Shown piece after piece: positions 1-64,000 of a DNA stretch of 64,000 bases. The notes under the pieces were generated by a model, which worked only from the letters and a program-made list of their open reading frames with translations, was not told the origin of the DNA and ran no database searches. The DNA is taken from contig CAWJQC010000004.1 in the NCBI GenBank assembly GCA_963844965.1, positions 96,001 to 160,000 of the forward strand. Direction: 5' to 3'. Made by a program: the position numbers and the translations under genes. Origin of the DNA: an uncultured bacterium (GTDB lineage Bacteria > Patescibacteriota > Minisyncoccia > UBA6257 > 2-01-FULL-56-20). How positions within the stretch are numbered: the first letter of the stretch is position 1; each line of letters opens with the position of its first letter.

Positions 1-14
1 AACACCTGAAAAAA

Positions 15-1913
15 ATGATCTCGGAACTGCCATACGAACTCACGTTTTCGCAAAAGAAATCATTGTGGGAAATCATCCAGGACCTCGCCAAAAAACAGCC
101 GATGAACCGCCTGCTCCAGGGCGACGTGGGCTCCGGCAAGACGGTTGTCGCGGCGCTCGCCGCGGTAATTACCGCGGAAAACGGGCTGCAGACCGCGTTT
201 ATGGCGCCAACCGAGGTTCTCGCGAGACAGCATTTTGAAACATTGAAAAAATTATTCGCCGGAATTCCCTCGATCCATCAACCCGTAGTTGGGCTTCTCA
301 CGTCAAGCGAAGCAAAAATCCTCTACGCGACAGACCTTGAATCAAAAATCAAAAAACCGGAGTTGCAGGAAAAAATAAAAAACGGCGAGGTAAAAATAGC
401 CATCGGCACGCACGCTTTGATACAAAAAGACGTGGCGTTCGGCAATCTTGCCTTTATCATCATTGACGAACAGCATAGATTCGGCGTCTCACAACGAGCT
501 GCGCTCGTTCGCGGACAGACGCAGAATGATAATACGCGGACAGACGCTGAACAACTACTATACGAAAAAACGACGTTTGAGATAAGAAAAAGTCTGTTTG
601 AGGTGAGAAAACAACTGGGCCTTGGTCATAAAGAAGTGGTGTATCAGAAAGCATTGGAGGAGGAGTTCAAGAAATCCGGTGTAATATTTGAGAAAGAAAA
701 GAAAATTCCTGTCGTTTATAACAAGAAAAAGATTGGCGTTTATCAACCGGATTTTGTCATAGATAATGAAGTAATTTTGGAACTTAAGGCTCTTCCCTTT
801 ATCGGCGGCATCGAAAAAAAACAGCTGTGGAATTATTTGAGGGGTTCGGATTACAAACTCGCGCTTATGGCAAACTTTGGACCGGAAAGATTATCCATAG
901 AGCGGGTAGTATACGATATTGCGCGGAGTCGGCGGCTGTCAGCGTCCGGTCAGCAACTGTCCGCGCCTATCCCCCACCTCCTCTCAATGTCCGCCACGCC
1001 AATCCCACGCACGCTCATGCTCACCGTCTTCGGCGATTTGGATATATCGCTCATCACCGAACTTCCCGCCGGCAGAAAAAATATCGTAACAAAAATAATC
1101 CCCCCACGGGGCAGGAGCGAAGCCTATGAATTCATCCGCGGCGAAGTGAGGGCCAGCCGGCAGGTTTTTGTCATCTGCCCCCGCATTGACAAACCGCAGA
1201 CAGGCGCAGACCACACGCAGACAAACGCAGACAAGACACAGACAGACGCAGACAATTTTCAGCGGCTGTCTGCGTCAAGTCAGCGACTGTCCGCGTTAAG
1301 TCCACGTAAGTCCGCGTTAGTGTGGGAAGTAAGATCCGTGAAAGAAGAATTTGAAAAATTATCCAAGAAAATTTTTCCGGATTTGCGCGTCGCCATGCTC
1401 CACGGCCAGCTCAAGCCAAAAGAAAAAGCGGGTATCATGAAGGACTTCCGCAACTACAAAATAGATATTCTCGTTTCAACTTCCGTCGTGGAAGTTGGCG
1501 TGGACGTGCCGAACGCAACAATAATGATGATTGAAGGCGCCGATCGCTTCGGGCTGGCTCAGATCTACCAATTCCGCGGACGCGTGGGGCGCGGCGAACA
1601 CCAATCCTATTGCTTCCTGTTCACGGATTCGTCCGCCAAAACTACGCGCGAGCGGCTGCAGGCCGTCCTTGAAGCCAAGAACGGCTTTGAGCTCGCCGAG
1701 AAGGACCTGAAGATCCGCGGTCCCGGCGAATTCCTCGGCACGGCGCAGACCGGCTTTCCCGACACGGCGATGAGCGGCCTCATGAACCCGGAGCTCGTGA
1801 AAGCAAGCCGCGAAGCGGCGGCAAAAATCGTCCAAAAAGATCCGCTTTTCAAAAATTATCCGCTCCTGAAAACCAAATTAAACGAGTTCCGGAAGGAAAT
1901 CCACTTGGAGTAG
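15..1913 (+). CDS. recG: RecG-like ATP-dependent DNA helicase, helicase core only (N-terminal wedge domain lies upstream of the window); carries three in-frame insertions
   Basis: Walker A GDVGSGKT, IIDEQHRFGV (DEQH), SATPIPRTL, QFRGRVGRG motifs. About 150 extra aa between motifs II and III. Confidence 0.85.
   Translation: MISELPYELTFSQKKSLWEIIQDLAKKQPMNRLLQGDVGSGKTVVAALAAVITAENGLQTAFMAPTEVLARQHFETLKKLFAGIPSIHQPVVGLLTSSEAKILYATDLESKIKKPELQEKIKNGEVKIAIGTHALIQKDVAFGNLAFIIIDEQHRFGVSQRAALVRGQTQNDNTRTDAEQLLYEKTTFEIRKSLFEVRKQLGLGHKEVVYQKALEEEFKKSGVIFEKEKKIPVVYNKKKIGVYQPDFVIDNEVILELKALPFIGGIEKKQLWNYLRGSDYKLALMANFGPERLSIERVVYDIARSRRLSASGQQLSAPIPHLLSMSATPIPRTLMLTVFGDLDISLITELPAGRKNIVTKIIPPRGRSEAYEFIRGEVRASRQVFVICPRIDKPQTGADHTQTNADKTQTDADNFQRLSASSQRLSALSPRKSALVWEVRSVKEEFEKLSKKIFPDLRVAMLHGQLKPKEKAGIMKDFRNYKIDILVSTSVVEVGVDVPNATIMMIEGADRFGLAQIYQFRGRVGRGEHQSYCFLFTDSSAKTTRERLQAVLEAKNGFELAEKDLKIRGPGEFLGTAQTGFPDTAMSGLMNPELVKASREAAAKIVQKDPLFKNYPLLKTKLNEFRKEIHLE
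505..555. repeat. GCGGACAGACGC-type palindromic oligo-repeat, in frame in recG (left flank of GxxExxY insert)
   Basis: gcggacagacgcag...cgcggacagacgctg; same motif family recurs at 926, 1196, 15287, 24724 and 24919. Confidence 0.6.
575..880 (+). other. GxxExxY / PD-(D/E)XK-like (PDDEXK_3) domain inserted in frame inside recG
   Basis: LGLGHKEVVYQKAL...ILELKAL...LANFG matches the GxxExxY family signature. Sits between helicase motifs II and III and is bracketed by oligo-repeats at 505-555 and 926-967. Confidence 0.6.
926..967. repeat. oligo-repeat (inverted orientation: ggctgtc...gtccgcg), right flank of GxxExxY insert in recG
   Basis: gagtcggcggctgtcagcgtccggtcagcaactgtccgcgcc. Confidence 0.55.
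1196..1320. repeat. compound GCAGAC/GTCTGC palindromic repeat block, in frame in recG (encodes TQTNADKTQTDADNFQRLSASSQRLSALSPRKSAL)
   Basis: gcagacaaacgcagacaagacacagacagacgcagac followed by inverted copies gctgtctgcgtc, gactgtccgcg, gtaagtccgcg. Confidence 0.6.
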
Positions 1914-2179
1914 TGCCTTCGGTAAAAATGCTTTTCGGTAAAACTCGTTTTCAAACGACCGTCCGCTCATTCCGACAATCAATAGGCGGTAGCAGTGCCG
2001 CAAACGCCGTTCAGATAATTTTGAAGCGTTGCTTCCCAAGCATAATCGTTGCCAGCGGCGCAGAAGTGGGACAAGTGGCTCCACTTGTTACCTATTTCAC
2101 ATAAGCCTGCGTTTCCTTCCGATGCTCTGCCGGATTCTTTTGATCGGCTCTCGCTATTTTCGTGGAACTTGTTATGTCA

Positions 2180-3139
2180 CTACTGCTCCATATGACCGAC
2201 AAGGGTGCATGTATAAAAGTTACCAGTGCATTGGGATGAATTAGTAACATCCCAACAAGTTGAATAAGTCTCCAGCGCGCCACTACAAGGAGTGGTATTA
2301 GCGCATGAACTGTTGTAGTAACGAATATAAGTCATATACTGCGGGCAGAAGTAAATCGGCGTCCCGCCTGTAACTTTAAGAGTGCCGGGAATGATGACGT
2401 TGCCGTTTGCTAGAACCTGTATAGCTGCTCCGGTTGTAGTAGCTGTACCAGTATTCGGCATACTGCCGCCAATACCGACGTTGCCGGCATAGTTGATGAC
2501 TAATTTATTTGATTCTGCCGCACTAGGATAATTTCCCACCATAAGCATGGCGCCCTGATTAACATCGCCCACATCGAGCAGCACCGCATCCGCATTGGTC
2601 GTAGCCGCGGTGCCGTAGAACGTGCCGGTATTGGTATCCCTGTTCTGCTCGAACTGGGTGCCGTAATCACCGGTGTTATACAAGAACGAATAGGTGGGAT
2701 TACTAAAATCGCTGTACATCTCAAGGCCGGGGCCGGTACCGGCAGTATTTGAATATGCATAAAATTGATAGTTGGCGGGCGCCGCCGCTCCCACCCCGAT
2801 TCCGGAGGTGAATAAACCTCCTCCAGTTACCGTCAGTTTCTGGGTCGGCGCCGTATTCCCGATGCCGACGTTGCCGGAGGAATTCCAAATACCGGTGCCA
2901 GGCATCGTAACGTTGCCAGTAAAGGTCGGGCTCGCTAAAAGCGCCGCTCCGGTAACCTGCGCTACCCCGTAGTCACCAGATGCCGCCACCACGGCTCCGG
3001 TTCCGCCAAATACCGAGGTGACGCCGCCGCTCGGCCAAGCCGTGATGCAATTCGCCCCGGAGATGCAATATTGAGTGGCGTTTGCGGTAACCGTTGACGT
3101 ACAGAGCGTACCCTCCGCCTGAGTTTGTGAAATACCCAC
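2180..3139 (-). CDS. C-terminal part of tail-fibre-like surface protein 1 (Cys-rich C-terminus; joined to 2973-4625 by an apparent frameshift near 3125-3140)
   Basis: GNVGIGNTAP motif continues; ORF overlaps the upstream ORF in another frame. Confidence 0.5.
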   Translation of the reverse strand: MGISQTQAEGTLCTSTVTANATQYCISGANCITAWPSGGVTSVFGGTGAVVAASGDYGVAQVTGAALLASPTFTGNVTMPGTGIWNSSGNVGIGNTAPTQKLTVTGGGLFTSGIGVGAAAPANYQFYAYSNTAGTGPGLEMYSDFSNPTYSFLYNTGDYGTQFEQNRDTNTGTFYGTAATTNADAVLLDVGDVNQGAMLMVGNYPSAAESNKLVINYAGNVGIGGSMPNTGTATTTGAAIQVLANGNVIIPGTLKVTGGTPIYFCPQYMTYIRYYNSSCANTTPCSGALETYSTCWDVTNSSQCTGNFYTCTLVGHMEQ

Positions 3140-4625
3140 CGTAGCCGCCGGAGTTGGTGGCTAATCCATAAACTCCTACGCCGTTACCTGCCGCTGACTG
3201 TCCGGCAACCCCTACCCAGTAAGAAGCGCCGACCTGTCCGCCGAGAATCCCATTCGTTGTGGCGTTGCTATTATTTCCCGTTACCGAGCCGACCCATGAT
3301 GAATTGACGGCGCTCGTGAAACTGCCTACGCCAGCAACAACCAACGGATATGCCGGCGTCGTCGTCCCGATGCCGACGTTGCCGTTCGTGATGGAGAAAT
3401 ATGGACCACCCCCCATCCCAGTGCCAAGCGCCAAATTGAGGCCATAAGATTGTGACGTCAAATCAGCGTATGTAAATGCTCCGTTGCTGGTGGTGAACTT
3501 TATCCAATCTACGTTTGACCCGTTTGTATTGTCTAGCCGTAAGGTAGACGTACTTCCACTCTGAATATCAAGTTTTGCGACCGGCGCCGTGTTCCCGATG
3601 CCGACGTTGCCGTTGTTATTTATAAACAAGGCGGGTGACGCGCCGGATGAGTCAGAACCCTGAGTCAAAAAGGCCATTGGAGAACCGTTACTGCCGATCC
3701 GGGCCCAGTTCGCAACTGCTGCCGGTCCAAGCTGTAGCAAGGCATCGGTACCGTTAGATGTCAAGTCAAACTTGGCGAATTTTGACCCGTTCACGACATG
3801 CAACGTCGTTGCCGGCGACGCCGTCCCGATGCCGACGTTGCCGCCATATGCAAGCGTCATTATTTGGGAGTACCAACTGCTGGGGTTCTGATACCCAATC
3901 GTCAAGACCGAATTATCTGACGCTGGTGCAAAAACATACCCATTATTACTGCCAGCCATATCGCGGAGCTTGAAGGCTCCAAAGACATCAAGTGTATTTT
4001 GTGGTGACGGCGTCCCGATGCCGACCGAGCCCGAGAAATACCCGCCGCCGTAGACGGAGAGGGCCTGCGGCAAGTTGCTGGCGGAGGATGTGGTAACGCC
4101 CAGAGCGGAAGAAACAAACACACTGTGGGGGAACCCGTAGGGAACGCCGGAATCGGCCTCTAGAGAATTGAACACCGCGGGCGTGACATAGCCGGCGTTG
4201 ACGGTCCCGTTAAAATTGCCGTGGATCGTGCCGTTCACGTCAAGCTGGTAGCCAGGCGACGCCGTCCCGATGCCGACAGAACCGTCATTGCGCACGACAA
4301 GTATGGGCGACGAATTCGGATAAAGGATCTTCAATGTGTAATTCGCGGCATCAGCGGACGAAGAAGCAACGATGAGGAGTTTGGTTTCCGGCAGAGGCGT
4401 GGGCGTACCAACGCCCAGATTCCCAGCCGCATTAGTGCTTACCGCTCCCGAACCGAAACCGGGGGTGGGAGGAGGAGAGGCAAACGCGTAGTAGGTAGTA
4501 GGTAGTAGGTAGTAGGTAGTAGCGAGAATGACGAAAAACAAAACGTGCGGCGCAAAACTCGGACGCACACCGTAAAACTTGCGGCGGAGCTTTTGCTGTT
4601 TTTGGAACAAATCTGCGTCCATCAT
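2973..4625 (-). CDS. tail-fibre-like surface protein 1 (N-terminal part; paralog of 8555-11680)
   Basis: N-terminus about 95% identical to gene 8555-11680. KQQKLRRKF plus hydrophobic anchor, TTYYLLPTTYY, repeated NGNVGIGT(A/T)SP motifs. Block 3346-3850 is near-identical to 9464-9960. Confidence 0.6.
   Translation of the reverse strand: MMDADLFQKQQKLRRKFYGVRPSFAPHVLFFVILATTYYLLPTTYYAFASPPPTPGFGSGAVSTNAAGNLGVGTPTPLPETKLLIVASSSADAANYTLKILYPNSSPILVVRNDGSVGIGTASPGYQLDVNGTIHGNFNGTVNAGYVTPAVFNSLEADSGVPYGFPHSVFVSSALGVTTSSASNLPQALSVYGGGYFSGSVGIGTPSPQNTLDVFGAFKLRDMAGSNNGYVFAPASDNSVLTIGYQNPSSWYSQIMTLAYGGNVGIGTASPATTLHVVNGSKFAKFDLTSNGTDALLQLGPAAVANWARIGSNGSPMAFLTQGSDSSGASPALFINNNGNVGIGNTAPVAKLDIQSGSTSTLRLDNTNGSNVDWIKFTTSNGAFTYADLTSQSYGLNLALGTGMGGGPYFSITNGNVGIGTTTPAYPLVVAGVGSFTSAVNSSWVGSVTGNNSNATTNGILGGQVGASYWVGVAGQSAAGNGVGVYGLATNSGGYGGYFTNSGGGYALYVNGYRKRHSILHLRGELHHGLAERRRHLGIWRNRSRGGGIW
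4488..4521. repeat. (GGTAGTA)n heptamer array inside the signal-peptide region of surface protein 1
   Basis: gtaggtagtaggtagtaggtagtaggtagtag encodes TTYYLLPTTYY. Confidence 0.8.
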
Positions 4626-4633
4626 AATAATTT

Positions 4634-4658
4634 ACTACCTACTACCTACTACCTACCG
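4634..4658. repeat. (TACTACC)n heptamer array in the 5' leader of surface protein 1
   Basis: tactacctactacctactacctacc immediately 5' of ATG at 4625. Confidence 0.8.
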
Positions 4659-4661
4659 CTT

Positions 4662-4745
4662 TTAATTGTTTCGGGGCGACAATCTCATAGCTTTATTATA
4701 TAAGAACAGGGAAAGATATGTAGAAAGGGGTGTGCATAGGCGCGA
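4662..4745 (-). promoter_or_regulatory. conserved leader module (TATATAAT -10-like box) plus remnant mini-ORF ATGAGATTGTCGCCCCGAAACAATTAA, shared with locus at 12308-12915
   Basis: catagctttattatataagaacagggaaaga(c/t)atgta(a/g)aagggg recurs at 12846-12915. ttgttt(c/t)ggggcgacaa recurs at 12308. Confidence 0.45.
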
Positions 4746-4859
4746 AAACTGCCCGAGCGGCGGCCGCAAATTTCCCGGCCATCCGGGATATAAAAAAGGC
4801 TCTCGCGAGGAATTGCGAATTGCGAATCCTCACGAGAGCCAAACATACCGGAGGGGAAT

Positions 4860-5567
4860 CTAGTGGCCGACGATGGGTGGAAGACCGGCCTGGTAGCGGC
4901 GGTAATTCCCCATGTACCGGTCCGCCACCTGAATATTCCGCACGCCGTACCAAACGTGAACCGTGCTAAGGTAACCGGCAAAGCCGATGCTTGCGAGACG
5001 CTCGGCCCTCACCATTCTCCTGCCCCACTTATGTCCCCCCCATTTATGCTCTGTCCAGCGAGGGATAGCCGAAGAAAAGTAGGAAAAAACGACATCGAAC
5101 GCCGAGGCGCTCCCTAACACCCCAGCAATATTGCGATTGCCAAATTGGGTATATAGGGAGTCCGTCTCACGGGGGCCCTGCTGGCTAGCATAACGCAAAC
5201 CGTTGCTAGCGACGTACTCTGGAATAAAGGGTGGCGTAGAGAGGGAACGGAACGTGGTTATGTTGTCAAACGCAAATGGCCCGCGCTCAACACCCCACAT
5301 CCAAGCCTGTGTCCTCTCAAGCTTGCTCTGGTCCCGGTTTAACTTGCCGCCAGGCCAAGCCATAACCCTAAACACCTTATCAAAGGTTGATGGCTCAACC
5401 GGTGCCGCCGAACGCAAGGGCGAGATAGCGGGTGCGAGTGCCGGTGCAGACGCGGCGGATGCCGCCACGGGCGTTGACGCTAAGGGCAGTTCGGTAAGAC
5501 CGTCTGCCGGAAACGCGCGAACCGAAATGATTGTCAAGATTGTCAACAAAAGCACCAGTCGCTTCAT
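4860..5567 (-). CDS. secreted hypothetical protein
   Basis: Signal peptide MKRLVLLLTILTIISVRA followed by an Ala/Pro-rich linker; no recognisable domain. Confidence 0.4.
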   Translation of the reverse strand: MKRLVLLLTILTIISVRAFPADGLTELPLASTPVAASAASAPALAPAISPLRSAAPVEPSTFDKVFRVMAWPGGKLNRDQSKLERTQAWMWGVERGPFAFDNITTFRSLSTPPFIPEYVASNGLRYASQQGPRETDSLYTQFGNRNIAGVLGSASAFDVVFSYFSSAIPRWTEHKWGGHKWGRRMVRAERLASIGFAGYLSTVHVWYGVRNIQVADRYMGNYRRYQAGLPPIVGH

Positions 5568-5791
5568 AACGACCTCCTCAAAAAGATTTAATTTAATTGC
5601 GCAAAGCAATTTGGCTACTCCCAAGAATAACCAAATCGCTTTGCGCAAGCAATATATTCATTTTTCAAGATACTTGCCTATCTATGCTAATTATAGCACA
5701 AATAAACAACCTGTCAACCCCCACCTTTTTCCGAAAAGGTGGGGGTCAAGTGGCCGCGGCGGCTGACCCGCTGAAGCGACGATACCCTACA

Positions 5792-6046
5792 ACTCATAAA
5801 TCTCATCTCGCTTGCCTATTTTGAGTATATAAATTGCGCCATTTCTAACGTCAAATACCAACCTATAATCGCCCACGCGAAATCTGAACTCCCCGCCGCG
5901 GTTGTCAGCCAAACGCTTGGCAAACCTCAACGGATTATCCTCTGACGCATAAATGCGCATCTTCTTTGCTTTGCGATGCGCACTTGAACTTCTCTCGGCA
6001 GGGATTCCAACTGCTTAGCCGCCCGCTTGGCATAGAAAATCTTCGT
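5792..6046 (-). pseudogene. RelE/ParE-family toxin, decayed copy (start ATG->ACG plus 5-nt insertion)
   Basis: Aligned to intact copy 7812-8066: cttcgttaca vs cttcattaca, and ttctttgctttgcgatg vs ttcttcgcgatg. Confidence 0.6.
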
Positions 6047-6222
6047 TACAATCCCAACTTCTTAAACAGCTTATCCTGCGATATAGTTTTTTTTGCCTTG
6101 ATTTCTTTTCTCGCTTCGCGGACATCCAAAATATGCGCGAGGTAGCCAAGCAGGGCGCCGAAGCGAGCATCCGTTTTCCTCAAACGCTCGTATTCTTGTT
6201 TTGGTATAGTAACCGTGGTCAT
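6046..6222 (-). CDS. type II antitoxin (58 aa, MTTVTIPKQEYERLRKTDARF...), copy A
   Basis: Identical to 8066-8242; lies immediately upstream of the RelE-like toxin with a 1-nt TAATG overlap. Confidence 0.55.
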   Translation of the reverse strand: MTTVTIPKQEYERLRKTDARFGALLGYLAHILDVREARKEIKAKKTISQDKLFKKLGL

Positions 6223-6345
6223 ATAAGTGCATTATAGTAAACCGGCGGCGGATATCAACCCCCACACCAAACGAGGACTTTCCGGGTCCCGCGCCGAAGG
6301 CGCATGTCCTCGTTAGGATTCTCGATAGGAATTGCCGGTGCGACA

Positions 6346-6564
6346 TTACAACAGAGAAACAAACTGCTCCGGTGCAAGTTCGGCATCACGTAGTATTTTG
6401 CGAAGCAGAGAAACATCCACTGCCTTATAGTTCGGCACCGTTACGGATTTCTTGCCGGGACAGGACAAACGAATATGGCTGCCGCGCTGGCGAACTTCGC
6501 GATAACCGAACTTTGCCAAAGCAGAAATAATCTTGCGGCCGGAGATAACAGGCAGTTTAGACAT
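6346..6564 (-). CDS. hicA: HicA-family toxin (mRNA interferase)
   Basis: 72 aa, RGSHIRL motif, paired with upstream HicB. Confidence 0.7.
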   Translation of the reverse strand: MSKLPVISGRKIISALAKFGYREVRQRGSHIRLSCPGKKSVTVPNYKAVDVSLLRKILRDAELAPEQFVSLL

Positions 6565-6570
6565 GACGAG

Positions 6571-6822
6571 CTATACGGCAATTGTATGTAAGCTGATTTC
6601 CTGCGGCTTGTAATCCTGCAAAATTTGCCTGGACTGCTTTTCTTCCAAAATAAGCATTATAACCTCTCGGATATTGCGGAGCGCCTCGTCAATCGTCTTG
6701 CCCTGCGCATAACATCCTTCAAAAACAGGGCATTCAACAACATAAAACCCGCTCTCTCCTTTTTCGGCGAGGAGCGGCAATTGCCGGCCGCGGCCTATAA
6801 ATTTTGCTCTTGTTCTTGCCAT
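6571..6822 (-). CDS. hicB: HicB-family antitoxin
   Basis: FYVVECPVFEGCYAQGKTIDEALRNIREVI. Listed ORF extends to 6840; MARTRAKF is the likely start. Confidence 0.65.
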   Translation of the reverse strand: MARTRAKFIGRGRQLPLLAEKGESGFYVVECPVFEGCYAQGKTIDEALRNIREVIMLILEEKQSRQILQDYKPQEISLHTIAV

Positions 6823-7101
6823 AGTGAAATAATACCACAACCCTTTAGGCGGTCAAGTGAAATTGGTAGCCAAAATCGCCCTGCCACACTAAAACCCCTT
6901 TAAATTCTTCCAGCAAGCAAACTGCCCGCGCTTTTCCGCGCGGGCTTTTTTTAAATCCCCGCTGAATACCCAGCCGAGACGTGGCGGAGACGAAACAGTG
7001 AGATATCTTTCTTTCCTCGCTTCGCAAGAAATCTTGCCGTTCCTCCGCGAGCCAATATCTACGGCCCCCGGCTGGAGGGATGAAATGAAATGGACGCTCA
7101 A

Positions 7102-7296
7102 CTATTTCTGTTTAATCTCTCTAATACCGAGGTCCCGGCAGATTTTCTTTGCCAAAAATTCATTGATTTCGCTATGGCGGGGCACCGTAGACGAACGTCT
7201 GACTTTGGGGTTAAAAAAGACGCTGTGCTTGGCGCCTTCCCGAACAAAAACACACCCCTCATGCTCAATGTGGCAAATTAAAACAACTCGCTTCAT
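7102..7296 (-). CDS. hicA: HicA-family toxin, second pair
   Basis: 64 aa, HSEINEFLAKKICRDLGI, YcfA/HicA-like. Confidence 0.65.
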   Translation of the reverse strand: MKRVVLICHIEHEGCVFVREGAKHSVFFNPKVRRSSTVPRHSEINEFLAKKICRDLGIREIKQK

Positions 7297-7299
7297 TCA

Positions 7300-7515
7300 T
7301 CAAACTGTAAGCAGCTGCCGCGTCAACTTCTGTTTGCCGGCCTCGGCATCAGCCAGCGCCCGGTTGGTTTCCAAAATTAGCCGAAGCGCTTCTTTAAGAT
7401 TTTCTTTTACTTCCTTCACGCTTTTCCCTTGAGTATTTACCCCGGGCACTTCCTCTATCCAGCCGACATACCATTTACCGCTTTTTTTAAACACGGCTGT
7501 AAATTTGTATTTCAT
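7300..7515 (-). CDS. hicB: HicB-family antitoxin, second pair
   Basis: MKYKFTAVFKKSGKWYVGWIEEVPGVNTQGKSVKEVKENLKEAL. The longer listed ORF (to 7626) probably has an artefactual N-terminal extension. Confidence 0.6.
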   Translation of the reverse strand: MKYKFTAVFKKSGKWYVGWIEEVPGVNTQGKSVKEVKENLKEALRLILETNRALADAEAGKQKLTRQLLTV

Positions 7516-7811
7516 GACTGCCATACATTTAAGATAATCCCAAAGCATGTAGCTGTCAACTCCTCTCAACTCCCGAGAAAACCCAGATGGCGAGCTTCTC
7601 CCTGCCTCGATAGGGTAGAAAAACAACTCAAACAGCCCAACGAAATTCGTTGGGCTGGATTTTTTTAACCAATGGCGTCACCCGCCGTTGAATTCCTTAA
7701 TATCTTTTGGCGAACACCGTTTAAACTACCTGTCAACCCCCACCTTTTTTCCGAAAAGGCGGGGGTCAAGCGGCCGCGGCGGCTGACCCGCTGAGCTGAA
7801 GCGACGATACC

Positions 7812-8066
7812 CTACAACTCATAAATCTCATCTCGCTTGCCTATTTTGAGTATATAAATTGCGCCATTTCTAACGTCAAATACCAACCTATAATCGCCCA
7901 CGCGAAATCTGAACTCCCCGCCGCGGTTATCAGCCAAACGCTTGGCAAACCTCAACGGATTATCCTCTGACGCATAAAAGCGCATCTTCTTCGCGATGCG
8001 CATTTGAACTTCTCTCGGCAGGGATTCCAACCGCTTAGCCGCCCGCTTGGCATAGAAAATCTTCAT
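7812..8066 (-). CDS. RelE/ParE-family toxin (intact copy)
   Basis: 84 aa, ...RFRVGDYRLVFDVRNGAIYILKIGKRDEIY, typical RelE/ParE C-terminus. Confidence 0.7.
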   Translation of the reverse strand: MKIFYAKRAAKRLESLPREVQMRIAKKMRFYASEDNPLRFAKRLADNRGGEFRFRVGDYRLVFDVRNGAIYILKIGKRDEIYEL

Positions 8067-8242
8067 TACAATCCCAACTTCTTAAACAGCTTATCCTGCG
8101 ATATAGTTTTTTTTGCCTTGATTTCTTTTCTCGCTTCGCGGACATCCAAAATATGCGCGAGGTAGCCAAGCAGGGCGCCGAAGCGAGCATCCGTTTTCCT
8201 CAAACGCTCGTATTCTTGTTTTGGTATAGTAACCGTGGTCAT
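8066..8242 (-). CDS. type II antitoxin, copy B
   Basis: 58-aa ORF below the 60-aa track cutoff; stop overlaps toxin ATG (TAATG). Confidence 0.55.
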   Translation of the reverse strand: MTTVTIPKQEYERLRKTDARFGALLGYLAHILDVREARKEIKAKKTISQDKLFKKLGL

Positions 8243-8274
8243 ATTAAGTGCATTATAGCAAACCGGCGGCGGAT

Positions 8275-8345
8275 GTCAACCCCCACACCAAACGAGGACG
8301 CGCGCCTTCGGCGCAGGACCCGGAAAGTCCTCGTTTGGTGTGGGG
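8275..8345. repeat. 20-bp-stem palindromic hairpin element (cccccacaccaaacgaggac / gtcctcgtttggtgtggggg)
   Basis: Perfect inverted repeat; related copies at ~6250-6310 and 33165-33235; second hairpin family cccccacctttttccgaaaaggtggggg at 5714 and 7733. Confidence 0.75.
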
Positions 8346-8554
8346 GTAAATTATGCCGAAAAAGCCGGAAGGAAAGATGCGATCTATGTTTCTCCCGCAA
8401 GAATACCCCCGCCGCAGGCGGGGGATGAATTGCGGTTCGAGAAACATAAACCCCGCCGATGGCGGGGTGAACTACCACCTAACATGCTGCATGTGCTAAG
8501 TATTTCGTGCGCAGCACGGCAGTTGAGATACCACCGCTGTGAGGCGGTGGTAGT

Positions 8555-11500
8555 TCATTTCAGAAGAGCGTCAACTTTTTCTTGGAGCGCGGCGTTCTGC
8601 GCCTGAAGAGCGCTGATCTCTTGTTGCTGCTCCTTGATGGATTCTATCATCGGCGCGATAAGCCCAGTATAATCCAGACCAAGGGTTCCGCTCGCGTCAG
8701 TTTCCACCAACTGCGGGAAAACCGTCTGTACATTCTGCGCGGTTAAACCGAGCTGCTCTCCACTGCCCATCAGTTTTGTATCTTTCCATTCAAAGGAAAC
8801 CGGCGTCAGTAACTCAAGCTCCGCAAGCGAACCCGACAGTGGAACTATATTCTTCTTCAAACGCTCGTCGGAGCTATTTATCCACTGCCCAGCATTGTTT
8901 GTATACTCGCCGTGGGCTCCCTGAAAGTCATACGTACTGCCGGAACCATAGACGCCGATTGCAGCAGTTGAAAACACCCCATACCCTGCGGGATTACCGA
9001 AGTATCCAGCGGAACCGTTCGCGCCCGCGGTATCCGAATATCCTTCCACCCCAACCCCAGTACCAGCGTTGTAGCCATAGACGGCGGGAAGACCATTACC
9101 AGTACCGTAGCCATAGACCCCATACCCAGTCGCACCAGCAGTGCCATAGACACCATACATAGAGCCGGTGCCATAAATCCCTGCCCCAGCTTGCCCGGCG
9201 CCACCGACGCTTAATGTTGACGCCGGTGCCGTCGTCCCGATGCCGACGTTGCCGTTCGTGATGGAGAAATATGGACCACCCCCCATCCCAGTGCCAAGCG
9301 CCAAATTGAGGCCATAAGATTGTGACGTCAAATCAGCGTATGTAAATGCTCCGTTGCTGGTGGTGAACTTTATCCAATCTACGTTTGACCCGTTTGTTTT
9401 GTCTAGCCGTAAGGTAGACGTACTTCCACTCTGAATATCAAGTTTTGCGACCGGCGCCGTGTTCCCGATGCCGACGTTGCCGTTCGTGATGGAGAAATAT
9501 GGACCACCCCCCATCCCAGTGCCAAGCGCCAAATTGAGGCCATAAGATTGTGACGTCAAATCAGCGTATGTAAATGCTCCGTTGCTGGTGGTGAACTTTA
9601 TCCAATCTACGTTTGACCCGTTTGTATTGTCTAGCCGTAAGGTAGACGTACTTCCACTCTGAATATCAAGTTTTGCGACCGGCGCCGTGTTCCCGATGCC
9701 GACGTTGCCGTTGTTATTTATAAACAAGGCGGGTGACGCGCCGGATGAGTCAGAACCCTGAGTCAAAAAGGCCATTGGAGAACCGTTACTGCCGATCCGG
9801 GCCCAGTTCGCAACTGCTGCCGGTCCAAGCTGTAGCAAGGCATCGGTACCGTTAGATGTCAAGTCAAACTTGGCGAATTTTGACCCGTTCACGACATGCA
9901 ACGTCGTTGCCGGCGACGCCGTCCCGATGCCGACGTTGCCGGAACCTAAAATTGTCACGAGATCCGTTTTCGAAGAAGCGCCCGTTTTTTCACTAAACTG
10001 GAAAGCGGTGGTGGGATTGTTATAAACATTATAAAAATCAACTTCTGCATTTCCTCCCGTATAATTCCAACCGACGGCCAGACCACCAAGGCCATCACTC
10101 ACCGGTAAAGATTGCGTGTTATATGAAGTTTTCAGGAACCCACCCTCAACATCGAGCTTGTAACCTGGTGCCGCCGTCCCGATGCCGACCGAGCCCGTGA
10201 AATATCCGCCGCCGTAGACGGAAAGCGCCTGCGGACCTACGGCACTGCCCGAAGTGGCAACCGCCAACGAAGAGGAAACGACGACGCTGGCCGGGAAAAG
10301 ATAATTGCCCGTGCTGACAACGTTTGAACCGAAATACCCGGCCGCCACGTTGCTGGCGTTCACGGTGCCACCCGAAGAAGCGCAGTCGGAACCGGTGCCA
10401 GAAACAACGCCCGCAGCGCTTACGTGCAAACACTGGATAGAACCGCTGATTCCAGAAACAGTAAGGGTGTTGGCACTTGCGCCACTGCTGAAAGTTTGAA
10501 GCGCGGTCCAGGTGTTCGCATGTCCAAGATTCAATGCGGCGGACACGGCGCCCGCGGTTGGAGATATCGTTAGAGTTCCGACGCCGCTGTCGCTGACCGA
10601 GGTTACGCTGCCGCCTGCCGCAGACCAAGAAAGCGTGCCAGCGCCGTTGTTCGTGAGCACAGTACTTGCACCGCCTTGCGCGGCCGGCCAGGAATAAGTG
10701 ATACTGTTGATTTTCGCGATGTTGCCGTTATTGTCAACCTGGAATTGACTGCTCGCGCCGACGCTAAAAAGCGACGCTGGCCCCGTCGTCCCGATGCCGA
10801 CGTTGCCGCCCGCAGTTATCCTCATTCTCTCAGCAGCTCCAGCTGAAGTGTCAACCCTAAATATAAGACCATTCGTCGCAGCGCTCGCCTTGACATCTAT
10901 AAACCCTCCCCCAGAAGAATCACTACTGAAAAGTCTCATGCCGTTAACACCGACGCTCGTATCACCTCCAAAGAATAGGTTGCCGTTGACGTTGCCTGCT
11001 GCCATAGGCAAAAGCATATTTGACGTAAGCTGAAGCTGTTGAGTTGGGTTCGCCGTCCCGATGCCGACGTTGCCGCTGAAATACCCGCCGCCGTAGACGG
11101 AGAGGGCCTGCGGCAGATTGCTCGCGGTTGTCGTTGTGATTCCAAGACCGGAAGTGATAAACACGCTGTGGGGAAACCCGTAGGGAACGCCGGAATCGAG
11201 TTGGAGAGAGTTAAACACCCCGGGCGAGATGTTGCCGGCGCTTACGAGACCGCTCACGCTGCCATAAATGGACATGCCGCTGGCGAGATTCACACTGCCG
11301 GCATTAGTAAGATTTGAAGTGCCGATACCGACGGTGCCATCGTTGCGCACGACGAGAAGCGGAACAGCAGAGCCGGGCTGGACAACCTGCAGAGCGAAAT
11401 TTGAGCTGTCGGTTGACGAAGCCACAATCAGAAGCCTCACGTTGGCGGAGGGTGTTGACGTTCCAATGCCCAGATTGCCCGCGGCGTTAACGCTTATCGC

Positions 11501-11680
11501 TCCCGAACCGTAACCGGGAGTGGGAGGAGGAGAAGCAAACGCATAGTAGGTAGTAGGTAGTAGGTAGTAGGTAGTAGCGAGAATGACGAAAAACAAAACG
11601 CGCGGCGCAAAACTCGGACACGCACCGTAAAACTTGCGGCGGAGCTTTTGCTGTTTTTGGAACAAACCTGCGTCCATCAT
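8555..11680 (-). CDS. tail-fibre-like surface protein 2 with peptidase S74-type C-terminal intramolecular chaperone domain
   Basis: C-terminus has SSDERLKKNI...LTAQNVQTVFPQLV...coiled coil; repeated NGNVGIGT motifs; N-terminal anchor plus TTYYLLPTTYY. Confidence 0.7.
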   Translation of the reverse strand: MMDAGLFQKQQKLRRKFYGACPSFAPRVLFFVILATTYYLLPTTYYAFASPPPTPGYGSGAISVNAAGNLGIGTSTPSANVRLLIVASSTDSSNFALQVVQPGSAVPLLVVRNDGTVGIGTSNLTNAGSVNLASGMSIYGSVSGLVSAGNISPGVFNSLQLDSGVPYGFPHSVFITSGLGITTTTASNLPQALSVYGGGYFSGNVGIGTANPTQQLQLTSNMLLPMAAGNVNGNLFFGGDTSVGVNGMRLFSSDSSGGGFIDVKASAATNGLIFRVDTSAGAAERMRITAGGNVGIGTTGPASLFSVGASSQFQVDNNGNIAKINSITYSWPAAQGGASTVLTNNGAGTLSWSAAGGSVTSVSDSGVGTLTISPTAGAVSAALNLGHANTWTALQTFSSGASANTLTVSGISGSIQCLHVSAAGVVSGTGSDCASSGGTVNASNVAAGYFGSNVVSTGNYLFPASVVVSSSLAVATSGSAVGPQALSVYGGGYFTGSVGIGTAAPGYKLDVEGGFLKTSYNTQSLPVSDGLGGLAVGWNYTGGNAEVDFYNVYNNPTTAFQFSEKTGASSKTDLVTILGSGNVGIGTASPATTLHVVNGSKFAKFDLTSNGTDALLQLGPAAVANWARIGSNGSPMAFLTQGSDSSGASPALFINNNGNVGIGNTAPVAKLDIQSGSTSTLRLDNTNGSNVDWIKFTTSNGAFTYADLTSQSYGLNLALGTGMGGGPYFSITNGNVGIGNTAPVAKLDIQSGSTSTLRLDKTNGSNVDWIKFTTSNGAFTYADLTSQSYGLNLALGTGMGGGPYFSITNGNVGIGTTAPASTLSVGGAGQAGAGIYGTGSMYGVYGTAGATGYGVYGYGTGNGLPAVYGYNAGTGVGVEGYSDTAGANGSAGYFGNPAGYGVFSTAAIGVYGSGSTYDFQGAHGEYTNNAGQWINSSDERLKKNIVPLSGSLAELELLTPVSFEWKDTKLMGSGEQLGLTAQNVQTVFPQLVETDASGTLGLDYTGLIAPMIESIKEQQQEISALQAQNAALQEKVDALLK
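9236..9691. repeat. 228-bp (76-aa) tandem duplication inside surface protein 2 (single copy in paralog at ~3361-3590)
   Basis: Two copies differ by 1 nt (N/K); unit NGNVGIGNTAPVAKLDIQSG...GGGPYFSIT. Confidence 0.85.
11544..11577. repeat. (GGTAGTA)n heptamer array in signal-peptide region of surface protein 2
   Basis: gtagtaggtagtaggtagtaggtagtaggtagtag. Confidence 0.8.
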
Positions 11681-11687
11681 AATAATT

Positions 11688-11747
11688 TACTATCTACTAC
11701 TTACTACCTACCACCTACTACCTACTACCTACTACTTACTGCTTCGC
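11688..11747. repeat. degenerate TACTACC-type heptamer array (7 units) filling the gap between the stop of 11736-12200 and the ATG of surface protein 2
   Basis: tactatctactacttactacctaccacctactacctactacctactacttac. Confidence 0.8.
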
Positions 11748-12200
11748 AGGCGGTCCCTGGATGGTGCCGCTTGCCACTTGCGAAGGAAGCTGCTGCGAAG
11801 GAAGTTGCTGTCCCGATGACTGAAGCGAAGAAGGGTTGGCGAATGCCTGCACAAGCTGACTGTCGTTGCGCAGGCTCGTCCAGAAAATCACCTGCTTGGC
11901 GTTCAAATGGACCTCGTCAACCGGGCCCCAGAAAGCGTTCTTGAGGGCGGAGAGTCCGAGCTGTGCCTGATTCTGCTGATTGACGCTCCTCTGCAGGAAC
12001 CAGACGTTTGTCAGACGCAGGGACGGGAACCAGCTCAGTTTGCCGAAATAGATATCACCGGTCGTAAGATAGACCGCCGAATACTCGGAAGGGCCAGCCG
12101 GATTTTTGGGAGACATGAGTTTCAAGCCGAGCCACAGGCCGAAAATCAGGACGACGAGCACAATGAGAACCAGGACAGCGATTAATTTTTTGGGCAACAT
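11736..12200 (-). CDS. membrane-anchored hypothetical protein
   Basis: N-terminal TM helix; no recognisable domain. Confidence 0.4.
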   Translation of the reverse strand: MLPKKLIAVLVLIVLVVLIFGLWLGLKLMSPKNPAGPSEYSAVYLTTGDIYFGKLSWFPSLRLTNVWFLQRSVNQQNQAQLGLSALKNAFWGPVDEVHLNAKQVIFWTSLRNDSQLVQAFANPSSLQSSGQQLPSQQLPSQVASGTIQGPPAKQ

Positions 12201-12319
12201 GAACTATGATACTAATATACAAATTGTACTAATGATACGAATGAATACAAATTCGTATCATTTGTATCATTAGCATGATTAGTATATTGGTATCGCAATT
12301 ACTTGTGTTTACGACTTTT

Positions 12320-12852
12320 TTATTGTTTTGGGGCGACAACGAGGTAACCGATGGGACCTTTTTCCGGACCGCCGCAGGAAGCGCAGTAAAAGGTAAACTT
12401 GCCTTCAAGATAGGCCTGGAACTGGAACGTTTTGCTTGTCCCCTTTGGGGCAGAGAGATTCAGACCGTAATCGGGCTGGGTAAGGTCATAATTTCCGTCA
12501 ACCGCGTTCACGGTCAGGTTTATGACATCAAACTTGCGGACGATGATGGTGTCCGGTGTAAAGGCGTTGGCTTCAATCTTTATGGAAAAGTCGCGGTTGC
12601 TCGCGCTTGAGACCTGGCTCGCGGGGCTCACGGTCTGCGGAATGGCAACACCCTGCGGGACATTCTGGGAGTTCTGGTTGGGCACGACGATGTTCTGAGG
12701 CGCCACTTCGCGGGTCGCGGTAGCGTTGGGCTTGGCGTTGCCGCCGGCCTGAATGGCCGAGGTTCCGGGCTGGCGTTCTACGAGAAGGAAGATGCCCACA
12801 AAGACCACGACCACGACAACCGCCACAATGGCAATTATTTTGTTTTTGCTCA
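12320..12852 (-). CDS. membrane-anchored cupredoxin-like domain protein (copper ligands not conserved)
   Basis: TM helix, Thr/Pro/Gln linker, C-terminal ...FDVINLTVNAVDGNYDL...GKFTFYCASCGG...GYLVV beta-sandwich pattern; start assumed at MSKNKII. Confidence 0.45.
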
Positions 12853-12915
12853 TAGCTTTATTATATAAGAACAGGGAAAGACATGTAAAAGGGGGGTGTG
12901 CATAAGTGCGGAAAC
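12853..12915 (-). promoter_or_regulatory. conserved leader module (copy of 4681-4745) directly 5' of 12320-12852
   Basis: Near-identical 60-bp block with TATATAAT box. Confidence 0.45.
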
Positions 12916-12933
12916 CGCGGCGGGGGCTACTGC

Positions 12934-13797
12934 TTAGGTACAAGAAACGCTTGAAGTCGCAATCATGCCGCTGCCCGTAATATAAAGCCGATAGCAGGAA
13001 GCACCATTCTTCAGGATTATGCCGGACGCGCTATTGCTTATATATATATCTCCCCCGGCGACCTGAAGCGCCTGCGTCGGCTGCGAACCCATGTTCACGC
13101 CGGCGTAGCCGGTAAAATAAACATTATTTGAGCCGGGTAAGCCGAAATTGAGCACGCCGTTGACGTTACTCCAGTATTGCGTGGCAGTTCCAAGCGGCAG
13201 GCCGGTGGTTGACGATGGAAACACACCGGTATCAAAAGTCGCCGCATTCACGCGCGCAATCGCCGTCTGCAGTGCCTCCGAAAATTGCTGTGTCGCGTTC
13301 TGCGTATTGTTGGCCACAACGAATGAAACGCTCACGGAGTCGTGCCCCGGCGCGTTGGAACGCTTTATAAAAGTGAGGGAAGTAACGTTCACCCTCGGAG
13401 TTGTAAGCGGCTGCGGCGTGCCGGTAGCGGTCTGTTGCAAATATACCGTGCCAGGCGTACCGGAAGACAGATAAATGTAGGTCGGGTCCAACGAACTGGC
13501 TGCCATCCGCAACTTTAGGGTGCTCGTAGCGATATCCTGGTTTAACTCAACAAGACTTGAGCGTTCTATGTAATATTGGATCTGCTGCAACAGGAACTGG
13601 CTTTCTTGGTTCACCTCGGCGGCAGCCGACTGGCGGGATTGGATACGTATGACGGCGACCATCATCGTTATAAACGCAACCATGACTATTGCGAAGATCG
13701 CCGAAAAAGCAAGAAGTTCAATGATGGTGAAACCCTTCTTTGAACGGTAGGTGTAGTAAGTGGTAGGTGGTAAGTGGTAGGTGGTAAATTTCTTCAT
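12934..13797 (-). CDS. type IV pilin-like protein (class III signal peptide)
   Basis: ...KKG/FTIIELLAFSAIFAIVMVAFI prepilin cleavage/methylation motif. Unusually long leader MKKFTTYHLPPTTYYTYRS is encoded by degenerate heptamer repeats. Confidence 0.7.
   Translation of the reverse strand: MKKFTTYHLPPTTYYTYRSKKGFTIIELLAFSAIFAIVMVAFITMMVAVIRIQSRQSAAAEVNQESQFLLQQIQYYIERSSLVELNQDIATSTLKLRMAASSLDPTYIYLSSGTPGTVYLQQTATGTPQPLTTPRVNVTSLTFIKRSNAPGHDSVSVSFVVANNTQNATQQFSEALQTAIARVNAATFDTGVFPSSTTGLPLGTATQYWSNVNGVLNFGLPGSNNVYFTGYAGVNMGSQPTQALQVAGGDIYISNSASGIILKNGASCYRLYITGSGMIATSSVSCT
13746..13787. repeat. degenerate GGTAGGT/GGTAAGT heptamer array inside the pilin leader peptide
   Basis: ggtaggtgtagtaagtggtaggtggtaagtggtaggtggtaa. 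Confidence 0.65.
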
Positions 13798-13806
13798 ATT
13801 AACTAA

Positions 13807-14187
13807 TTATAACACTTGGGCGCCTAATGCGCTTATTGCCTTATTTATCATCCACATGATTTCATCTAAATCTTCGGCCAATTTCCTGTATGTTTCGGGG
13901 TTCAAATATTTTAATTCATAGACAATCTCTAACTGAGTTTCCAGCTCTGCGCCGGAACTATATGCGTTTCTCAAAAATTGTAATTTTTCTTTTTTGGAAC
14001 TTCTCCGAAAACCCTCGGCAATATTAGACGGCATAGAAATCGCCGCTCGCCGCATTTGACTTGTTAGACCATATAGTTCCGACGGTGGAAATTTTTCGGT
14101 AACTCCGTATATCAGAACCGCATACGATTTTGTGCGTTTCCAAATGTTCAAATCTCTGTAAGATTTAATGGCTGAATTTTCCGCCAT
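13807..14187 (-). CDS. four-helix-bundle protein (TIGR02436 / Avd-like, 23S rRNA IVS protein family)
   Basis: YRDLNIWKRTKSYAVLIYGVTEKFP...MRRAAISMPSNIAEGF. Confidence 0.7.
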   Translation of the reverse strand: MAENSAIKSYRDLNIWKRTKSYAVLIYGVTEKFPPSELYGLTSQMRRAAISMPSNIAEGFRRSSKKEKLQFLRNAYSSGAELETQLEIVYELKYLNPETYRKLAEDLDEIMWMINKAISALGAQVL

Positions 14188-14205
14188 GTCTAAATTCTAC
14201 TATAT

Positions 14206-14240
14206 CATACTACCTACCACCTACTACATACTACTTACCG
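14206..14240. repeat. degenerate TACTACC heptamer array in 5' leader of 13807-14187
   Basis: ctactatatcatactacctaccacctactacatactacttacc. Confidence 0.6.
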
Positions 14241-14331
14241 TGTCCGACCACCTCTCGCGTTTTCGGCGTTACCCAAAAGCGTCGCTCGCCTACGCTCGCT
14301 CCCTCACAACCTCTCGGTTTTGAGTAATTTC

Positions 14332-16005
14332 CTACACGGGAAAACTCCCGTTTTCCCGACCCCTTTCCCTGATTTTGGGCGTCACCCAAAATCCCAACCG
14401 CCATTTCCCTCCCAACATCAATCTGGTCTGCGCTTCAAGACCTGGCAACGCGCCAAAGATTATGAGCGTCAGCGGTATAAAAATCCACTGAAGAAAATAA
14501 ATGAGGTAGTGCCGCGCGCGGAACCAGCGCGGGCGCGGAGGCAAGAGCAGAATACCTAAAATCGCCGAACTTGCGATGCCTATCATGGAAAGCGAGACGA
14601 TGAAACGCGCGACTTGCGGCAGACTGTAAGAAAGGAGCGTGTAGTTGAAACGCCTGCCGCCGATGAACACCGGCAGCCACCCCAACGCGAAGATCATGAG
14701 GGAATTCGTCGCCCAAGAATGGAAACCTTCAAGGATATTGAAGGACCAATACCATTTTTTTCTTTTCGGAATTTCCGGGTCGCGCCGGAAGCCGTCCAGA
14801 AGATACGGAATATTTTCCGCGCCCCATCCCCAGCGCCGCTGTTGCCTGTAGATATTTTTCATCGTGGCCCAGAAAGTCGGCGCCGCGGGCGCGTCCATGG
14901 AAACCGGGTAAAGAAGGGGCTCAACGCGAAAATCGCCGTGATAGTGGAGATAGCACTGCCAAAAAATCCTTGAGTCCTCGGAGACAACGTCCTTATGCCA
15001 AAAACCGACGTCAATCAGCGTTTTCAGGGGAATTGACTGCGAAGAAAAAGAGGTCAGACGTTCCGGGCGCGACTGCTGCATCATCTGCCAGAAGGTTGAC
15101 GAAAAAGAAACGACGCGCGCCAAAGCCGGCGTCTCGTAAACGTTGTTCATGAAAAGCGGCACCGGCTGGTAAATCGCACGCTCGCGATCCTCCGAAGACA
15201 AAAAAACGTAGGCAAGCCGCCCGAAATATTCCGGGAAAACCTGCGTGTCAATGTCAAAAACCGACACTAAGATATTTTCATATCTTAACGCGGACTTACG
15301 CGGACTTAACGCGGAACTACGCGGAAAAACTTCTGCATTAGTCTGCACTTGCCCGCCTAAATTTCCTTCGGAAACTTTGGCGGGTAAATCTGCGTTAGTC
15401 TGCGCATTGACCAATGGGTCAATTATTAATTCTTTGGCGTGTGCCGCCGCCCACGCCTCATTGGAACCTTTGCCGGGAATTTCACCGGCTAAATTCCGCG
15501 GATGGACAGTGACAAGAAACCTGAAAAATTTATCGGCGAATTCTTTTTTTATTTTTTCGGCGACCGCTCTGGCGTCTTCCCCACCCGCTTCCTCCGTCGC
15601 CAGCACGACCAAAAGCTTATCCAGCGGATAATTCACGCGAACCAAGCTCTCAAAACTTCCGCGAACCACTTCATAGGGCTCTTTGTACATCGGAAGAATA
15701 ATAAGGTGATACACTTCCGACCATGACAATGACTTATGACGATGACCGCTCAAATTATTGTTATCGTTATTGTCATTTGTCATAGTCCGCAATTTTTCCA
15801 GCCAATCCACTCTCAGGTTTTTCCTCATCGCCGAAAAAGTTGAGCGCAAGTGCAGAGAGAGATAAATCGTTTTCAGGAGCCAGTAGATGTCAAAGAGTAT
15901 GATAAAAACCGCGACGGCGGCGGGCAGCTTCCACGACAGAAAGACCATCAAAAATAAAGTGAGCCAGGCAAGACCTCCGGGAAGAATTTCAAAAAAACGG
16001 TGCAT
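14332..16005 (-). CDS. family-2 processive beta-glycosyltransferase (cellulose/chitin synthase-like) with in-frame oligo-repeat insertion
   Basis: N-terminal TM helices; QQRRWGWG (QxxRW) motif; extra segment QTNADLPAKVSEGNLGGQVQTNAEVFPRSSALSPRKSAL. Confidence 0.65.
   Translation of the reverse strand: MHRFFEILPGGLAWLTLFLMVFLSWKLPAAVAVFIILFDIYWLLKTIYLSLHLRSTFSAMRKNLRVDWLEKLRTMTNDNNDNNNLSGHRHKSLSWSEVYHLIILPMYKEPYEVVRGSFESLVRVNYPLDKLLVVLATEEAGGEDARAVAEKIKKEFADKFFRFLVTVHPRNLAGEIPGKGSNEAWAAAHAKELIIDPLVNAQTNADLPAKVSEGNLGGQVQTNAEVFPRSSALSPRKSALRYENILVSVFDIDTQVFPEYFGRLAYVFLSSEDRERAIYQPVPLFMNNVYETPALARVVSFSSTFWQMMQQSRPERLTSFSSQSIPLKTLIDVGFWHKDVVSEDSRIFWQCYLHYHGDFRVEPLLYPVSMDAPAAPTFWATMKNIYRQQRRWGWGAENIPYLLDGFRRDPEIPKRKKWYWSFNILEGFHSWATNSLMIFALGWLPVFIGGRRFNYTLLSYSLPQVARFIVSLSMIGIASSAILGILLLPPRPRWFRARHYLIYFLQWIFIPLTLIIFGALPGLEAQTRLMLGGKWRLGFWVTPKIRERGRENGSFPV
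15287..15412. repeat. GCGGAC/GTCTGC oligo-repeat block in frame within the GT2 gene
   Basis: aacgcggacttacgcggacttaacgcggaactacgcgg...ctgcattagtctgcac...ctgcgttagtctgcgc. Confidence 0.6.
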
Positions 16006-16101
16006 GCAAAAGTCAATTAAAAAAATTTTAGTGTTACCTATCTATTATACACCTGCAACCGCTTTTGACTTTTAGGGTTTAGTTTTTTATCTTACTTATA
16101 A

Positions 16102-16176
16102 GGCCCTGTCGTCTAGTCTGGCCTAGGACACAGGCTTTTCAAGCCTGGTACACGGGTTCGAATCCCGTCGGGGCTG
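16102..16176 (+). tRNA. tRNA-Glu (anticodon UUC)
   Basis: Cloverleaf: acceptor GGCCCUG/CGGGGCU (two G-U pairs), anticodon loop uuUUCaa, T-loop GGTTCGAATCC; no encoded CCA. Confidence 0.75.
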
Positions 16177-16265
16177 CCGTGAAATAAAAACTCCGGGCGT
16201 TGTAGCGCGCCGCGGAGTTTCGGTTCCGCCCGAAAATCGGCCCGGCTCTGCCGTGATGCATGAGA

Positions 16266-16712
16266 TCAATTGACTCTGTCTTTATGTCCTTCTCGCTGTA
16301 GTTCCCCATACGACAGTTCTCCCTCGCCCTCAAAGTCCGGTGACGCTTCGCAACCCGCGCGCGAATAGGCCTCGTAAGCCATCACAAGCTGGCGCGCCCG
16401 CAAAAATACATCCCACAATCTCGCGCCGCTTACTGCACGCGCCTCAATAATCCCCCTCAAAACATTGTTCTGACAATCTTCGGGTAGTCGCCTGAATGCC
16501 AAACATAGGTCTCTCATCTCATCCAGCGTCACGATAAGTTCGGCACCGCAGAATTGACGTACGCTCTCCGTGTAAACATTCATGGTTGCCAGACTGACGA
16601 GGTATTCGCTTTCCACCTCGCGCTCTTGTCTGCGTCGGCGTCTTTGCCGCCGCAAGAATCTTTTCCAATCGCCATGACGGTTTTCAACCGCCACCTTATC
16701 TTCTTTTCTCAT
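16266..16712 (-). CDS. hypothetical protein (Arg-rich N-terminus)
   Basis: ORF only. Confidence 0.35.
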   Translation of the reverse strand: MRKEDKVAVENRHGDWKRFLRRQRRRRRQEREVESEYLVSLATMNVYTESVRQFCGAELIVTLDEMRDLCLAFRRLPEDCQNNVLRGIIEARAVSGARLWDVFLRARQLVMAYEAYSRAGCEASPDFEGEGELSYGELQREGHKDRVN

Positions 16713-16862
16713 CCTTCACCAACCCGTTCCTTGACAAAAATTTCTATTAGAATCATATAACACAACATTGCCTCCCACAACCGGAGGCAACGGCTCCATA
16801 AACTACGAGGTGAGACAAGAATAAAAAATCCCGCTTGCCAATCAGGCAACGGGATGAACAAC

Positions 16863-18158
16863 TCAGGCAGGCCGGATCAACACCCGCGCGTAATTTTTCG
16901 TGAAATATTTGTTGGCAACATCGCGCAATCTTTTCAATTTCAGACCTTTCATGCGCTTCTCAAAGTCGTGCAACCGCACAAGCTCTTCGTCGCCGTTCGA
17001 GGCGGCCATAACAATCGTATCGGCCAGACAATCGGGCAATCTGTGGAACATTTCATAGTACTCATCGAGCATTCTTTCCCTTGTGTCCGCAAATTGTCGT
17101 TCGTCCACCAGATCCGTTTTCAGTTTCCCAATCTCTTCAAGTGTGGCCCTTTCACCGTACGCAGCGAAGTCGCTACTTGCCGTGGCAAAACCCACGTAAA
17201 TCATGCCGTTAACAAAAGTCCGCGGTGTCTCAACGGAAACCCTGTACACGCCGCCATTGAAGTCGGTATTCTCATTCCGTAGGCGGCGATAGAGCCGCCG
17301 CTCTAGAATCCTTGCCAATACGTCAATCGTTTCAGCATCCGGACTAAGATAGGACTCCGTCGGAAAACCAATGCCGCAATAAAACAACTTGATGTCCCGG
17401 ACGATCTCCAGCGGCCTTATTTCATTGAGAACCGGCAAGTCGTCTAAATGGTCATAGTCCAGCTCGGGCGGTTCCGTGGCGCAATTCCAATCGCCGAAAT
17501 ATCTCTCGGCAATTTCCTTAACTCCCTGAAATGGCGGGCCGAGAATAATCAGAAACACGTTCTTCGGCACATAGTACCGATTCACGAATTTTCTCATAGC
17601 GTACGGAGTAATCTTGCGCAGAAGTTCCGGCTCGCAATCAATGCGGTAGCGGACAGGATTCTTCTCGTACATAAGCGCGTATACGGAATCTCGGAGAAGT
17701 TCTTTCATATCTTCAACGCCATACTCAAGATATTCCTTATACGCCGCCGCCATTTCAGACAGAGAAATCTTTCCCTGGTCAATAAGGCGATGGTCCTGAT
17801 GGACAAAGCTCGTCAGAATATCAAAAACTTCTTTCATGTATCTTTCCCGCCGGATGCTCGCGTGTCCGTAAAATGTGCACGTTCTCGTGGTGAATATGTT
17901 CCAGTCGCCGCTGTAATCGCCCAGATATCTCCAAAACTTGGACTCAACATCGTCGGCGCTATATTTGCGCGACTTGGTACAAATGACGTGTTCGGTGAAA
18001 TGCGCCATGCCGCCGTTCATGTGTATCGCTCCAACCTTCACGCCGACCCCGGAAAGCCAGGTCGTATGGGACGAATCATACTGCCCATAATAACGCATCC
18101 CGTTGCCGAGGACGTCGGTCTTGACCTTCAGTGATTCTCTCATCGGCGATTTCTCCAT
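16863..18158 (-). CDS. M16 (pitrilysin/insulinase) family zinc peptidase, single-domain
   Basis: Inverted zinc motif HFTEH (HxxEH) near N-terminus. Confidence 0.6.
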   Translation of the reverse strand: MEKSPMRESLKVKTDVLGNGMRYYGQYDSSHTTWLSGVGVKVGAIHMNGGMAHFTEHVICTKSRKYSADDVESKFWRYLGDYSGDWNIFTTRTCTFYGHASIRRERYMKEVFDILTSFVHQDHRLIDQGKISLSEMAAAYKEYLEYGVEDMKELLRDSVYALMYEKNPVRYRIDCEPELLRKITPYAMRKFVNRYYVPKNVFLIILGPPFQGVKEIAERYFGDWNCATEPPELDYDHLDDLPVLNEIRPLEIVRDIKLFYCGIGFPTESYLSPDAETIDVLARILERRLYRRLRNENTDFNGGVYRVSVETPRTFVNGMIYVGFATASSDFAAYGERATLEEIGKLKTDLVDERQFADTRERMLDEYYEMFHRLPDCLADTIVMAASNGDEELVRLHDFEKRMKGLKLKRLRDVANKYFTKNYARVLIRPA

Positions 18159-18278
18159 CGTGATGTAAAAAACTAAAAGTATCCTAAGTCAAATATGTAA
18201 AAAGTCAAATAATTCGGCGGGGATATTTCTCGCGATTTTTTCAGAACAAAACGGAGCGGCCAAGCCGCTCCGACACAC

Positions 18279-19970
18279 CTAATTTCCCGCCTTTTCTCGC
18301 AACGCAAGTTCTTTCTTCATCAAGCTGACTGGAATTGAGCCGAAGGAAAGGATCAGATCGTGGAACTCTTTAAGAGTCATGCCCTTCGCCAGACATTCCT
18401 CGCGCCATTTCAGTATCTCGCGCCTGCCCAGGAGATAACACATCGGATAGCCGGGTATCTCAGTATACATGCAAATTTCCCGCTTGGCGCGTTGCGGACT
18501 CCAACCAAGTTCGTCTATATAAATCTTCTGAGCTTCCTCGGGACTAATCTTCTTTGTGTGCAAACCGATGTCTATAATTACCCGGTATGACCTCCAGAGC
18601 TGGTCAACAAGATTCTGCATCTTAAGATACGGGTCGGTTATCAAGCCGACTTCTTCGGCGAGCTGTTCCACGTAAAACCCCCACCCCTCAATAAAGATGG
18701 TGAACGCGTTCAGCCGGCGTACGATACTCGGGTGTTTATGTGCAAGTGTCATCTGCAAATGGTGACCAGGATACGTTTCGTGGCAAGCGACCGGCACTAG
18801 TCCGAAGTGATCCTTGTATTGTTCCTGCTTCCGACGTTCGTCCGAATATCTGTCACCGGCAGGGTCCGAAACAAGGAAAAACGCCCATTTTTCTCTCTCA
18901 AAAGGTCCGCAAGGCCAATAGGCAGCTGTCGGTATAAGCGTCCGCCAAAAGCACGGGGTTGGCACAACGTCAACGCCTTCTTCTATCTTCGGCACCACCG
19001 AACCACGGTTGAAAAATCTTTCAACCTGAGCCGCGGCTTCCTTGTACAGTCGCATAAGATTTGACTCGTCAAAGCCGTGCGATTCAATCCGCCGCAGATA
19101 CAGTTCTCGCCATGTCTTGGATGGATCTATGCTCTTCGCAAGCTCTCCCAGTTTCGCCTTAGTTTCTCCAACGGCCTGCCAAGCAATTTCTTCAAGCTCC
19201 TCAAGGGAATACGGCAGGAAATGCCATTCGCGGACGATCTCCTGAAGCACTTCCCTGCCGGCGGCAAAATCTCCATTGGCGAGCGGTTTTATTTTGGCGA
19301 GCCACACTTCGTACACGTCAAGCGCGCGGCGCGCCTTCCGAATCGCTTCCCTGAAACAGTTACGCAGCCTCGGATAAAGAGCCGAAAATTTTCCCTCAAA
19401 CTCGTCAAAGAAACGCCGCGCGTTCTGAACTTCGTCTTCGGCCATTTCAACCCAAATGAGCGGCGGGTTAGCGATGGTCCGGCGGGCGCTTCGCAACACG
19501 GCGGGGATATGTCTCACGCGCCAGAGTATGCACCGCGCAACCAATTTTTGCGTACGGCGGGTCATAGTCACGAGCGGCACGTAGGTTGCGAAAACTGACC
19601 ACTCCAGGGGTATCACTGGATCCTTATCGTGAAACTTCTTGTCAACCAGCCAGCGATACAAGTTCAAGCAATGTTTCTGTTCCGCGACGGCAATTTCATA
19701 ATCCACCGTGCCCGTCGGAGAGAAAGCGGCCGGGGGAAGATATTCCCCAACAAGCTCCAAAAACCTGAGGCGGGCTTTATATGCCTTTAACCAAAACTTG
19801 TTTGACCCAACGGATTGTTGGGAGAGCATGTGGTCGTAATCGTGTATGCCGTAGCACGTTGCCAATTCGGGCTCCAGCGGCAGATCATGTAAAAACCAGG
19901 AATAATAGTGCCGATAAAATTCATCCTCAAACCGAGACGCCGACTCCGGAATTCTGACCATCCACTTCAT
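18279..19970 (-). CDS. DUF885-family putative metallopeptidase
   Basis: CHETYPGHHLQ (HExxPGHH) motif characteristic of DUF885. Confidence 0.55.
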   Translation of the reverse strand: MKWMVRIPESASRFEDEFYRHYYSWFLHDLPLEPELATCYGIHDYDHMLSQQSVGSNKFWLKAYKARLRFLELVGEYLPPAAFSPTGTVDYEIAVAEQKHCLNLYRWLVDKKFHDKDPVIPLEWSVFATYVPLVTMTRRTQKLVARCILWRVRHIPAVLRSARRTIANPPLIWVEMAEDEVQNARRFFDEFEGKFSALYPRLRNCFREAIRKARRALDVYEVWLAKIKPLANGDFAAGREVLQEIVREWHFLPYSLEELEEIAWQAVGETKAKLGELAKSIDPSKTWRELYLRRIESHGFDESNLMRLYKEAAAQVERFFNRGSVVPKIEEGVDVVPTPCFWRTLIPTAAYWPCGPFEREKWAFFLVSDPAGDRYSDERRKQEQYKDHFGLVPVACHETYPGHHLQMTLAHKHPSIVRRLNAFTIFIEGWGFYVEQLAEEVGLITDPYLKMQNLVDQLWRSYRVIIDIGLHTKKISPEEAQKIYIDELGWSPQRAKREICMYTEIPGYPMCYLLGRREILKWREECLAKGMTLKEFHDLILSFGSIPVSLMKKELALREKAGN

Positions 19971-20126
19971 CTGTTCTCGCCTCCTCTTTTCAAATAACCA
20001 CTGGATTAGAGTTTACACAAAAAAGAGAATTTGGCAATAGAAAAGGATTTTAGAAGATTCCGCAAAAATGAGCCGCCCATCAGCGGCGATTTACAACCGC
20101 GTCGTATTTTCCTATCATAAGCACCA

Positions 20127-20273
20127 TGATTATCCTGGGAATTGAAACGAGCTGCGAGGGCTACGATTTTCCTTTTCGAGGGACGGCTCGCTTCGCTCCA
20201 GCGGCGAAGCGGCGCTGTATCTCAATGCAGCGGTCGCCTTCGGCGAACCAAGCCCGCCGCATTTCCGATAACC
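20127..20273 (+). pseudogene. remnant 5' fragment of a tsaD/tsaB-like gene (MIILGIETSCE...)
   Basis: First 11 codons mimic the Kae1/TsaD N-terminus, then unrelated sequence; just upstream of the intact tsaD. Confidence 0.3.
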
Positions 20274-20317
20274 CCTCAAAAAAGAAAATCTCCGCTTAAG
20301 AAAAATTAACTAATTCA

Positions 20318-21361
20318 ATGAAGATATTAGCTATAGAAACCAGCTGTGATGAAACCGGGCTTGCCATTGTTGAGGCAAGCGGTGGTTTGCGCTCACCGCG
20401 GTTCAAGGTTTTGAAAAACCTGGTTGCTTCGCAAATCAAAATCCATCGTCCTTTTGGCGGCGTCGTTCCCAATCTCGCCAAGCGAGAACATCTGAAAAAT
20501 CTGCCGATCCTTTACAAGAAAATTGAAAATTCTAAGTTGAAAATTGAAAATTGTGACCTGGTCGTGGTAACTGTCGGTCCCGGACTGGAACCAGCCCTTT
20601 GGACCGGGATAGAATTTGCGAAAAACTTACCTGCCACCTGCCACCCACCACCCACCAAACTTGTCGGCACCAGTCACTTGGAGGGACATCTCTACAGTTT
20701 TTTGCTGCCCACGAAATCCACGAGCGGCTACGCTTCGGCACTCCTGCCGAAAGCCGTTTTTCCAGCTATAGCACTCATCGTCTCGGGCGGACACACTATA
20801 CTCTTATACATGGAATCGTTCTCCAAGTGGAAGCGGCTCGGCGAAACGCGCGATGACGCCGCGGGCGAGGCGTTTGACAAGGTCGCGCGCCTTCTTGAGC
20901 TTCCTTACCCCGGCGGGCCGGAGATAGAAAAGCTCGCAGCGAGAGGAAATCCATTCGCCATCACGTTCCCGCGCCCGATGCTTGACCAGAAAAATTACGA
21001 CTTCAGTTTCTCGGGGCTCAAAACTTCCGTCCTATACTACCTGAGAGACAATCCTCGCGCGAACAAAGCCGACGTTGCCGCGGGATTTGAGCAGGCGGTC
21101 GTTGATGTTCTCGTCGCGAAAGCCAAACGTGCCGCGCAGGAATACGGCGCCGAATCCATACTCCTCTCCGGCGGCGTCGCAGCGAACAAGCACTTGCGCA
21201 GGGCGCTCGCGCGCGCGGCTGAACTCATCGGCGCCAATTTCTTCGTTCCCGATTTCAAATACAACGCGGACAACGCCGTGATGATTGCGGCCGCCGGATA
21301 TATGGCGTATTTACGTAAGAAAAAATATAAACTTGAAGCACGGGGAAATTTAGAGATATAA
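20318..21361 (+). CDS. tsaD: tRNA N6-adenosine threonylcarbamoyltransferase TsaD
   Basis: MKILAIETSCDETGLAIV..., Kae1/Gcp fold; small low-complexity insert LPATCHPPPT. Confidence 0.85.
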   Translation: MKILAIETSCDETGLAIVEASGGLRSPRFKVLKNLVASQIKIHRPFGGVVPNLAKREHLKNLPILYKKIENSKLKIENCDLVVVTVGPGLEPALWTGIEFAKNLPATCHPPPTKLVGTSHLEGHLYSFLLPTKSTSGYASALLPKAVFPAIALIVSGGHTILLYMESFSKWKRLGETRDDAAGEAFDKVARLLELPYPGGPEIEKLAARGNPFAITFPRPMLDQKNYDFSFSGLKTSVLYYLRDNPRANKADVAAGFEQAVVDVLVAKAKRAAQEYGAESILLSGGVAANKHLRRALARAAELIGANFFVPDFKYNADNAVMIAAAGYMAYLRKKKYKLEARGNLEI

Positions 21362-21366
21362 ATAAA

Positions 21367-21395
21367 GAACCCAAATTAATGGGTTCGGTTTTGCG
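21367..21395. terminator. rho-independent terminator hairpin (gaacccaaattaatgggttc + T-run)
   Basis: Stem-loop followed by ggttttg. Confidence 0.5.
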
Positions 21396-21648
21396 TAGCT
21401 CCAAGCTTCAAAAGATAGGTGTCCTGCATTGAAGGATAGAACTTGCAACGTTCACAGTAAGAACTGAATCCCGCTGGGCGGACCACAACTTGGAGTGGTT
21501 CATCGCATTCCGCGCAATACAATATCGATTCCACGTTCGTTATGTTGCTTCTTTTACACTCTGGGCAGTATATTCCTCTGCCATTTGTCATCTGTAAAAG
21601 TTGGCAGCATTTAGCGCAGTACAACATGTACAACCGTCCTTTGGTCAC
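21376..21648 (-). CDS. zinc-ribbon protein (four CxxC pairs)
   Basis: CAKCC...CPEC...CAEC...CERC. Confidence 0.45.
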   Translation of the reverse strand: MTKGRLYMLYCAKCCQLLQMTNGRGIYCPECKRSNITNVESILYCAECDEPLQVVVRPAGFSSYCERCKFYPSMQDTYLLKLGATQNRTH

Positions 21649-21755
21649 ATAAACCAGGATCCATGTTCCCCCCCTCCTAAAAAACTGATTTGATTGTATG
21701 AAAAGAACTTAATTTAGTCAAACAATAGCTGGAGGCGCAAGGAGTATCTAAGAAT

Positions 21756-22220
21756 TTAAATAAAAAAACAATTGGGTTGGAGCGCGCGCTCCAACCCATT
21801 AGAAATAACCACGACAATGTCGGGATGCAAACTTTCACGGTCCGCTCCCTTGAAAAAGCCGCCGTTGATGAGCACGTATCGGAAAATATCGCCGTCGTTT
21901 GGGTCGCAAAATGTGGCTACGTGCTCTTCTTCCCCGGTCCAACCGACGGCAAACGTCTTGCCGTCGCGCACAAGGTTTGTTTGTATTCCTAAACTGCAAA
22001 CAAACCTGCCGCTCTTCGGGTTCCAACGGAAAGAACCGAAGTGCCAATTACCGTCGTTCACGTTCTCCCACTCGCTAGAATTCACTTCGGCAAGCACCAT
22101 GCCGCCCCTCATCAACCTTAACGTGACCGGCGTCCTAACAATATTGAAAAACCAATCATTGATCTTCCGATAAAGCTTCCTCAGCATAAACATAAGCTCC
22201 TCCCAAATCATACTTAACAA
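21756..22220 (-). CDS. hypothetical protein
   Basis: ORF only. Confidence 0.35.
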   Translation of the reverse strand: MLSMIWEELMFMLRKLYRKINDWFFNIVRTPVTLRLMRGGMVLAEVNSSEWENVNDGNWHFGSFRWNPKSGRFVCSLGIQTNLVRDGKTFAVGWTGEEEHVATFCDPNDGDIFRYVLINGGFFKGADRESLHPDIVVVISNGLERALQPNCFFI

Positions 22221-22306
22221 ATAAAAACTAACTAAATCTTACTCGGCCGGGATATTGATGTCAAGTTTTTGTGGAAAAAATTCGGAAAATGGCATAGAAT
22301 AACTTC

Positions 22307-25104
22307 ATGCCCGAAGAATTTCCTACGCGCTACGACATAAAGGAAGTTGAAACGAAAATCTACGACCTATGGGAAAAGTCTGGGTTTTTCAATCCCGATG
22401 TTTGCGTTGAAAAAGGCGCGACGAAACCGGACGCCGAACCTTTTTCCATCGTCCTGCCGCCGCCGAACGTAACCGGCACCTTGCACATCGGCCACGCCTT
22501 TGAGGACGCGATCCAAGACACCGTTGTCCGCTACGAGCGCATGCGCGGCAAGCGGACGCTCTGGGTTCCCGGGACCGACCACGCCGCCATCGCCACGCAG
22601 GCGAAAGTGGAGGAACTTCTGCGCAAGGAAGGGAAAACGAAATACGACCTCGGCCGGGAGGAATTCCTGCGGCGCGTGAACGAGTTCGCCAAAAATTCTC
22701 ATGACATCATAATCCGCCAGATAAAACGGCTCGGCGCTTCGCTTGATTGGGGCCGCGAGGCATATACGCTTGATGAAAAACGAAATCTCGCCGTCCGCAC
22801 CGCCTTTAAAAAAATGTACGACCTCGGCCTCATTTACCGCGGCGATCGTATCGTGAACTGGGACCCGAAGCTACAGACCACCGTCTCCGACGACGAGGTG
22901 GAATGGATAGACGAAACGACGCCTTTCTACTATCTGAAATATGGGCCGTTCGTCATCGGCACGGCAAGACCGGAAACGAAGTTTGGCGACAAATACGTCG
23001 TCATGCATCCGGACGACGAACGCTATAAAAAATATAAACACGGCGAAAAGATAGAACTTGAATGGATAAACGGGTCGGTCACGGCAACAATTATCAAGGA
23101 TAAGGTCATTGACGTGAATTTCGGCACGGGCGTGATGACAATCACACCATGGCACGACATGACGGACTTTGACATCGCGGAAAGGCATCGCCTGGATAGG
23201 GAGCAGATAATCGACCTGCGCGGCAAACTGCTGCCCATCGCCGGCGAATTCGCCGGAACGCCTATCGCCAAGGCCCGGCCGCTCATTATTGAAAAACTAA
23301 GAACAAAGGGTCTCGTGGAAAAGATTGACGAACATTACGCCCATCGCGTCGCCACGAACAGCCGCGGCGGCGGCCTCATCGAACCGCAGATCCTCAAACA
23401 ATGGTTCGTCAAGGTAAACTCCAAGTTCCAAATCCCAATTTCCAACCTAAAAGGGATAAAAAGCGGCCAAGAGGTGACGCTCAAGGAACTTATGAAAAAA
23501 GTCGTGGAGTCGGGGCAAATAAAAATCATACCCGGACAGTTTGAAAAAATTTACTATCATTGGATAGACAACCTGCGCGACTGGTGCATCTCGCGCCAGC
23601 TTTGGTTCGGGCACAGAATTCCGGTGTGGTATTGCCTCGCCTGCGGCGAGCCGCAAGTTGAACCGAAAATAAAATCGCGATGGTTCCTGGTGCGGCACGG
23701 AGAAACAGACTGGATCAAAGAGGGGCGGCACATGGGACATAAAGAGGTTCCCATGAATGAAACCGGCAAGCAGCAAGCGATGGTAGCCGGCGAACGGCTC
23801 GCAAACGAAAAAATTGATCTGATAATTTCTTCCACCACCATGCGCTGCAAAGAAACCGCCGAAATTATCGCGAAAAAACTGGGTGTCAAAATTATTTTTG
23901 ACGAACGTCTGCGCGAGCGCGGCAGTGGCGAATGGGAAGGACTGCTGCATGCGGAAATCAGGGAAAAATACAAACCTCTGGAGCAAAAATATGGACCGAG
24001 GAGTGGAACAAGCGCGCGCGCTATGAATTCAAACCGCCGGGAGGAGAAAATTGGCTGGAACTTGAAAAGCGCGTAATTCAATCGTTCAAAGAGCACAAAC
24101 TTCGATACGCCGACAAAAATATCGCGATTGTCACCCACGCCGGTCCGATCAGGATCCTGGAAAAAAATCTTAAAAACAAATCATTTGAAGAAGTGGTGGG
24201 ATTAATACCCGAGAATGCCGAGATTGCTAAGCTTTCAATCGCAACTGCTTCCTGTAAAAAATGTGGCAGTGATACTTACGAGCAGGATCCCGATACTCTG
24301 GATACCTGGTTCTCCTCCGCTATGTGGACGTTCTCAACTCTCGGCTGGCCTGAAAAAACCTCCGACCTCAGAACCTACCATCCAACCTCTTTGATGGCGC
24401 CGGGGTATGAAATCCTTTTCTTCTGGGTGGCGCGGATGATACTCATGAGCGGCTGTCTTTTGGGAGAAATCCCCTTCCGCACGGTTTATCTCCACGGCAT
24501 TGTGCGCGACAAGCAGGGCAAGAAATTCAGCAAATCCAGCGGTCACGCGCTTGACCCCCTGGAACTAGCCGACAAATACGGAGCGGACGCCCTGCGCATG
24601 GCTTTAATTGCCGGAGCGGCGCCGGGAAACGACGTGCAATTTGACGAGAATAGGGTCAAGGGCTACAGGAATTTTTCAACCAAGATATGGAACGTAGCGC
24701 GGTTTGTTTTACTAAACAAACCGCCGCAGACAGACGCTGACAAGACGCGGACAGCCGCGGACATTGCTGGCCGACCAGAGATAAAGGAGTTTGAGGCAAT
24801 TAAATCGGAAATAACGAAACATCTTGATGAATACGAACTGCATCTCGCAAGCGAAAAGATTTACCACTACTTCTGGCACACTTTCGCCGACAAAATAATT
24901 GAACAGGAAAAAGCCAACCTGCGGACAGCCGCCGACAAGACGCAGACAGACGCAGACATTGCGAGACGGGCAGAATCCTATGCCCTACTGGGATACATTC
25001 TCGTCGGTTCGCTTAAACTACTCCACCCTTTCATGCCGTTCGTAACAGAAGAGATTTATCAAAAATTTGAACTAAATAAGCTTCTCTTGACCGAAAAATG
25101 GTAA
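22307..25104 (+). CDS. valS: valyl-tRNA synthetase with inserted histidine-phosphatase domain; apparent frameshift at ~23985-24000 splits it into two ORFs
   Basis: HIGH (TLHIGHAF) and KMSKS-like (KFSKSSGH) motifs, DTWFSSAMWTFSTLGWPE; ORFs 22307-24076 and 23932-25104 overlap out of frame at the A5 run caaaaatatgg. Confidence 0.8.
23672..24250 (+). other. phosphoglycerate-mutase-family histidine phosphatase domain inserted between the CLAC and CKKC zinc-knuckle cysteines of ValRS
   Basis: RWFLVRHGETD (RHG catalytic His), ...RERGSGEWEG..., FKPPGGENW, VTHAGPIR motifs. Confidence 0.6.
24724..24780. repeat. GCAGACAGACGC oligo-repeat in frame in valS (QTDADKTRTAADIAGRP)
   Basis: ccgcagacagacgctgacaagacgcggacagccgcggac. 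Confidence 0.6.
24919..24965. repeat. GCGGACAGCC/GCAGACAGACGCAGAC oligo-repeat in frame in valS (LRTAADKTQTDADIARR)
   Basis: ctgcggacagccgccgacaagacgcagacagacgcagacattgcg. Confidence 0.6.
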
Positions 25105-25167
25105 ACGTTGACAAATTATGAATAGTGTGCTAGCATTGCATTAGCTTGCCACAAGGAGGGCTTTGCA

Positions 25168-25509
25168 ATGCAAATCTGGAAATGGAACAAAGAAGGGACG
25201 GGGTTGGTGAAATCGCGGTTCATGGCTTTCCCGCCGAGGAGAACTACTCTTCAAGAATTACTTCTCGGTCACCTCAAGAAAAATGATGGCAGGGGACAAT
25301 ATTGGATTGTATTCACAGAAAAAGAGGAGGGTGCAATCCGCAAGATGATATCTCCGTTTTTCCCCAAAACAATCCCGACCAGCGAAATACTTAACGCGCT
25401 TCTGTCTCCCGTGAGGAAAATATGGGCTGGCCCGCTTACCGCAACATATATTACCAAGAGTGGTATATTGGACGGCACACCTACTTTCCTAGCGATCATG
25501 ATTGACTAG
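25168..25509 (+). CDS. hypothetical protein
   Basis: ORF only. Confidence 0.35.
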   Translation: MQIWKWNKEGTGLVKSRFMAFPPRRTTLQELLLGHLKKNDGRGQYWIVFTEKEEGAIRKMISPFFPKTIPTSEILNALLSPVRKIWAGPLTATYITKSGILDGTPTFLAIMID

Positions 25510-25547
25510 CACATCATGCATTCTGCTGTGTAATACACAGACGGCAC

Positions 25548-25590
25548 AGGGCCCGAGCGCGTTCTCACTCTTGGGCCCTTTTACTTTAAA
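25548..25590 (+). terminator. rho-independent terminator (gggcccgagcgcgttctcactcttgggccc + TTTT)
   Basis: 10-bp GC stem followed by T-run. Confidence 0.6.
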
Positions 25591-25619
25591 AATCTTCCAA
25601 TTATATATAAAATGATTAT

Positions 25620-26297
25620 GTGAGTATTCTGACACTCATCCTCGCTCTTCTTCCCGGCTTCGCCTGGCTTCTTTTTTATCTGGAAGAAGACCTTCATCCG
25701 GAGCCGAAGCGGCTCATCGCCTACACATTTGTGATAGGAATGGCCTCGGCTTTTTTCGCGCTCGCCATAGAAATATTTTTCAAGTCTATTTTCAATAACG
25801 CGGGCGTCGCGGAACTTTCCCTGCTCCCGCTGCTCGTCTTCGCCTTTGTGGAAGAGATCATCAAATTCGGGGCAGCTTACCTGGCCGTTCACAAAAATCC
25901 TGCTTTTGACGAACCGGTGGACGCCATGATCTACTGCGTGGTCGCGGCCCTTGGATTCGCCACCGTGGAAAACATCGGTGCCTTGACCGGCGGTTATTCA
26001 GCGCAAACGGCGCTTTTAAGCCAGGTCTTCGCCGCGACCTCAACCCGATTCGTAGGCGCCACGCTTCTACATTCTCTCGCCTCGGCACTGGTCGGCTATT
26101 ATTGGGCGGTCGGCATCAGGGATATGCGGGTCAAAAAATATGTTCTATGGGGATTGCTCATCGCCACCGTCTTGCACGCCATTTTCAACTATCTTATAAT
26201 TATCTATGGAAACGTGGCCTACGTAGCTGTGTTTCTTTTAGTAATAGGTTTCTTTGTTCTCAGCGATTTTGAGAAATTAAAAAGAAGGTCGATATAA
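25620..26297 (+). CDS. PrsW-family intramembrane protease-like protein
   Basis: Multi-TM; FVEEIIKFG (EExxK), F..H and HAIFN motifs. Confidence 0.5.
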   Translation: MSILTLILALLPGFAWLLFYLEEDLHPEPKRLIAYTFVIGMASAFFALAIEIFFKSIFNNAGVAELSLLPLLVFAFVEEIIKFGAAYLAVHKNPAFDEPVDAMIYCVVAALGFATVENIGALTGGYSAQTALLSQVFAATSTRFVGATLLHSLASALVGYYWAVGIRDMRVKKYVLWGLLIATVLHAIFNYLIIIYGNVAYVAVFLLVIGFFVLSDFEKLKRRSI

Positions 26298-26398
26298 TAA
26301 AAAATTAAAAATTTAAAAATCAAAAATAAAAATGACTGAGTTCGCGAAGCGAACATCTGCATTTTACATTTTGATGTTTACATTTTAAATTTCCTATC

Positions 26399-26884
26399 AT
26401 GGACGACGAAAAGTTTTTTGAAGAATTAGCCAGCGGAAAATCCGCGGCCGACGAAGAATACAAGGTTGAACTCGCAAAGGCCGAATCCGTTCCCGCAAAA
26501 AAAATGCAAAAAGAACTAAAAGAGTCAAAGAACGAGGTGCCGGACAGCGAATCCGAGGGACAGCTCACAATTGACGTCTATCAAACACCGTCGGACATAG
26601 TGGTGGAGTCGGCGATAGCCGGAGTCAATCCCGACGACATAGACATAGACGTAACCAACGATTCCATCACCATAAAGGGCTCGCGTCATAGGGATAAAGA
26701 AGTTAAGGATGAAGATTATTTCTACCAAGAATGTTACTGGGGAAGATTTTCCCGCTCTGTGATACTGCCACAGGAGGTTGACCCTGAAAGCGCGGACGTA
26801 AAATTCAAAAACGGGATTCTCACGGTGCGCCTGCCGAAGCTGATCAAACAGAAATCCAAGAAACTAAAGGTCAAGGTGGAATAG
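26399..26884 (+). CDS. Hsp20/alpha-crystallin small heat-shock protein
   Basis: ...SITIKGSRHRDKEVKDEDYFYQECYWGRFSRSVILPQEVD...GILTVRLPK. Confidence 0.75.
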   Translation: MDDEKFFEELASGKSAADEEYKVELAKAESVPAKKMQKELKESKNEVPDSESEGQLTIDVYQTPSDIVVESAIAGVNPDDIDIDVTNDSITIKGSRHRDKEVKDEDYFYQECYWGRFSRSVILPQEVDPESADVKFKNGILTVRLPKLIKQKSKKLKVKVE

Positions 26885-26957
26885 GAACGGCCGCCGGGTA
26901 TTGCAAATTTCGGCGAACGATGCTAATATACGCGTTGTTAGCGGGAGTTTAATGTTA

Positions 26958-26975
26958 CCTGCCGGCAGGCAGATT
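26958..26975. repeat. palindrome TACCTGCCGGCAGGCAG just 5' of rpmB (related copies at 28046-28066 and 47926-47941)
   Basis: Perfect 14-16-bp palindrome recurring three times. Confidence 0.5.
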
Positions 26976-26980
26976 CACAA

Positions 26981-27178
26981 ATGTTTCCCATGAGACAATG
27001 CTCCATTTGCGGCAAGGGTTCGCAAATCGGAGGAAAAAGGATCCTTCTCCGCGGACACTACAATCCGACCAACAAATCCAGAAAATATCCCAATCTTCAG
27101 TGGGCGCGTGTTGAGGGCGTCCGGAAACTTATCTGCACGAATTGCCTGAAGACATTGCATAAAAATATCTCAAAATAA
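26981..27178 (+). CDS. rpmB: 50S ribosomal protein L28
   Basis: CSICGKGSQIGGKRILLRGHYNPTNKSRKYPNLQWARVEG. Confidence 0.7.
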   Translation: MFPMRQCSICGKGSQIGGKRILLRGHYNPTNKSRKYPNLQWARVEGVRKLICTNCLKTLHKNISK

Positions 27179-28014
27179 TGGCCTACCGCCCAGAACTTGT
27201 AAAATTGGTTTCGGAACGGGAAACCGAGGAGAAAGTGAAAAAACTCAGAAAGTTCATAGAAAACGCCGCAGCCGCGGATCGAAAAGAGGGTGTCCCAGTC
27301 GACACGGAGGGGCGGGTTGACATGCGGGCATTTCGCGGCCTGTATGCCGACGTTGAAAAAGACCGGGCAAACGTGCAAATGTGGTTTAAAGAAGAATTCT
27401 CCAAGAAACAGCCCGGTCAATCAGAAGGCCAATTTACGCGCGACGGAGAAAAATTGGAGCTGCTTATCCACGCCATTCTGTATAAAAATCTCCGCTCGGA
27501 ATACATCGTCGCGCGTTCAGCGCTTTTTGACGATATACATGGGGGTATAGATAACGGTCTTTTTGATAAAGAAACCGGCAGTCCGATTTGCGTGTTTGAC
27601 GATGTTGGCGATACTAACGATGAAAGATACAGGGACAAACAAAGTGGCGTTAAGAAACTCAACCTTGAAAAAGGGGGTGCCGACCTGAAATATGGGCTGA
27701 GGATGGAGAACGTGGGTGGTAAGAAAAAAATCGTGCCAAGCGCCGTTAGCAATATTCCTATTTTCTACATTGCCCTCCCCAAGGTTATGATCGATAGGGG
27801 CTTGAAGGAATTTGCTCCGTCACCAACAGAACAATCGGAATTTGAGAAAAAATTATTTGAATATATCTTGAAAGCTATGATGATTCAAATCAAAGATCTT
27901 GAAGTGTATATGCACAGCGGACGTCTCAATCAAAATCTGAGCGACAGGATCGCCGCCTTCAAAAAGACAATCATATCTCTCCAGGCCGCGAAAAGTTATC
28001 AGGCCGCGGCATAA
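27178..28014 (+). CDS. hypothetical protein (278 aa)
   Basis: ORF only; adjacent to tRNA-Pro and the mobile region. Confidence 0.4.
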   Translation: MAYRPELVKLVSERETEEKVKKLRKFIENAAAADRKEGVPVDTEGRVDMRAFRGLYADVEKDRANVQMWFKEEFSKKQPGQSEGQFTRDGEKLELLIHAILYKNLRSEYIVARSALFDDIHGGIDNGLFDKETGSPICVFDDVGDTNDERYRDKQSGVKKLNLEKGGADLKYGLRMENVGGKKKIVPSAVSNIPIFYIALPKVMIDRGLKEFAPSPTEQSEFEKKLFEYILKAMMIQIKDLEVYMHSGRLNQNLSDRIAAFKKTIISLQAAKSYQAAA

Positions 28015-28084
28015 CGGCGGTCAAAAACGGAGTATCGTATAATGGTAGTGCCTGCCGGCAGGCAGGCACATGCATGGCCCAGCA

Positions 28085-29686
28085 CTAAAATTTTCGGGCT
28101 GTAGTATAGCGGCAGTACGCACCCTTGGGGTGGGTGTAGACCGGGTTCGACTCCCGGCAGCCCGACATAACGGAACTTGCATCAACTTTTTCAAAATCAA
28201 CGCGCTCGCTTCGCTCGCTGTCTTTATGCACGAGGGGCAAATGGAGAAGCAAATCCGTAACTACTTTCCATTCGTCTTTCCAATCCCAAAAAATTTCCCT
28301 GTCCCGCAGGCGGCGGTTCGTTCCGATTTTCCCCGCAAAGGATTTTATGGCGTCGAATTCTTCGGACGAAGCCAGTTTTGCCGCGTGAAACGCGGATATA
28401 ATCCATTCCCGCAATGGTTCGATCCAATAGTTTCCCCTCCGCCCGCAATCATCATTCTGCTTGGACAAGGAAACTTTAGTTTTGATAAGCTCGTCCTTTT
28501 TGGCAAGATAGATTTCTTTTTCAATTGAGCCGTCCAAAAAGGCGTTCACGAGCTTGTCTAATTTCTGCTCGGTTTCCTTGAGTTGGGTTTCGAGATTGCG
28601 GGCGGAATTCTCCGAAGATTGGATGCCTTCTTTTTCCCACGCTTCCACTTGAACCAGCATTTTCTCTTTCCAATCTTCGGGGATGGCGACCTCCGAGATT
28701 TTCTCTTTGAGCTGTTGCACGAGTAAATCTTCGCGCAGATAGCTTTGTGAACACGGGCCAAGCCGTTTCGTACAGCGATAATACTTGTAGAGGCCGCCGT
28801 TCCCTTTCGCGTATTGGGCGGTGATGGCCGCGCCGCACTCGCCGCAGGTGAGCAATCCGGTGAACGGGAAATAATGACGCTTCTTGGAGTGGCGCGGCTT
28901 GGCTTTGTTCCTCAAAACCTCCTGCACTTTCTTGAAGGTCGCCTCGGGAACTATCGGCAGGAAATTGCCGACATAGCTCTCGCCGTTGTGTTTTATCACT
29001 CCGAGATAGGCGGAGTTCGTGAGCATCCGTTGGAGCGTGGCCTTCGGCATGGGATTTCCCGTACCGCTCACGATGCCGAAAAACTGGAAGCGGGCGGCGA
29101 GCGTCTTTAGGGTGTGCCTCCCTTCGGCGTATTCCTCAAAAACTTTTCTGATGATTCTCGCCCGCACGGGGTCGGGTTCGATGTTCCGCGTCTTGGGATT
29201 GTTGAGGTAACCGAAGGGGGCTTTGGTCGGCCACTCGCCGCGCCGCAATTTCTGCCGGATGCCGCGCTTCACGTTCTCGGAAAGGTTATCGCTGTAATAC
29301 TTGGACTGGCCGAAGGCGACCTGCAACATGAAAAGTCCCTGCGGGGTCGGCTCAAACCAGAACGTCGGGAACTTCAGCGAGGCAATCTTCTGGGTATCGA
29401 TGAGGTAGATGATTTGGCCGCCGTCTATGGAGTTGCGAGCCAATCGGTCGGGATGCCACGCCAATATGCCGACGGGTTCTTTGCTCTCGTGAATTTTCTT
29501 GATAAGGTCGCCGAACACTTCCCTGCCCGGACTTTTCGCGCTCTTGCTCTCGATGAAGGTCTCGATAATCTTTATATGTTCCCGTTTAGCGAACTCGGCA
29601 AGCTCCGCGAGTTGGGCTTCAATGCTCATCACCTGCCGTTCCTCGTCCTCGGTGGACTTGCGGGCATAGAGGAAATATGGGGTCAT
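28085..29686 (-). CDS. large serine recombinase (integrase/invertase type); 3' end reads through the tRNA-Pro 3' end
   Basis: N-terminal YARKSTEDEERQVMSIEAQ resolvase catalytic domain, recombinase domain, zinc ribbon CGECG...YYRC, coiled coil. Last ~27 codons are the reverse complement of tRNA-Pro. Alternative C-terminus ...SQLLNAVRTYFIENPRD is preserved at 30050-30260. Confidence 0.8.
   Translation of the reverse strand: MTPYFLYARKSTEDEERQVMSIEAQLAELAEFAKREHIKIIETFIESKSAKSPGREVFGDLIKKIHESKEPVGILAWHPDRLARNSIDGGQIIYLIDTQKIASLKFPTFWFEPTPQGLFMLQVAFGQSKYYSDNLSENVKRGIRQKLRRGEWPTKAPFGYLNNPKTRNIEPDPVRARIIRKVFEEYAEGRHTLKTLAARFQFFGIVSGTGNPMPKATLQRMLTNSAYLGVIKHNGESYVGNFLPIVPEATFKKVQEVLRNKAKPRHSKKRHYFPFTGLLTCGECGAAITAQYAKGNGGLYKYYRCTKRLGPCSQSYLREDLLVQQLKEKISEVAIPEDWKEKMLVQVEAWEKEGIQSSENSARNLETQLKETEQKLDKLVNAFLDGSIEKEIYLAKKDELIKTKVSLSKQNDDCGRRGNYWIEPLREWIISAFHAAKLASSEEFDAIKSFAGKIGTNRRLRDREIFWDWKDEWKVVTDLLLHLPLVHKDSERSERVDFEKVDASSVMSGCRESNPVYTHPKGAYCRYTTARKF
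28095..28165 (+). tRNA. tRNA-Pro (anticodon GGG)
   Basis: Acceptor CGGGCUG/CAGCCCG, anticodon loop uuGGGgu, T-loop GGGTTCGACTCCC. Confidence 0.7.
28163..28321. repeat. IR-A left arm (recombinase 3' coding end), inverted copy at 30050-30208
   Basis: ~159 bp identical in inverted orientation; inner boundary at the tRNA-Pro 3' end. Confidence 0.85.
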
Positions 29687-29759
29687 ATCAATATTATAGC
29701 GTCATCACGCCATATAGCGCAATAGTGCCCTGCCTGATACGATATTCATAAGAATACTC

Positions 29760-29963
29760 ATGGATATAGCGGCTAAATTCGGACAGAAGATAAAGAGGTT
29801 GCGATTGAGCGGAAAGATGTCTCAAGGTGGCCTCGCCAAGAAGCTCGGCGTTGGTGCTTCCTATGTCAGCAAGATAGAGCGTGGCATACAAAACGTATCT
29901 CTTAAGGGCGTGGAGAAATTAGCCGATGCGTTGGGCGTACCACCCGACCGCCTCTTGAAATAA
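29760..29963 (+). CDS. XRE-family helix-turn-helix transcriptional regulator
   Basis: KRLRLSGKMSQGGLAKKLGVGASYVSKIERG; divergent from recombinase. Confidence 0.75.
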   Translation: MDIAAKFGQKIKRLRLSGKMSQGGLAKKLGVGASYVSKIERGIQNVSLKGVEKLADALGVPPDRLLK

Positions 29964-30049
29964 CTGGCCTCGTCCGAAAGTTTCGGATAGATAAAATCCG
30001 CAAGGGAAAAATCGGGACAAAGATTCTTTCTTGTCGCAATTCACTTGCG

Positions 30050-30208
30050 ACGAACCGCCGCCTGCGGGACAGGGAAATTTTTTGGGATTGGAAAGACGAA
30101 TGGAAAGTAGTTACGGATTTGCTTCTCCATTTGCCCCTCGTGCATAAAGACAGCGAGCGAAGCGAGCGCGTTGATTTTGAAAAAGTTGATGCAAGTTCCG
30201 TTATGTCG
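30050..30208. repeat. IR-A right arm
   Basis: Reverse complement of 28163-28321. Confidence 0.85.
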
Positions 30209-30580
30209 CAGTTGCTGAACGCTGTACGAACCTATTTTATCGAAAATCCGAGGGATTAGCCACCGGATTTACCCCTTCATTCACCCCTTCATTCGGGTAT
30301 GCTCGGAATGAAGGGGTAGCAAGTCCTGATTGCCCTGAAAACGCTGGGCTTTTTGACTCTCGCCGGACAAAACCAGAAGTCCTACTTCACTCCGGTTTGC
30401 CTAGTCAATCACCCCGTCAATCACGATTGACTACCCTGACGGCCATTCCGCCCTTACGAGACCTCGCTTTTCTCAAAAATCCTGACCCCCGACAATACCC
30501 CTAAACGGGTCTGTGCTCAGCCCCTCAGCCGCTCACTGTTGTTCGGGCTTCGGGGCTTCGCGTATGGCGCGCCCAAATTC
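30203..30580. repeat. IR-B left arm (~380 bp), inverted copy at 32562-32942; abuts IR-A right arm at shared TGTCG
   Basis: Near-perfect reverse-complement identity. Confidence 0.85.
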
Positions 30581-30719
30581 CTCCCCCAACCCCTCCTTTG
30601 GGGCGCGCCGAGGGCGGTTGCGGCAACCCTTGGAACAGGGTATGGTTGAGATATCCACGCATAGGCGATGAAGCTCGCCGCAACCGCCCTTAGGGGCTGA
30701 TAGCTTCTATCTCAAAAAG

Positions 30720-30923
30720 ATGGAAGTTTTTTATTTATTGCTCATCATAGGATTAATCTTCGGCTCGCTCGGTGCGCTCATGGCCTACCTCATCACCTAC
30801 AAGGAATGGATGCATCATTACACATCGCCGAAGATTCCCCGACGTATAGCTCTTGAGACGGCGGTGTTCACACTCGTCTTTTTCATTGTGGTCGCCATGC
30901 TCGTCGGGGCATTCGTCAAATAG
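30720..30923 (+). CDS. small two-TM membrane protein
   Basis: Hydrophobic 67-aa ORF. Confidence 0.35.
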   Translation: MEVFYLLLIIGLIFGSLGALMAYLITYKEWMHHYTSPKIPRRIALETAVFTLVFFIVVAMLVGAFVK

Positions 30924-30959
30924 CGGTTTCTTGCCTCCAGCCCCCCGATACGCTACGAC

Positions 30960-31919
30960 TTACAATATCGCGTTGAATAGATAGCCCGTAAAGACAATCC
31001 CTAACGCTACGATGCCAGCGAAAATGAGTATGAGTTTCGGCTTCATCACCTTTTTCAAAATCATGAACTCCGGCAGGGATAGCGCGGTAACGGACATCAT
31101 AAAAGCAAGTGTGGTGCCCATCGCCACGCCTTTTTCGGTTAATGCGCTCACGAGCGGAATAACGCCTGCGGCGTTGGAATAAAGCGGAATACCGATAAGG
31201 ACGGCGAGCGGCACGGCATACCACGTTCCGCCTCCTGCGTAGCGGGCGATGAGTGAGGCGGGGACGTATCCGTGAATCCACGCACCCACGCCGATGCCGA
31301 CAACGACGTACAACCAGACCCTTTTCAAAATATTCAGAACGTAATCCTTGGCGTAGACGACCCGCTCCTTCCTCGTCATGTGGGGCGAATCAAAGTTCCC
31401 ATTCGCGGCATTTTGATAGATAAACGGCTCGACCAGATTCTCCATTTTCATTTTGCCAATGATTGCTCCCGAAAGCATGGCGATGACAAGACCGCTCGTT
31501 ATATAGATTGCCGCTATCTTCCAACCGAAAAGACCAAGGAGCATCACGAGCGCAACCTCGTTAATCATCGGCGAGGCGACGAGGAAAGAGAAAGTTGTTC
31601 CTAAGGGCACGCCCGCCTGCACGAATCCCAAAAACAACGGGATGGCCGAGCAGGAGCAGAACGGCGTGACGATGCCGAGGAGCGAAGCAAGCACGTTTCC
31701 GACGTACTGTTTTTTATGCGCCAAGACCGCACGCACTTTCTCCGGCGGCAAATAGGAACGGACGATGGACACGGCGAAGATGATGACCGCAAGGAGTAGA
31801 AATATCTTCGTCGTATCAAGGATAAAGAAATCTACCGCGCTTCCAAGGAGTGTGTTCGGCGCGATGCGGAACAGGCCATAAGTCATCCAGTCGGCCAATA
31901 ACTGGAGGGGGTAAAACAT
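30960..31919 (-). CDS. permease (COG0701/DUF318 family, ArsP-like)
   Basis: Multi-TM with paired CxC/CSC motifs (PFCSCSAIP); follows the ArsR and thioredoxin-like genes in an operon-like arrangement. Confidence 0.55.
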   Translation of the reverse strand: MFYPLQLLADWMTYGLFRIAPNTLLGSAVDFFILDTTKIFLLLAVIIFAVSIVRSYLPPEKVRAVLAHKKQYVGNVLASLLGIVTPFCSCSAIPLFLGFVQAGVPLGTTFSFLVASPMINEVALVMLLGLFGWKIAAIYITSGLVIAMLSGAIIGKMKMENLVEPFIYQNAANGNFDSPHMTRKERVVYAKDYVLNILKRVWLYVVVGIGVGAWIHGYVPASLIARYAGGGTWYAVPLAVLIGIPLYSNAAGVIPLVSALTEKGVAMGTTLAFMMSVTALSLPEFMILKKVMKPKLILIFAGIVALGIVFTGYLFNAIL

Positions 31920-31921
31920 CG

Positions 31922-32164
31922 TTATTTTATATTTTGGGAGATTATCTGCCTTATCTTGTCTTTGTCGGGAACCGACCCGACCAATACCGCCTTGCCATCC
32001 ATTGCCAAGACGGGGCTGGACAGCAAACCCATCGCGGCGATTTTCTGAATGTCGTTCACATACTCGACCTCCGTCCCCAAGTTCAATTCCTCGACCGCCT
32101 TTTTAGTCAGCTCAAACAGCTTTTTGCACTTTTGACAGCCCGAACCCAACACTTGAATCTTCAT
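31922..32164 (-). CDS. thioredoxin-fold redox-active disulfide protein 2-like
   Basis: MKIQVLGSGCQKC...; 80 aa. Confidence 0.6.
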   Translation of the reverse strand: MKIQVLGSGCQKCKKLFELTKKAVEELNLGTEVEYVNDIQKIAAMGLLSSPVLAMDGKAVLVGSVPDKDKIRQIISQNIK

Positions 32165-32168
32165 GTTG

Positions 32169-32489
32169 TTATTTGATTTGCTTTATCATCTGTACAAATT
32201 TCCGACCTTTCTTCGTTAATCGGTATTCCACGAACGTGCTTTCTTTGGAGCTTTCGATAATGCCTCCGTCGGCCAAATCCTTGAGATGATGGGAGAGGAG
32301 GGTTTGCGACAATCCCGTATGCGTTTCGAGGTCGCAGACGCAATGAGGGGCTTTATACAAAAGCGAGAGCATGGCGATTCTGCTTGGGGCGGAAACGAGC
32401 TTCATCTGCTCCGCCACGGGGTTGAACTCCGCGAGGTCAACCTTATCGTGAGGCCGTACCTTGCATACACACCGCTTATATATGAACAT
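32169..32489 (-). CDS. arsR: ArsR/SmtB-family metalloregulatory repressor
   Basis: HCVCDL metal-binding motif, LSHHLKDL recognition helix. Confidence 0.7.
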   Translation of the reverse strand: MFIYKRCVCKVRPHDKVDLAEFNPVAEQMKLVSAPSRIAMLSLLYKAPHCVCDLETHTGLSQTLLSHHLKDLADGGIIESSKESTFVEYRLTKKGRKFVQMIKQIK

Positions 32490-32561
32490 GCGTTCATATT
32501 ATAGCGATGCCCAGAGTGCGTCAAGTATGACCACGGCCATGCGGCCGTGAGCTATTTTGGG

Positions 32562-32942
32562 GGAGGAATTTGGGCGCGCCATACGCGAAGCCCCGAAGCC
32601 CGAACAACAGTGAGCGGCTGAGGGGCTGAGCACAGACCCGTTTAGGGGTATTGTCGGGGGTCAGGATTTTTGAGAAAAGCGAGGTCTCGTAAGGGCGGAA
32701 TGGCCGTCAGGGTAGTCAATCGTGATTGACGGGGTGATTGACTAGGCAAACCGGAGTGAAGTAGGACTTCTGGTTTTGTCCGGCGAGAGTCAAAAAGCCC
32801 AGCGTTTTCAGGGCAATCAGGACTTGCTACCCCTTCATTCCGAGCATACCCGAATGAAGGGGTGAATGAAGGGGTAAATCCGGTGGCTAATCCCTCGGAT
32901 TTTCGATAAAATAGGTTCGTACAGCGTTCAGCAACTGCGACA
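32562..32942. repeat. IR-B right arm
   Basis: Reverse complement of 30203-30580. Confidence 0.85.
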
Positions 32943-33164
32943 ATAAATAAAAACGGCGAGGTAAACTCGTCGCCTTTAGGTCCCACTTTAGACGTCCCGG
33001 CCAACTGCCAGGTGGGCTCCTCAGTCGGACTTACCGGGATCAACTGTTTTAAGAGCCGACCCACCGAGTCTGACTATTGCGGATCCCTAAATAGATTGTT
33101 TGATCCGGAATCTACAAGTGGGATTGTTTTTATCATAACATAAAGCGAGGTGAACGCAATGTGA

Positions 33165-33235
33165 ACCCCCACACCCAACGAGGAGTGCTGGTAACAACGC
33201 ACAAGGCATTGCTCCTCGTTAGGTGTGGGGGTGAA
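33165..33235. repeat. palindromic hairpin element (cccccacacccaacgaggag...ctcctcgttaggtgtggggg), same family as 8275-8345
   Basis: Imperfect 20-bp stems. Confidence 0.65.
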
Positions 33236-33454
33236 TTCAACGAAAAAGTGCATAAGTTACAAACCAGTGATTGATAAAGCACAGGTTTTCGGTTATAAAG
33301 CTTAATATATGCCCGGTACTACAACTTTGACGACGCCACTCTGTGCTTATATGTTTTATTCGGCAACAGCGGCCATAATAAACGGCCCGCACAAAGTTTT
33401 GTTACCAGGCAAACGGTCAAGGTCGCAGCATAAATCAAAGTTGTAGCACTGGGT

Positions 33455-34777
33455 ATGACCAAAAAAAGGCGGCGAATCATATTTTATACGCTTCTTCTCC
33501 TTTTTATTCTCGCGGGGGCGAGCGTCATTCTGTACGTAAACGGCTGGAGATTCAATTTCACGACATTCAGATTGGGGAAGGTCGGGGCCATATACGTCCG
33601 AAGCTATCCCCCCCAGGCGAACATGTATCTCGGCGGCCGGTCGGTGGAGAACAAATCCGGATTTTTCCAGAAAGGCACTTTCGTGAGCGACCTTTTTCCT
33701 AAGAACTACAAGCTTAAACTCACCCTGGATGGTTACGAAACTTGGGAAGAAAATGTCCCAGTTTTGCCGTCACTCGTGAGCGAGGTGAAATACGCGGTCC
33801 TTATACCGGAAAATTCCCGAATGGCTGCCACGGGGACTTTCAAAAACTTCTGGCTGCTCGGCAGCGGGGCGCTCACGGAAAACGCCGGAAATAATCTGCT
33901 CTACGACGGCAAAAAAATCGGCGCCGGCAGCGCCGCGGGATGGACGAGCGATTTCAAAAATATTCTCATACACAATGAGGCGCTTGGTAGCTATTCCCTG
34001 TACAACACCGACACCGCAAGCAGCACCGACGTGAATCTCCTCCTGAAAAAATCCAAATTCAACACGAAGCAGGATTTTGAAGTTTTCGCGGATTCGGAGG
34101 ACAAGAGAACACTCATAGTCCGGCAGCAGAATAAATTATACGCGCTGAACATCGGGGAGCCGTCGCTCACGAGTATTTACAAAACAAATCTGGAGCTCGG
34201 AGAAAAAATCGTATCGTCCCAATTCTATTACGCCTGGACGGAATGGAATGTCGCGGAAAATACTTCCACCCTTGTCGTTTACGACAAATTTCTGCAAAGA
34301 ATCAGACCGGAACTGCCAGAACTTCACGGCAAAAACTCGGAACTTGAGTGGATAAACGGAACGAACGAGATCGCCTTGCTTCAGGACGACGGCAGTTTAT
34401 ACACCTACGACATTTCAAGCGATAACATGCAAAAAATCGCCGACGACGTGAAAACATTTGCGTTCACGGACGGTGGCGACGCAGTGGCCGCCCTCGAACA
34501 CCGGTCGCTGGAAATCTTCTTCTTCAACGCGGACAAGGATTACTACCGTTTCAATTTGCCGGATGTCGGCCGCGCCGAAAGTATCATCTGGTACTCCGAC
34601 AAGAACCATCTGTTCGTCGTTTACCCCGGCGAGATAAAATTCCTGGACATTCAAGACGCTTCGCTTGATTACTTCCCCGTTGTCGCCGAGGGCCACCTGC
34701 CGCAATATGACGAGAAAAACAACATTCTCTATCTCGTGGCAAACGATGGCCTGAAAACGCTGGATTTTCCGAAGTGA
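33455..34777 (+). CDS. membrane-anchored protein with PEGA-like beta-sandwich domain
   Basis: N-terminal TM; GAIYVRSYPPQANMYLGG...YKLKLTLDGYETWEENVPV. Confidence 0.4.
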   Translation: MTKKRRRIIFYTLLLLFILAGASVILYVNGWRFNFTTFRLGKVGAIYVRSYPPQANMYLGGRSVENKSGFFQKGTFVSDLFPKNYKLKLTLDGYETWEENVPVLPSLVSEVKYAVLIPENSRMAATGTFKNFWLLGSGALTENAGNNLLYDGKKIGAGSAAGWTSDFKNILIHNEALGSYSLYNTDTASSTDVNLLLKKSKFNTKQDFEVFADSEDKRTLIVRQQNKLYALNIGEPSLTSIYKTNLELGEKIVSSQFYYAWTEWNVAENTSTLVVYDKFLQRIRPELPELHGKNSELEWINGTNEIALLQDDGSLYTYDISSDNMQKIADDVKTFAFTDGGDAVAALEHRSLEIFFFNADKDYYRFNLPDVGRAESIIWYSDKNHLFVVYPGEIKFLDIQDASLDYFPVVAEGHLPQYDEKNNILYLVANDGLKTLDFPK

Positions 34778-34863
34778 GCGGGGTGGAAAGATTCGCTGAG
34801 TCGGTTACGAAAACAGCCCCGATTTTCTCGGAGTTGTTGTACATTTCTGCCCACGGTATCGCT

Positions 34864-35649
34864 TTACCGTTTCTCCCATTTATTCAATTTATTCTGCTCG
34901 TCCTGTTGAAGCGTCTGGAGGGCTTCCTTAACGGTTGTCATGAACTGCGCCGGGAAAATTATCGTGGAATTCTTTTCGGTGGCTATCTCCGCCATGGTCT
35001 GGAGCGTGCGGAGCTGGAGCGCAACGGGATGGGTCGCAATGATATCAGCCGCTTGCCCCAATTTTTCAGCCGCTTGAAATTCACCTTGCGCGGCGACGAT
35101 CTTCGCCCGGCGCTCGCGTTCGGCTTCGGCCTCTTTCGCCATGGCTCTTTGCATGTTGTCGGGTAAAATAACGTCCTTAATTTCTACGGCGGTCACCTGG
35201 ATGCCCCACGGCTCCGTATGGACGTCTATCACATTTTTTATTTTTTCGTTTATATCAACCGTCTGCGACAAAAATTGGTCAAGCATAAATTGGCCCACGA
35301 CGTTCCTCACTGTCGTCTGGCTTATCTGATTCACCGCATCGTGGACGTTCTCTATCGCAACTACGGACTTCTGGGAATCCACCACGTGGTAATATGCCAC
35401 AGCTGCGATGTCTATTGAAACATTATCCTTTGTAATAATCTTCTGCGACGGGATATTCATCGTAACCGTCCGAAGCTCCACACGCACCATCCTCTCAAAA
35501 ATAGGAAGGATGTAAATCAGACCAGGACCACGCGCTCCAACAAGGCGGCCCAAGCGGAACACAACCGCTCGCTGATATTCCTTTATCACCTTAATCCCCG
35601 AGAGGAGCAAGACAACAATGATGATAGCTATGTACATGAGCCACTCCAT
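34864..35649 (-). CDS. SPFH/band-7 (stomatin/prohibitin-like) membrane protein
   Basis: [16 protein letters not shown]...[14 protein letters not shown]...[16 protein letters not shown]. Confidence 0.75.
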
Positions 35650-35817
35650 GTAGTCATTATATACTATTGCGGGTATTAATAATAGGGAAACGCAGAAATG
35701 ATGATGCTTTAAAAGCCCACCTATCGCTTCGTCCACAAGTAAAAATCCGATACTATTGACAAATATTTTATTGCATACTAACCTACGGCCAGCTATCTCC
35801 AGCCAGGAGGTTATCCA

Positions 35818-36135
35818 ATGAAAATTCTGGGTTGTGCTGCAGTACCGCTAGTTTGCATCCAAATGACCGTCGGCGACATAGGAATCCCCGAAAAGGGCGG
35901 CATCGTCCCTTTACTAGAGAAACCAGAAGAAGGAAAATTGCGACTTTACATCCCCAAGAAACTCGCTAAGGAACTTTTTCCGGGAAGCGTAATCGAAGCT
36001 CTATGTGTGCCCACGCCGGATTTGTCGATGGGCTATCAAACTTTTGTCCTCGCCAAAAAAGATGGCGGCATCACGCGGGTGATATACTCAGCTGGAAACT
36101 ATTGGGCAGAGCAATTTCGCTCACTGGTTTTCTGA
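35818..36135 (+). CDS. hypothetical protein
   Basis: ORF only. Confidence 0.3.
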
Positions 36136-36212
36136 CAAGCTCCCAGAACAAAATCATGGGGCTCCGACCAAAATCGGGGCCTGTTTTTATATCTCCCGGC
36201 CGTGCAGCACTT

Positions 36213-36684
36213 CTAGCGCTTCGCCCACTGGGGAGCCCTTCGTGCTTTCTTTAAGCCGTATTTCTTTCTTTCCACCATGCGCGGGTCGCGGCGGAGGTAG
36301 CCGAGCTTACTCAGGCGCTTTTCAAAATCGGGGTTCTTCAGGGCGAGCGCGCGGGCAAGTCCCAAACGCACCGCCTCGGCTTGGGCATTGATGCCGCCGC
36401 CATAGACCTTAGCCGACACGTCATACTTGTCACCGAGCTTCATTTTCTCCAGCGGCGCGAAAGCCAGTAATATGCAAGCGCGACAGGTCAAAGTAATTCT
36501 TGTATCCTTCTTCGTTCACCAAAAACTTTCCGTGCCCGCCTAAAACTCGCACGCGCGCAATGGCGGTCTTTCTTCTTCCCACACCCTCAACGTATCTGTC
36601 CGGTTTTTTCACCGCCTTAACCGCGGAGACCTCTTTGGTTTCCTTCGTTTGGATCTTTTTTGCTGGTTCTTTCTTTGTTGGCAT
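36213..36684 (-). CDS. rpsI: 30S ribosomal protein S9 (two ORFs joined by apparent frameshift ~36430-36490)
   Basis: GRRKTAIARVRV... N-terminal part and ...YLRRDPRMVERKKYGLKKARRAPQWAKR C-terminal part, in different frames. Confidence 0.75.
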
Positions 36685-36708
36685 TTAAATAATATATTGG
36701 TACCGCCG

Positions 36709-37055
36709 TTATTTATCAACGAAGATCAAATTCTTCAACCTTTTTTGATTCAGAAAATTTTTGGGCAGCATGTGGCGCACCGTTTCCCTGAGCGTTTTCT
36801 CCGGATCTTTGGTAAAAACCTGCTCAAAAGTCTTTTCTTTCAGGGTGCCCCATGTAGCCGGTATGGCGATAATAGATCTTCTCTTTGAACTTTTTTCCGG
36901 TAACAACGAGGATCCTTGCAATTTTTCACGTATACTTTGTCACCACCGACGAGCCGCCGCTCGTATTTCGGGCTTTTCTTACCCTGTAAAATCAAAGCTA
37001 TCTCCGAGGCCAGTCGCCCCAATATCTTGTTTTTGGCATCTATGTGATAATCCAC
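36709..37055 (-). CDS. rplM: 50S ribosomal protein L13 (two apparent +1 frameshifts within ~75 bp near 36840-36930; GTG start)
   Basis: IDAKNKILGRLASEIA... then VTGKKFKEKIYYRHTGYMG (third frame) then ...VRHMLPKN. Confidence 0.7.
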
Positions 37056-37058
37056 AGA

Positions 37059-37127
<69 letters not shown>

Positions 37128-37132
37128 CTTTA

Positions 37133-37486
37133 TTATACGAATTCCACGGCTGCCAGCCGCGAACCGTCCCTTTTTCTGGACTTTTGAAGTTTGATGATCC
37201 TGAGATATCCGCCGGCGCGCGCAGCGTAACGCGGACCCAGTTCTTCATAAATTTTATTGGCGATCCTCGGATTGTGCACGCGTTTCAAGATAAGGCGGCG
37301 TGCCGCCAAATTCTGTTTTTTCGCGATGGTGACGAGGCGCTCCACAACCGGCCTGATGGCCTTAGCTCTCGCCTCGGTAGTTTCAATTCGTCCCACCTTT
37401 ACCAAATCGTTCGCGAGATTGCGTAAAAAAGCACGCCTCTGTCCCCTTAACCTGTGAAATTTTTTCCCTTCTTTTAAATGTCTCAT
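37133..37486 (-). CDS. rplQ: 50S ribosomal protein L17
   Basis: Typical bL17 sequence. Confidence 0.85.
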   Translation of the reverse strand: MRHLKEGKKFHRLRGQRRAFLRNLANDLVKVGRIETTEARAKAIRPVVERLVTIAKKQNLAARRLILKRVHNPRIANKIYEELGPRYAARAGGYLRIIKLQKSRKRDGSRLAAVEFV

Positions 37487-37489
37487 AAA

Positions 37490-37560
37490 CTAGAATCTAG
37501 AAAGTAGAATCTAGAAAGTAGAAGTCTTAGATTCTATTTTCTATTTTCCATTTTCTAGTT
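37490..37560. repeat. TAGAAAG/TAGAATC heptamer array plus inverted partner, directly 5' of rplQ start
   Basis: ctagaatctagaaagtagaatctagaaagtagaag...attctattttctattttccattttctag. Confidence 0.75.
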
Positions 37561-37569
37561 ACGGCGCTA

Positions 37570-38337
37570 TTATGATTTCTTCGTTCTGCCGCGCTTCTTC
37601 GGCGCAGCTGCTTCGGCCTCAACTTTCGGCGCTGCGAATTCCTGGACGTTCAACGCCGAGACCTTCTCAAAATGATCTTTCAGGGCATTAGCCGATTTAT
37701 GCAAAGCCGACGACGGACTGATGGTTCCGTCGGTCTCTATCTCAACGCGCAAGCGGTTATAGTCGGTCCTGTCACCGACGCGCATGTTCTCAATTGAATA
37801 ATTGACCCTCTGCACCGGCGTGAAGATGGCGTCAATGGCTATGGTGCCGATGGAAAGCCGGCCTTCCTTCCGCGCCTCGACCGGCGAGTATCCGAGGCCG
37901 CGCTCCACCTTAACCTCCATATCAAGTTCAGCGTCTTTCGCTGTCAAGGTGGCTAGATAACTGTCCGGATTTACAAGTTCAACTTCCGAGCTCATTTTTA
38001 TCTCGCTGGCAGTCACGCCTTTCTCACCCTTTACCTTCAAGGTCAACACTTGTGGTTCATCGGTATGCATGCGGAATCTCAGTTTTTTGAAGTTCAGGCT
38101 TAGCTCTACCAGGTCCTCTTTGACTCCCGGCAAAGTTGAGAACTCATGGGGCGCGTTTTTGATCTTCAGTTCCGTAACGGCCGCGCCCGGCAGAGACGAG
38201 AGAAGCGCCCTTCGGAGCGCGTTGCCGACCGTAAGCCCGTAACCGGCGTATAATCCTTCAATCTCAAAAACGCCGTTTTTCGCGTCCTCGGAAACGGTTT
38301 TTATGGTAACGGTGGAACTTAAGTGAGAATGCTCCAT
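37570..38337 (-). CDS. rpoA: DNA-directed RNA polymerase subunit alpha, N-terminal domain only (255 aa; no alpha-CTD)
   Basis: alpha-NTD sequence ...GYGLTVGNALRRALLSSLPGAAV...; ends in a Lys/Ala-rich tail. Confidence 0.8.
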   Translation of the reverse strand: MEHSHLSSTVTIKTVSEDAKNGVFEIEGLYAGYGLTVGNALRRALLSSLPGAAVTELKIKNAPHEFSTLPGVKEDLVELSLNFKKLRFRMHTDEPQVLTLKVKGEKGVTASEIKMSSEVELVNPDSYLATLTAKDAELDMEVKVERGLGYSPVEARKEGRLSIGTIAIDAIFTPVQRVNYSIENMRVGDRTDYNRLRVEIETDGTISPSSALHKSANALKDHFEKVSALNVQEFAAPKVEAEAAAPKKRGRTKKS

Positions 38338-38353
38338 TGTTTTTTAATTATTG

Positions 38354-38959
38354 TTATTTGCTGAATGATTCGACCAATAAGTTGACATCAAACGGGGAGG
38401 TAGCCTCCGGAGGCGAAAGCACGCGCCCCTCCAATTTCTCTCTGTCCAAATGAAGCCACGCGGGCGGCTCGTATTTCTTGAGAATTTCGGCTCTCTTCTT
38501 TACCGCGTCAACGTCGCCCTGCGCAGTTATAACATCGCCAGCCTTGACCGAATACCCCGGCGATCTCACCCTGCGCTTGTTAACAAAAATATGGCCGTGG
38601 ACTATAAGCTGGCGCGCCGCTCCGCGCGAAGAAGCAAACCCAACCCTGTAAACCACGTTATCAAGCCGGCTCTCTAAAAATTCCACGATTTTCGCAGCCG
38701 AAGATCCTTTCGCTCTGACCGCCATCGCGAATATTCGCCTCAAATTACGCTCGTCCAAGCCGTAGCTCAACTTGAATTTCTTTTTTTCTTTGAGCTGCAA
38801 CCCGAATTCCGACAAACTCCTTCTTTGACGCTGCGGACCGTGAACGCCCGGCCGGTATGGCTTTCTCACAAAAGCACATTTTGGCGTGGAACAACGCTCG
38901 CCCTTCAGATTAAGGCGCTCGCCGACCGCTCTTTCTTTTTTTTCTTTGGGACCGATCAT
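38354..38959 (-). CDS. rpsD: 30S ribosomal protein S4
   Basis: Zinc-finger-like CSTPKC, S4 domain. Confidence 0.85.
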   Translation of the reverse strand: MIGPKEKKERAVGERLNLKGERCSTPKCAFVRKPYRPGVHGPQRQRRSLSEFGLQLKEKKKFKLSYGLDERNLRRIFAMAVRAKGSSAAKIVEFLESRLDNVVYRVGFASSRGAARQLIVHGHIFVNKRRVRSPGYSVKAGDVITAQGDVDAVKKRAEILKKYEPPAWLHLDREKLEGRVLSPPEATSPFDVNLLVESFSK

Positions 38960-39029
38960 AAACGTAAGTGTAAAGTTAAAAGTGTAAAGTGTAAAGTTTT
39001 TTGGCCATTTCCCATGTCGCTTTTCACAT

Positions 39030-39485
39030 TTATACTCGCCTCACTTTCGGCGGCCGGGGGCCGTTGTGCGGAATCGGCGTGACATCTTTTATGGAAAGGA
39101 CATCAAATCCCTGATTGATGAGAGACCTGATGGCGGAGTCACGACCGCCGCCTATCCCCTTCACGATTATCTCAACCTTGTTCGGACCGGTGTTCTTAAG
39201 CTTCTCCGCGATAACGGCAACAACTTTGGAAGAGGCGAAAGGTGTCGCTTTTTTCGGACCGGAAAAACCCAGGGCGCCCGCGGATGACCAGGCGAGCACG
39301 TCGCCCCGCGTATCCGTCACTGTCACGACCGTGTTGTTGTAAGACGCGTTAATGTAGACGCGGCCTTCTTCTGTTTTCTTGGATTTCTTGGCTGTCTGCG
39401 CGGCCTGCGGCGCTTGAGCCGCCGGGCTTTCTTTCCCGGTCTTAACTTCTTCAGCTGTTTGTTCTTTTATTTTTTTCTTACCCAT
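39030..39485 (-). CDS. rpsK: 30S ribosomal protein S11 (with KE-rich N-terminal extension)
   Basis: ...VTDTRGDVLAWSSAGALGFSGPKKATPFASS... Confidence 0.85.
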   Translation of the reverse strand: MGKKKIKEQTAEEVKTGKESPAAQAPQAAQTAKKSKKTEEGRVYINASYNNTVVTVTDTRGDVLAWSSAGALGFSGPKKATPFASSKVVAVIAEKLKNTGPNKVEIIVKGIGGGRDSAIRSLINQGFDVLSIKDVTPIPHNGPRPPKVRRV

Positions 39486-39487
39486 GT

Positions 39488-39871
39488 TTACTTCAATTCA
39501 ACTTTCCTCTTACCGCTGCCGGCGGTTCTCCGAACGTTTCCGCGGACGGTCCGCGAATTCGTGCGCGTCCGCTGTCCTCTTGAGGGCAGCCGCCGCAAGT
39601 GGCGCGAACCGCGATACGTCTTCAAGTCTTTTAACCTTTGGATATTTCTTTTTATAAGCTGGCGGAGTTCGCCTTCTATCGCGAAATTTTTTTCAACGAT
39701 ATTTTGGACGCGCGCAATCTCTTCGTTCGTGAGCGCGTTCGCCCTTTTATTCATGTCAACTTTGGCCGAACCCAAAATTTTCCGGCTCGCCGGCACGCCT
39801 ATGCCGTAAATATAAGTCAGCGCTATCTCAATTCTTTTATTATCTGGAATGTTAACGCCGAGAATGCGCAT
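39488..39871 (-). CDS. rpsM: 30S ribosomal protein S13
   Basis: MRILGVNIPDNKRIEIALTYIYGIG. Confidence 0.85.
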   Translation of the reverse strand: MRILGVNIPDNKRIEIALTYIYGIGVPASRKILGSAKVDMNKRANALTNEEIARVQNIVEKNFAIEGELRQLIKRNIQRLKDLKTYRGSRHLRRLPSRGQRTRTNSRTVRGNVRRTAGSGKRKVELK

Positions 39872-39872
39872 G

Positions 39873-39948
<76 letters not shown>

Positions 39949-39954
39949 CTTTAT

Positions 39955-40068
39955 TTATCCTTGTCTTTGTTTATGTTTGGGATTAACACAGACGATATAA
40001 AGCCGCCCCCTGCGCTTAACGACCTGGCAATTTTTGCAAATTTTTTTTATTGAACTTCTTACCTTCAT
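39955..40068 (-). CDS. rpmJ: 50S ribosomal protein L36 (37 aa; below ORF-track cutoff)
   Basis: Manual translation [37 protein letters not shown]; sits between infA and rpsM as expected. Confidence 0.75.
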
Positions 40069-40158
40069 GTTAACGCAATCCGAATCTGCGAATACATCCG
40101 AATGATACGAATTTTTATTCGGGGCATTCGGATGAAATTCGGATTTTTCGGGTCGCTA

Positions 40159-40377
40159 TTATAACCTCCGCACTATTCTTCCTCTTCTGCCGTCCGGACC
40201 AAGCTCAACCAAAACCCTATCGCCGGCTAGAACCCGGATATTGTTCAGCTTCATTTTGCCCGCCAAGTGAGCCAAAACCTCCACGCCTGCCTTTTGTTTA
40301 AGGCTGACCCTGAAAGTTAGACCGGGCAATGCTTCTAAAACCGTGCCTTCCTCGGACGCTTTCATCACGTTACTCAA
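40159..40377 (-). CDS. infA: translation initiation factor IF-1
   Basis: [17 protein letters not shown]...[20 protein letters not shown]. Confidence 0.8.
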
Positions 40378-40482
40378 AAATTGAATGACGCATATATCCT
40401 ATGTGTGGGGTGGCTCAACTCACAACTTATTATGTAGATTATAAGCGATAGGGAGTATATCTGTCAATGCCTTTTCGTAACC

Positions 40483-42195
40483 CTAATTTACCGTTATTTT
40501 CACATGATTCGGGTTCGCGGGCAGGCTCCAAAGCCAGATCGGCCAGAGTGAAACCTTCGCCGAAGCAAGGTGAGGCAATGCGGCGATTGCAGAGCGCACG
40601 TCGCTCACATTTTTGCCGAGAATGCTTGACTTGAAATCGTCGGCGGAGAAATCGGGTTTCAGATCGCCCGAGGCGGAAACGTCAAAAGTTTCTTTGCCAT
40701 TTTTAAAATCCACCTTTATCTGGCTGTAGTTGATCTGCGGATTGCCGTCAAAAACCATATTCGGGTTGCTCGCCGCCGCCGCCGCAGAAAGGAAAGAATC
40801 CAAACTTTTTTCTCCAGTCTCGCGGAAACACAGAACTAGAATATTTGCTTCTCCCAAGACGCTGAAACTGCCGCTCGCATTGGTATCTTCATCCACCTTC
40901 AGTTTCGTGACATTGAATTGCTCGGCGCCGTCCAAAACCTTGCAATCCGTCGGATAAGCGGCGGTAAGAGAATTATCAAGGGCGCTACGCAAGGCCGCAG
41001 TAGTTTTATCCTTGGCTTTCGCAATGTCGTCCGCGGTGGGCACCGCTTTTTCGCCGATGAAACCGCCGCTTGTCCCGCTCTTCAGTTCCCCGTAAAAACC
41101 GTCGTAGCGCGGTGAACCCTTGAAACCGGGGATAGTAAGCTTGGAAACCGGCCCGACATTGTATCCCTCGCCGGCAACGTCGGCTACCACGGTGGCATCT
41201 ATCGACGACGGTATGATATTGCCGTTATTGATTTGCGCGCCGGGAACAATCACGCTTGCCGGAATTCTGAAAATCTTGCCGTCTGGGGTCGCGAACCGCG
41301 TGGTTGCCACCAGTGTTTGGGGCGCTGAGCTGTAAGCGTTGTAGATAGTGATGGTTCCCTGCGCTTTTTGCGATACATCCTTATTTGAAGATGCTGGGTA
41401 AAGCTGAACGGTGTTCTTGGTATCGGTCACTATCCAGCCGGGCAGAATATTCTTGTTAAAATCAACGTTTGAAACGGACTTATCCGCCGAGAAAGCGTGC
41501 TCGTAACTCCACGGCGTCCTCGTAAAAGTTATCACTACGTCGGCTTTGTTGAAATAGTTGTTAACGATCAAAAAGATGGCGACGAGAATCAAAATCGAAA
41601 CTCCTATCAAGAGCACCGGTTTGAAAATTTTACGCCTCTGTTCCGCTGTTATGACGGGAATTCTACTAATCTTCCCAACGGCCGGCTCTTTCACGATCTT
41701 TTCCACCACAGCTTCCTGCTTAGGAGGCGCGCTTACCGGAGCTGCTTCTTTCTCGTAAAGCACGGCTGGGGGTTGCTCTTCTTTTTCTTTGCGGCCTCTT
41801 TTTGGCTGGATGGGCGCTTCCGGCTTATCTTCTTTCGAGCCGCGCGGAACTATGTCGGAAAGCGAAGAACTCTTGCGGTCTCCCTCAAAAAATGAATGGG
41901 TAGCGACGAGATTCGCGGACTTGGACAACGCCAGAATCTCATCGTCCACGGACTCCACAAAAACATTCTTGCCGCTCGCAGCGGCTTCCCTCCTTATTAA
42001 ATGAAAATTGCTCACAGACTCCTTGAGCCGTGAATTTTTCGGCACGACGAGCGTCAAATCCGTCTCTTCGTCGCCGATGATTTTTTCCACAACCTCCGCC
42101 ACGCCTTCGTTTTTGTCTATGAAAAGTTTTTTCACGGAGTATTCGCGAATAATGCGAATTTTGTTTGGATAGTAACCGCTAAAGCCGATTCGCAT
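40483..42195 (-). CDS. hypothetical single-pass membrane protein (cytoplasmic N-terminal region, large extracytoplasmic domain)
   Basis: TM helix at ~aa 200; no known domain recognised. Confidence 0.4.
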   Translation of the reverse strand: MRIGFSGYYPNKIRIIREYSVKKLFIDKNEGVAEVVEKIIGDEETDLTLVVPKNSRLKESVSNFHLIRREAAASGKNVFVESVDDEILALSKSANLVATHSFFEGDRKSSSLSDIVPRGSKEDKPEAPIQPKRGRKEKEEQPPAVLYEKEAAPVSAPPKQEAVVEKIVKEPAVGKISRIPVITAEQRRKIFKPVLLIGVSILILVAIFLIVNNYFNKADVVITFTRTPWSYEHAFSADKSVSNVDFNKNILPGWIVTDTKNTVQLYPASSNKDVSQKAQGTITIYNAYSSAPQTLVATTRFATPDGKIFRIPASVIVPGAQINNGNIIPSSIDATVVADVAGEGYNVGPVSKLTIPGFKGSPRYDGFYGELKSGTSGGFIGEKAVPTADDIAKAKDKTTAALRSALDNSLTAAYPTDCKVLDGAEQFNVTKLKVDEDTNASGSFSVLGEANILVLCFRETGEKSLDSFLSAAAAASNPNMVFDGNPQINYSQIKVDFKNGKETFDVSASGDLKPDFSADDFKSSILGKNVSDVRSAIAALPHLASAKVSLWPIWLWSLPANPNHVKITVN

Positions 42196-42256
42196 TATTT
42201 GCTATCATTCGCGTTATTAGCGATTACTCCAAAATTATAGCACAAAACTCCAAACA

Positions 42257-43396
42257 TTACTCCTGTATCAGCCAGTGCAGGCGCCTGCGCAGTTTATTGT
42301 TTATATCCGAATCGCTCTTGTCGCGGTAAAATTCAAAAAATGGCGCGAGTTTAATGAATATATCCCGCTCGGCGAGTGGCCACTCGCCGAAATCCGCCCG
42401 AAAACCTCCTTTTTCAAGAGCTTTCGCGAGCGGAAGGTCCGAGAAAGCAAGCCGCCCGACGGCCCGCGACGCGTCAAATGGAACCGGAACCGTCGAATAC
42501 AGGAACACCCGACCCTTGAGCCGCGACTTCTTGACCTCGGCCAAAAAATTATCAACCTCCGGCCGCAGAATTCGGTAAAAAGAACCGACAAAGGCGGGAG
42601 AAGCGTCTTTCCTCATAAAGGCGCCGTATAGCTTCATTGACGCCGGCTGGCTCACTTGGAGCGCCGAGATAATCGCCTTCCAGAACGACTTCATCCGCCA
42701 CTCTATTTCTCCCGAATAAACAGCGTTGCCCCAAGCGGCCTTGTCCAGTGTGAGGTAGGAAGTTTTTTCTTCGCCGACCAAAAGCAAATTGACCGGCAAC
42801 GATTCCACCCAGGCGAGAGAACGCAGGCCGGCAAGATGCGAGCCGGTAAAGAAAAAGCCTTCTTTGGAATTGAATAGGTCCTTGAGGCCGTAGAAAACCG
42901 GGCGCGTCGTGAACGTAAGCTCCAGCACCCCCTCAACCGTTTTGCCGCCAAAGCCAACGGGGTTCAAGACGGCGTGGCCGTCCATTTTGAAGTTGGTGAT
43001 CTTGGAATTAACGAGAATGGTATCAAGCTCGTCCGCCCCCAGGCGCGCGCTTGCGTTCTTCCTCTCATTATTGAACAATCTGCCGATTGCCTGTGCGAGA
43101 AGATTTTCCAGCTCCACGAGCGTAAGCGAATGAGAGACGGCGGACGTATCGCGCGCGAGCTTGACCGGAAAAGTTGTCGTGTGTATGAGCTCGGGCGCGG
43201 CCGAGACAATGACTTTCCTCCCGCGCAAATTCCGCGCCCGCGCGGCGCCGATTTTCTTCAAAGGAAAATCGTGCCAAATTTTTTCAAGACGCAAATTTCT
43301 TTCGCCGTCAACGCTCAAAAGCAAGGCGGAGGTTTTATCCTCGGCAACCTCCAAAAGCAAAAATTTTTCCTTGCCCCGTAGTAAATTTCTAAACAT
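42257..43396 (-). CDS. hypothetical protein, possibly actin-like ATPase fold (PilM/FtsA-like)
   Basis: N-terminal LLLEVAEDKTSALLLSV resembles the phosphate-1 region of actin-like ATPases; weak. Confidence 0.3.
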   Translation of the reverse strand: MFRNLLRGKEKFLLLEVAEDKTSALLLSVDGERNLRLEKIWHDFPLKKIGAARARNLRGRKVIVSAAPELIHTTTFPVKLARDTSAVSHSLTLVELENLLAQAIGRLFNNERKNASARLGADELDTILVNSKITNFKMDGHAVLNPVGFGGKTVEGVLELTFTTRPVFYGLKDLFNSKEGFFFTGSHLAGLRSLAWVESLPVNLLLVGEEKTSYLTLDKAAWGNAVYSGEIEWRMKSFWKAIISALQVSQPASMKLYGAFMRKDASPAFVGSFYRILRPEVDNFLAEVKKSRLKGRVFLYSTVPVPFDASRAVGRLAFSDLPLAKALEKGGFRADFGEWPLAERDIFIKLAPFFEFYRDKSDSDINNKLRRRLHWLIQE

Positions 43397-43536
43397 CTAC
43401 GTAAACTGCCTTAATTTTGCGACGCAGGATACGAGGATTTTCCCGAGAAAATCATTGTTTGAAATTTTACTTCGGGGGCGCGGGCGAAAAAAATTTAGAT
43501 TCATCGCTTACTATTATCTTAACACAAACGGCGCGT

Positions 43537-44442
43537 TTACCGAAGCACGTTGTGCGGAAAATTTTCAAATCGACGGATGACGAAGCGGGGGACAGAATGC
43601 AAAAACTGGAGATAGGCGCGGAGATAATGTTTTTTTATGATCATCTCGCTGTTGTGCTCAACTATGAGCTTGAAAATCGTGTCAAGCGTCCGCCGATAAT
43701 GAGCGAGGTCTTCGCGCCGAATCGCGCCTTGCCATGTTTTCGTAAGATTTTCAGTCAGAGGCAGAGTCGCTTCAACTGAAAAAAGAGATTTCGTGTGGAG
43801 AATGCTGTAAATTTCGTGCGCGTCCGGATCGCCGATGATGGGATATTTCCCTTTGTAGCTGCAGAGGATGCGGGGAAACGGGTCATATCCGGTTTTTTCC
43901 TCAACGAGAAGCGGCGCCTTCACGTGTTCCTCTTCTATCTCGCTCTCCAATTTTCTGATCTGCTTTTTTCCATAGTAATCAACCACAAAATGTTTCGGAT
44001 GCGGAACAATAAGGACCATCTCCCGCTTTTTCGCGATATAATCCAAAAATTCCGTTTCCGTGAGATTTCCAAAAATCTCGTCGTTCTTGAGAATTGTGTA
44101 ATTGGTCCTCTTTTTGACGTAGTCGCGGAGATTGTCGTGGTCACCGAACGTTAAAAGTTCACGCCGGGCCACCAGTTTGAAAACCGCGTCAACGAACCGC
44201 TTTTTCAATTTCCACTGTATCCCAGGAATGACAAGAACTTTTTCGGTGCTGTAGGCCAACGCTTCTTTCATCGTTATCGGAATCACATTATGGTCCGAGA
44301 TTCCGAGAACCGCGCGCTCGCCGCCGGGCAGGTTGCGTTCAAGATACTCAACGTACCTCTCAATCGGCACCGCCGAATCGTGCGAGCGGTCGGAGTGAAC
44401 GTGAAATTCCAGAAGCAGCCGCGGTTTCATCGTAATTGTCAT
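43537..44442 (-). CDS. PHP-domain metal-dependent phosphoesterase
   Basis: EFHVHSDRSHDS ... HP motifs. Confidence 0.6.
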   Translation of the reverse strand: MTITMKPRLLLEFHVHSDRSHDSAVPIERYVEYLERNLPGGERAVLGISDHNVIPITMKEALAYSTEKVLVIPGIQWKLKKRFVDAVFKLVARRELLTFGDHDNLRDYVKKRTNYTILKNDEIFGNLTETEFLDYIAKKREMVLIVPHPKHFVVDYYGKKQIRKLESEIEEEHVKAPLLVEEKTGYDPFPRILCSYKGKYPIIGDPDAHEIYSILHTKSLFSVEATLPLTENLTKTWQGAIRREDLAHYRRTLDTIFKLIVEHNSEMIIKKHYLRAYLQFLHSVPRFVIRRFENFPHNVLR

Positions 44443-46379
44443 TCAATAACTCCGCGGATGCGCCTCACGCCCGCGCCGACCGCCTCTTCTTTCGCGATCC
44501 TGAAACGCCCTATTTCTCCGGTGTGTTCCACGTGCGGGCCGCCACAAAATTCTATAGAGAACGCCTTATCGAACTGCGGACTTTCCGGCGTAGCCGATTT
44601 CGGTCCAACGGAATAGACCGAGACGCGGTCGGGGTACTTCTGCCCAAACTCGTGCTCGGCGCCCAGCTTCTCCGCCTCTTCGCGGGCTATTTCACTACGG
44701 ATAACGGGTAAATCTTCGGCGATTTTTTCATTCACGATACGCTCAACTTCTTTCTTTTGTTCTTCGGTCATCTTTTCATTGTGGACAAAATCCATCCGCA
44801 AACGTTCACTCGTGATATTACTCCCCCGCTGTTTCACCTCTGGTCCAAGCACAATTTGCAGGGCCTTCAATAGCAAATGATGCGCAGTATGCAACCGCGT
44901 CGTCTTTTCGGAATGGTCGGCAAGCCCACCTTTAAATGTACCGGCGGATGCTGTACGGGATAGTTTTTGATGCCCCGCAAAAGATTTTTCGAACCCAGCT
45001 TCATCAACTTTTATCCCAACTCTTTCCGCCTCATCCTTAATGTAGTCTATGGGCAAACCATACGTCGAAAAAAGAATGAAGGCTTTATCCCCAGGAATAA
45101 CGCCATCGGATACCGATATTCGGATGACTCTCTCTAACTCTGAACGCGATTTTAGAATTTCGGTGAATTTTCCAGCTTCCCTCAAAACAACTTCTTTAAT
45201 CTTGTCTTCTTTTCCCACTAACTCCATATAGAATTTTATTGCATTCGAAATAATAGAATTAATAACAAAATGCGTTTTCTCATCCCATCCCATTCGCGGC
45301 CTCGAATCTAATGGAATAATTGCATCTTTTTTGGTAAGGCTGATAACATGAAAAATTGCTCTACGGAGAATGCGCCGCAAAACATATCCTCGCTCTTTAT
45401 TGCTTGGTTCTACGCCATCACCAATCAAATTTATGGCGGCCCGTAAATAATCTAGGATTATTCTCTTTTTTCGGACATCCTCACTTTCTTTATATTGATG
45501 AAGTGGTTCGGCCATAGCTTGGAATACGTCGATTTTGAAGATGTCGGGGTCGTTATTCGCCGCCGCGGTAATGCGCTCAAGTCCGCCGCCGAAATCTACG
45601 TTTCGCTGCGGAAGTTTTTCAAAAGAGCCATCCTCTCTTTTTTTGAATTCCATAAAAACGGAGTTCCCTATTTCAAGAAAGCGTCCACAATCACAGTTCG
45701 GATGGCACTTTTTCCCAAACTTAGTATCGTGCGACGTACCAAAATCGTAGAAAACTTCCGAATCCGGTCCGCCCGGCTCGCCCGCAGGCATCTCTGAGGG
45801 CATGCCGGCGCGGCTCCACCAATTCTTTTTTACTCCGTAGCCGAAAATGCGTTCGTCGGTCCGCATACCCTTCTCGCTTGCGTCTTCTTCGGTATTCATC
45901 TCGGCATATTTCGCAGAAATTTTCTTTTCGGCAAAAAGTTTCTGCCAGATTTCAACGGAATCATTATCGCGCTCAACGCCTTCTCCTCCTGAAAACACCG
46001 TTACATAAAGATTCTCCGGTTTGAGGCCAACGCCGCCTTCTTCCGGTTTATTCGTCAAAAATTCAAAGAACCAGCGAAGTTGGTCCCGTTTCCAATAATC
46101 TCCGAGCGACCAGTTGCCGAGCATCTCGAAAAAAGTCGTATGCCGATTGTCGCCTACTTCGTCTATGTCTTCGGTGCGAAAACTTTTTTGCGAGTTAGCG
46201 ACCCGCTTTCCTTCTGGATGCGGTGCGCCCAAAATATACGGCATGAGCGGCTGCATACCGCTTCCCGTAAAAAGCGTCGTCGGATCATTTTCTGGCACAA
46301 GCGAAGCCGAAGGAATAATCGCGTGCCCGCGCGCCTTGAAAAACTCCAGAAACTTTCGGCGGATTTCTTCAGAAGTCAT
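44439..46379 (-). CDS. alaS: alanyl-tRNA synthetase, short form (646 aa: catalytic plus editing domains, no C-Ala domain)
   Basis: ...FTGSGMQPLMPYILG...FFEMLGNWSLGDYWK...HTAHHLL...CGGPHVEHTGEIG. Confidence 0.8.
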   Translation of the reverse strand: MTSEEIRRKFLEFFKARGHAIIPSASLVPENDPTTLFTGSGMQPLMPYILGAPHPEGKRVANSQKSFRTEDIDEVGDNRHTTFFEMLGNWSLGDYWKRDQLRWFFEFLTNKPEEGGVGLKPENLYVTVFSGGEGVERDNDSVEIWQKLFAEKKISAKYAEMNTEEDASEKGMRTDERIFGYGVKKNWWSRAGMPSEMPAGEPGGPDSEVFYDFGTSHDTKFGKKCHPNCDCGRFLEIGNSVFMEFKKREDGSFEKLPQRNVDFGGGLERITAAANNDPDIFKIDVFQAMAEPLHQYKESEDVRKKRIILDYLRAAINLIGDGVEPSNKERGYVLRRILRRAIFHVISLTKKDAIIPLDSRPRMGWDEKTHFVINSIISNAIKFYMELVGKEDKIKEVVLREAGKFTEILKSRSELERVIRISVSDGVIPGDKAFILFSTYGLPIDYIKDEAERVGIKVDEAGFEKSFAGHQKLSRTASAGTFKGGLADHSEKTTRLHTAHHLLLKALQIVLGPEVKQRGSNITSERLRMDFVHNEKMTEEQKKEVERIVNEKIAEDLPVIRSEIAREEAEKLGAEHEFGQKYPDRVSVYSVGPKSATPESPQFDKAFSIEFCGGPHVEHTGEIGRFRIAKEEAVGAGVRRIRGVIE

Positions 46380-46494
46380 AGTATATAAACTTTATCCCGC
46401 AAATCATAAATCGTCAAAAACAAAACGACCCTCCTACCTCTTCGCGATTGCGAAGTTTCGGAGGGTCGGGCACTAAAGCCAAAGTGAAAAAGAA

Positions 46495-47082
46495 TCAGCG
46501 GGCGAGGACCTGGGAGCCGACGAGCCACCTGAACGGGCGATCGACCGAGTAGGCGTGCATGTCCCAGCCACTGCCGTGCCAGTCCGCGTATACCGCCCAG
46601 AGGTTGCCGTCGCTGCCAATGATGTAAGCGATGTTCGCATACCCATTGGTAAGGAACAGCCCTGCCTCGCCCTTTGACTGCTTTTCGAGCAGTTCAAAGA
46701 AGTGGGCGAGAAAAATCCGGGCCCGTTCACCGAGTTCAGCGAGGACTTGGGCGTCGAGCAACGCCCTTTCCAAATTGTACGCGTTGAGGGTCGTTGCCTC
46801 GACGTTTTCCTCAACCATGTCGAAGAAAAGCTTCCTAAAGTTGCCGTCCATCCGGACGACGTTCGCTGCCTTGATGTGATCTTTGGCGACAAATTTCTTC
46901 GAGCCGTTGACCGCGACTGTCGCGACTTGTTTAAGCAAATCTGACATTTTCACGACAAGCTCGCCGCGGAGGAACCGTTCGGGTCCGTCTTCGCCGGCCT
47001 GCTTTTTGAGTAACTTAACAATTGCGTTCAGTTTGCCAGCGGTATAATCCTTCGATGCAAACTCTGCATTCTCTGCACTCAT
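46495..47082 (-). CDS. hypothetical protein
   Basis: ORF only. Confidence 0.35.
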   Translation of the reverse strand: MSAENAEFASKDYTAGKLNAIVKLLKKQAGEDGPERFLRGELVVKMSDLLKQVATVAVNGSKKFVAKDHIKAANVVRMDGNFRKLFFDMVEENVEATTLNAYNLERALLDAQVLAELGERARIFLAHFFELLEKQSKGEAGLFLTNGYANIAYIIGSDGNLWAVYADWHGSGWDMHAYSVDRPFRWLVGSQVLAR

Positions 47083-47099
47083 GGTCTTGCCTCCTTACC

Positions 47100-47880
47100 C
47101 TAATTTGGGCGTTTAGATTTTCCTCTAATCCGAGGATGGAGCTGCCACACGGCAAAGCAACTTGCGCTTGGCTTCGTAGTCACAGCCAGAAATCCCCTGT
47201 TTTCCAAGGAACTTTTGGCCGTGACTACGATTTACGATTTTCAATGTACGCCAACATTATACATCCAAATAGTCTATTTTGTCAATCACCGCGGGCTAAA
47301 GCCCGCGGCTTGTGTTCGGCTCCTGTTCCCACTGGTTTCTGATATATTCTCTCATCGCTTTTTCGTTTTGACGGCCAACGGTTTCGGCAAAGTAACCATC
47401 CTGCCACAAGCTGTCTCCCCAGAGGAATTCTTCCAGCTCGGGAAATTCTTTTCTGACAGCCCTGGACGTACCGCCTTTGAGATAAAACACCGCTTTGGCA
47501 ACCGTCAGGGTAGCAGGAATTTGAAGCAATAGATGGACATGGTCGGGCATTATCTGCGCTTCATGGATGAACCATTTATTCATCTTGGCGGCTTGAAAGA
47601 ACAATGTCTTGAGTCGCCCGACCATGTCCCCTCGCAGTATCGAGCGGCGGTACTTTGGGCAGAAAACAACGTGGTACAAACATCGCGTATAGCTGTGGTT
47701 GCTTGGCCAGAATCCAGAGGGCATTATCTTCATTATCGCACCGGCAGAAACCAGTGGGAACAGGCAAATAAGCCCTCCGCCCCTCGCTTCGCTCGGGGCT
47801 ACGGGGTCGCCTTATCCTCGGCCTAAAGGCCGGGGCTTGCGGCGGAGCGGGTCAATGTACTATCTTGTCCTTGTTTTACA
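47100..47880. mobile_element. IS200/IS605-family element (tnpA only); approximate limits
   Basis: HUH Y1 transposase ORF; GC hairpin caccgcgggctaaagcccgcggc at 47287-47309; 20-bp inverted repeat cctgttcccactggtttctg at 47322 and 47745. Confidence 0.6.
47296..47733 (-). CDS. tnpA: IS200/IS605-family transposase TnpA (HUH Y1)
   Basis: ...YHVVFCPKYRR...HVHLLLQIP...GYFAETVG. Confidence 0.85.
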   Translation of the reverse strand: MKIMPSGFWPSNHSYTRCLYHVVFCPKYRRSILRGDMVGRLKTLFFQAAKMNKWFIHEAQIMPDHVHLLLQIPATLTVAKAVFYLKGGTSRAVRKEFPELEEFLWGDSLWQDGYFAETVGRQNEKAMREYIRNQWEQEPNTSRGL

Positions 47881-47966
47881 ATGAAAACTGCAATGGTACA
47901 TATCCATTTCTTGGGCATGGAGATCCCCCGCCTGCCGGTAGGCAGGTTCGCCGTGCTCAGGATGAC

Positions 47967-48003
47967 ATAAAAATCAGCGATTATATCTCGCTGATTTTTA
48001 TGT
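47967..48003. terminator. bidirectional rho-independent terminator (aaaaatcagcga...tcgctgattttt)
   Basis: 12-bp stem flanked by A- and T-runs at the rpoD 3' end. Confidence 0.6.
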
Positions 48004-49257
48004 CAGGTTCTCAAAACCTTCTAGTGCCTTTGATTTCCCATGCTCCCTAATTTTCTCCAGCGCCTTCGCCTCAATCTGGCGGATGCGCTCGCGCGTGACG
48101 CCGAAGGCCTTTCCCACTTCTTCAAGCGTGTGGTTCACGCCATCGTCCAAGCCGAAACGCATCTTGAGAATTTTCTGTTCGCGCTCCGCGAGGTCCACCA
48201 GAATTTCCTTTATCAAATCGCGGAGCAGGGCGTGCGCGGCGAGCTGAGCCGGTGTTTGGTTCCGCTCGTCGGGGATGAAATCGGAGAGCGTGGAGTCCTC
48301 CTCGTCGCCGATGGGAGTTTCAATGGACAGAACCTCCTGCGAAATTTTTTGGATGTGCCGCACCTTGTCCACTTCCAACCCCATCTCGGCGGCGATTTCT
48401 TCCGCCAAGGGTTCACGCCCGAGTTCCTGGATCAGCTGGCGGCGCGCCTGCGTGTATTTGGAAATCGTCTCCACCATGTGCACCGGAATGCGCACCGTGC
48501 GCGACTGGTCGGCGAGTGCCCGCGTAATCGCCTGCCGAATCCACCACGTCGCATACGTTGAAAATTTGAAACCCTTGCGGTAATCAAATTTCTCCACGGC
48601 GCGCGAAAGCCCGATATTCCCCTCCTGTATCAAGTCAAGAATGGAGAGGTGCGGCGTGCGGTTCACGTAACGCTTGGCGATGGAAACCACGAGTCGCAGG
48701 TTGGCTTTCATAAGTTTCTGGCGGGCGTCTTCGTCCCCACGCTCGGCGCGCTTCGCCAATTCTTTTTCTTCTGCCTTAATTAAGAGCGGGGTCTTCCCTA
48801 TTTCCTTGAGATATATCTGAACCGCGTCCGGCACCTCTCCTTCCATCGCCAAGGCGTCGTCCAATTCTTTTTGGGCGAGTTCTTCCTTTGAAAAGCCGAC
48901 GAGTGCGCTTGTTTCTATGACTTTGATGCCGGCTTTTTCCAGACGGTCGTACACTTCATCCAAAAACGCCACGTCGTCTTCTATTTTCGGAAAGTAATAG
49001 AGAATCTCATTATCTGTCACAAAACCGCGCGGCTTCCCGCGTTCCAAAAGTTCCTTCAGGGATTCTTCGCGCGCCTCGGCCGCCGCCGCGGCTTTCCTGC
49101 CTAAACGGCGGGTCTTGCGCTTGGCTTTCTTCGGCTTCGCCGAAGACCGTCGTTCCCCCCTGTGCTTGCGGTACTTCCCGCGTTTTTTCCCGGACTTTTT
49201 ATTTTCCATAACTTTATCATAAAAAACTCCCAAAACTTCACACCATATACGAAGCAA
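47998..49257 (-). CDS. rpoD: RNA polymerase sigma-70 factor
   Basis: Regions 1.2-4 present: ...[40 protein letters not shown]... Confidence 0.85.
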
Positions 49258-49341
49258 TTATGGACATTTTATTAATAGAATACAGGTGTTTCCATAATTT
49301 TTCAACCCAATCGCAGAAGTTAAATGAACAAGCGCGAAACA

Positions 49342-49818
49342 TTAAAACCAGCTGGCGTTATTCACAATCAAACCTCCCAAGTATTTGCTTAACAATACAA
49401 TAACAAGGGCGACGGCGGCGTGCTCAACAATTATCGGCAAAGGAGCCACCCGTTTCCTTTCGGCGACGGCGCGGCTCACTAACGACAAAACCGCCAGGCC
49501 GTACACAAGAGAGGCAAGAATCGCAATATTTAAGGGAAGGAGGGCGACAATAATGACAAATCCAAGCGAAACAATCAGCCGGCTGACGAAATTGGTGAAA
49601 GTGGATATCCAAACGTTGCGTGAATTCTGCCCTTCCGATTCCTGAAATATATGGATCCCAAGAGAGTCGGATAAATTATCCGCGATGGCGATCACAAACA
49701 AGCCGTCTATGATGCCCACCTTGGCGTTGACCGCCGAGCTGAGTCCCGTAATCAGGGCCATGTTGGTGATTATCGCCGACGCACTTCCGAAACTTATCCT
49801 GGTTAGGGGCAATTTCAT
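49342..49818 (-). CDS. small multi-TM membrane protein (VIT/DUF125-like?)
   Basis: Hydrophobic; weak resemblance only. Confidence 0.3.
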   Translation of the reverse strand: MKLPLTRISFGSASAIITNMALITGLSSAVNAKVGIIDGLFVIAIADNLSDSLGIHIFQESEGQNSRNVWISTFTNFVSRLIVSLGFVIIVALLPLNIAILASLVYGLAVLSLVSRAVAERKRVAPLPIIVEHAAVALVIVLLSKYLGGLIVNNASWF

Positions 49819-49879
49819 TTATTAAAATCGAAAAAAATAATTTAACCGATCCAGATTACGATTTGGATAGTGATATTTT

Positions 49880-51625
49880 CTAAGATTCGTACACGGGCGC
49901 TGACAGGCCGTTCAGCTTCTCATTGATGCTCTGCAATTCCCGAATGGCGGATTCGCGGCCGGCTTCGTCGCCCACATCCTCGCGCTGCTTGACCTCATCC
50001 GCGAGCCGGCGTCTTTCTTCTTTGCAATGTTCTTTGATCAGCTCCGTTTTCAGCTCACCAAGTTCCTGCGCGCCGATATCAGCCGCACCAAGCACGATAA
50101 AATCCAAGAATCTCGTCCAAGGCGGGATCCGGAAGCTTCCTTTCTCCCTTTTGGAGAGCTTCCAAAATTTTTCCGCAATCCTTCGCAAGATAAGGAACAA
50201 TGTCATCCAAAATGCCGTAGTCGCTCTTCGCAACCGCCGCGCGCAGGAGAGTTTCGCTCACAAGTTCGCGCCGCGAATATTTCCGCGCGTGCGCATTCGA
50301 GACGTCCGTATCTTTTGAAAAGTCGCTGGTTTTAGATTCCGGTTTCGGCAAATTCATTTTTTCTGATTCCTCAATCAAAATCTTTTCGTCAATGCGCGCG
50401 CGCTTGGAAAGTTCCTTGAGCCAGAAACTTCTCTCAATCGGACTGGAGATGTTCACGATCTTGCCCAGCACAAGCCGCACATTATGGAGACCCCTGCGGC
50501 TGGAATAATCGGCTGAATTGCCTTTTTCCAAGTACTTGTCAAGATAGAATGCCATCGCCGGCACGGCTTCCTTGATGGCTTTCGTGAGATTTTCCGCTCC
50601 GGCTTCCGCGGCTTCGGCGGGATCCTTGAAGTCGGCGAACGTCGCGACCTTGACGCTGAAATCGTTGGCTTCAGCGAGGTCAATCGCCCGCTCCGAGGCC
50701 GCGGAACCGGCCGCGTCGGAATCAAAACTCAAAATAATTTCCTCGGTAAGGCGCTTAATACTCTAAGATGGTCGGCCGTAAGCGCGGTGCCGGAAGTCGC
50801 CACGGCATTCTTCACTCCGGCTTGCCAGCTCGCGAGAAAATCCATCTGCCCCTCCACGAGGAAAACCGAGCCGGCGTCGTGTATGGAATTTTTGCTTTTC
50901 CAAAATCCGTAGAGGAGACGGGACTTGTTAAAGATTGGCGTCTCCGGCGAATTCACGTACTTGCCGACGTTCTCGTTCTCAAACTGAGGAAGCAGCCGCC
51001 CGGTAAAGCCGACCACCTTGCCGAAATGATTGTGGATGGGAAACATTATCCGGCCGCGGAACCTGTCAAGAAGCAGGCCGCGCTCGGTTTTCACCGCGAG
51101 CCCGGCGCGTAAAATATCGTCCGGCGCGTAGCCCCTGTTCAAAAAATGCATGGAGAGCGCTTCCGGCTCGTTCGGCGCCCAGCCCAATTCAAACTCGTCT
51201 ATGGTTTCGGGTTTTAGCTGCCGGCCCACGAGATACTTCTTCACGACGGGAGTGCTCGTGAGCGCTTTGATATAAAATTCTTTCGCGGCGTTCTGAAGTT
51301 CAAATAAAAGTCCCGTATATTTGTGTTCGGCGGGATCAAGCCGCCTTAACTCCACGCCCGCCTTCTCGGCCAAAATCCGCAAGGCCTCGCCGAATTCCAG
51401 ATTCTCGTAGCGCATGACGAATCCGAAAATGTCGCCGCCCAAACCGCAGCCGAAGCAATGCCAGGACTGCCGTTCCGGCGAAACCATGAAAGAAGGCGTC
51501 TTCTCCTTATGGAAAGGGCAGGATGCCTTGAAATTTTTTCCGGCCGGCTGCAAATTCAAATACCCGCGCAGGAACTGCACTATGTCCAATTTCTCCTTGA
51601 TAAGCTCGGTGGTGGAGGAAGGCAT
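49880..51625 (-). CDS. dnaG: DNA primase (three ORFs joined by two apparent frameshifts at ~50730 and ~50100-50230)
   Basis: Zinc-binding CPFHKEKTPSF...CFGCG, Toprim EGQMDFLAS...SFDSDAAG continuing across the frame change. Confidence 0.7.
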
Positions 51626-51696
51626 TTGTCTTCATTGTAGGTTGTAAATTGGAAATTGGAAATTGGTTTCTGTGCGTATCTTGGGCAAGAGATAGG

Positions 51697-51725
51697 TCAA
51701 TCATCTTGACGCATGCCCGAGGCTT
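51697..51725 (+). promoter_or_regulatory. sigma-70-type promoter TTGACG-17 nt-TAGAAT, followed by AAGGAGG RBS
   Basis: cttgacgcatgcccgaggcttcgctagaatc, 36 nt upstream of ATG 51762. Confidence 0.55.
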
Positions 51726-51761
51726 CGCTAGAATCATGGAAGTCCATTAAGGAGGCGGGTC

Positions 51762-52109
51762 ATGAAACGAAAAACTGGCTGCCTTTTCGTTCCTCTTACG
51801 AAAAGCGCCTTTGAAGATTTTCTGCGCGGGAAGTCGTGGGAGTTGCGGAAGGCGGAACGGCAATGGAACGAAAGACAAATTGTTAGCGGTAAAAAGGCAA
51901 TACTCTCGCGCGGCTATAATGGCCCGCGCATTGAAGGACTCACCGTCGGTAAAGTTGTTTTCGGCGCTCTTCGGGAAATTTTTGAAAAGGTGCCGTGGCA
52001 AAAAATTGAACCTCGTGCGCAAAACAGGGCTGAGGCGATAAAGATGAATCGGCTGCTTTTGGGCAAGGCGCGGCGTTATGTCGCATTCCGAGTGTACGTC
52101 AAATTTTGA
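51762..52109 (+). CDS. hypothetical protein (possibly ASCH/PUA-like)
   Basis: ORF with strong promoter/RBS; fold assignment weak. Confidence 0.4.
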   Translation: MKRKTGCLFVPLTKSAFEDFLRGKSWELRKAERQWNERQIVSGKKAILSRGYNGPRIEGLTVGKVVFGALREIFEKVPWQKIEPRAQNRAEAIKMNRLLLGKARRYVAFRVYVKF

Positions 52110-52112
52110 CCG

Positions 52113-52150
52113 CGGTCCGATAGAATCGGGCCGTTTTTTATTACACAACA
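52113..52150 (+). terminator. rho-independent terminator (cggtccgatagaatcgggccg + TTTTTTATT)
   Basis: Stem-loop plus T-run. Confidence 0.55.
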
Positions 52151-52290
52151 ATCGGCAACGAAAAATAACGAAAAATTAAGTGTTAATCCCTTTCTCTTCC
52201 CTTCCGATTCAACCCAGATTTTTCCGCTCATTTTTCCTACACAAACAATAAAATAAAAGCTCCGACGCCGGTCGGAGCACAATCATCGTC

Positions 52291-52944
52291 TCAACGCACA
52301 AATAAATTCATTGCGGTCAATATTAAACCGGCAGCGACGGGACATAACCACAAATTATCCTCACCGTCCGTCAACTTTCCTTCAACAATTGTCAGAACAC
52401 CAGCCATCAGCAGGCTAAACAGAAACGCTTCAATAAGCGACGCGTGGGCAAGAGCCAAAATCACGAAGCCGATGAGAACGGCGCTTGCAAAAAACGCCGC
52501 GCTTCCGGCATATGACTTATCGGCGCATAAAAGCCGGCGAAATTTTCTTATGCCATACCTTTGGCCAATAATACTTGCCAAGGCGTCGCTTATTCCCAAA
52601 ACCAGCACGCCGTATACGTATTGCGACACATTTGGAAAAAATAGGGCTGTTACAAGAACTCCAAGCGGAAAATAAATCTCGCCGTAGGTATGGCGCCTAA
52701 CGCCATGCATTGAGCTGAAAACATTGTACCTTATGGATAAACATATTATCGCCACAAAACATGAACTAAGAAAGGCGATCTGGTCAAACGACATATATCT
52801 CGGCAATAATGCTGAGATAACCCCTGCGGTAATATGAATTATTCTCCGGGAGACATCTTTGCTCAAAGGCGAACTTTTCACGATGAGCTCCATCAATCCC
52901 AGCAATGCAAGATAGACCGCTGCCGCGATAAGCATCGCTATCAT
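52291..52944 (-). CDS. CTP-dependent polyprenol kinase / CdsA-family membrane protein
   Basis: Multi-TM; C-terminal DALASIIGQRYG (DxxAxxxGxxxG) motif. Confidence 0.5.
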   Translation of the reverse strand: MIAMLIAAAVYLALLGLMELIVKSSPLSKDVSRRIIHITAGVISALLPRYMSFDQIAFLSSCFVAIICLSIRYNVFSSMHGVRRHTYGEIYFPLGVLVTALFFPNVSQYVYGVLVLGISDALASIIGQRYGIRKFRRLLCADKSYAGSAAFFASAVLIGFVILALAHASLIEAFLFSLLMAGVLTIVEGKLTDGEDNLWLCPVAAGLILTAMNLFVR

Positions 52945-53056
52945 TGGTTATCCTCCTCTCCTGTCAACGTAAAATAGCCAATAAAAACATAGCGCAGACA
53001 GACCTCCGCGTCAATCCGGAGCCAAATCAGACCAACCGCTTACCAACAATGAAAAA

Positions 53057-54061
53057 CTAAATAATAATCACGCCTGTATAGGCGAAATGCTGATTGAGCA
53101 CGATAAGCAATCCGACGATGAGAATGACGAGCATGCCGCCCAAAATCACCTGCGAATGCTGAATGTGAATTTTTATGAATACATTAAGGACGAGAGCGGC
53201 GGCGAAAATCAAAACAACCGCCAGATAAAAATAATCAATGGTGCGGCGCGGATTCGCGGCCGCGCGCTGGACGATATTGGCCTGTTCCGTGTTGACTTGC
53301 TCCGCATGTGCAAGCGGAGCGGGCGTTGCTGTCGCTTCCGAAGCGATCCCGGTTCCGGCTCCTTTCACGGCAACAAAGAGATCTCCGCCGGTCGTTGAAG
53401 CCATCATGAGTTCCGGCGCGGGCTTCGCGGACACCTCCGGCGGGCGCGCGGCTGCCGCGGCAATCGGTGCGACCGCGGACGGCGGCGCCGGCTTTCCGAA
53501 AAGTTCAACCACGTAAACAGCTGGCTGGCCGTTAAATTCCCCCTGGGCGGTAGCCATACCAATATCGGTGAAGCCGGCGTTCGTAATATTCGCCCTATGT
53601 TCGGGAGAACTAAGCCAGGCATCGGTAACGTTTTGCGAATCCGAAAAGTTCACGGCGAGATTTTCGCCGGCGGCGAGAAAATTGTATCCGACTTTTTCAA
53701 ACCAATACCACGGAGTGACGCCGGAGGGACTCGTATGCGCGAAATAATTGTTCGCCACCATATCGTTCGCCTTGGCCTGCGCCGCCGCATCAAGAAGATA
53801 ATTCTCGCGGAGCACGTACAAATTGTTCGCGGCCCGGGCGGCATTGGTTTCGTCAATCAGCGCGTTCACGAGGACAATGCCAAAAAACTTTGAACGCGTG
53901 ATGACGGCGGACGAGCCGAAAATAAAAAGCGACTCCAGAGCGAGGGCAATGATAATCACGAACGCCACTATCCGCGGCCGCAGAATATGCGGCTTGTAAT
54001 CGTTCTCTTCGTGGGGAATGAAATATTTTTTCAGTTTCCTCGTTATGCCACCCATGGCCAT
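53057..54061 (-). CDS. CAP/SCP/PR1-like domain membrane protein
   Basis: ...ETNAARAANNL..LDAAAQAKANDMVANNYFAHTSPSGVTPWYW..., TM helices at both ends; start uncertain. Confidence 0.55.
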   Translation of the reverse strand: MAMGGITRKLKKYFIPHEENDYKPHILRPRIVAFVIIIALALESLFIFGSSAVITRSKFFGIVLVNALIDETNAARAANNLYVLRENYLLDAAAQAKANDMVANNYFAHTSPSGVTPWYWFEKVGYNFLAAGENLAVNFSDSQNVTDAWLSSPEHRANITNAGFTDIGMATAQGEFNGQPAVYVVELFGKPAPPSAVAPIAAAAARPPEVSAKPAPELMMASTTGGDLFVAVKGAGTGIASEATATPAPLAHAEQVNTEQANIVQRAAANPRRTIDYFYLAVVLIFAAALVLNVFIKIHIQHSQVILGGMLVILIVGLLIVLNQHFAYTGVIII

Positions 54062-54145
54062 ATTATACCACATAAACCTTGAAAACACAACCGCCCCGTC
54101 ATCCATATGGATGACGGGGCGGTTGCTGATTTTTACAGTCAGTCG

Positions 54146-57100
54146 TTACGGCAATTGCGGGATCTGAAGATTCAGAGAAGGGCACATGAGCATGTTGATC
54201 CACCACCTCGTTGTCTTGTAGACGTAACCTGTGGCGATGGTGTTGCTCTTAAGACCGTGCGGTACCCACGGCTCAAGCACCTTAATGTTGTACTTCAACT
54301 GAAATTGTATCACGGCGTTGTACGTCAAACTTCCATAATATCCGGTGACGGGAAGGTTAATCCCCAAATTCTGATTTAGGAATTCCTGAAGTTTTTTCAC
54401 TTCACTTGGATCGTTGTTCGCTCCAAGCTTGATGTAATCTCTGAGGTACATGCCGCAGCTCACTGAAGCGCCGAGTACTTGTCCGCCTGTTTGTCCGCCC
54501 AAAAGCTGAATTGAATCATCGGCAGTCCCGATATCAGTATTGGTTACGGAGCGGTACTTAACATACACGGTCTCCGTACCCTGTGTGGACCCGATAACCC
54601 ACGGCTTAGTGGTAACGTACGGCTCCCATGTGGCGCCGGCGAAATCCGGAGTGTTGGAGAGTTCCATCGTGTACGCGCCTGTTCCGTAAAGGGACAGCGT
54701 CACGCTCGTGGTCGCGGTTGAAGGAGCTCCACTATCAATGGAGATGCTATATGCCGATCCACCGCCGCCACCCAAAACCGTAGAGCCTCCTCCGCCACCT
54801 CCGCCACCGCCTCCACCACAATTTGACGTGCAGGGTGCGGCTTGAACCGCAATCGAAACTGAAGACGAATTATTGGCGGGGTCATCTACAAGTGAATCCA
54901 ATTCCTTGATCGTCGCGGTATTTGTGAGCGTTGTCCCCGCAGTCTGCGGGAGAACCGTCACTGAAATAACGAGTGTTGCCGTGGCGTTCGGTGAGATTGT
55001 TCCGACGCTCCATCCGATGGTAGCGCCCATACTGGAAGTACCCTGTGATGAAGTTATGGAGTTTACGCTCAAGCCGATCGGGAGGATATCGTTTACTACA
55101 ACGTATGTGGAAGTCACGGAACCGAGGTCGGTCGCGGTTAGGGTATATGTTATCGTATCGCCGCCTTTCGGATTTGCATTATCCACCGTCTTTGTGATCG
55201 CGACGTCCGCCGTGTTATTTGCTATTGCCGTTGGCGTGAAGGTCACAGAGCATGTCGTGCTCGCGGAAAGCGTCCCTGCGCAACCGCTGGAAGTCGCAAC
55301 CACGTAGTTGGAACTCGCCGCCGTAACGCCATAGAGGTCATTTGTAGGAAGAACGAACAATCCCGTGCCGTTACCGGTGGACGTTGACTGCGTTGCGGAA
55401 GCCGTTGAATCCAAAACCGTGATCGTCGCGGTATCGCTCGCGTTGAGGCCGCTCACGGAAACCGAGAGTGTGCTTGTCGTGTTTAGGGCAGGCGATCCTC
55501 CGGTCCCCACCAATACAGTTGCGTCTGACGAATTGTTCCCCAAATTAGGATCGGTGGTTGAAGAATTCTCACCGACCGAAGCTGTATTGGTTATCGTCCC
55601 CGTGGCGTTCACCACTGCCGCGATCGCCAATGTCGCCGTAGAGCTCACAGGCATGTCGCCTATCATCCAGCTTCCTGTTGAACTCACGTAGCTTCCTTCG
55701 GAATTGGAAGAAGTGGCATTCAGGAAAGTGAGACCGGAAGGCAGAGTGTCGGTAGCTACTACGCCGGTTGACGTAGAAGGGCCGAGCGCCGTCACGGTAA
55801 GCGTATAGTGAACGGTGCCGCCTTCAACGGTTGAAGTCACGTCGGCCACTTTAGCGATGGAGATGTCGGCGGAAGGAATGGTTGAGGTGGGAGTCGGAAC
55901 CGGCGCGCCGCATGAAGAACCGGCTTCGGTCACGGTGAGCTTGTAAAGCAAACCGGCCGGATTTGACTGAGCCGTAGAGCTCGCCAGACCAAAGTTCGTC
56001 ACCGTAAGCGCCAGATGATTCACACCCTGGTGCACCGCGGATAACGCGTCAACGTGCCCCTCGTTCTCGAGGAAATAGTTGAATTCACCAGAGTTGAGAG
56101 CCACGTCCGTCCCATTCAGCGCCGCATCGTACGAATTATCTGCCGCGATATCAAGATGGGCCGCGAGAGGACCGCCAGTCACCATAAAGTCCTTAGTGAA
56201 TGTGAATGTCTGGTTATGCGCCGGGTCAGTCACGTAAGGCGTCGCCCAAATCCACGTCGCGCCAGGAATTGAGGCGGTCCAACGCGAATCGTAGGGCGTC
56301 GCGACGAGCGCCGCCGAGCTGCCGTTTACCATGTTCGTCGCATCGCTCACGATGACATCCGAACAAGTAGCAGCCGGCGCAGGCGTCGCGGTTATAGACG
56401 ATGTCGCATTGTTGTTTGTCGTGTTCGGATCGGTGGTTGAAGAATTCTCACCGACCGAAGCTGTATTGGTTATCGTCCCCGTGGCGTTCACCACTGCCGC
56501 GATCGCCAATGTCGCCGTAGAGCTCACAGGCATGTCGCCTATCATCCAGCTTCCTGTTGAACTCACGTAGCTTCCTTCGGAATTGGAAGAAGTGGCATTC
56601 AGGAAAGTGAGACCGGAAGGCAGAGTGTCGGTAGCTACTACGCCGGTTGACGTAGAAGGGCCGAGCGCCGTCACGGTAAGCGTATAGTGAACGGTGCCGC
56701 CTTCAACGGTTGAAGTCACGTCGGCCACTTTAGCGATGGAGATGTCGGCGGAAGGAATGGTTGAGGTGGGAGTGGAGGTTGAAATCGCGCCGAGGAACCG
56801 ATTGAGAACGATAAGCTGCCGCGTGGGCCGCGATGCCTCAAGATAGATGTCTCCGTCGGCGTTCGTATTCCTTAGACCATCGTTCGTCGGATCGTTGTCA
56901 AACAATTGCCCGCTGTAGGAGAAAAAATCGGATGTCGCATTTGCGGTAACTGTGTCCTGGTCGTTGTAAAGCGGCATTGCCCAGTTGTAGCTCGAGCTCG
57001 CAATCCGCTCCTCGCCATAGTAATAATGGCCAAGCGCGAGATTGTTGTAAGTCACGCACTGGGCGTTCGCCGCGGACGCGCCGAAAAGCTCTGCGTTCGC

Positions 57101-57670
57101 GGAAAGTGGGGTCGTGAAAACCGCGGTAGGCAGTAATCCTGCCGCAGCGGCCGTTGTTGAGGGCACGGAAACGAAGCCGGGAACCGTAAAGGTCTGCCCC
57201 GGAAACGCCGTGCCGTCCACGACCGTGCCGCTCGCATTCACAATCGCCTTGCAGACGCTTATAGACCCCGTCGTTGGCGCGGGAGGAACGAAGGTATCGG
57301 TGATGACGCAGGTCTTCGCGTCTTTTCTTTCCATCGTTCCCGAACAGTCAGCGGAAAAACCAGCAGTGTAATCCGAACTTGAAGCCTGACTAACGTGGTA
57401 CGTTCCGGTTCCCATTGAGACCAAGGTTCCGGAAGCGGAACCCTGGAACGTTGACGGAGAAGGATTGTCGCCGGAAACCATCACTGTAAAATCGGAGGCG
57501 GATTTGGTGCCGCCACCGGTGTTCACGACGTTCACGACAACTGTAAGCTTGGCGCAAGAATCAGAATCCTCGCCGCAACTGCATGCATATGTTTTTGTCG
57601 CCGCGAGGATCGCCGACCAGAGAAGAATTCCAGTAATAATCAGACCTGTAATCGCAATCTTTCTTTTCAT
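54146..57670 (-). CDS. giant cell-surface protein with DUF11 repeats, poly-Gly tract and C-terminal peptidoglycan-binding domain
   Basis: Signal peptide; repeated ...ADISIAKVADVTSTVEGGTVHYTLTVTALGPSTSTGVVATDTLPSGLT... (DUF11); C-terminal ...LQEFLNQNLGINLPVTGYYGSLTYNAVIQFQ (PG_binding_1-like). Confidence 0.65.
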   Translation of the reverse strand: MKRKIAITGLIITGILLWSAILAATKTYACSCGEDSDSCAKLTVVVNVVNTGGGTKSASDFTVMVSGDNPSPSTFQGSASGTLVSMGTGTYHVSQASSSDYTAGFSADCSGTMERKDAKTCVITDTFVPPAPTTGSISVCKAIVNASGTVVDGTAFPGQTFTVPGFVSVPSTTAAAAGLLPTAVFTTPLSANAELFGASAANAQCVTYNNLALGHYYYGEERIASSSYNWAMPLYNDQDTVTANATSDFFSYSGQLFDNDPTNDGLRNTNADGDIYLEASRPTRQLIVLNRFLGAISTSTPTSTIPSADISIAKVADVTSTVEGGTVHYTLTVTALGPSTSTGVVATDTLPSGLTFLNATSSNSEGSYVSSTGSWMIGDMPVSSTATLAIAAVVNATGTITNTASVGENSSTTDPNTTNNNATSSITATPAPAATCSDVIVSDATNMVNGSSAALVATPYDSRWTASIPGATWIWATPYVTDPAHNQTFTFTKDFMVTGGPLAAHLDIAADNSYDAALNGTDVALNSGEFNYFLENEGHVDALSAVHQGVNHLALTVTNFGLASSTAQSNPAGLLYKLTVTEAGSSCGAPVPTPTSTIPSADISIAKVADVTSTVEGGTVHYTLTVTALGPSTSTGVVATDTLPSGLTFLNATSSNSEGSYVSSTGSWMIGDMPVSSTATLAIAAVVNATGTITNTASVGENSSTTDPNLGNNSSDATVLVGTGGSPALNTTSTLSVSVSGLNASDTATITVLDSTASATQSTSTGNGTGLFVLPTNDLYGVTAASSNYVVATSSGCAGTLSASTTCSVTFTPTAIANNTADVAITKTVDNANPKGGDTITYTLTATDLGSVTSTYVVVNDILPIGLSVNSITSSQGTSSMGATIGWSVGTISPNATATLVISVTVLPQTAGTTLTNTATIKELDSLVDDPANNSSSVSIAVQAAPCTSNCGGGGGGGGGGGSTVLGGGGGSAYSISIDSGAPSTATTSVTLSLYGTGAYTMELSNTPDFAGATWEPYVTTKPWVIGSTQGTETVYVKYRSVTNTDIGTADDSIQLLGGQTGGQVLGASVSCGMYLRDYIKLGANNDPSEVKKLQEFLNQNLGINLPVTGYYGSLTYNAVIQFQLKYNIKVLEPWVPHGLKSNTIATGYVYKTTRWWINMLMCPSLNLQIPQLP
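55548..55893. repeat. ~346-bp exact internal repeat (second copy 56427-56773) inside the DUF11 protein gene
   Basis: Identical DNA over the whole length, encoding a duplicated DUF11 module. Confidence 0.85.
56427..56773. repeat. second copy of 346-bp internal repeat
   Basis: See 55548-55893. Confidence 0.85.
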
Positions 57671-57984
57671 GGATATTCATTTTTATTATTTATTTTTCGA
57701 CCTTTGAATTTATATTCAGTTCTCAAAGGACGAAAAATATTTTCAAGGAACAAAGCACTCTTTTAAACCAAGAGTGCTTTAGAGCATCCCATTGCTTAAC
57801 CAAAATAAGTTACGAAGCGGCCGTGAAACATAGACCGCTCTGACCTATTATGGTTCAAGAATACTCCGTTTTTCTACCATAGGACACGTGAAAAAGCAAA
57901 ACCGTGTGTCAATACCCGCAACCCGCCGTGGCAATTGCCGCCGCGCGGAAATTTTCTATCAGTAAAAATTGGAGCGAAAATATA

Positions 57985-59805
57985 CTAACCAGCGGAGTTG
58001 TCCGTTGACTTCTTGTTTTCAGGCGGCGCGACTTGCAGCGAAAAAGTGAAGGTTGAACCCTTGCCTTCCCCGGCGGATTCCGCCCAGATCGTCCCTCCCA
58101 TTTTCTCCACCGTTTCCCTCACGATGAAAAGACCGAGGCCCGTCCCCGTGATGCCCTTGGTTTGGTCCGTTTGCACGCGGTAAAACTTCTGGAAAAGTTT
58201 CGTCTGCGCTTCCTTGGAAATGCCGAATCCCGTATCTTTCACGCGCGTTATTAAATTATCGCCGTAGATCTCATGAGTGATGATGACCCTTCCGCCGGGA
58301 TCGCTGTACTTTATAGAGTTACCCACTAAATTAACAATAATTTCCTTCAACCGCTCGGAGTCGGCCATAACTTTCGGAATGTTTTCCGGTATTTCGTAAA
58401 GCATCTCCGTCTTATTTTGATCGGCCAATGATTTCAGCTCGCCTAACGCCGAATCAATCGCCTCGGTTATGTCCACCGGCGAGACCTTGATCATGAGCCG
58501 TCCCGCTTCCGAACGGGAAACATCAAGAAGGTCGTTCACAAGCTGGATCAGGCGCTGGTTGGAATTGATAACCTTATTCACGAATTCCTTCGTCTTATCC
58601 GTGATGGGCCCCGTAAGGCCGTCGCGTATGAGGGTAAGATATCCCTTCATCGCCGCAACCGGCGTCCGAAGTTCGTGGGCGGCGATGAAGACGAATTCGT
58701 CTTTCAATTGCTGCAGTTGTTTCAGCCCGGCAATCATTTTATTGAACGCTTGTCCCAGTTCCTCAAGCTCGTCTCCGCTTTTGATATCAACACTCTCATC
58801 AAACTTCCCCTCCGCGACAAGTCTCGTTCCTTCCTCCAGTTTGCGCACGGGGCGGACAATAACCACGGCCAGCGCTATGCTCGCGATAATGACCGCAAAA
58901 AGCACGAAGGCCGAAACGGCGACATCCTTATACATGAGGTCGTTGACGCTCGCGTCCGCTTCCTTAGCCGGCCACTCGGCTATCAGTCCCAGCTTAAAAT
59001 CGGGCAGATACTTGCCGGCGGCAACGACCTCTTCGCCAAAATAATTTTTGTAGCGACGCTGACCGTCGGCGCCGAGAAAATCCATCCCATTCACGGTTTC
59101 GGAAACAATTCCTATATTGCCCACAAAAGTGTACAAAGGAACCCTAAGACCTCCGCCGACAAGAACGCCCTTGCCATCAACGAGGTACAAATAACCGCTA
59201 TTGCCCAAGGAAACATTTTTAAGGATCGCCTGAATACCGGCCAAACTTATCTCACCGCGCGTCACGGAAATAATCTTCTTCTCGCTGTTCAAAACCGGGA
59301 AGGCAACGGTCATCATCGGGACGTTCGCGGTAAAGTAAAGAGGGCTTACGTAGTCGTCGCCCTTGATCGCCGCGAGGAACGCCTCGCTTTGGCTTTCGTC
59401 CTTTAGATCGGAGCCGGCAATGCCGCTGGGATTTTTCCTGTTTATCACGAAAGCTTCGGTTCCGGAAGTGTTCAGCCAGGCGAATTCCTGCAATTCCTGG
59501 TGAGAATTCATAGCGGCAATGGCGCCGATCTTCACTCCGTCCATGTCAACGCTCTCCAGCGTGACCGGGAATGGAACGTATGTTTTTATCCCGCCCTCCG
59601 CGCCGGCTATGAAATCTTCTATTTCGTTGTACTTCTGTTCAATCAGCGCGTTCTCCAGATTCGCCACGTCTATGCGGTGCGACAATGTGACGCTGTATAT
59701 GGACAAAAATGCTGCGATCAAAATCGGCAGCAAACCGACAAGCATCATCAATAAAAATATCTTATTGCGCAATTTGCCTCGCGGATGTGAAACCTCCTCG
59801 GCCAT
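57985..59805 (-). CDS. sensor histidine kinase (TM - extracytoplasmic sensor - HAMP - HisKA - HATPase_c)
   Basis: H-box FIAAHELRTPVAAMKGY; G-boxes DTGFGIS...GTGLGLFIV. Confidence 0.8.
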   Translation of the reverse strand: MAEEVSHPRGKLRNKIFLLMMLVGLLPILIAAFLSIYSVTLSHRIDVANLENALIEQKYNEIEDFIAGAEGGIKTYVPFPVTLESVDMDGVKIGAIAAMNSHQELQEFAWLNTSGTEAFVINRKNPSGIAGSDLKDESQSEAFLAAIKGDDYVSPLYFTANVPMMTVAFPVLNSEKKIISVTRGEISLAGIQAILKNVSLGNSGYLYLVDGKGVLVGGGLRVPLYTFVGNIGIVSETVNGMDFLGADGQRRYKNYFGEEVVAAGKYLPDFKLGLIAEWPAKEADASVNDLMYKDVAVSAFVLFAVIIASIALAVVIVRPVRKLEEGTRLVAEGKFDESVDIKSGDELEELGQAFNKMIAGLKQLQQLKDEFVFIAAHELRTPVAAMKGYLTLIRDGLTGPITDKTKEFVNKVINSNQRLIQLVNDLLDVSRSEAGRLMIKVSPVDITEAIDSALGELKSLADQNKTEMLYEIPENIPKVMADSERLKEIIVNLVGNSIKYSDPGGRVIITHEIYGDNLITRVKDTGFGISKEAQTKLFQKFYRVQTDQTKGITGTGLGLFIVRETVEKMGGTIWAESAGEGKGSTFTFSLQVAPPENKKSTDNSAG

Positions 59806-59904
59806 AGATAAATTATAGCAGATAATGAATGGTTCCGGGCCCCGCGTGGCGGCATTTGAGCATAAGCCGGCGACGGGTTAAAATGATTGATATAAGAAAG
59901 AGAG

Positions 59905-60618
59905 ATGCAAAAAATCCTGACGGTTAAAGATCTCAGCGTGAGCTTCGGCGAACAGAACGTGCTCGCCAATTTAAATTTTGACCTGGACAAAGGCGAAAAT
60001 CTGGCGGTCATCGGACCGAACGGCGCGGGAAAAACCGTGCTCCTGCGGGCGCTTTTGAACATGATCCCGTACAACGGCGAAATCTCCTGGGAGACGGGAA
60101 TACGCCTAGGCTACGTGCCGCAAAAGATAGAGGCCGACCGACACCTACCCATCAATCTGAAAAATCTTCTCGCGGCTAAAGCAAGTGTTCTTGGCCTGCC
60201 GAAATCGGATATAAAAACGGTGGTTGAAGCGACGAAGCTGACCGAAAAAATAATGACGACGCCCATCGGCCACCTCTCCGGCGGACAATTTCAGCTGGCG
60301 CTCATCGCCTTCGCGCTTCTCGGCCGCCCCGACGTGATACTTCTTGACGAGCCGACCGCGAGCATTGACCAGCTCGGCGAAGAACAGGTGTACGAACTGA
60401 TACACGAGCTTCAGGACAAATACGGCATCACCGTCATGCTCGTCACGCACGATCTGCATTTCGTGAACCATTACGCAACGAAAGTTTTGTGCATCAACAA
60501 AGCCGGCCTTTGTTACGGCACTCCCGAAGAAGCATTGACGCCGGAAATTTTGCACAAGCTCTACGGCGAACAGCACAAATACTACCACCACATGCATCAC
60601 CACGAACACGGCCAGTAA
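59905..60618 (+). CDS. znuC: ABC transporter ATP-binding protein, metal (Zn/Mn) uptake type, His-rich C-terminus
   Basis: GPNGAGKT, LSGGQ, LLDEP; tail YYHHMHHHEHGQ. Confidence 0.7.
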   Translation: MQKILTVKDLSVSFGEQNVLANLNFDLDKGENLAVIGPNGAGKTVLLRALLNMIPYNGEISWETGIRLGYVPQKIEADRHLPINLKNLLAAKASVLGLPKSDIKTVVEATKLTEKIMTTPIGHLSGGQFQLALIAFALLGRPDVILLDEPTASIDQLGEEQVYELIHELQDKYGITVMLVTHDLHFVNHYATKVLCINKAGLCYGTPEEALTPEILHKLYGEQHKYYHHMHHHEHGQ

Positions 60619-60645
60619 TTTCCAACAATATTCAAGTTTCAAAAC

Positions 60646-61413
60646 ATGCTTAGCGAAACATATTCAATAATTTTGGCGATATGCGCGGCGGCGGCGGCCG
60701 GCCTCGTCGGCGCTTTCGCGTTGATGAAAAAAACCGTGCTTGCCGGGGACGTAATGTCGCACGTCGCGATTCCCGGTTTGGGACTCGCCATCATCTGGCA
60801 CCTGAATCCCCTGCTCGGCGGCGGACTCACTCTTTTGGTTGGTGCGATTCTCATTTCGCAACTTGAAAGGAAAGCGGAACTGTCGTCGGAAGCGGCGATC
60901 GGCGTGATTTTCGCGAGTTCGGTCGCTCTGGGCGCGCTTCTCATCAACTCAAAGGAAGAACTGATAGACGCTCTCTTCGGTGGCTTCGGTAACTTATCCC
61001 TGAACGAATTTGTCTTCGGCGTCGCGGCAAGCGTTTTCATCGTCGTAGCACTTTGGCTTCTCCGCAACCGGCTCATCATCAGATTGTTCTCGGAGGACCT
61101 GGCAACCGCGACAAATATAAAATTGGGCGCTTTGAATCTCTGGTTTCTCCTTCTTTTCGCGCTTGCCATCCTTTTGGGACTTAGATTTCTCGGCGCCCTA
61201 TTAGCCGGAGCTCTGATAATAGTCCCGGCCTCCGCCGCGAGGCAGCTCACGCACACCCTCGGCTGGTTTCTCACCTCCTCGGTAGCTCTTTCGGTGCTAT
61301 CAATGGTGCTTGGCTACGCCATTTCTTCGGTCTATGGACCGGAGCTCGGCCCGACAGTCGTTGTCGTCGCCGCGGCGCTTTTCGTCTTGAGCTTACTGAA
61401 AAAAAAGGAGTAA
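60646..61413 (+). CDS. znuB: ABC-3 family metal permease
   Basis: 8-TM ABC-3 pattern, paired with upstream ATPase. Confidence 0.7.
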   Translation: MLSETYSIILAICAAAAAGLVGAFALMKKTVLAGDVMSHVAIPGLGLAIIWHLNPLLGGGLTLLVGAILISQLERKAELSSEAAIGVIFASSVALGALLINSKEELIDALFGGFGNLSLNEFVFGVAASVFIVVALWLLRNRLIIRLFSEDLATATNIKLGALNLWFLLLFALAILLGLRFLGALLAGALIIVPASAARQLTHTLGWFLTSSVALSVLSMVLGYAISSVYGPELGPTVVVVAAALFVLSLLKKKE

Positions 61414-61473
61414 AAAAACCAAAAAGAGCGGCTTACTTGCCGCTCCCAAAAGCTCGCCAGGCGCGGAAGCGTA

Positions 61474-61890
61474 TCAATTATGGGCGGATTCGGAAAGATA
61501 ACCGCACAGCGTCTCGTGGATCTCGCCCGCCATCCTCCGTAAAAGTTCCCGGCGCTTCCAGAAAGAATTGTTCTCGGAGACCTCTTTGTTCCGGATCAGG
61601 CCGAGCTCGCGGATAGCCACATAACGATCGTGCCCAAGATCGTCCGTGGTGCGGATATCTATATCTTCAATCCCCTGATAGACCTGCTTCATAATGAAAT
61701 ATTTGGGAGAGAGCTCGGATGCCCGGCTACCCCTTTTCGCGCCTTTGAAAAAGACCGCAAACGACGGCGTGGATTCTATATATTGGACGAAATCGTGGAG
61801 TGAGACGAAAAAAGGAAAGCTCGCGGGAGTTTCACGGACAATTTTGAGTTTTTGATCAAGAACCAGCCTGACTTTTTCCGTTGTTGTCAT
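61474..61890 (-). CDS. hypothetical protein
   Basis: ORF only. Confidence 0.35.
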   Translation of the reverse strand: MTTTEKVRLVLDQKLKIVRETPASFPFFVSLHDFVQYIESTPSFAVFFKGAKRGSRASELSPKYFIMKQVYQGIEDIDIRTTDDLGHDRYVAIRELGLIRNKEVSENNSFWKRRELLRRMAGEIHETLCGYLSESAHN

Positions 61891-62191
61891 TTACCTTATT
61901 CTACCACGCCCGCGGTAAAATAGCCATATTCTGCGGGATGTCTTTGCCCGTTTCTTTGTTTTAACAAAGAAGTGCGGGCTTTGGAAAATTAACGCGGGGG
62001 GCGGGTTAGTGAATAACGATAGAACCTGTTTTGTGCAAAAAATCCAGCATTTTCAGGTGCCGAGTTGTTCATGATCAAGAAATGTTGAAGAAAAAATGTT
62101 CCAGCGGCCGGAGGATGTAGAACTTCCTGCCTTGGTTACTAGGCAGGAGAGAACCAGTTTATACCAGTTTATATAAGTAAACACACTTGTA

Positions 62192-62977
62192 TTAAAGCTG
62201 ATATTTTCGCTTAAACCTTTTTATCGCCTCTCTAGCGCCAGGCAAAGCTGTGGTGTTGTACAACTTACTTAGGTTGTCAAGAAAACTCGGACCAAATGAT
62301 TCCTCAAATAATTTAACAACGTCCTGGTTTTCAAGCGTCTCCCCGTTCAATAAAGCCTGCACCAATGCCTCCCAACACACGCGCTCGCTCTGCTGATTCT
62401 TAGTTGCCAACCTCTTTACCATGGCATTGACTAAAGAAACTTCTAGGTTATAGGAAAATCCTTGATCGCTTGCGACTGCCGTTTTGTATGCACTTACCCG
62501 ATCCTCGGGCCATCTTGATCGCTCTGCGTAAGCCACGGTGATTTCCCTGGAGAGCTTTTCCACTACGCCCTCGTTAAGCGCATCGAACAAGCAGCCGAAA
62601 TTACTGTTGCGGTATATGCTGCTGACTCGGCCCGACCTTCGGAAGTTGATGCCTTCTTCGCCCAACTTTCGAAACAGGCCGGATTGTTTATAGTCTACGT
62701 ATTCTTCGGTTCTTCGATCTGGGTGTTCGTAGGTATTCCACATACAGATATTTCGACTTACTGCATGCGTTTCCTCGTGTGCCAGCACAGCAAGCTGTAT
62801 TAACTCTGCCCCTCCGCATTTTTCAAGTTTCGCTTTTGCTGACTTCCGCCTTTTCGGATCCAAGTCAGAATAATCATCAACACGGCTAAGCACAATGACG
62901 TTGTTTTCCGGATTGTAGCTATGACCTGGACCCGCTATTTTAGACACAAAGGTCGAAACCAAGTACCATTGTGTCAT
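62192..62977 (-). CDS. HExxH zinc metallopeptidase-like protein (possibly ImmA/IrrE-like)
   Basis: LAVLAHEETHAV motif; start assumed at MTQWYL (listed ORF extends to 63100 across the opposite-strand recombinase). Confidence 0.4.
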   Translation of the reverse strand: MTQWYLVSTFVSKIAGPGHSYNPENNVIVLSRVDDYSDLDPKRRKSAKAKLEKCGGAELIQLAVLAHEETHAVSRNICMWNTYEHPDRRTEEYVDYKQSGLFRKLGEEGINFRRSGRVSSIYRNSNFGCLFDALNEGVVEKLSREITVAYAERSRWPEDRVSAYKTAVASDQGFSYNLEVSLVNAMVKRLATKNQQSERVCWEALVQALLNGETLENQDVVKLFEESFGPSFLDNLSKLYNTTALPGAREAIKRFKRKYQL

Positions 62978-64000
62978 GACTAACAAAAAGGGGCATCGTA
63001 TCCCCATGCTCCGCCGCATTGAGCGGGGCGAGGCGCAGGGTATCATCTGTTGGAAACTAGATCGAGTGGCACGCAATATGCAGGACGGCGGAAAGACCAT
63101 TGAACTCCTTAAACAAGGAGTGATCCAACATATTCGTGCCTTCGCAAGCAGTTACTATCCGCAAGACAACGTGCTCCTCATGTGCATAGAGTTCGGCATA
63201 GCTGACCAATATGTTCGCGATTTAAGTGCTAACACTTCGCGCGGATTGAGATACAAAGCAAGCTTGGGTATCTACCCCGGCCTCGCCCCGTTCGGATATA
63301 TAAACGATCCACAGACCAAGACCGTTATCGTAAACCGCAAGAACGCAAAGCTCGTCAAAAAAACTTTTGAGATTTACGCGACGGGCAAAGTCCGCCTTGA
63401 AAATCTTGCCGATCTTTGGGAGAAGGCGGGCGTCATGTCTAAAGGCAACCGTCGCGTCCATATTTCAAGAATGTCTTTCATTCTGCAAAATCCTTTCTAC
63501 TACGGACACTTTCGTTATTGCGGCGAGATACACGAAGGCAAGCATGAGCCAATCATTACGAAAGACCTCTACGATAAAGCGAACGCTGTCCTGCGAAGCC
63601 GAGGCCGTGTGCCGGACATTAAGAACGACCCAAGCCCTTACTGCGGCCTCCTGCGGTGCGGCGAGTGCGGTATGGGTATTACGGCCGAGGACAAGACAAA
63701 GCACCAAAAGAACGGCAACGTCCACCACTACGTTTATTACCGTTGTACCCGCAAATCGAAGACGCACAAGTGCCACGAAGCACCCGTGCGGAGCGAGATA
63801 CTGGATCGGCAGTTGTCGGCTCTTATCGCCGACTACGCCATGCCCAAAGAGTGGGTAGCCCCTTTGTCGGCTATGCTCGACCAAGAGGCCATAAACGCCA
63901 AACAGACGGCGTCGGTGGCCGTTCAAGAGTTGCGGGAGCAGGTGCAAGACCTTACCCGCGACCTCGCCAGACTTACCGATGTCTATGTTGCACAAGACAT
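62976..64000 (+). CDS. large serine recombinase, 5'-truncated (no catalytic Ser region) and running off the window end
   Basis: Manual translation ...LDRVARNMQDGGKTIELL...NDPQTKTVIVNRKNAKLVKK...CGLLRCGECGMGI...YYRCTRKSKTHKC..., homologous to 28085-29686; not in ORF track because there is no stop before window end. Confidence 0.6.
   Translation, partial: MTNKKGHRIPMLRRIERGEAQGIICWKLDRVARNMQDGGKTIELLKQGVIQHIRAFASSYYPQDNVLLMCIEFGIADQYVRDLSANTSRGLRYKASLGIYPGLAPFGYINDPQTKTVIVNRKNAKLVKKTFEIYATGKVRLENLADLWEKAGVMSKGNRRVHISRMSFILQNPFYYGHFRYCGEIHEGKHEPIITKDLYDKANAVLRSRGRVPDIKNDPSPYCGLLRCGECGMGITAEDKTKHQKNGNVHHYVYYRCTRKSKTHKCHEAPVRSEILDRQLSALIADYAMPKEWVAPLSAMLDQEAINAKQTASVAVQELREQVQDLTRDLARLTDVYVAQD

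Follow-up and report, generated by a model that had tools for sequence, protein, structure and literature searches.

A large serine recombinase element integrated at a tRNA-Pro gene of a patescibacterium carries an inverted second copy of its own attachment site

Organization of the locus

The window analysed here, a 64,000-nucleotide stretch of contig CAWJQC010000004.1 from an uncultured bacterium of the Patescibacteriota, holds at positions 28168–32942 a 4.8-kb mobile element that is driven by a large serine recombinase (LSR) and integrated where a tRNA-Pro gene ends. The target tRNA-Pro(GGG) (28095–28166, plus strand; detected by ARAGORN, Rfam tRNA 56.7 bits) is intact and contributes the left half of attB. 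The recombinase (28085–29686, minus strand) has 533 residues in its integrated form, is classified by HMM search through the Pfam domains Resolvase, Recombinase and Zn_ribbon_recom, and matches SprA and the A118 integrase in the PDB. Divergent from it, as the preliminary description of this DNA had read, and within the same module lies an XRE/HTH_3 regulator (29760–29963, plus strand; Pfam HTH_3, E 4e-16), a gene also found in the relatives L001–L005, L166 and L167.

The element also carries cargo. It comprises a fluoride riboswitch (30655–30716, plus strand; Rfam RF01734 at 47.8 bits, above the gathering score of 34, with E 5e-11), followed by an open reading frame for a 67-residue predicted membrane protein (30720–30923, plus strand), which belongs to a conserved family of 19 clusters with 66–87% identity and has no match in a Pfam search. 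On the minus strand, the cargo operon (30960–32489) encodes proteins assigned by Pfam to ArsR (32169–32489), Thioredoxin_3 (31922–32164) and ArsP_1 permease (30960–31919), in agreement with the arsR, redox-active-disulfide-protein and permease genes recognized earlier from the letters. A promoter scan and inspection of the letters identified a promoter-like TTGACG-N17-TATAAT for this operon, which overlaps a palindrome located at about 32496–32524.

The limits of the insertion are set by a syntenic relative, L169, in which the site is empty and which delimits an insertion of 4,775 bp (28168–32942, one core copy counted). Its tRNA-Pro(GGG) (6752–6823) is orthologous to the target tRNA of the window, and both loci share the gene order ValRS-PrsW-HSP20-geneA-tRNA-Pro(GGG)-PEGA protein. 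The L169 tRNA ends in CCGACA and passes directly into the homologue of window positions 32943–33135; the empty site reads CTCCGACA followed by AAATC, and the flank downstream of it can be aligned with window sequence beginning at 32943. This segment of the window (32943–33135, plus strand) is the chromosomal flank and right half of attB, and consists of a terminator-like hairpin of the tRNA and then a conserved non-coding block. The L169 genome is a distant relative only, with a neighbouring protein 60% identical, which we count against the explanation favoured below. A duplication of the tRNA 3′ half at the far boundary, for which a search had been proposed, is not found there; the 5-nt core alone recurs, as expected for a serine recombinase, unlike a tyrosine integrase.

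Nested repeats and attachment sites

Two pairs of perfect inverted repeats, for which a chance origin is impossible, structure the element. The first (IR-A, 28163–28321 and 30050–30208) is 159 nt long and 100% complementary, exactly as previously delimited. The second (IR-B) had been placed at 30203–30580 and 32562–32942 with a length of about 380 nt; the pair itself stands at 100% identity, and its extent is corrected to 386 nt, at 30204–30589 and 32557–32942. The middle arms of IR-A and IR-B overlap by exactly 5 nt, TGTCG (30204–30208), and this pentamer, which had been noticed at all three junctions, occurs as CGACA in the last bases of tRNA-Pro (28163–28167) and at 32938–32942. One caveat is specific to this window: the orientation of both bracketed segments, of the cargo above all, is given as assembled, and perfect repeats of this length need reads to verify it.

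The left junction is attL, in which the core (tRNA positions 71–73 plus CA, the same tRNA position family-wide) joins the tRNA half to arm a. The right junction is attR, in which the core joins the outer copy of arm b, the IR-B arm at 32557–32942, to the chromosomal flank. The preliminary description took the middle site for a hybrid of the other two. It is instead an intact attP (a-core-b), its core inverted relative to those of attL and attR, and the hybrids are the outer sites, attL combining arm a with the tRNA and attR the flank with arm b. The interior of the element holds the 540-bp attP region a second time, complete and in inverted orientation, and both nested repeat pairs result from that one copy. 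Across the family, attL, attP and attR align at one junction with a shared core of 3–6 nt.

Arm a (28163–28321) encodes the last 53 residues of the recombinase before the core, a variable linker, and its inner end lies at an invariant ACGAACC. The motif GGAACGAACC shows no variation in 44 of 44 genes; it was located in 45 loci, and in 35 of these IR-A starts 3–4 nt inside it. GAAC occupies +15 to +18 of the tRNA half and +20 to +23 of arm b, so that the attP motif lies exactly 5 bp further from the core. In the LI integrase model, the zinc-ribbon-type motif of attP reportedly stands 5 bp more distant from the core than that of attB, the usual offset of serine integrases. The tRNA T-arm would act as the zinc-ribbon-domain motif of attB, and the shifted mimic in arm b as the attP-type motif. 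Integration would proceed by an attP × attB crossover within the shared 3–6 nt core, at tRNA positions 71–76, as in established LSR biology.

Exchange of the recombinase C terminus

The preliminary description followed the recombinase frame across the 3′ end of tRNA-Pro; the 533-residue frame in fact spans the entire tRNA in antisense, and its last 25 residues are antisense-tRNA codons. A different end had also been seen in the inverted copy, and this too is confirmed. The inner arm of IR-A (30050–30208) is an orphan, inverted copy of the recombinase 3′ end with the in-frame translation TNRRL...SSVMS; the frame of the inverted copy ends in SSVMSQLLNAVRTYFIENPRD, with a stop codon at 30257–30259. 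The orphan copy thus retains the native 3′ end of the gene, and the native tail codons QLLNAVRTYFIENPRD with their stop (30209–30259, plus strand) are at the same time the b half-site of attP. Because the recombinase gene crosses attP, integration swaps a conserved 16-residue C-terminal helix for antisense-tRNA codons.

In its a-core-b context, the native tail is conserved and amphipathic, with the pattern x-[ILF]-L-N-x-A-R-T-[FY]-F-E, and a structure model of low overall confidence (mean pLDDT 66) predicts that it forms a helix behind a disordered linker. The motif is kept in all subfamilies while its Leu codon varies among CTG, TTG, TTA and CTA, which indicates selection at the protein level; the invariant CGAAC motif in turn indicates selection at the DNA level. 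Since the tail overlaps the attP half-site, part of its conservation stems from the DNA site rather than the protein. Recombinase homologues fall into two C-terminal classes, one ending in ‘SQLLN...’ and the other in antisense-tRNA codons. For native-tail genes on short contigs there is a further explanation, older copies within tandem arrays such as those of L088 and L121.

A family of elements with a common layout

The nested-repeat layout is a conserved trait of a family of about 170 related loci (L001–L168). IR-A is present in 134 of them, with an antisense tRNA adjoining the downstream arm in 85 and IR-B adjoining the upstream arm in 32. Wherever the upstream DNA suffices, the second repeat pair brackets a cargo of 0.6–9 kb, mostly restriction-modification genes. 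The recombinases share 46–84% identity. In 122 of 168 copies the frame continues antisense into a tRNA, and at least 12 tRNA types serve as targets (Pro, Glu, Gln, Trp, Ser, Ala, Met, Asn, Arg, Phe, Lys, Ile and others). The earlier proposal of an integrated element carrying the att core within the 3′ end of its own recombinase gene is upheld, both by the empty site in L169 and by more than 100 related loci at many tRNAs. Recombinases of phages and plasmids are all below 30% identity in INPHARED and PLSDB, and none was found in IMG/VR.

The repeat arms of the family measure 92–435 nt. Many pairs are imperfect, with 80–99% identity, and hence are not products of assembly collapse; 62 of 133 IR-A pairs are 100% identical although the linker they encode is the most variable part of the protein, which we read as concerted evolution. 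Tandem arrays (L088, L121, L033 and L079) record repeated targeting of one tRNA. In eight loci a tRNA adjoins the upstream arm, and three of these (L036, L043 and L136) have tRNAs on either side of the recombinase.

Alternative explanations

Taken together, the locus is probably best explained as an integrated LSR element with a family-wide layout, in which a live spare attP would make both modules invertible. A modest chance remains with a static version of the same integrated element: no flipping in the chromosome, and a 540-bp inverted duplication that matters only in a free circle, where, like the yeast 2-micron plasmid, two unique segments would be split by an inverted repeat. The spare attP might then allow isomerisation, copy control or two integration chances in the circle, or be kept up by gene conversion alone, and the C-terminal swap would be a passive result of attP lying within the gene. 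The present element was seen in a single orientation. Nearly all integrated family copies have the tRNA-fused orientation (122 into the tRNA against at most 8), a bias that argues against free flipping, and most cargo open reading frames share one strand in relation to the recombinase. Under canonical LSR rules an attL × attP reaction is forbidden unless a directionality factor is supplied. Contig L001 has the shape expected for a circle with two inverted attP regions; however, no terminal overlap marking a circular contig is found among the roughly 170 loci. The static version also sits poorly with the three double-tRNA and five further upstream-tRNA loci, which suggest that the second attP has recombined, with arms far longer than an att site requires, and with the expectation that copies equivalent at integration should give half of the integrants in the other orientation.

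It is very improbable that integrated and excised circular reads, or collapsed repeats, were mis-joined in the metagenome into an apparent internal attP with nested repeats. The window repeats are perfect, the middle site is the junction expected of the excised form and many related contigs end within repeats, but the identical arm order recurs in over 130 independent assemblies, which come from different samples, were built with different assemblers and include contigs of 480 and 640 kb (L003 and L005), and arms of 80–99% identity cannot collapse. Just as doubtful is a composite, in which a recombinase-only unit and a non-autonomous cargo unit were inserted head to head and the middle site is their fusion junction. 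Each module does have its own repeat pair, tandem accretion at one tRNA is known in the family and L002 contains additional b-type sites bounding further cassettes. Genuine tandem arrays (L088, L121), however, join heterologous arms in direct order, an old arm a to a new arm b, and yield no inverted intact attP; moreover, the middle site matches both outer arms identically over 540 bp, and the design recurs across recombinases just 46% identical. Least probable of all is a host phase-variation switch, a domesticated invertase flipping a promoter or gene cassette beside tRNA-Pro with no mobile element, for although the recombinase lies within its own repeat-flanked segment as in Hin-type switches and an XRE regulator adjoins it, the site is empty in syntenic L169, each relative has different cargo, no fewer than 12 types of tRNA are targeted, the cargo comes with a promoter-like site of its own and the enzyme is an LSR of 524–533 residues and not an invertase of about 190.

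Relation to known systems

The enzyme resembles the A118/LI, phiC31, Bxb1 and SPbeta SprA integrases in domain architecture, short crossover core and 5-bp offset between attP and attB motifs. It departs from canonical phage LSRs in targeting a tRNA 3′ end, an uncommon choice among LSRs, in having attP inside its gene together with a second attP, in having the T-arm-like motif on one half of each site only, and in that no directionality factor gene is evident. As in Hin, inverted recombination sites bracket the segment that holds the recombinase gene; Hin and Gin, however, belong to the small serine invertases and use 26-bp sites together with an enhancer, whereas here an LSR is associated with repeats of 159 and 386 bp and a putative inversion. 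The presumed free form resembles the yeast 2-micron FLP circle in its two unique segments split by a long perfect inverted repeat, although FLP is a tyrosine recombinase on a replicating plasmid and the circle of the present LSR element is a predicted one.

Close analogues are known, without the nested-repeat design in the literature found. The attB sites of phage Mx8 lie in tRNA-Asp genes. According to one account (PMC6070905), the Mx8 intP/intX system has attP within the integrase coding sequence, and the new 3′ end acquired on integration alters the enzyme without inactivating it (Tojo 1996; Magrini 1999); Mx8 Int, however, belongs to the tyrosine recombinases, its phage measures 49 kb, and, unlike the present element, it has no inverted spare attP or repeat-bracketed modules. 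In the Dehalococcoides ssrA islands, DsiB, a serine recombinase of about 540 residues, is encoded on the reverse strand next to attL; its gene always overlaps attL at the 3′ end and reads antisense into the tRNA-like tmRNA gene, and islands with variable cargo pile up in tandem at the site (McMurdie et al. 2011, PMC3146451). By description, this parallels the present family in the recombinase end antisense to the target RNA gene, the tandem accretion and the variable cargo. The islands differ in their target, ssrA with a 20-bp direct repeat against a tRNA with 3–6 shared nt, and in a six-gene integration module that includes the small recombinase DsiA, RecF-like, ParB, Mom and polymerase-domain proteins against a recombinase and an XRE regulator here (PMC3146451). 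The term ‘inverted repeat’ is absent from that paper and no mention of an internal attP was noticed, both being the defining feature of the present element. Its authors propose that the gene is perhaps fully functional only on the circle or beside an island that supplies the 3′ fragment (PMC3146451). A description of this large family, with its nested repeats and a second, inverted own attachment site, was not found in the literature.

Implications of a possibly live spare attP

The reading of the preliminary description as an invertible cassette is plausible, and the eight loci with a tRNA joined to the upstream arm suggest that the spare attP recombines in vivo. Such a live site, the least certain part of the proposed mechanism, would allow inversion of two segments, the recombinase module flanked by the IR-A arms and the cargo module flanked by the IR-B arms. 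The flip could be catalysed by the LSR or arise through homologous recombination between the perfect arms. A flip of the recombinase module would restore the native tail and so give two isoforms of the enzyme, which would make integration self-limiting yet reversible.

Architecture of the element at tRNA-Pro

A repeat search of the window gives two inverted pairs, each 100% complementary: a 159-nt pair around the recombinase module (28163–28321 versus 30050–30208; IR-A, arms a and a′) and a 386-nt pair around the cargo (30204–30589 versus 32557–32942; IR-B, arms b and b′). The two middle arms overlap by five bases, TGTCG (30204–30208). On the other strand this pentamer reads CGACA, which forms the last bases of tRNA-Pro(GGG) (28163–28167) and also the outer end of the right arm (32938–32942). 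The repeats, common pentamer, recombinase, XRE gene and cargo reported in the preliminary description are all present in the sequence. Its reading of the middle site as a hybrid of the other two is, however, wrong. The left site reads tRNA-core-a, the right one b-core-flank and the middle one, on the other strand, b-core-a. Hybrid character thus belongs to the outer sites, attL and attR, and the middle one is a complete, inverted attP. attB can be inferred as tRNA-core-flank, and the junction restored by excision would read ...CCCGACA followed by ATAAATAAAAACGG. CGACA is the only core common to attL, attP and attR, and the element ends carry no long direct repeats. The window thereby displays the order found across the family: tRNA, a, recombinase, a′, b′, cargo, b and flank, with a′ and b′ meeting at the core.

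The XRE gene (29760–29963) is divergent from the recombinase. Between the 386-nt arms lie a fluoride riboswitch (30655–30716; 47.8 bits, Rfam RF01734) and, from Pfam and ORF analysis, a 67-residue membrane ORF, an ArsP_1 permease, a Thioredoxin_3 protein and an ArsR repressor. The orientation of both bracketed segments is that of the assembly, a reservation that applies especially to the cargo, enclosed as it is by perfect 386-nt arms. An Rfam search of 26000–35000 matched only the tRNA and the riboswitch, with no RNA gene in arm b, where promoter and terminator scans found sites no commoner than in shuffled sequence. Inspected by eye as a source of a small peptide, the orphan 3′ fragment of the recombinase has its first in-frame start, a TTG, at 30119, without a convincing ribosome-binding site.

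The riboswitch stands directly 5′ of the 67-residue, membrane-protein-like ORF (30655–30923 together). The family of this ORF is conserved but unannotated, comprising 19 clusters (66–87% identity) with no Pfam match, and one homologue (L172, 3746–3949) has no riboswitch upstream. It may represent an undescribed fluoride-responsive gene.

The empty site in a related genome

An exact-match search of JGI metagenomes for the empty-site junction of the source genome (AGCCCGACAATAAATAAAAACGGCG) gave 0 matches. Homologues of the flanking 278-residue protein led instead to contig L169 (GCA_040960625.1), from a distant relative of the window genome, which holds the empty tRNA-Pro site that the preliminary description had proposed to seek in related genomes. 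Its syntenic gene order is ValRS, PrsW, HSP20, a 274-residue homologue of the flanking protein (60% identity), tRNA-Pro(GGG) and a 441-residue PEGA-domain protein. Immediately after the end of the tRNA, ...CTCCGACA, comes sequence alignable with window position 32943 onward, including a block of ~130 nt that is >90% identical. This direct joining delimits the insertion to 28168–32942, that is, 4775 bp. The 3′ half of tRNA-Pro, for which a test of duplication at the far boundary had been suggested, is not duplicated: the tRNA recurs there as 5 nt only (32938–32942). Duplication limited to the 5-nt core fits a serine recombinase and not a tyrosine integrase.

Three features of the surrounding sequence deserve mention in their own right. 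The ~130-nt block 3′ of tRNA-Pro is non-coding (33005–33135, equivalent to 6885–7010 in L169) and has neighbouring proteins of only ~60% identity; it has no Rfam match, its fold shows two hairpin domains, with no covariation from the two sequences, and it is possibly a small RNA gene. A near-perfect 68-nt palindrome (33165–33232; 21-nt arms, 95% complementary) is missing from L169 and may be a miniature mobile insertion. Upstream, the valyl-tRNA synthetase gene (22307–25104) is split at an inserted segment into overlapping ORFs (22307–24076 and 23932–25104), which may reflect a frameshift, a sequencing error or a pseudogene. The enzyme of another relative, L170, is a single 933-residue protein with an inserted histidine-phosphatase (His_Phos_1) domain, and that of L169 has 869 residues with no such insert listed.

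A widespread family with nested inverted repeats

Relatives of the recombinase number in the thousands. Scanned with the family alignment, the species-representative genomes of GTDB yielded 553 stretches and the JGI metagenomes at least 578, and the best 160 loci were examined with tblastn, ARAGORN and self-BLAST. The GTDB titles are mostly Patescibacteria, with Omnitrophota, Elusimicrobia, Ignavibacteria, Atribacterota, Nitrospira, Planctomycetia, Bdellovibrionales, Actinomycetota and gammaproteobacterial MAGs also represented. The 3′ end of the recombinase gene is repeated in inverted form just upstream of the gene in 134 loci, and 122 of 168 recombinase copies read antisense into a tRNA. 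Within these 134 loci, the tRNA at the junction is Pro in 42, Glu in 11 and Gln in 7, with Trp, Ser, Ala, Met, Asn, Arg, Phe, Lys or Ile in the rest; His and Leu tRNAs are also among the targets. Wherever enough upstream DNA was available (32 loci), a second inverted pair abuts the first and encloses 0.6–8.9 kb of cargo. The nested order recurs in L003, L005, L007, L033, L050, L058, L066, L076, L107, L112, L115, L154 and other related loci, and the architecture is kept down to 46% protein identity.

Collapse of the assembly, which had been raised as an alternative origin of the repeats, is not borne out. Many short-read contigs begin or end within arms, as is expected of assembly across such repeats. 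The arms of many loci are imperfect (96% and 98% on the 481-kb contig of L003, 99% on the 640-kb contig of L005), which shows that the repeats are real.

Across 30 elements, 106 cargo ORFs were recorded, mostly on the strand opposite the recombinase. The commonest are DNA methyltransferases (9 ORFs of N6_N4_Mtase and 7 of the D12 class), accompanied by type III Res, restriction endonucleases (HinfI, ApaLI, ICEA), AAA_15/AAA_21 ATPases, LexA-like proteins and RadC. The cargo in the window (ArsR, thioredoxin-like protein, ArsP permease, and fluoride riboswitch with its small membrane protein) is a resistance-type variant.

Some loci hold more than one set of sites. In L115, a second family member (12115–14945; 44% identical) occupies the adjacent tRNA-Ser and is convergent with the element at tRNA-Arg; both have their own nested repeats, so that several lineages can coexist in one genome at different tRNAs. 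In L002 (5647–7248) and L003 (6649–6817), extra b-type sites follow attR in direct order, and those of L002 bound a small cassette with a SocA_Panacea (toxin-antitoxin) gene. These extra sites look like remnants of earlier elements or cis-mobilisable cassettes.

Recombinase and exchange of its C-terminus

The 533-residue ORF (28085–29686, minus strand) is classified by its Pfam domains as a large serine recombinase (LSR), in answer to the HMM classification that the preliminary description proposed: Resolvase PF00239 (E 8e-21), Recombinase PF07508 and Zn_ribbon_recom PF13408. Its PDB matches are SprA, over residues 5–409, and the A118 integrase. R9-K10-S11 is invariant across the family alignment, and the structure model has long helices at 340–414. 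The ORF displays the hallmark arrangement of LSRs, with a resolvase catalytic domain bearing the serine motif, a recombinase domain and a zinc ribbon with a coiled-coil insert.

The ORF spans the entire tRNA (28095–28166) in antisense. In the a-core-b context the gene would encode 524 residues ending in QLLNAVRTYFIENPRD, the conserved tail into which the internal copy translates in frame; in its chromosomal context it encodes 533 residues, the last 25 of which are antisense tRNA. Beyond a conserved W-S, the C-termini of homologues form two classes, '...SQLLNEVRTFFE...' versus 'SG(C/R)x(E/D)(S/L)N...', the latter being the antisense translation of the tRNA T-arm. Every subfamily is represented among the roughly 85 distinct internal copies that have, in frame, the motif x-[ILF]-L-[NDTK]-x-[AVI]-R-T-[FYH]-F-[EK] followed by a stop. 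The R-T codons are always CGAAC(C/T), which points to a constraint on the DNA site. The tail leucine is encoded by CTG, TTG, TTA or CTA and the hydrophobic position before it by at least six codons; such codon variety indicates selection on the peptide too. An AlphaFold model of a native-tail homologue, of modest quality (mean pLDDT 66) and used solely for linker disorder and the helical tail, has a disordered linker (451–504) and a terminal helix (508–521; pLDDT ~82). The tRNA-fused ORFs stop anywhere from 1 to ~40 codons past the core, so that the integrated form is effectively a tail-less enzyme.

The last conserved protein motif, GTNRRL, coincides with the inner end of arm a. All 44 of the 44 distinct genes spell its Gly-Thr-Asn codons GGA ACG AAC C, free of synonymous variation, and this sequence, GGAACGAACC, is found in the window at 28315–28324 and 30047–30056. 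The inverted repeat starts 3–4 nt inside the motif in 35 of 45 loci. GGAACGAACC includes the hexamer CGAACC, as do arm b of attP and the tRNA T-arm, and may be either an accessory binding site or the stopping point of gene conversion. No common motif was found at the inner ends of IR-B.

Attachment sites and target choice

Alignment of attL, internal attP and attR locus by locus places the junction at a constant tRNA position, between 70 and 71. The common core is 3–6 nt in relatives; in the Pro group its extent varies from TCG to TGGTCG, which is complementary to CGA(CCA). A palindromic crossover dinucleotide (CG in the Pro group) was considered as an explanation for the inverted copy and dropped, the crossover within the 3–6 nt core not being fixable from sequence.

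The GAAC of the tRNA half, part of TTGAACC, occupies +15 to +18 in 32 distinct tRNA-Pro elements, and that of arm b, part of CGAACC, occupies +20 to +23. The motif is visible on one half of each site only, and its shift between the two is exactly 5 bp. A 5-bp displacement of the outer motif is the characteristic difference between attB and attP half-sites of LI, A118 and other serine integrases. GAAC is presumably the binding site of the zinc-ribbon domain. The flank half of attB is not conserved, and heterologous elements are inserted beside resident ones: L088 contains two recombinases only 45% alike, the older of which now reads into the b arm of the newer, and L121, L033 and L079 are arranged similarly. 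Most of the specificity therefore appears to reside in the tRNA half.

Comparison with known systems

A phage or plasmid origin is rejected, with no relative of the recombinase above 30% identity among PLSDB plasmids or INPHARED phages and none in IMG/VR. Small serine invertases such as Hin, Gin and Pin have ~190 residues and a C-terminal HTH, and act on 26-bp inverted sites at a fixed chromosomal or phage location; a switch of this kind is contradicted by the 533-residue LSR, the 159- and 386-nt repeats and the locus being empty in the syntenic genome. Classical tRNA islands of tyrosine integrases (Islander type) leave at their far end a direct repeat consisting of a displaced tRNA 3′ fragment, in contrast to the serine-type element of the window, where only 5 nt recur.

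Full-text literature searches returned no description of the nested-repeat design, although they did return two analogues. The closest is that of the Dehalococcoides ssrA islands, in which the 3′ end of the integrase gene (DsiB) overlaps attL and runs antisense into the target RNA gene, as in the window; the authors proposed that full function of the DsiB gene may be confined to the circular form (PMC3146451). The ssrA islands are characterized by a six-gene integration module (including DsiA, a RecF-like protein, ParB, Mom and a polymerase-domain protein), an ssrA target and a 20-bp direct repeat, and the term 'inverted repeat' does not occur in the paper (PMC3146451). The window element has none of the DsiA, RecF-like, ParB, Mom or polymerase-domain genes, its target is tRNA-Pro and its core is 5 nt. 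Phage Mx8 follows the same principle as the window element but with a tyrosine integrase (PMC6070905).

Possible activity of the internal attP

Indirect evidence, from the family, that the spare attP may be active comes from eight loci (L032, L036, L037, L043, L071, L073, L126 and L136) in which the upstream arm is joined to a sense tRNA; in each it reads TNRRL, linker and WSG, then antisense tRNA. The recombinase has tRNAs on both sides in three of them, so that the second attP there has recombined with a second tRNA gene. The module lies between two inverted tRNAs in L036 (940–2937; Pro(ggg)/Pro(cgg)) and L136 (9770–11610; Leu(taa)/Leu(caa)); L043 (9636–11565) has Pro(cgg) upstream, and its downstream arm likewise enters tRNA sequence, where the contig ends. 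None of the three has cargo arms, and the arrangement resembles the outcome of cassette exchange, or of a rearrangement, involving the internal attP and another tRNA gene. In L037, L073 and L126 the contig stops exactly at the inner boundary of the downstream arm, which fits, but does not prove, a flipped recombinase module.

Evolution of the IR-A arms is concerted: identity is 100% in 62 of the 133 pairs and at least 98% in a further 24, in a region that includes the linker, the least conserved part of the protein. Two considerations count against frequent flipping, namely the orientation bias of 122 versus 8 and the fact that attL and attP normally do not react with each other. A terminal direct overlap, the sign of a free circle, was found in none of the ~170 related loci (L001–L168). 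L001 has the layout of a circle bearing two inverted attP regions. L167 does not fit a circle, since its far b arm is not followed by core and arm a, and the candidates L121, L088 and L079 proved to be older members of tandem arrays.

It is from sequence that we infer the roles of the native tail and the spare attP. We consider it possible, though rather improbable, that the inverted attP is a working part of the transposition cycle and not a relic, with flipping of the module toggling the form of the enzyme and GGAACGAACC serving as an accessory site. Recombination between attL and the internal attP would regenerate both sites, as the two have the a half in common, and the recombinase module could then flip indefinitely without a directionality factor. 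Each flip would switch the enzyme from one form to the other, the tRNA-fused form being locked and the native-tail form active. Accessory sites confer topological selectivity in resolvase res, and GGAACGAACC at the inner end of each a arm may likewise be an accessory binding site that gives the complex such selectivity. Apart from cargo the element encodes only the recombinase and the XRE protein, and no recombination directionality factor was recognized among these, such factors having no common signature. If the spare attP does work in this way, control of serine-integrase directionality would be encoded wholly in the layout of the DNA.

Implications

For the insertion of large DNA into genomes, large serine integrases rank among the leading tools, and their direction is normally set by a separate factor. 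The present family has hundreds of members in species-representative genomes, mostly of Patescibacteria but also of Omnitrophota, Planctomycetota, Elusimicrobiota and others. Because each element keeps its own intact attP, attP, attL, attR and the inferred attB of every member can be read from one locus. The targets, the 3′ ends of tRNA genes, are near-universal, and the logic of their recognition, through a T-arm mimic displaced by 5 bp, can be read from the sequence. The family appears to be a major carrier of restriction-modification and other defence genes among uncultivated bacteria with small genomes. Should the spare attP prove inert, these elements would still constitute a well-delimited type, with no description in the literature searched; should it be a switch, it would represent a novel means by which a mobile element governs the integrase that it encodes.

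Follow-up and report, generated by a model that had tools for sequence, protein, structure and literature searches.

[quoted passage not shown] The alpha N-terminal domain (NTD) alone is enough for core assembly and basal transcription; UP-element binding and the response to many activators belong to the alpha-CTD (PMC8321222). Alpha subunits devoid of the CTD are listed for the endosymbionts Hodgkinia and Tremblaya and for rpoA of the Euglena plastid, and Parcubacteria are given one line in the same list (PLoS One 2021, PMC8321222). RNA polymerase is absent from the main text of the paper cited for the parcubacterial loss (Nelson & Stegen 2015, PMC4508563). A 2025 study of alpha-CTD evolution describes the domain as 'ubiquitously present across all Bacteria' (PMC12531629). 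On an alpha-CTD or an AT-hook in Patescibacteria or CPR, literature searches gave nothing beyond the line in PMC8321222. Bare loss of the CTD is already known in passing. Its replacement by a spacer and a basic AT-hook-like end, the strict tie of this end to CTD loss and the likely repetition of the loss appear undescribed.

The window, i.e. the whole 64-kb stretch of DNA analysed here, encodes an alpha subunit with the same domain content as E. coli alpha(1-235), a laboratory truncation that forms an active core and supports basal transcription (PMC8321222). Unlike window RpoA, this construct lacks a basic tail; in E. coli, promoters that depend on UP elements or on class I activation do not function with it. 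The alphas of Hodgkinia, Tremblaya and the Euglena plastid also end after the NTD, are encoded in reduced genomes and would likewise be expected neither to read UP elements nor to respond to CTD-dependent activation. They belong to a few degenerate endosymbionts and organelles, whereas the alphas considered here belong to a large, environmentally abundant radiation and have a highly conserved NTD. The spacer and basic AT-hook-like end of the window-type alphas are absent from the description in PMC8321222. Archaeal RpoD and eukaryotic Rpb3 likewise possess the PF01193/PF01000 platform without a bacterial-type CTD, and window RpoA gives a weak NCBIfam match to RpoD (E 2.7e-06). It differs from both in being clearly bacterial (TIGR02027, rpsD-rpoA-rplQ) and in being a homodimer platform, not an Rpb3/Rpb11-type heterodimer.

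The locus is characterized by the following features, in window coordinates.

37570-38337, minus strand: rpoA coding sequence (open reading frame list); 255 codons, ATG start, stop at 37570-37572.
37657-38337, minus strand: alpha N-terminal domain, residues 1-227 (phmmer against PDB alphas; AlphaFold2); platform for dimerisation and beta/beta' assembly.
37603-37656, minus strand: spacer, residues 228-245 (ALNVQEFAAPKVEAEAAA); Ala/Glu/Val-rich, net acidic, equivalent to the inter-domain linker of full-length alphas.
37573-37602, minus strand: terminal basic patch, residues 246-255 (PKKRGRTKKS); AT-hook-like, RGR core with Lys on either side.
37487-37569, no strand: rpoA-rplQ spacer, 83 bp; inverted heptamer arrays.
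37133-37486, minus strand: rplQ (L17); PF01196, 104.5 bits; the usual gene after rpoA.
38354-38959, minus strand: rpsD (S4); PF00163 and PF01479; the usual gene before rpoA.
39030-39485: rpsK, alpha operon.
39488-39871: rpsM, alpha operon.
39955-40068: rpmJ, alpha operon.
40159-40377: infA, head of the operon.

Operon order is usual: infA-rpmJ-rpsM-rpsK-rpsD-rpoA-rplQ, then rplM and rpsI. The order rpsK-rpsD-rpoA-rplQ is also present in related loci. Window RpoA matches PF01000 with 103.8 bits (cut-off 33.9) and PF01193 with 79.9 bits (cut-off 24). PF03118 (RNA_pol_A_CTD), the helix-hairpin-helix domain that a flexible linker usually attaches to the NTD, is not detected in the protein, even at E<=1. 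The TIGR02027 equivalog is passed with 245.6 bits (cut-off 227.8), over model positions 2-223 of 298. Of the NCBIfam rpoA models, 298-344 positions long, the match covers no more than the first ~225-247 positions; for want of the CTD portion, all but TIGR02027 stay under their cut-offs. Alpha subunits in the PDB align at E ~1e-57 over the NTD and linker only, query residues 23-242 corresponding to residues 25-245 of E. coli (phmmer). The AlphaFold2 model, built on an alignment of 88 sequences, has a mean pLDDT of 87.9; residues 10-227 are modelled at pLDDT 87-97, with the last helix at 208-227, and residues 228-255 are without secondary structure at pLDDT 51-68. The C-terminal sequence is ...VSALNVQEFAAPKVEAEAAAPKKRGRTKKS. 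Window RpoA is a complete NTD followed by a 28-residue disordered tail, without a CTD. The first-pass annotation had described a 255-aa alpha consisting of the NTD only, with a Lys/Ala tail followed by a repeat element and rplQ. This is confirmed: the domain content agrees with it in the two Pfam matches, in the PDB alignment that ends in the linker and in the profile search for the CTD; the order of the elements is borne out by the open reading frame list and Pfam.

The rpoA-rplQ gap is only 83 bp long, so there is no room in it for a CTD of ~240 nt. Tandem arrays with a period of 7/14 occupy 37487-37557 (TRF). The gap forms a hairpin of -24.3 kcal/mol on the minus strand (z -3.95) and of -27.1 kcal/mol on the plus strand (z -3.75). 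The repeat in the rpsD-rpsK spacer folds no better than shuffled sequences.

A short rpoA of this kind could be an artefact of assembly or annotation, in which an indel or a premature stop conceals a longer gene. This concern, already voiced in the first-pass annotation, is reasonable: indel-type frameshifts occur at short homopolymers within 700 bp of rpoA, where rplM is distributed over three frames and rpsI over two. Both genes are intact in relatives, and dnaG in the window is likewise split. Agreement with an independent assembly matters because of these nearby frameshifts. The Logan assembly of run ERR10755942 (2,837 bp), which comes from the same organism, differs from window positions 39903 to 37067 by one mismatch and no gaps, and encodes an identical 255-aa product with the same stop codon and the same spacer. 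The 3' end of rpoA is thus reproduced, and the shortness of the gap and the common stop point of every homologue also speak against a frameshift or hidden reading frame, which was dismissed on these three grounds. An alpha-CTD was not found in six frames of the 64-kb window, neither by tblastn/phmmer with the E. coli and B. subtilis CTDs (best E 0.5) nor by an 83-sequence CTD profile (best E 0.18, within rpsM). The CTD in another frame downstream that had been envisaged as a refutation is therefore not there, and a CTD elsewhere in the window was dismissed on the same single-sequence and profile searches. An artefact is so improbable as to be almost negligible.

The short form is shared by relatives. 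The best 120 matches among 5.8 billion protein clusters are all 252-276 aa long, carry PF01000 and PF01193 only and, where named, are assigned to Paceibacterota, Minisyncoccia or Patescibacteria. A scan of relatives in which each species was represented by a single genome gave 80 loci; the nearest is 82% identical ('Candidatus Paceibacteria') and that of Liptonbacteria 69%, the taxonomic labels of many MAGs being unreliable. Hardly any organism names came from the clusters of 20 representatives. CTD-less alphas are present at 48 of about 67 Patescibacteria loci. No CTD is observed in any frame of the 3-kb flanks of these 48. On a closed 827-kb chromosome (OY970126.1), rplQ begins 2 bp past the rpoA stop. 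Normal full-length alphas are encoded at about 13 Patescibacteria loci, e.g. in Giovannonibacteria (L055) and Portnoybacteria (L033). At four further loci (L040, L041, L060, L064), the NTD/CTD junction of rpoA contains an in-frame TGA. The neighbours of rpoA at these loci also contain in-frame TGAs, one of which aligns to a Tyr/Trp position; in the four genomes TGA is recoded and alpha is full-length rather than split. The data support CTD loss as a lineage-wide trait, not a frameshift artefact. Taken alone, a genuine, lineage-wide CTD-less alpha is very probable.

CTD function might be retained in trans, by a free-standing protein or by fusion to another protein elsewhere in the genome. The sequence examined is 64 kb of a genome whose contig alone is 216 kb, and free-standing PF03118 proteins exist in metagenomes. 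A profile of 14 Patescibacteria CTDs was searched against the 5.8-billion protein collection and gave 75 short PF03118 proteins. One of them, P0364 (L083), is a genuine free-standing copy, located in a phage-like island that also carries genes for Endonuclease VII and HNH. Candidates rejected as free-standing CTDs are rpoA pieces from recoded genomes (L085) and P0358 (L081), where a run of Ns in the scaffold breaks rpoA. P0338 stems from a TGA-recoded genome. Pairs of reading frames that resemble a 'split alpha' (220 aa + 84 aa; 232 aa + 78 aa) were dismissed as intermediates, being due to TGA recoding or a scaffold gap. Among the short hits on long contigs, no cellular free-standing CTD is tied to the CTD-less lineages; the cases examined are artefacts or the one phage-like copy. 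That no CTD turned up in the window, read in six frames, or in the 3-kb flanks at the 48 loci also argues against a trans-acting domain, and detachment from the NTD would cost the tether that makes the CTD useful. Retention in trans is quite improbable.

With the CTD missing, its established roles imply that CTD-dependent UP-element use and class I activation would be unavailable to this polymerase. Absence of alpha-CTD-type UP-element reading and of class I activation would thus follow from established knowledge: the enzyme should be active yet blind to CTD-dependent signals.

In place of the CTD, the tail is composed of two parts. The spacer in 119 close homologues has a mean length of 20 aa (range 10-28), is Ala/Glu/Val-rich, variable in sequence and of net charge -1.8. 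The patch that follows it has a net charge of +5, and at least 6 K/R within 9 residues are present in 112 of the 119. The maximum number of K/R per 9 residues is 5-7 in all 48 CTD-less alphas, 0-3 in 11 of 15 CTD-bearing CPR alphas and 1-3 in 14 of 14 non-CPR alphas. A basic patch, defined as at least 5 K/R in 9 aa, is thus found in 48/48 CTD-less and 4/29 CTD-bearing alphas. The terminal patch is the single feature that all CTD-less alphas conserve, and treatment of the tail as filler in the first-pass annotation is at odds with this. The four CTD-bearing exceptions have Lys-rich linkers, possibly a pre-adaptation.

The patch of the window subclade is PKKRGRPKK, in which basic residues flank R-G-R-P, the canonical AT-hook core. 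The window copy is PKKRGRTKK, a variant common to it and two other clusters. RGRP is present in 29 of the 119 close homologues and a [KR]G[KR] core in 11 more; most have a plain Lys-rich patch. Alphas of three other lineages (P0154, P0214 and L066) finish in the octamer KKRGRPKK as well; their spacers are unrelated, and their NTDs share only 47-50% identity with each other and with the window protein. Of 51 tails outside the window clade, 3 carry RGRP; when these tails are shuffled, the expectation is 0.0016. Codons of the motif differ synonymously from species to species, which points to selection on the peptide, not the DNA.

Likeness to an AT-hook is partial. In the window copy the R-G-R-P core is absent (RGRT) and the gathering threshold is missed; basic flanks are present (KK-RGR-T-KK), in a segment that is disordered in the AlphaFold2 model. 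The window tail gives no match to Pfam AT_hook (PF02178) at E<=10. Tails of relatives score 9-13 bits per motif, under the cut-off of 17.4 bits, and an artificial double motif scores 27.3 bits. The family cut-off of 17.4 bits is seldom reached by single hooks. Among RNA polymerase-tethered proteins, Myxococcus CarD carries HMGA-type AT-hooks. Lsr2, H-NS and HMG-I(Y) use RGR and R-G-R-P motifs to enter the AT-rich minor groove (PMC4466236). [quoted passage not shown] The window copy differs in being RGRT and a single motif, and the motif of Lsr2 and H-NS lies inside a folded domain; the likeness is known here from sequence. Sigma-bound Wbl factors possess a C-terminal K/R 'AT-hook' DNA-binding motif; in WhiB1/WhiB7 on sigma-A it is attached to the polymerase at DNA near or upstream of -35, a likeness to the arrangement proposed here (PMC6954389). 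In Wbl and CarD the motif is on an accessory factor, alongside a normal alpha-CTD; in the window it is on a core subunit.

The basic AT-hook-like end of the tail may be a minimal replacement of the CTD, tethered where the CTD linker leaves the NTD. The 28-residue flexible tether would let the basic hook reach DNA upstream of -35, and the tail would touch this DNA by electrostatic and minor-groove contacts. To judge from its motif, conservation and position, the tail probably binds DNA. Contact would be mainly sequence-nonspecific, like the sequence-independent upstream contacts of the alpha-CTD, and no defined AT-rich element would be read. Near-perfect core promoters would be the main source of promoter strength. 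The statement as a whole, a natural CTD-less alpha whose basic tail serves as a minimal contact to upstream DNA, is given slightly better than even chances.

The CTD may also be truly lost and the basic tail make no contact with promoter DNA, being either a linker remnant with the compositional bias typical of the proteome, or a segment that serves RNA binding, nucleoid association, an acidic partner or solubility. Basic extensions occur in this organism on S11 and S9 also. Its primary sigma-70 (47998-49257) has a very basic N-terminal extension of ~45 residues ahead of region 1.1, which fits a polymerase with basic tails, though it also means that alpha is not alone in having one. Basic tails may be a general habit of nucleic-acid-binding proteins in this organism. 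Against this, none of the about 70 window ORFs except rpoA encodes a C-terminal patch of this kind. The Lys-rich linkers of the four CTD-bearing relatives would allow the patch to be an inherited linker; set against them are its universality in CTD-less alphas and rarity in others. The GR core is missing from most tails, but KKRGRPKK recurs in distant lineages far above the expectation from shuffling, with synonymous codon turnover. Selection on the tail is argued from the K/R patch in all CTD-less alphas, its persistence beside a spacer of variable sequence, the recurrence of KKRGRPKK, the excess of RGRP over shuffled tails and the turnover of the motif's codons. A tail that makes no promoter contact is judged unlikely, though it has to be reckoned with.

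Promoters, predicted by sigma-70 consensus, were tested in the window and the 80 loci. That of the operon is as follows.

40438-40467, minus strand: predicted operon promoter upstream of infA; TTGACA-N18-TATAAT, 12/12 consensus match.

The same perfect N18 promoter is found at the orthologous place in 14 relatives. Four perfect predicted TTGACA-N16-18-TATAAT promoters, that of the operon among them, are present in the window, against ~0.02 expected (from 4^12). The AT fraction of positions -65 to -36 minus that of the locus is 0.00 for 28 predicted consensus promoters of CTD-less lineages and -0.01 for 8 predicted promoters of CTD-bearing CPR. Upstream of the four perfect predicted promoters of the window the AT fraction is 0.30-0.63. 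An analogue of the UP element (A/T-rich tracts at about -40 to -60) was dismissed, since upstream AT is not raised at the predicted promoters. The lack of an AT-rich signal in upstream DNA is in favour of a tail without promoter contact. For the tail as an upstream-DNA contact, it gives no support to the reading of a specific AT-rich, UP-like target; sequence-nonspecific contacts would be favoured, with strength derived from consensus core promoters.

The number of losses was considered on a neighbour-joining tree of the NTD (221 columns, 200 bootstraps). CTD-less alphas are monophyletic in 0 of 200 replicates. Bootstrap recovery is 89% for the window clade and 100% for a second CTD-less clade, whose tails are of the Minisyncoccales type (e.g. 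KKKTTKKKAK). This second clade groups as sister to the TGA-recoded, CTD-bearing clade in 91.5% of replicates, and L066 is placed among CTD-bearing sequences. Since CTD regain is implausible, the non-monophyly speaks for two losses at the least, possibly three, with a basic tail as the outcome of each. These independent losses are no more than suggested, because the tree is distance-based, uses one protein and contains a low-GC, compositionally odd TGA-recoded clade. A stronger form of the proposal is that the CTD was discarded at least twice in much of Paceibacteria and that each time the same minimal device took its place, a flexible acidic spacer with a basic patch at its end, in several lineages an AT-hook motif, which tethers the RNA polymerase to upstream DNA. 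This is put forward tentatively, the chances leaning somewhat against it. If true, CTD-mediated activation would be wholly absent, with reliance on near-perfect core promoters and on the basic tails of alpha and sigma.

An abundant environmental radiation without the alpha-CTD means that bacterial transcription runs without this hub beyond degenerate endosymbionts. The predicted regulatory logic is one of few or no CTD-dependent activators and of core promoters of consensus strength. Should the tail truly contact DNA upstream, these bacteria would offer a natural experiment on the minimal feature that replaces the sequence-independent role of the CTD.

Tandem arrays of period 7 number 17 in the window, with 3-8 copies each, and several are 100% regular. 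Most form inverted pairs, giving hairpins, and are placed in intergenic spacers. Arrays separated by a solidus are listed together.

Period-7 tandem arrays of the window
4488-4522/4633-4656
11544-11577/11688-11740
13746-13786/14208-14238
26296-26333/26360-26392
37060-37092/37104-37126
39874-39907/39919-39937
37487-37557
38966-38997
20518-20553
51642-51666

In the ribosomal operon, read on its coding strand, the 3' arm, (CUACUUU)n, stops 3-8 nt short of the rplM and rpsM start codons; no Shine-Dalgarno sequence is visible. Period-7 arrays built from other heptamers occur at 26 of the 67 related Patescibacteria loci, often immediately 5' of rpoA. The short-read contig of an independent Logan assembly (L087) ends precisely at two of the window's arrays.

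Perfect (12/12) sigma-70 consensus promoters, TTGACA-N16/18-TATAAT, are predicted four times in the 64-kb window, well above chance.

Predicted sigma-70 consensus promoters
40438-40467, minus strand, upstream of infA
47256-47285, minus strand
8252-8279, minus strand
5690-5717, minus strand

Across 14 related species, the predicted infA promoter is kept as a perfect N18 form. GC-rich hairpins, rather than AT-rich DNA, stand ahead of two of these four promoters. The rpoD product (47998-49257) is the primary sigma factor with regions 1.1-4 (Pfam), carrying an extremely basic N-terminal extension of about 45 residues before region 1.1 (about 49080-49209, minus strand). Translation of rpoD probably begins 16 codons into the listed ORF, at an ATG.

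Two minus-strand ORFs, 2973-4625 (550 aa) and 8555-11680 (1041 aa), have in common the N-terminus MMDA[DG]LFQKQQKLRRKFYG... and are flanked by the same heptamer arrays; they are therefore paralogues with duplicated 5' regions. The longer contains a 228-bp tandem duplication (9223-9712; 2.1 copies, 98% identical).

Three essential genes are frameshifted in the window and intact in relatives.

Frameshifted essential genes
rplM, 36709-37055, three frames, shifting at GGGG/CCC runs near 36915 and 36840
rpsI, 36213-36684, two frames, with a shift near 36480
dnaG, 50079-51625, Toprim domain divided between two ORFs

These shifts are most likely assembly indel errors, and the lengths of other ORFs of the window should be read with caution.

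Among the related loci, a low-GC lineage (29-36%; L040, L041, L060 and L064, also L085/L086) goes under the label Paceibacterota or 'Saccharibacteria'. Its rpoA, like several adjacent ribosomal protein genes, contains in-frame TGA. The NTD/CTD junction of rpoA coincides exactly with one conserved TGA, and another TGA falls at a Tyr/Trp-aligned position. Read as Trp by some gene callers, TGA yields a 309-aa alpha; NCBI annotates two parts, of 220 aa and an 84-aa 'CTD-containing protein'. TGA is likely reassigned in this lineage.

A genuinely free-standing alpha-CTD-like protein (87 aa, PF03118) is encoded at 4001-4264 of locus L083, and also in L084. Its gene neighbours RNase H, Endonuclease VII and HNH genes, a phage- or mobile-element-like setting. 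Loci L024, L026, L033 and L058 encode CTD-bearing Patescibacteria alphas, Portnoybacteria-like, with strongly Lys-rich inter-domain linkers, net charge +6 to +13. Such alphas represent a possible evolutionary intermediate toward the CTD-less, basic-tailed alpha.

Follow-up and report, generated by a model that had tools for sequence, protein, structure and literature searches.

At the right-hand end of the window (the whole 64,000-nt stretch of DNA analyzed here, which is part of a larger, metagenome-assembled contig), a gene coding for a large serine recombinase (LSR) and a gene coding for a protein with an HExxH motif run away from each other, and their called ATG start codons overlap within the palindrome TCATGA. 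The overlap had been pointed out in an earlier note on this DNA and was confirmed at the same place (Table 1). Since CATG always reads ATG on either strand, the palindrome in itself means little.

Table 1. Coordinates of features at the junction and of the 28-kb comparator within the window
Feature	Position	Strand	Details
Intact LSR gene of a sister family (comparator)	28085–29686	-	3' end covers tRNA-Pro(ggg), 28095–28166 (+)
XRE-HTH gene divergent from the 28-kb LSR gene	∼29763–29960	+	Located by tblastn
5'-truncated HExxH (gluzincin-like) gene, encoding P0001	62192–62977	-	261 aa plus stop; carries HEETH
Junction interval, assignable to neither gene family	62927–63005	.	Bracketed by the HExxH HMM limit and the onset of LSR DNA homology
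TCATGA with both called starts	62974–62979	.	Plus-strand ATG at 62976–62978; minus-strand ATG read from 62977 to 62975
5'-truncated LSR ORF	62976–64000	+	341 codons in the window, ∼126 more expected past it
Residual C-terminal part of the resolvase domain	63006–63263	+	ORF residues 11–96; Pfam Resolvase positions 55–141; DNA homology to L001 and L003 sets in sharply here
Mosaic patch	63087–63275	+	ORF residues 38–100; divergence from all relatives ∼3-fold higher than elsewhere in the gene, whichever the codon position
Recombinase domain (PF07508)	63339–63602	+	ORF residues 122–209; E = 1.6e-12, 48 bits (cutoff, 21.1)
Zinc beta-ribbon (PF13408, Zn_ribbon_recom)	63642–63818	+	ORF residues 223–281; E = 2.5e-9, 37.8 bits (cutoff, 25.3)

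The recombinase gene lacks its catalytic-serine region

The plus-strand open reading frame (ORF) was open from 62931, had its first ATG at 62976, and reached the end of the window at 64000; by alignment to P0004, its stop codon would be near 64376. Best hits of its product were the full-length proteins P0004 (81% identical) and P0005 (79% identical), from a family of ∼516 amino acids (aa) whose source labels read Patescibacteria, Paceibacterota, or Parcubacteria. Compared to this family, the window protein lacked residues 1 to 60, including the YARKST serine motif. Alignment with the intact 533-aa recombinase encoded at 28 kb (30% identity, E = 6e-52) began only at residue 61 of the latter, and the match to the Pfam Resolvase profile was confined to positions 55 to 141 of 145, so that the part with the catalytic serine is absent. 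The earlier note was therefore right in recognizing a homologue of the 28-kb recombinase that is devoid of its catalytic serine, and the two proteins proved homologous when aligned.

Homology did not start at 62976, however, as that note had it. In an alignment with 10 full-length relatives, it set in at "MLRRIERGEAQGIICWK," which corresponds to Met11 of the window ORF and to residue ∼61 of the relatives; the residual resolvase piece thus begins at a family-conserved Met within "..NDMLRRIERGEAQGI..". On the DNA level, homology to L001 and L003 began abruptly at 63005/63006 (CATGCTCCGCCGCATTGAGCGGGGCGAGGCGCAGGG) and was nearly identical onward, and no credible DNA alignment of the window to these two loci was obtained upstream of 63005. 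The clear breakpoint on the LSR side is therefore situated 30 nt downstream of TCATGA and the ATG at 62976. A resemblance of "NKKGHRIP" to "AKKPGRPVFND" in the short stretch at 62982 to 63005 ("KK.G.R.P") was too weak to be called homology.

All three plus-strand frames upstream of 62976 were rich in stops and contained nothing resolvase-like. In tblastn searches with residues 1 to 70 of three closely related full-length proteins, the window was matched only in the 28-kb gene (29686 to 29489) and over ten residues from 63006. A simple frameshift hiding the catalytic domain was thus ruled out, as neither an upstream frame nor any other site in the window encodes the missing part, and the truncation stands.

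Downstream of the residual resolvase piece, the Recombinase domain and the zinc beta-ribbon were both recovered (Table 1), and the CGECG...C...C pattern of the latter was conserved in an alignment of the window protein with its relatives. Its best similarities among NCBIfam models were to CcrB and XisF (E ∼5e-26, far under the cutoffs), and it matched PHROG 95, annotated as "integrase," at E = 8.6e-55. Given the loss of the serine nucleophile, the remnant would be unable to catalyze recombination.

One segment of the remnant differed from the rest in its divergence. Within this patch, third codon positions differed at 59% compared to 21% elsewhere, and first and second positions at 23% compared to 7%, while its identity to all 120 family hits was merely 52 to 61%. 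Relaxed selection on the leftover catalytic piece, suggested by many changes at otherwise invariant positions, was rejected because the patch is ∼3-fold more diverged at third positions too and shows the same third-position bias. The patch is thus a mosaic tract and not a product of decay, and the history of the gene includes at least one further recombination event. As a source of the patch, neither the 28-kb copy nor any of the 120 closest relatives fitted. Over residues 101 to 341, comparison with L001 and L003 gave an omega of ∼0.2, with differences biased to third positions.

A conserved N-terminal region is missing from the HExxH protein

The minus-strand ORF is read from the ATG at 62977 (CAT at 62975 to 62977) to a stop at 62192. 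Its product, which is identical to the database protein P0001, retains H67-E68-x-x-H71 and the invariant N135-E136-G137. A word-indexed search returned no more than two homologues, both remote (303 and 307 aa), whereas an exhaustive profile search yielded 782 cluster representatives at E ≤ 1e-3, most of them 300 to 340 aa long. P0001 itself aligned to the family profile from position 80 onward only. In a 40-sequence alignment, an N-terminal region of ∼87 residues (consensus, ..SREIF..SGEPE...PEL..L..IDF..L..IF..A..SGI.P..NFLG.ERI..) was conserved in 39 of 39 relatives and absent from P0001. An HMM built without P0001 matched over nodes 88 to 299 of 311 only, in any minus-strand frame up to 63400, and an HMM of the N-terminal region alone had no match anywhere in the window, all six frames included. 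By these comparisons, the HExxH gene, too, is truncated at its 5' end, which is new relative to the earlier note.

H67, E68, and H71 were invariant in all 40 sequences and fell within helix 57–73 of an AlphaFold2 model calculated on this alignment (pLDDT, 86; pTM, 0.86); an earlier model from 3 sequences had been unusable (pLDDT, 49). E136, which is likewise invariant and has the conserved N135 and G137 beside it, begins helix 132–153 of the model, and its position would be compatible with a third zinc-ligand Glu. Model residues 1 to 15 were below a pLDDT of 50, as expected of non-native sequence at the junction. Foldseek returned nothing for the model from PDB and BFVD; the modeled fold would weakly resemble that of gluzincin peptidases.

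On the sequence level, P0001 had no NCBIfam match and no Pfam match at E ≤ 0.1. The other 39 family members gave isolated weak matches (E = 0.004 to 0.009) to three unrelated Pfam families; none of the three families to which the 40 members gave matches at E ≤ 0.01 was PF06114 (M78). Searched against PDB, the family profile reached E values of 0.13 to 0.18 at best, and the two matches obtained from PHROGs were weak (E = 0.013 and 0.024) and concerned families with no assigned function. The neighbor of the gene on its other side, a 138-aa ORF, had no Pfam or NCBIfam match.

Relatives of the HExxH gene were found in chromosomal contexts (RmuC, NYN, YqeY, and UvrD), with the order RmuC-NYN-HExxH-tRNA-Arg-UvrD in L004 and RmuC-YqeY-tRNA-Glu-HExxH in L008. 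A tRNA gene thus lies beside the relative in two of the three other loci (L004 and L008), the upstream flank of the third, L009, being too short. In L008 and L009, the closest homologue, P0129 (40% identical), adjoins an LSR remnant of the same family as that of the window; the neighboring LSR is broken at residue 394, where a small insertion brings in GGGACAGCCACCATT repeats and an IS200/RAYT-like fragment. A search with the sub-family alignment yielded one distant locus, L010 (Moraniibacteriota), with no tRNA nearby. In our reading, the HExxH gene belongs to the host and is prone to sit near tRNA integration hot spots; it could instead be cargo of the element.

The junction between the two genes

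The alignment of the HExxH-family HMM stops at 62926, with its envelope extending to 62953. Together with the onset of LSR homology on the other side, these limits show that the 5' ends of both divergent genes are missing from a single junction, the breakpoint of which is bracketed between 62927 and 63005. The earlier note had suggested a sharp truncation marking a recombination or insertion junction at 62975 to 62978; the truncation is indeed real and sharp, but its position is defined only by the bracket, and TCATGA, which lies inside, may be considered a candidate breakpoint only. Neither TGTCG, the att-like core that the note proposed to look for near 62976, nor CGACA occurred within 100 nt of the junction, and no att site was identified. 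Flanking repeats, terminal inverted repeats, and target duplications were not found around the HExxH segment. A transposon-like insertion carrying the HExxH gene was rejected for want of such terminal repeats and duplications. Promoter-like matches around the junction numbered 3 versus 2.5 expected, and terminator-like matches were also at chance level.

Genomic context of intact recombinase relatives

In L001/L002, L003, and L007, a divergent XRE-HTH gene (67 to 68 aa) precedes the recombinase gene, and in L005/L006 an unannotated 299-aa ORF occupies the position of the HTH gene. At the junction in the window, the divergent HTH gene is absent: tblastn with the HTH protein of the family matched the window only at 29763 to 29960, next to the 28-kb LSR gene. 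At the other end, the 3' end of the LSR gene in L003 overlaps an opposite-strand tRNA-Thr(ggt), and the antisense tRNA genes in L012 are tRNA-Thr(cgt) and tRNA-Thr(ggt). LSR and tRNA genes thus adjoin each other at 28 kb in the window as well as in L003, L011, and L012. To our knowledge, an antisense tRNA gene of this kind is an unusual target for LSRs. Of 937 Prochlorococcus tycheposons and cryptic elements, 27 encode an LSR and not a tyrosine recombinase (bioRxiv 10.1101/2020.12.28.424599).

The host genes 5' of the LSR gene are common to L005 and L007 (Peptidase_S66, ornithine/DAP decarboxylase, methyltransferase, and two DCD genes). Between these and the LSR gene, L007 contains only the HTH gene and a 54-aa ORF, whereas L005 contains a type ISP restriction-modification gene, DUF3644, and others. 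As the two loci differ precisely between host flank and LSR gene, we infer that the interior of the element lies 5' of the LSR gene and that the latter is the tRNA-proximal edge. From this architecture of the relatives, the tRNA gene of the window is predicted just past 64000, and the element interior would have occupied the very place into which the truncated HExxH gene now reaches. More precisely, the tRNA gene, probably one for tRNA-Thr(GGU), is predicted on the minus strand ∼0.3 to 0.4 kb past the end of the window (∼64.31 to 64.39 kb). The window itself contained no partial tRNA copy, the T-arm pattern being found only in two real tRNAs, and blastn-short with the tRNA-Thr regions of the relatives gave no match in it. 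The element probably does not extend beyond the window, contrary to what the earlier note had supposed of a mobile element.

Other truncated or altered recombinases

Four contigs carry P0031, a 466-aa version of the recombinase. Its homology to the family begins, in L011/L012, at codon ∼35 ("..LEIANEFIEKRSAKMPGRP..", with stops before), ∼470 nt from tRNA-Thr(cgt), and the gene ends within tRNA-Thr(ggt). P0031 is a 5'-truncated remnant wedged between neighboring host tRNA-Thr genes, with the remainder of the element gone. A recurrent, site-specific breakpoint among truncated LSRs was rejected, since it lies at codon ∼35 in L012 and at codon ∼60 in the window, and these differing positions argue for random decay over a site-specific process. 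Further members are N-terminally altered, namely, P0107 and P0123; in the latter, which is found on 5 contigs, the catalytic domain is replaced by HTH_38. There is a very slim chance that dead LSRs, whether truncated or domain swapped (the window gene, P0031, P0107, and P0123), are kept in Patescibacteria as sequence-specific DNA binders that sit at the tRNA att site, where they would keep out or regulate newly arriving elements belonging to the same family. If true, the remnant in the window would be a young recombinase domestication and not junk.

Origin of the junction

We consider it reasonably probable that one deletion gutted an integrated HTH-LSR element and left a dead LSR remnant at a tRNA gene together with a clipped HExxH neighbor. 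In such a course of events, an HTH-LSR element, of a type often met in Patescibacteria, would have integrated at a tRNA 3' end, with its LSR gene as the tRNA-proximal edge running antisense into the tRNA gene and with the divergent XRE-HTH gene and cargo 5' of it. The opposite side of the element would have been flanked by the chromosomal, gluzincin-like HExxH gene. A single deletion would then have taken codons 1 to ∼60 of the LSR gene, serine nucleophile included. Lost with them would have been the HTH gene and the whole of the cargo, the att site at the distal end, and approximately 87 codons from the start of the HExxH gene. The outcome would be two 5'-truncated ORFs lying head to head with no intergenic region, and the CATG common to both would be the earliest in-frame ATG left to each remnant. 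An undeleted allele was not found, and a single deletion is thus a proposed course of events.

Without their native promoters, both remnants are probably pseudogenes, and young ones, because both ORFs are still open. That both are intact ORFs, and that the peptidase-like domain keeps all conserved catalytic residues, counts against a deletion. This absence of decay, like the third-position bias of the LSR differences, fits a recent truncation, remnants that are still in use, or an assembly artifact.

The undecayed state of both remnants and the sharpness of both breakpoints would also suit a reciprocal inversion or translocation, or the insertion of a larger segment, that split the two genes and let their 5' parts survive outside the window. 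Recombination is frequent in the recombinase family, as seen from mosaic patches, tandem copies in L012, and the insertion in L009, and the search for the missing 5' parts covered 64 kb of a 216-kb contig. We nevertheless regard a rearrangement of this kind as unlikely, since neither missing part occurs in any frame of those 64 kb, the segment is unmarked by inverted or direct repeats, and in the comparable case of L011/L012 the remnant clearly results from a deletion between two host tRNA genes. It is quite improbable that assembly joined two unrelated places and that the head-to-head junction exists in no cell. Such a chimera might be suspected from the metagenomic origin of the contig, from the sharp meeting of two perfectly open truncated ORFs, from the mosaic nature of the LSR gene itself, and from the absence of the junction 28-mer from JGI metagenomes; yet the two sides have no repeat in common that could mislead a de Bruijn assembler, and comparable truncated LSR remnants occur on four independent contigs in relatives.

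Functional products of the truncated genes would be another way to account for their intact reading frames. The dead LSR, which keeps its DNA-binding recombinase and zinc-ribbon domains and would be translated from the ATG at 62976 or from Met11 at 63006, might bind DNA of the att/tRNA site and, for example, block related elements, while the short HExxH peptidase might act with the LSR or alone. Conservation of the peptidase motifs, the omega of ∼0.2 over LSR residues 101 to 341, an AAGGGG sequence 12 nt 5' of Met11, a promoter-like TAGACA-17-TACCAT at 62941 to 62969, and the other N-terminally altered members (P0031, P0107, and P0123) all point in this direction. We deem this very improbable, however: promoter-like matches do not exceed the number expected by chance, an omega value obtained against distant intact relatives reflects mostly the time before truncation, breakpoints vary between cases as random decay predicts, native upstream signals were kept by neither gene, and no exact copy of the LSR remnant was present in a collection of 5.8 billion proteins. 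Hardly credible is the proposal of the earlier note that a mobile element runs past the window and has the HExxH protein as its ImmA/IrrE-type regulatory protease. It draws on the HExxH motif beside a recombinase gene, an association that recurs in L008/L009, but profile searches gave no M78 match, and the modeled fold appears weakly gluzincin-like.

The case, for which we favor one deletion in an integrated element, is ordinary genome decay touching two uncharacterized families. It is a clean and well-bracketed example of integrated-element decay in small Patescibacteria genomes and carries little weight in itself. It also cautions that "genes" with overlapping divergent starts can be gene-caller artifacts on a deletion scar. 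By-products of the analysis are a widespread Patescibacteria LSR family with 3' ends inside antisense tRNA genes and a small XRE-HTH partner, an uncharacterized gluzincin-like family of ∼780 clusters that now has a confident structural model, and evidence for frequent recombination and truncation among elements of the HTH-LSR type.

Comparison with known systems

ImmA/IrrE proteins (Peptidase_M78) and the HExxH family are alike in the HExxH motif and in their proximity to a recombinase. In contrast to the former, the HExxH family matches no M78 profile, adjoins no cognate HTH repressor gene, and has relatives with a chromosomal location, and its modeled fold would not be IrrE-like, with fold matches pointing to other zincins. 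Gluzincins of clan MA(E), such as M1 aminopeptidase N/LTA4 hydrolase, M61, and thermolysin-like peptidases, gave no match on the sequence level in Pfam, NCBIfam, or PDB. The HExxH family consists of small, stand-alone proteins of ∼320 aa with a conserved N-terminal region of their own, and the spacing between HExxH and NEG is ∼65 residues, compared to 18 in M1.

With the LSRs phiC31 Int, Bxb1 Int, CcrA/B, and XisF, the window gene shares the order of PF07508 and PF13408 after the catalytic domain, but it differs in lacking the ∼60 first residues and the serine nucleophile, and its parent family (∼516 aa, Patescibacteria-wide) ends in antisense tRNA genes. The closest parallel in arrangement is offered by degraded integrase and prophage remnants at tRNA genes, in which a recombinase pseudogene is likewise left after an internal deletion, a pattern as in L011/L012. 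The window differs from these in that the deletion would have cut the neighboring gene as well, leaving two head-to-head ORFs with a common CATG, and in that its tRNA gene is predicted.

Truncated, interrupted and mosaic recombinase genes

Within the 5'-truncated large serine recombinase (LSR) gene that runs off the end of the window, positions 63087-63275 (residues 38-100) were about threefold more divergent than their flanks, at all codon positions, and the best match of this patch among the sampled relatives was ≤61%. The patch resembles a mosaic segment or the product of gene conversion, with an unsampled lineage as its likely source. Two loci on other contigs, L001 and L003, were likewise mosaic to one another.

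Several relatives of this LSR were themselves truncated, interrupted or domain swapped (see the table). The remnant P0031, flanked by two host tRNA-Thr genes, was present on four contigs. One locus, L012, additionally carried an intact LSR in tandem with it, at the upstream tRNA-Thr(cgt). P0123 was found on five contigs, one of them a TARA scaffold, and shared 65% identity with the window LSR across the Recombinase and zinc-ribbon parts. It adjoined a mer-like cluster (an ArsR-type HTH protein, MerC and a pyridine-nucleotide disulfide oxidoreductase) and may be a domesticated recombinase. The small insert in L009 was edged by GGGACAGCCACCATT repeats, two direct and one inverted, and coded for an IS200/RAYT-like N-terminal fragment. 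The LSR interrupted by it was located tail to tail with P0129, the closest homologue of the gluzincin-like HExxH protein that is encoded head to head with the window LSR.

Positions of recombinase genes, tRNA genes and neighboring features
Feature	Location	Strand	Remark
Sister-family LSR	window 28085-29686	-	ends within tRNA-Pro(ggg)
tRNA-Pro(ggg)	window 28095-28166	+	antisense to sister-family LSR
tRNA gene	L003 2218-2291		antisense to LSR 3' end
tRNA genes	L012 1746-1821 and 3675-3750		antisense to LSR 3' ends
P0031, 5'-truncated LSR remnant	L011 739-2139; L012 2339-3739		homology from about codon 35
P0123, 465 aa	L013 5001-6398; also L014/L015		HTH_38 replaces resolvase catalytic domain
Small insert in LSR of the window LSR's family	L009 1021-1460 (also L008)		LSR interrupted at residue 394
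138-aa ORF	window 61474-61890	-	downstream of HExxH gene

Surroundings of the HExxH gene and other repeats

The 138-aa ORF had no match in Pfam, NCBIfam or PHROG. In the 300-nt spacer separating it from the HExxH gene, ACCAGTTTAT occurred twice in tandem (62153-62172).

Elsewhere in the window, GTAGAAA-type heptamer repeats formed three intergenic arrays (37030-37134, 37461-37568 and 39845-39955), each followed by a TTCTA-rich stretch; the genes that they flank occupy about 37.5-39.9 kb. A 1174-aa ORF (54146-57670, minus strand) contained two identical 300-nt copies of a direct repeat (55545-55844 and 56424-56723, spacing 879 nt).

Recombinase 3' ends lie within tRNA genes

In both the Patescibacteria family of the window LSR and the sister family represented in the window, the recombinase 3' ends were located inside tRNA genes of the opposite strand, and the C-terminal tails of the proteins ('G(I/F)EP..') corresponded to the T-arm of the tRNA translated in antisense. 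In L001 (about 3915-4180), a stretch of about 190 nt interrupted the anticodon loop of the tRNA-Thr antisense to the recombinase 3' end, a tRNA for which ARAGORN made no call; the extra stretch may represent either an intron of the tRNA or an insertion related to att. To our knowledge, large serine recombinases seldom use tRNA genes as targets.
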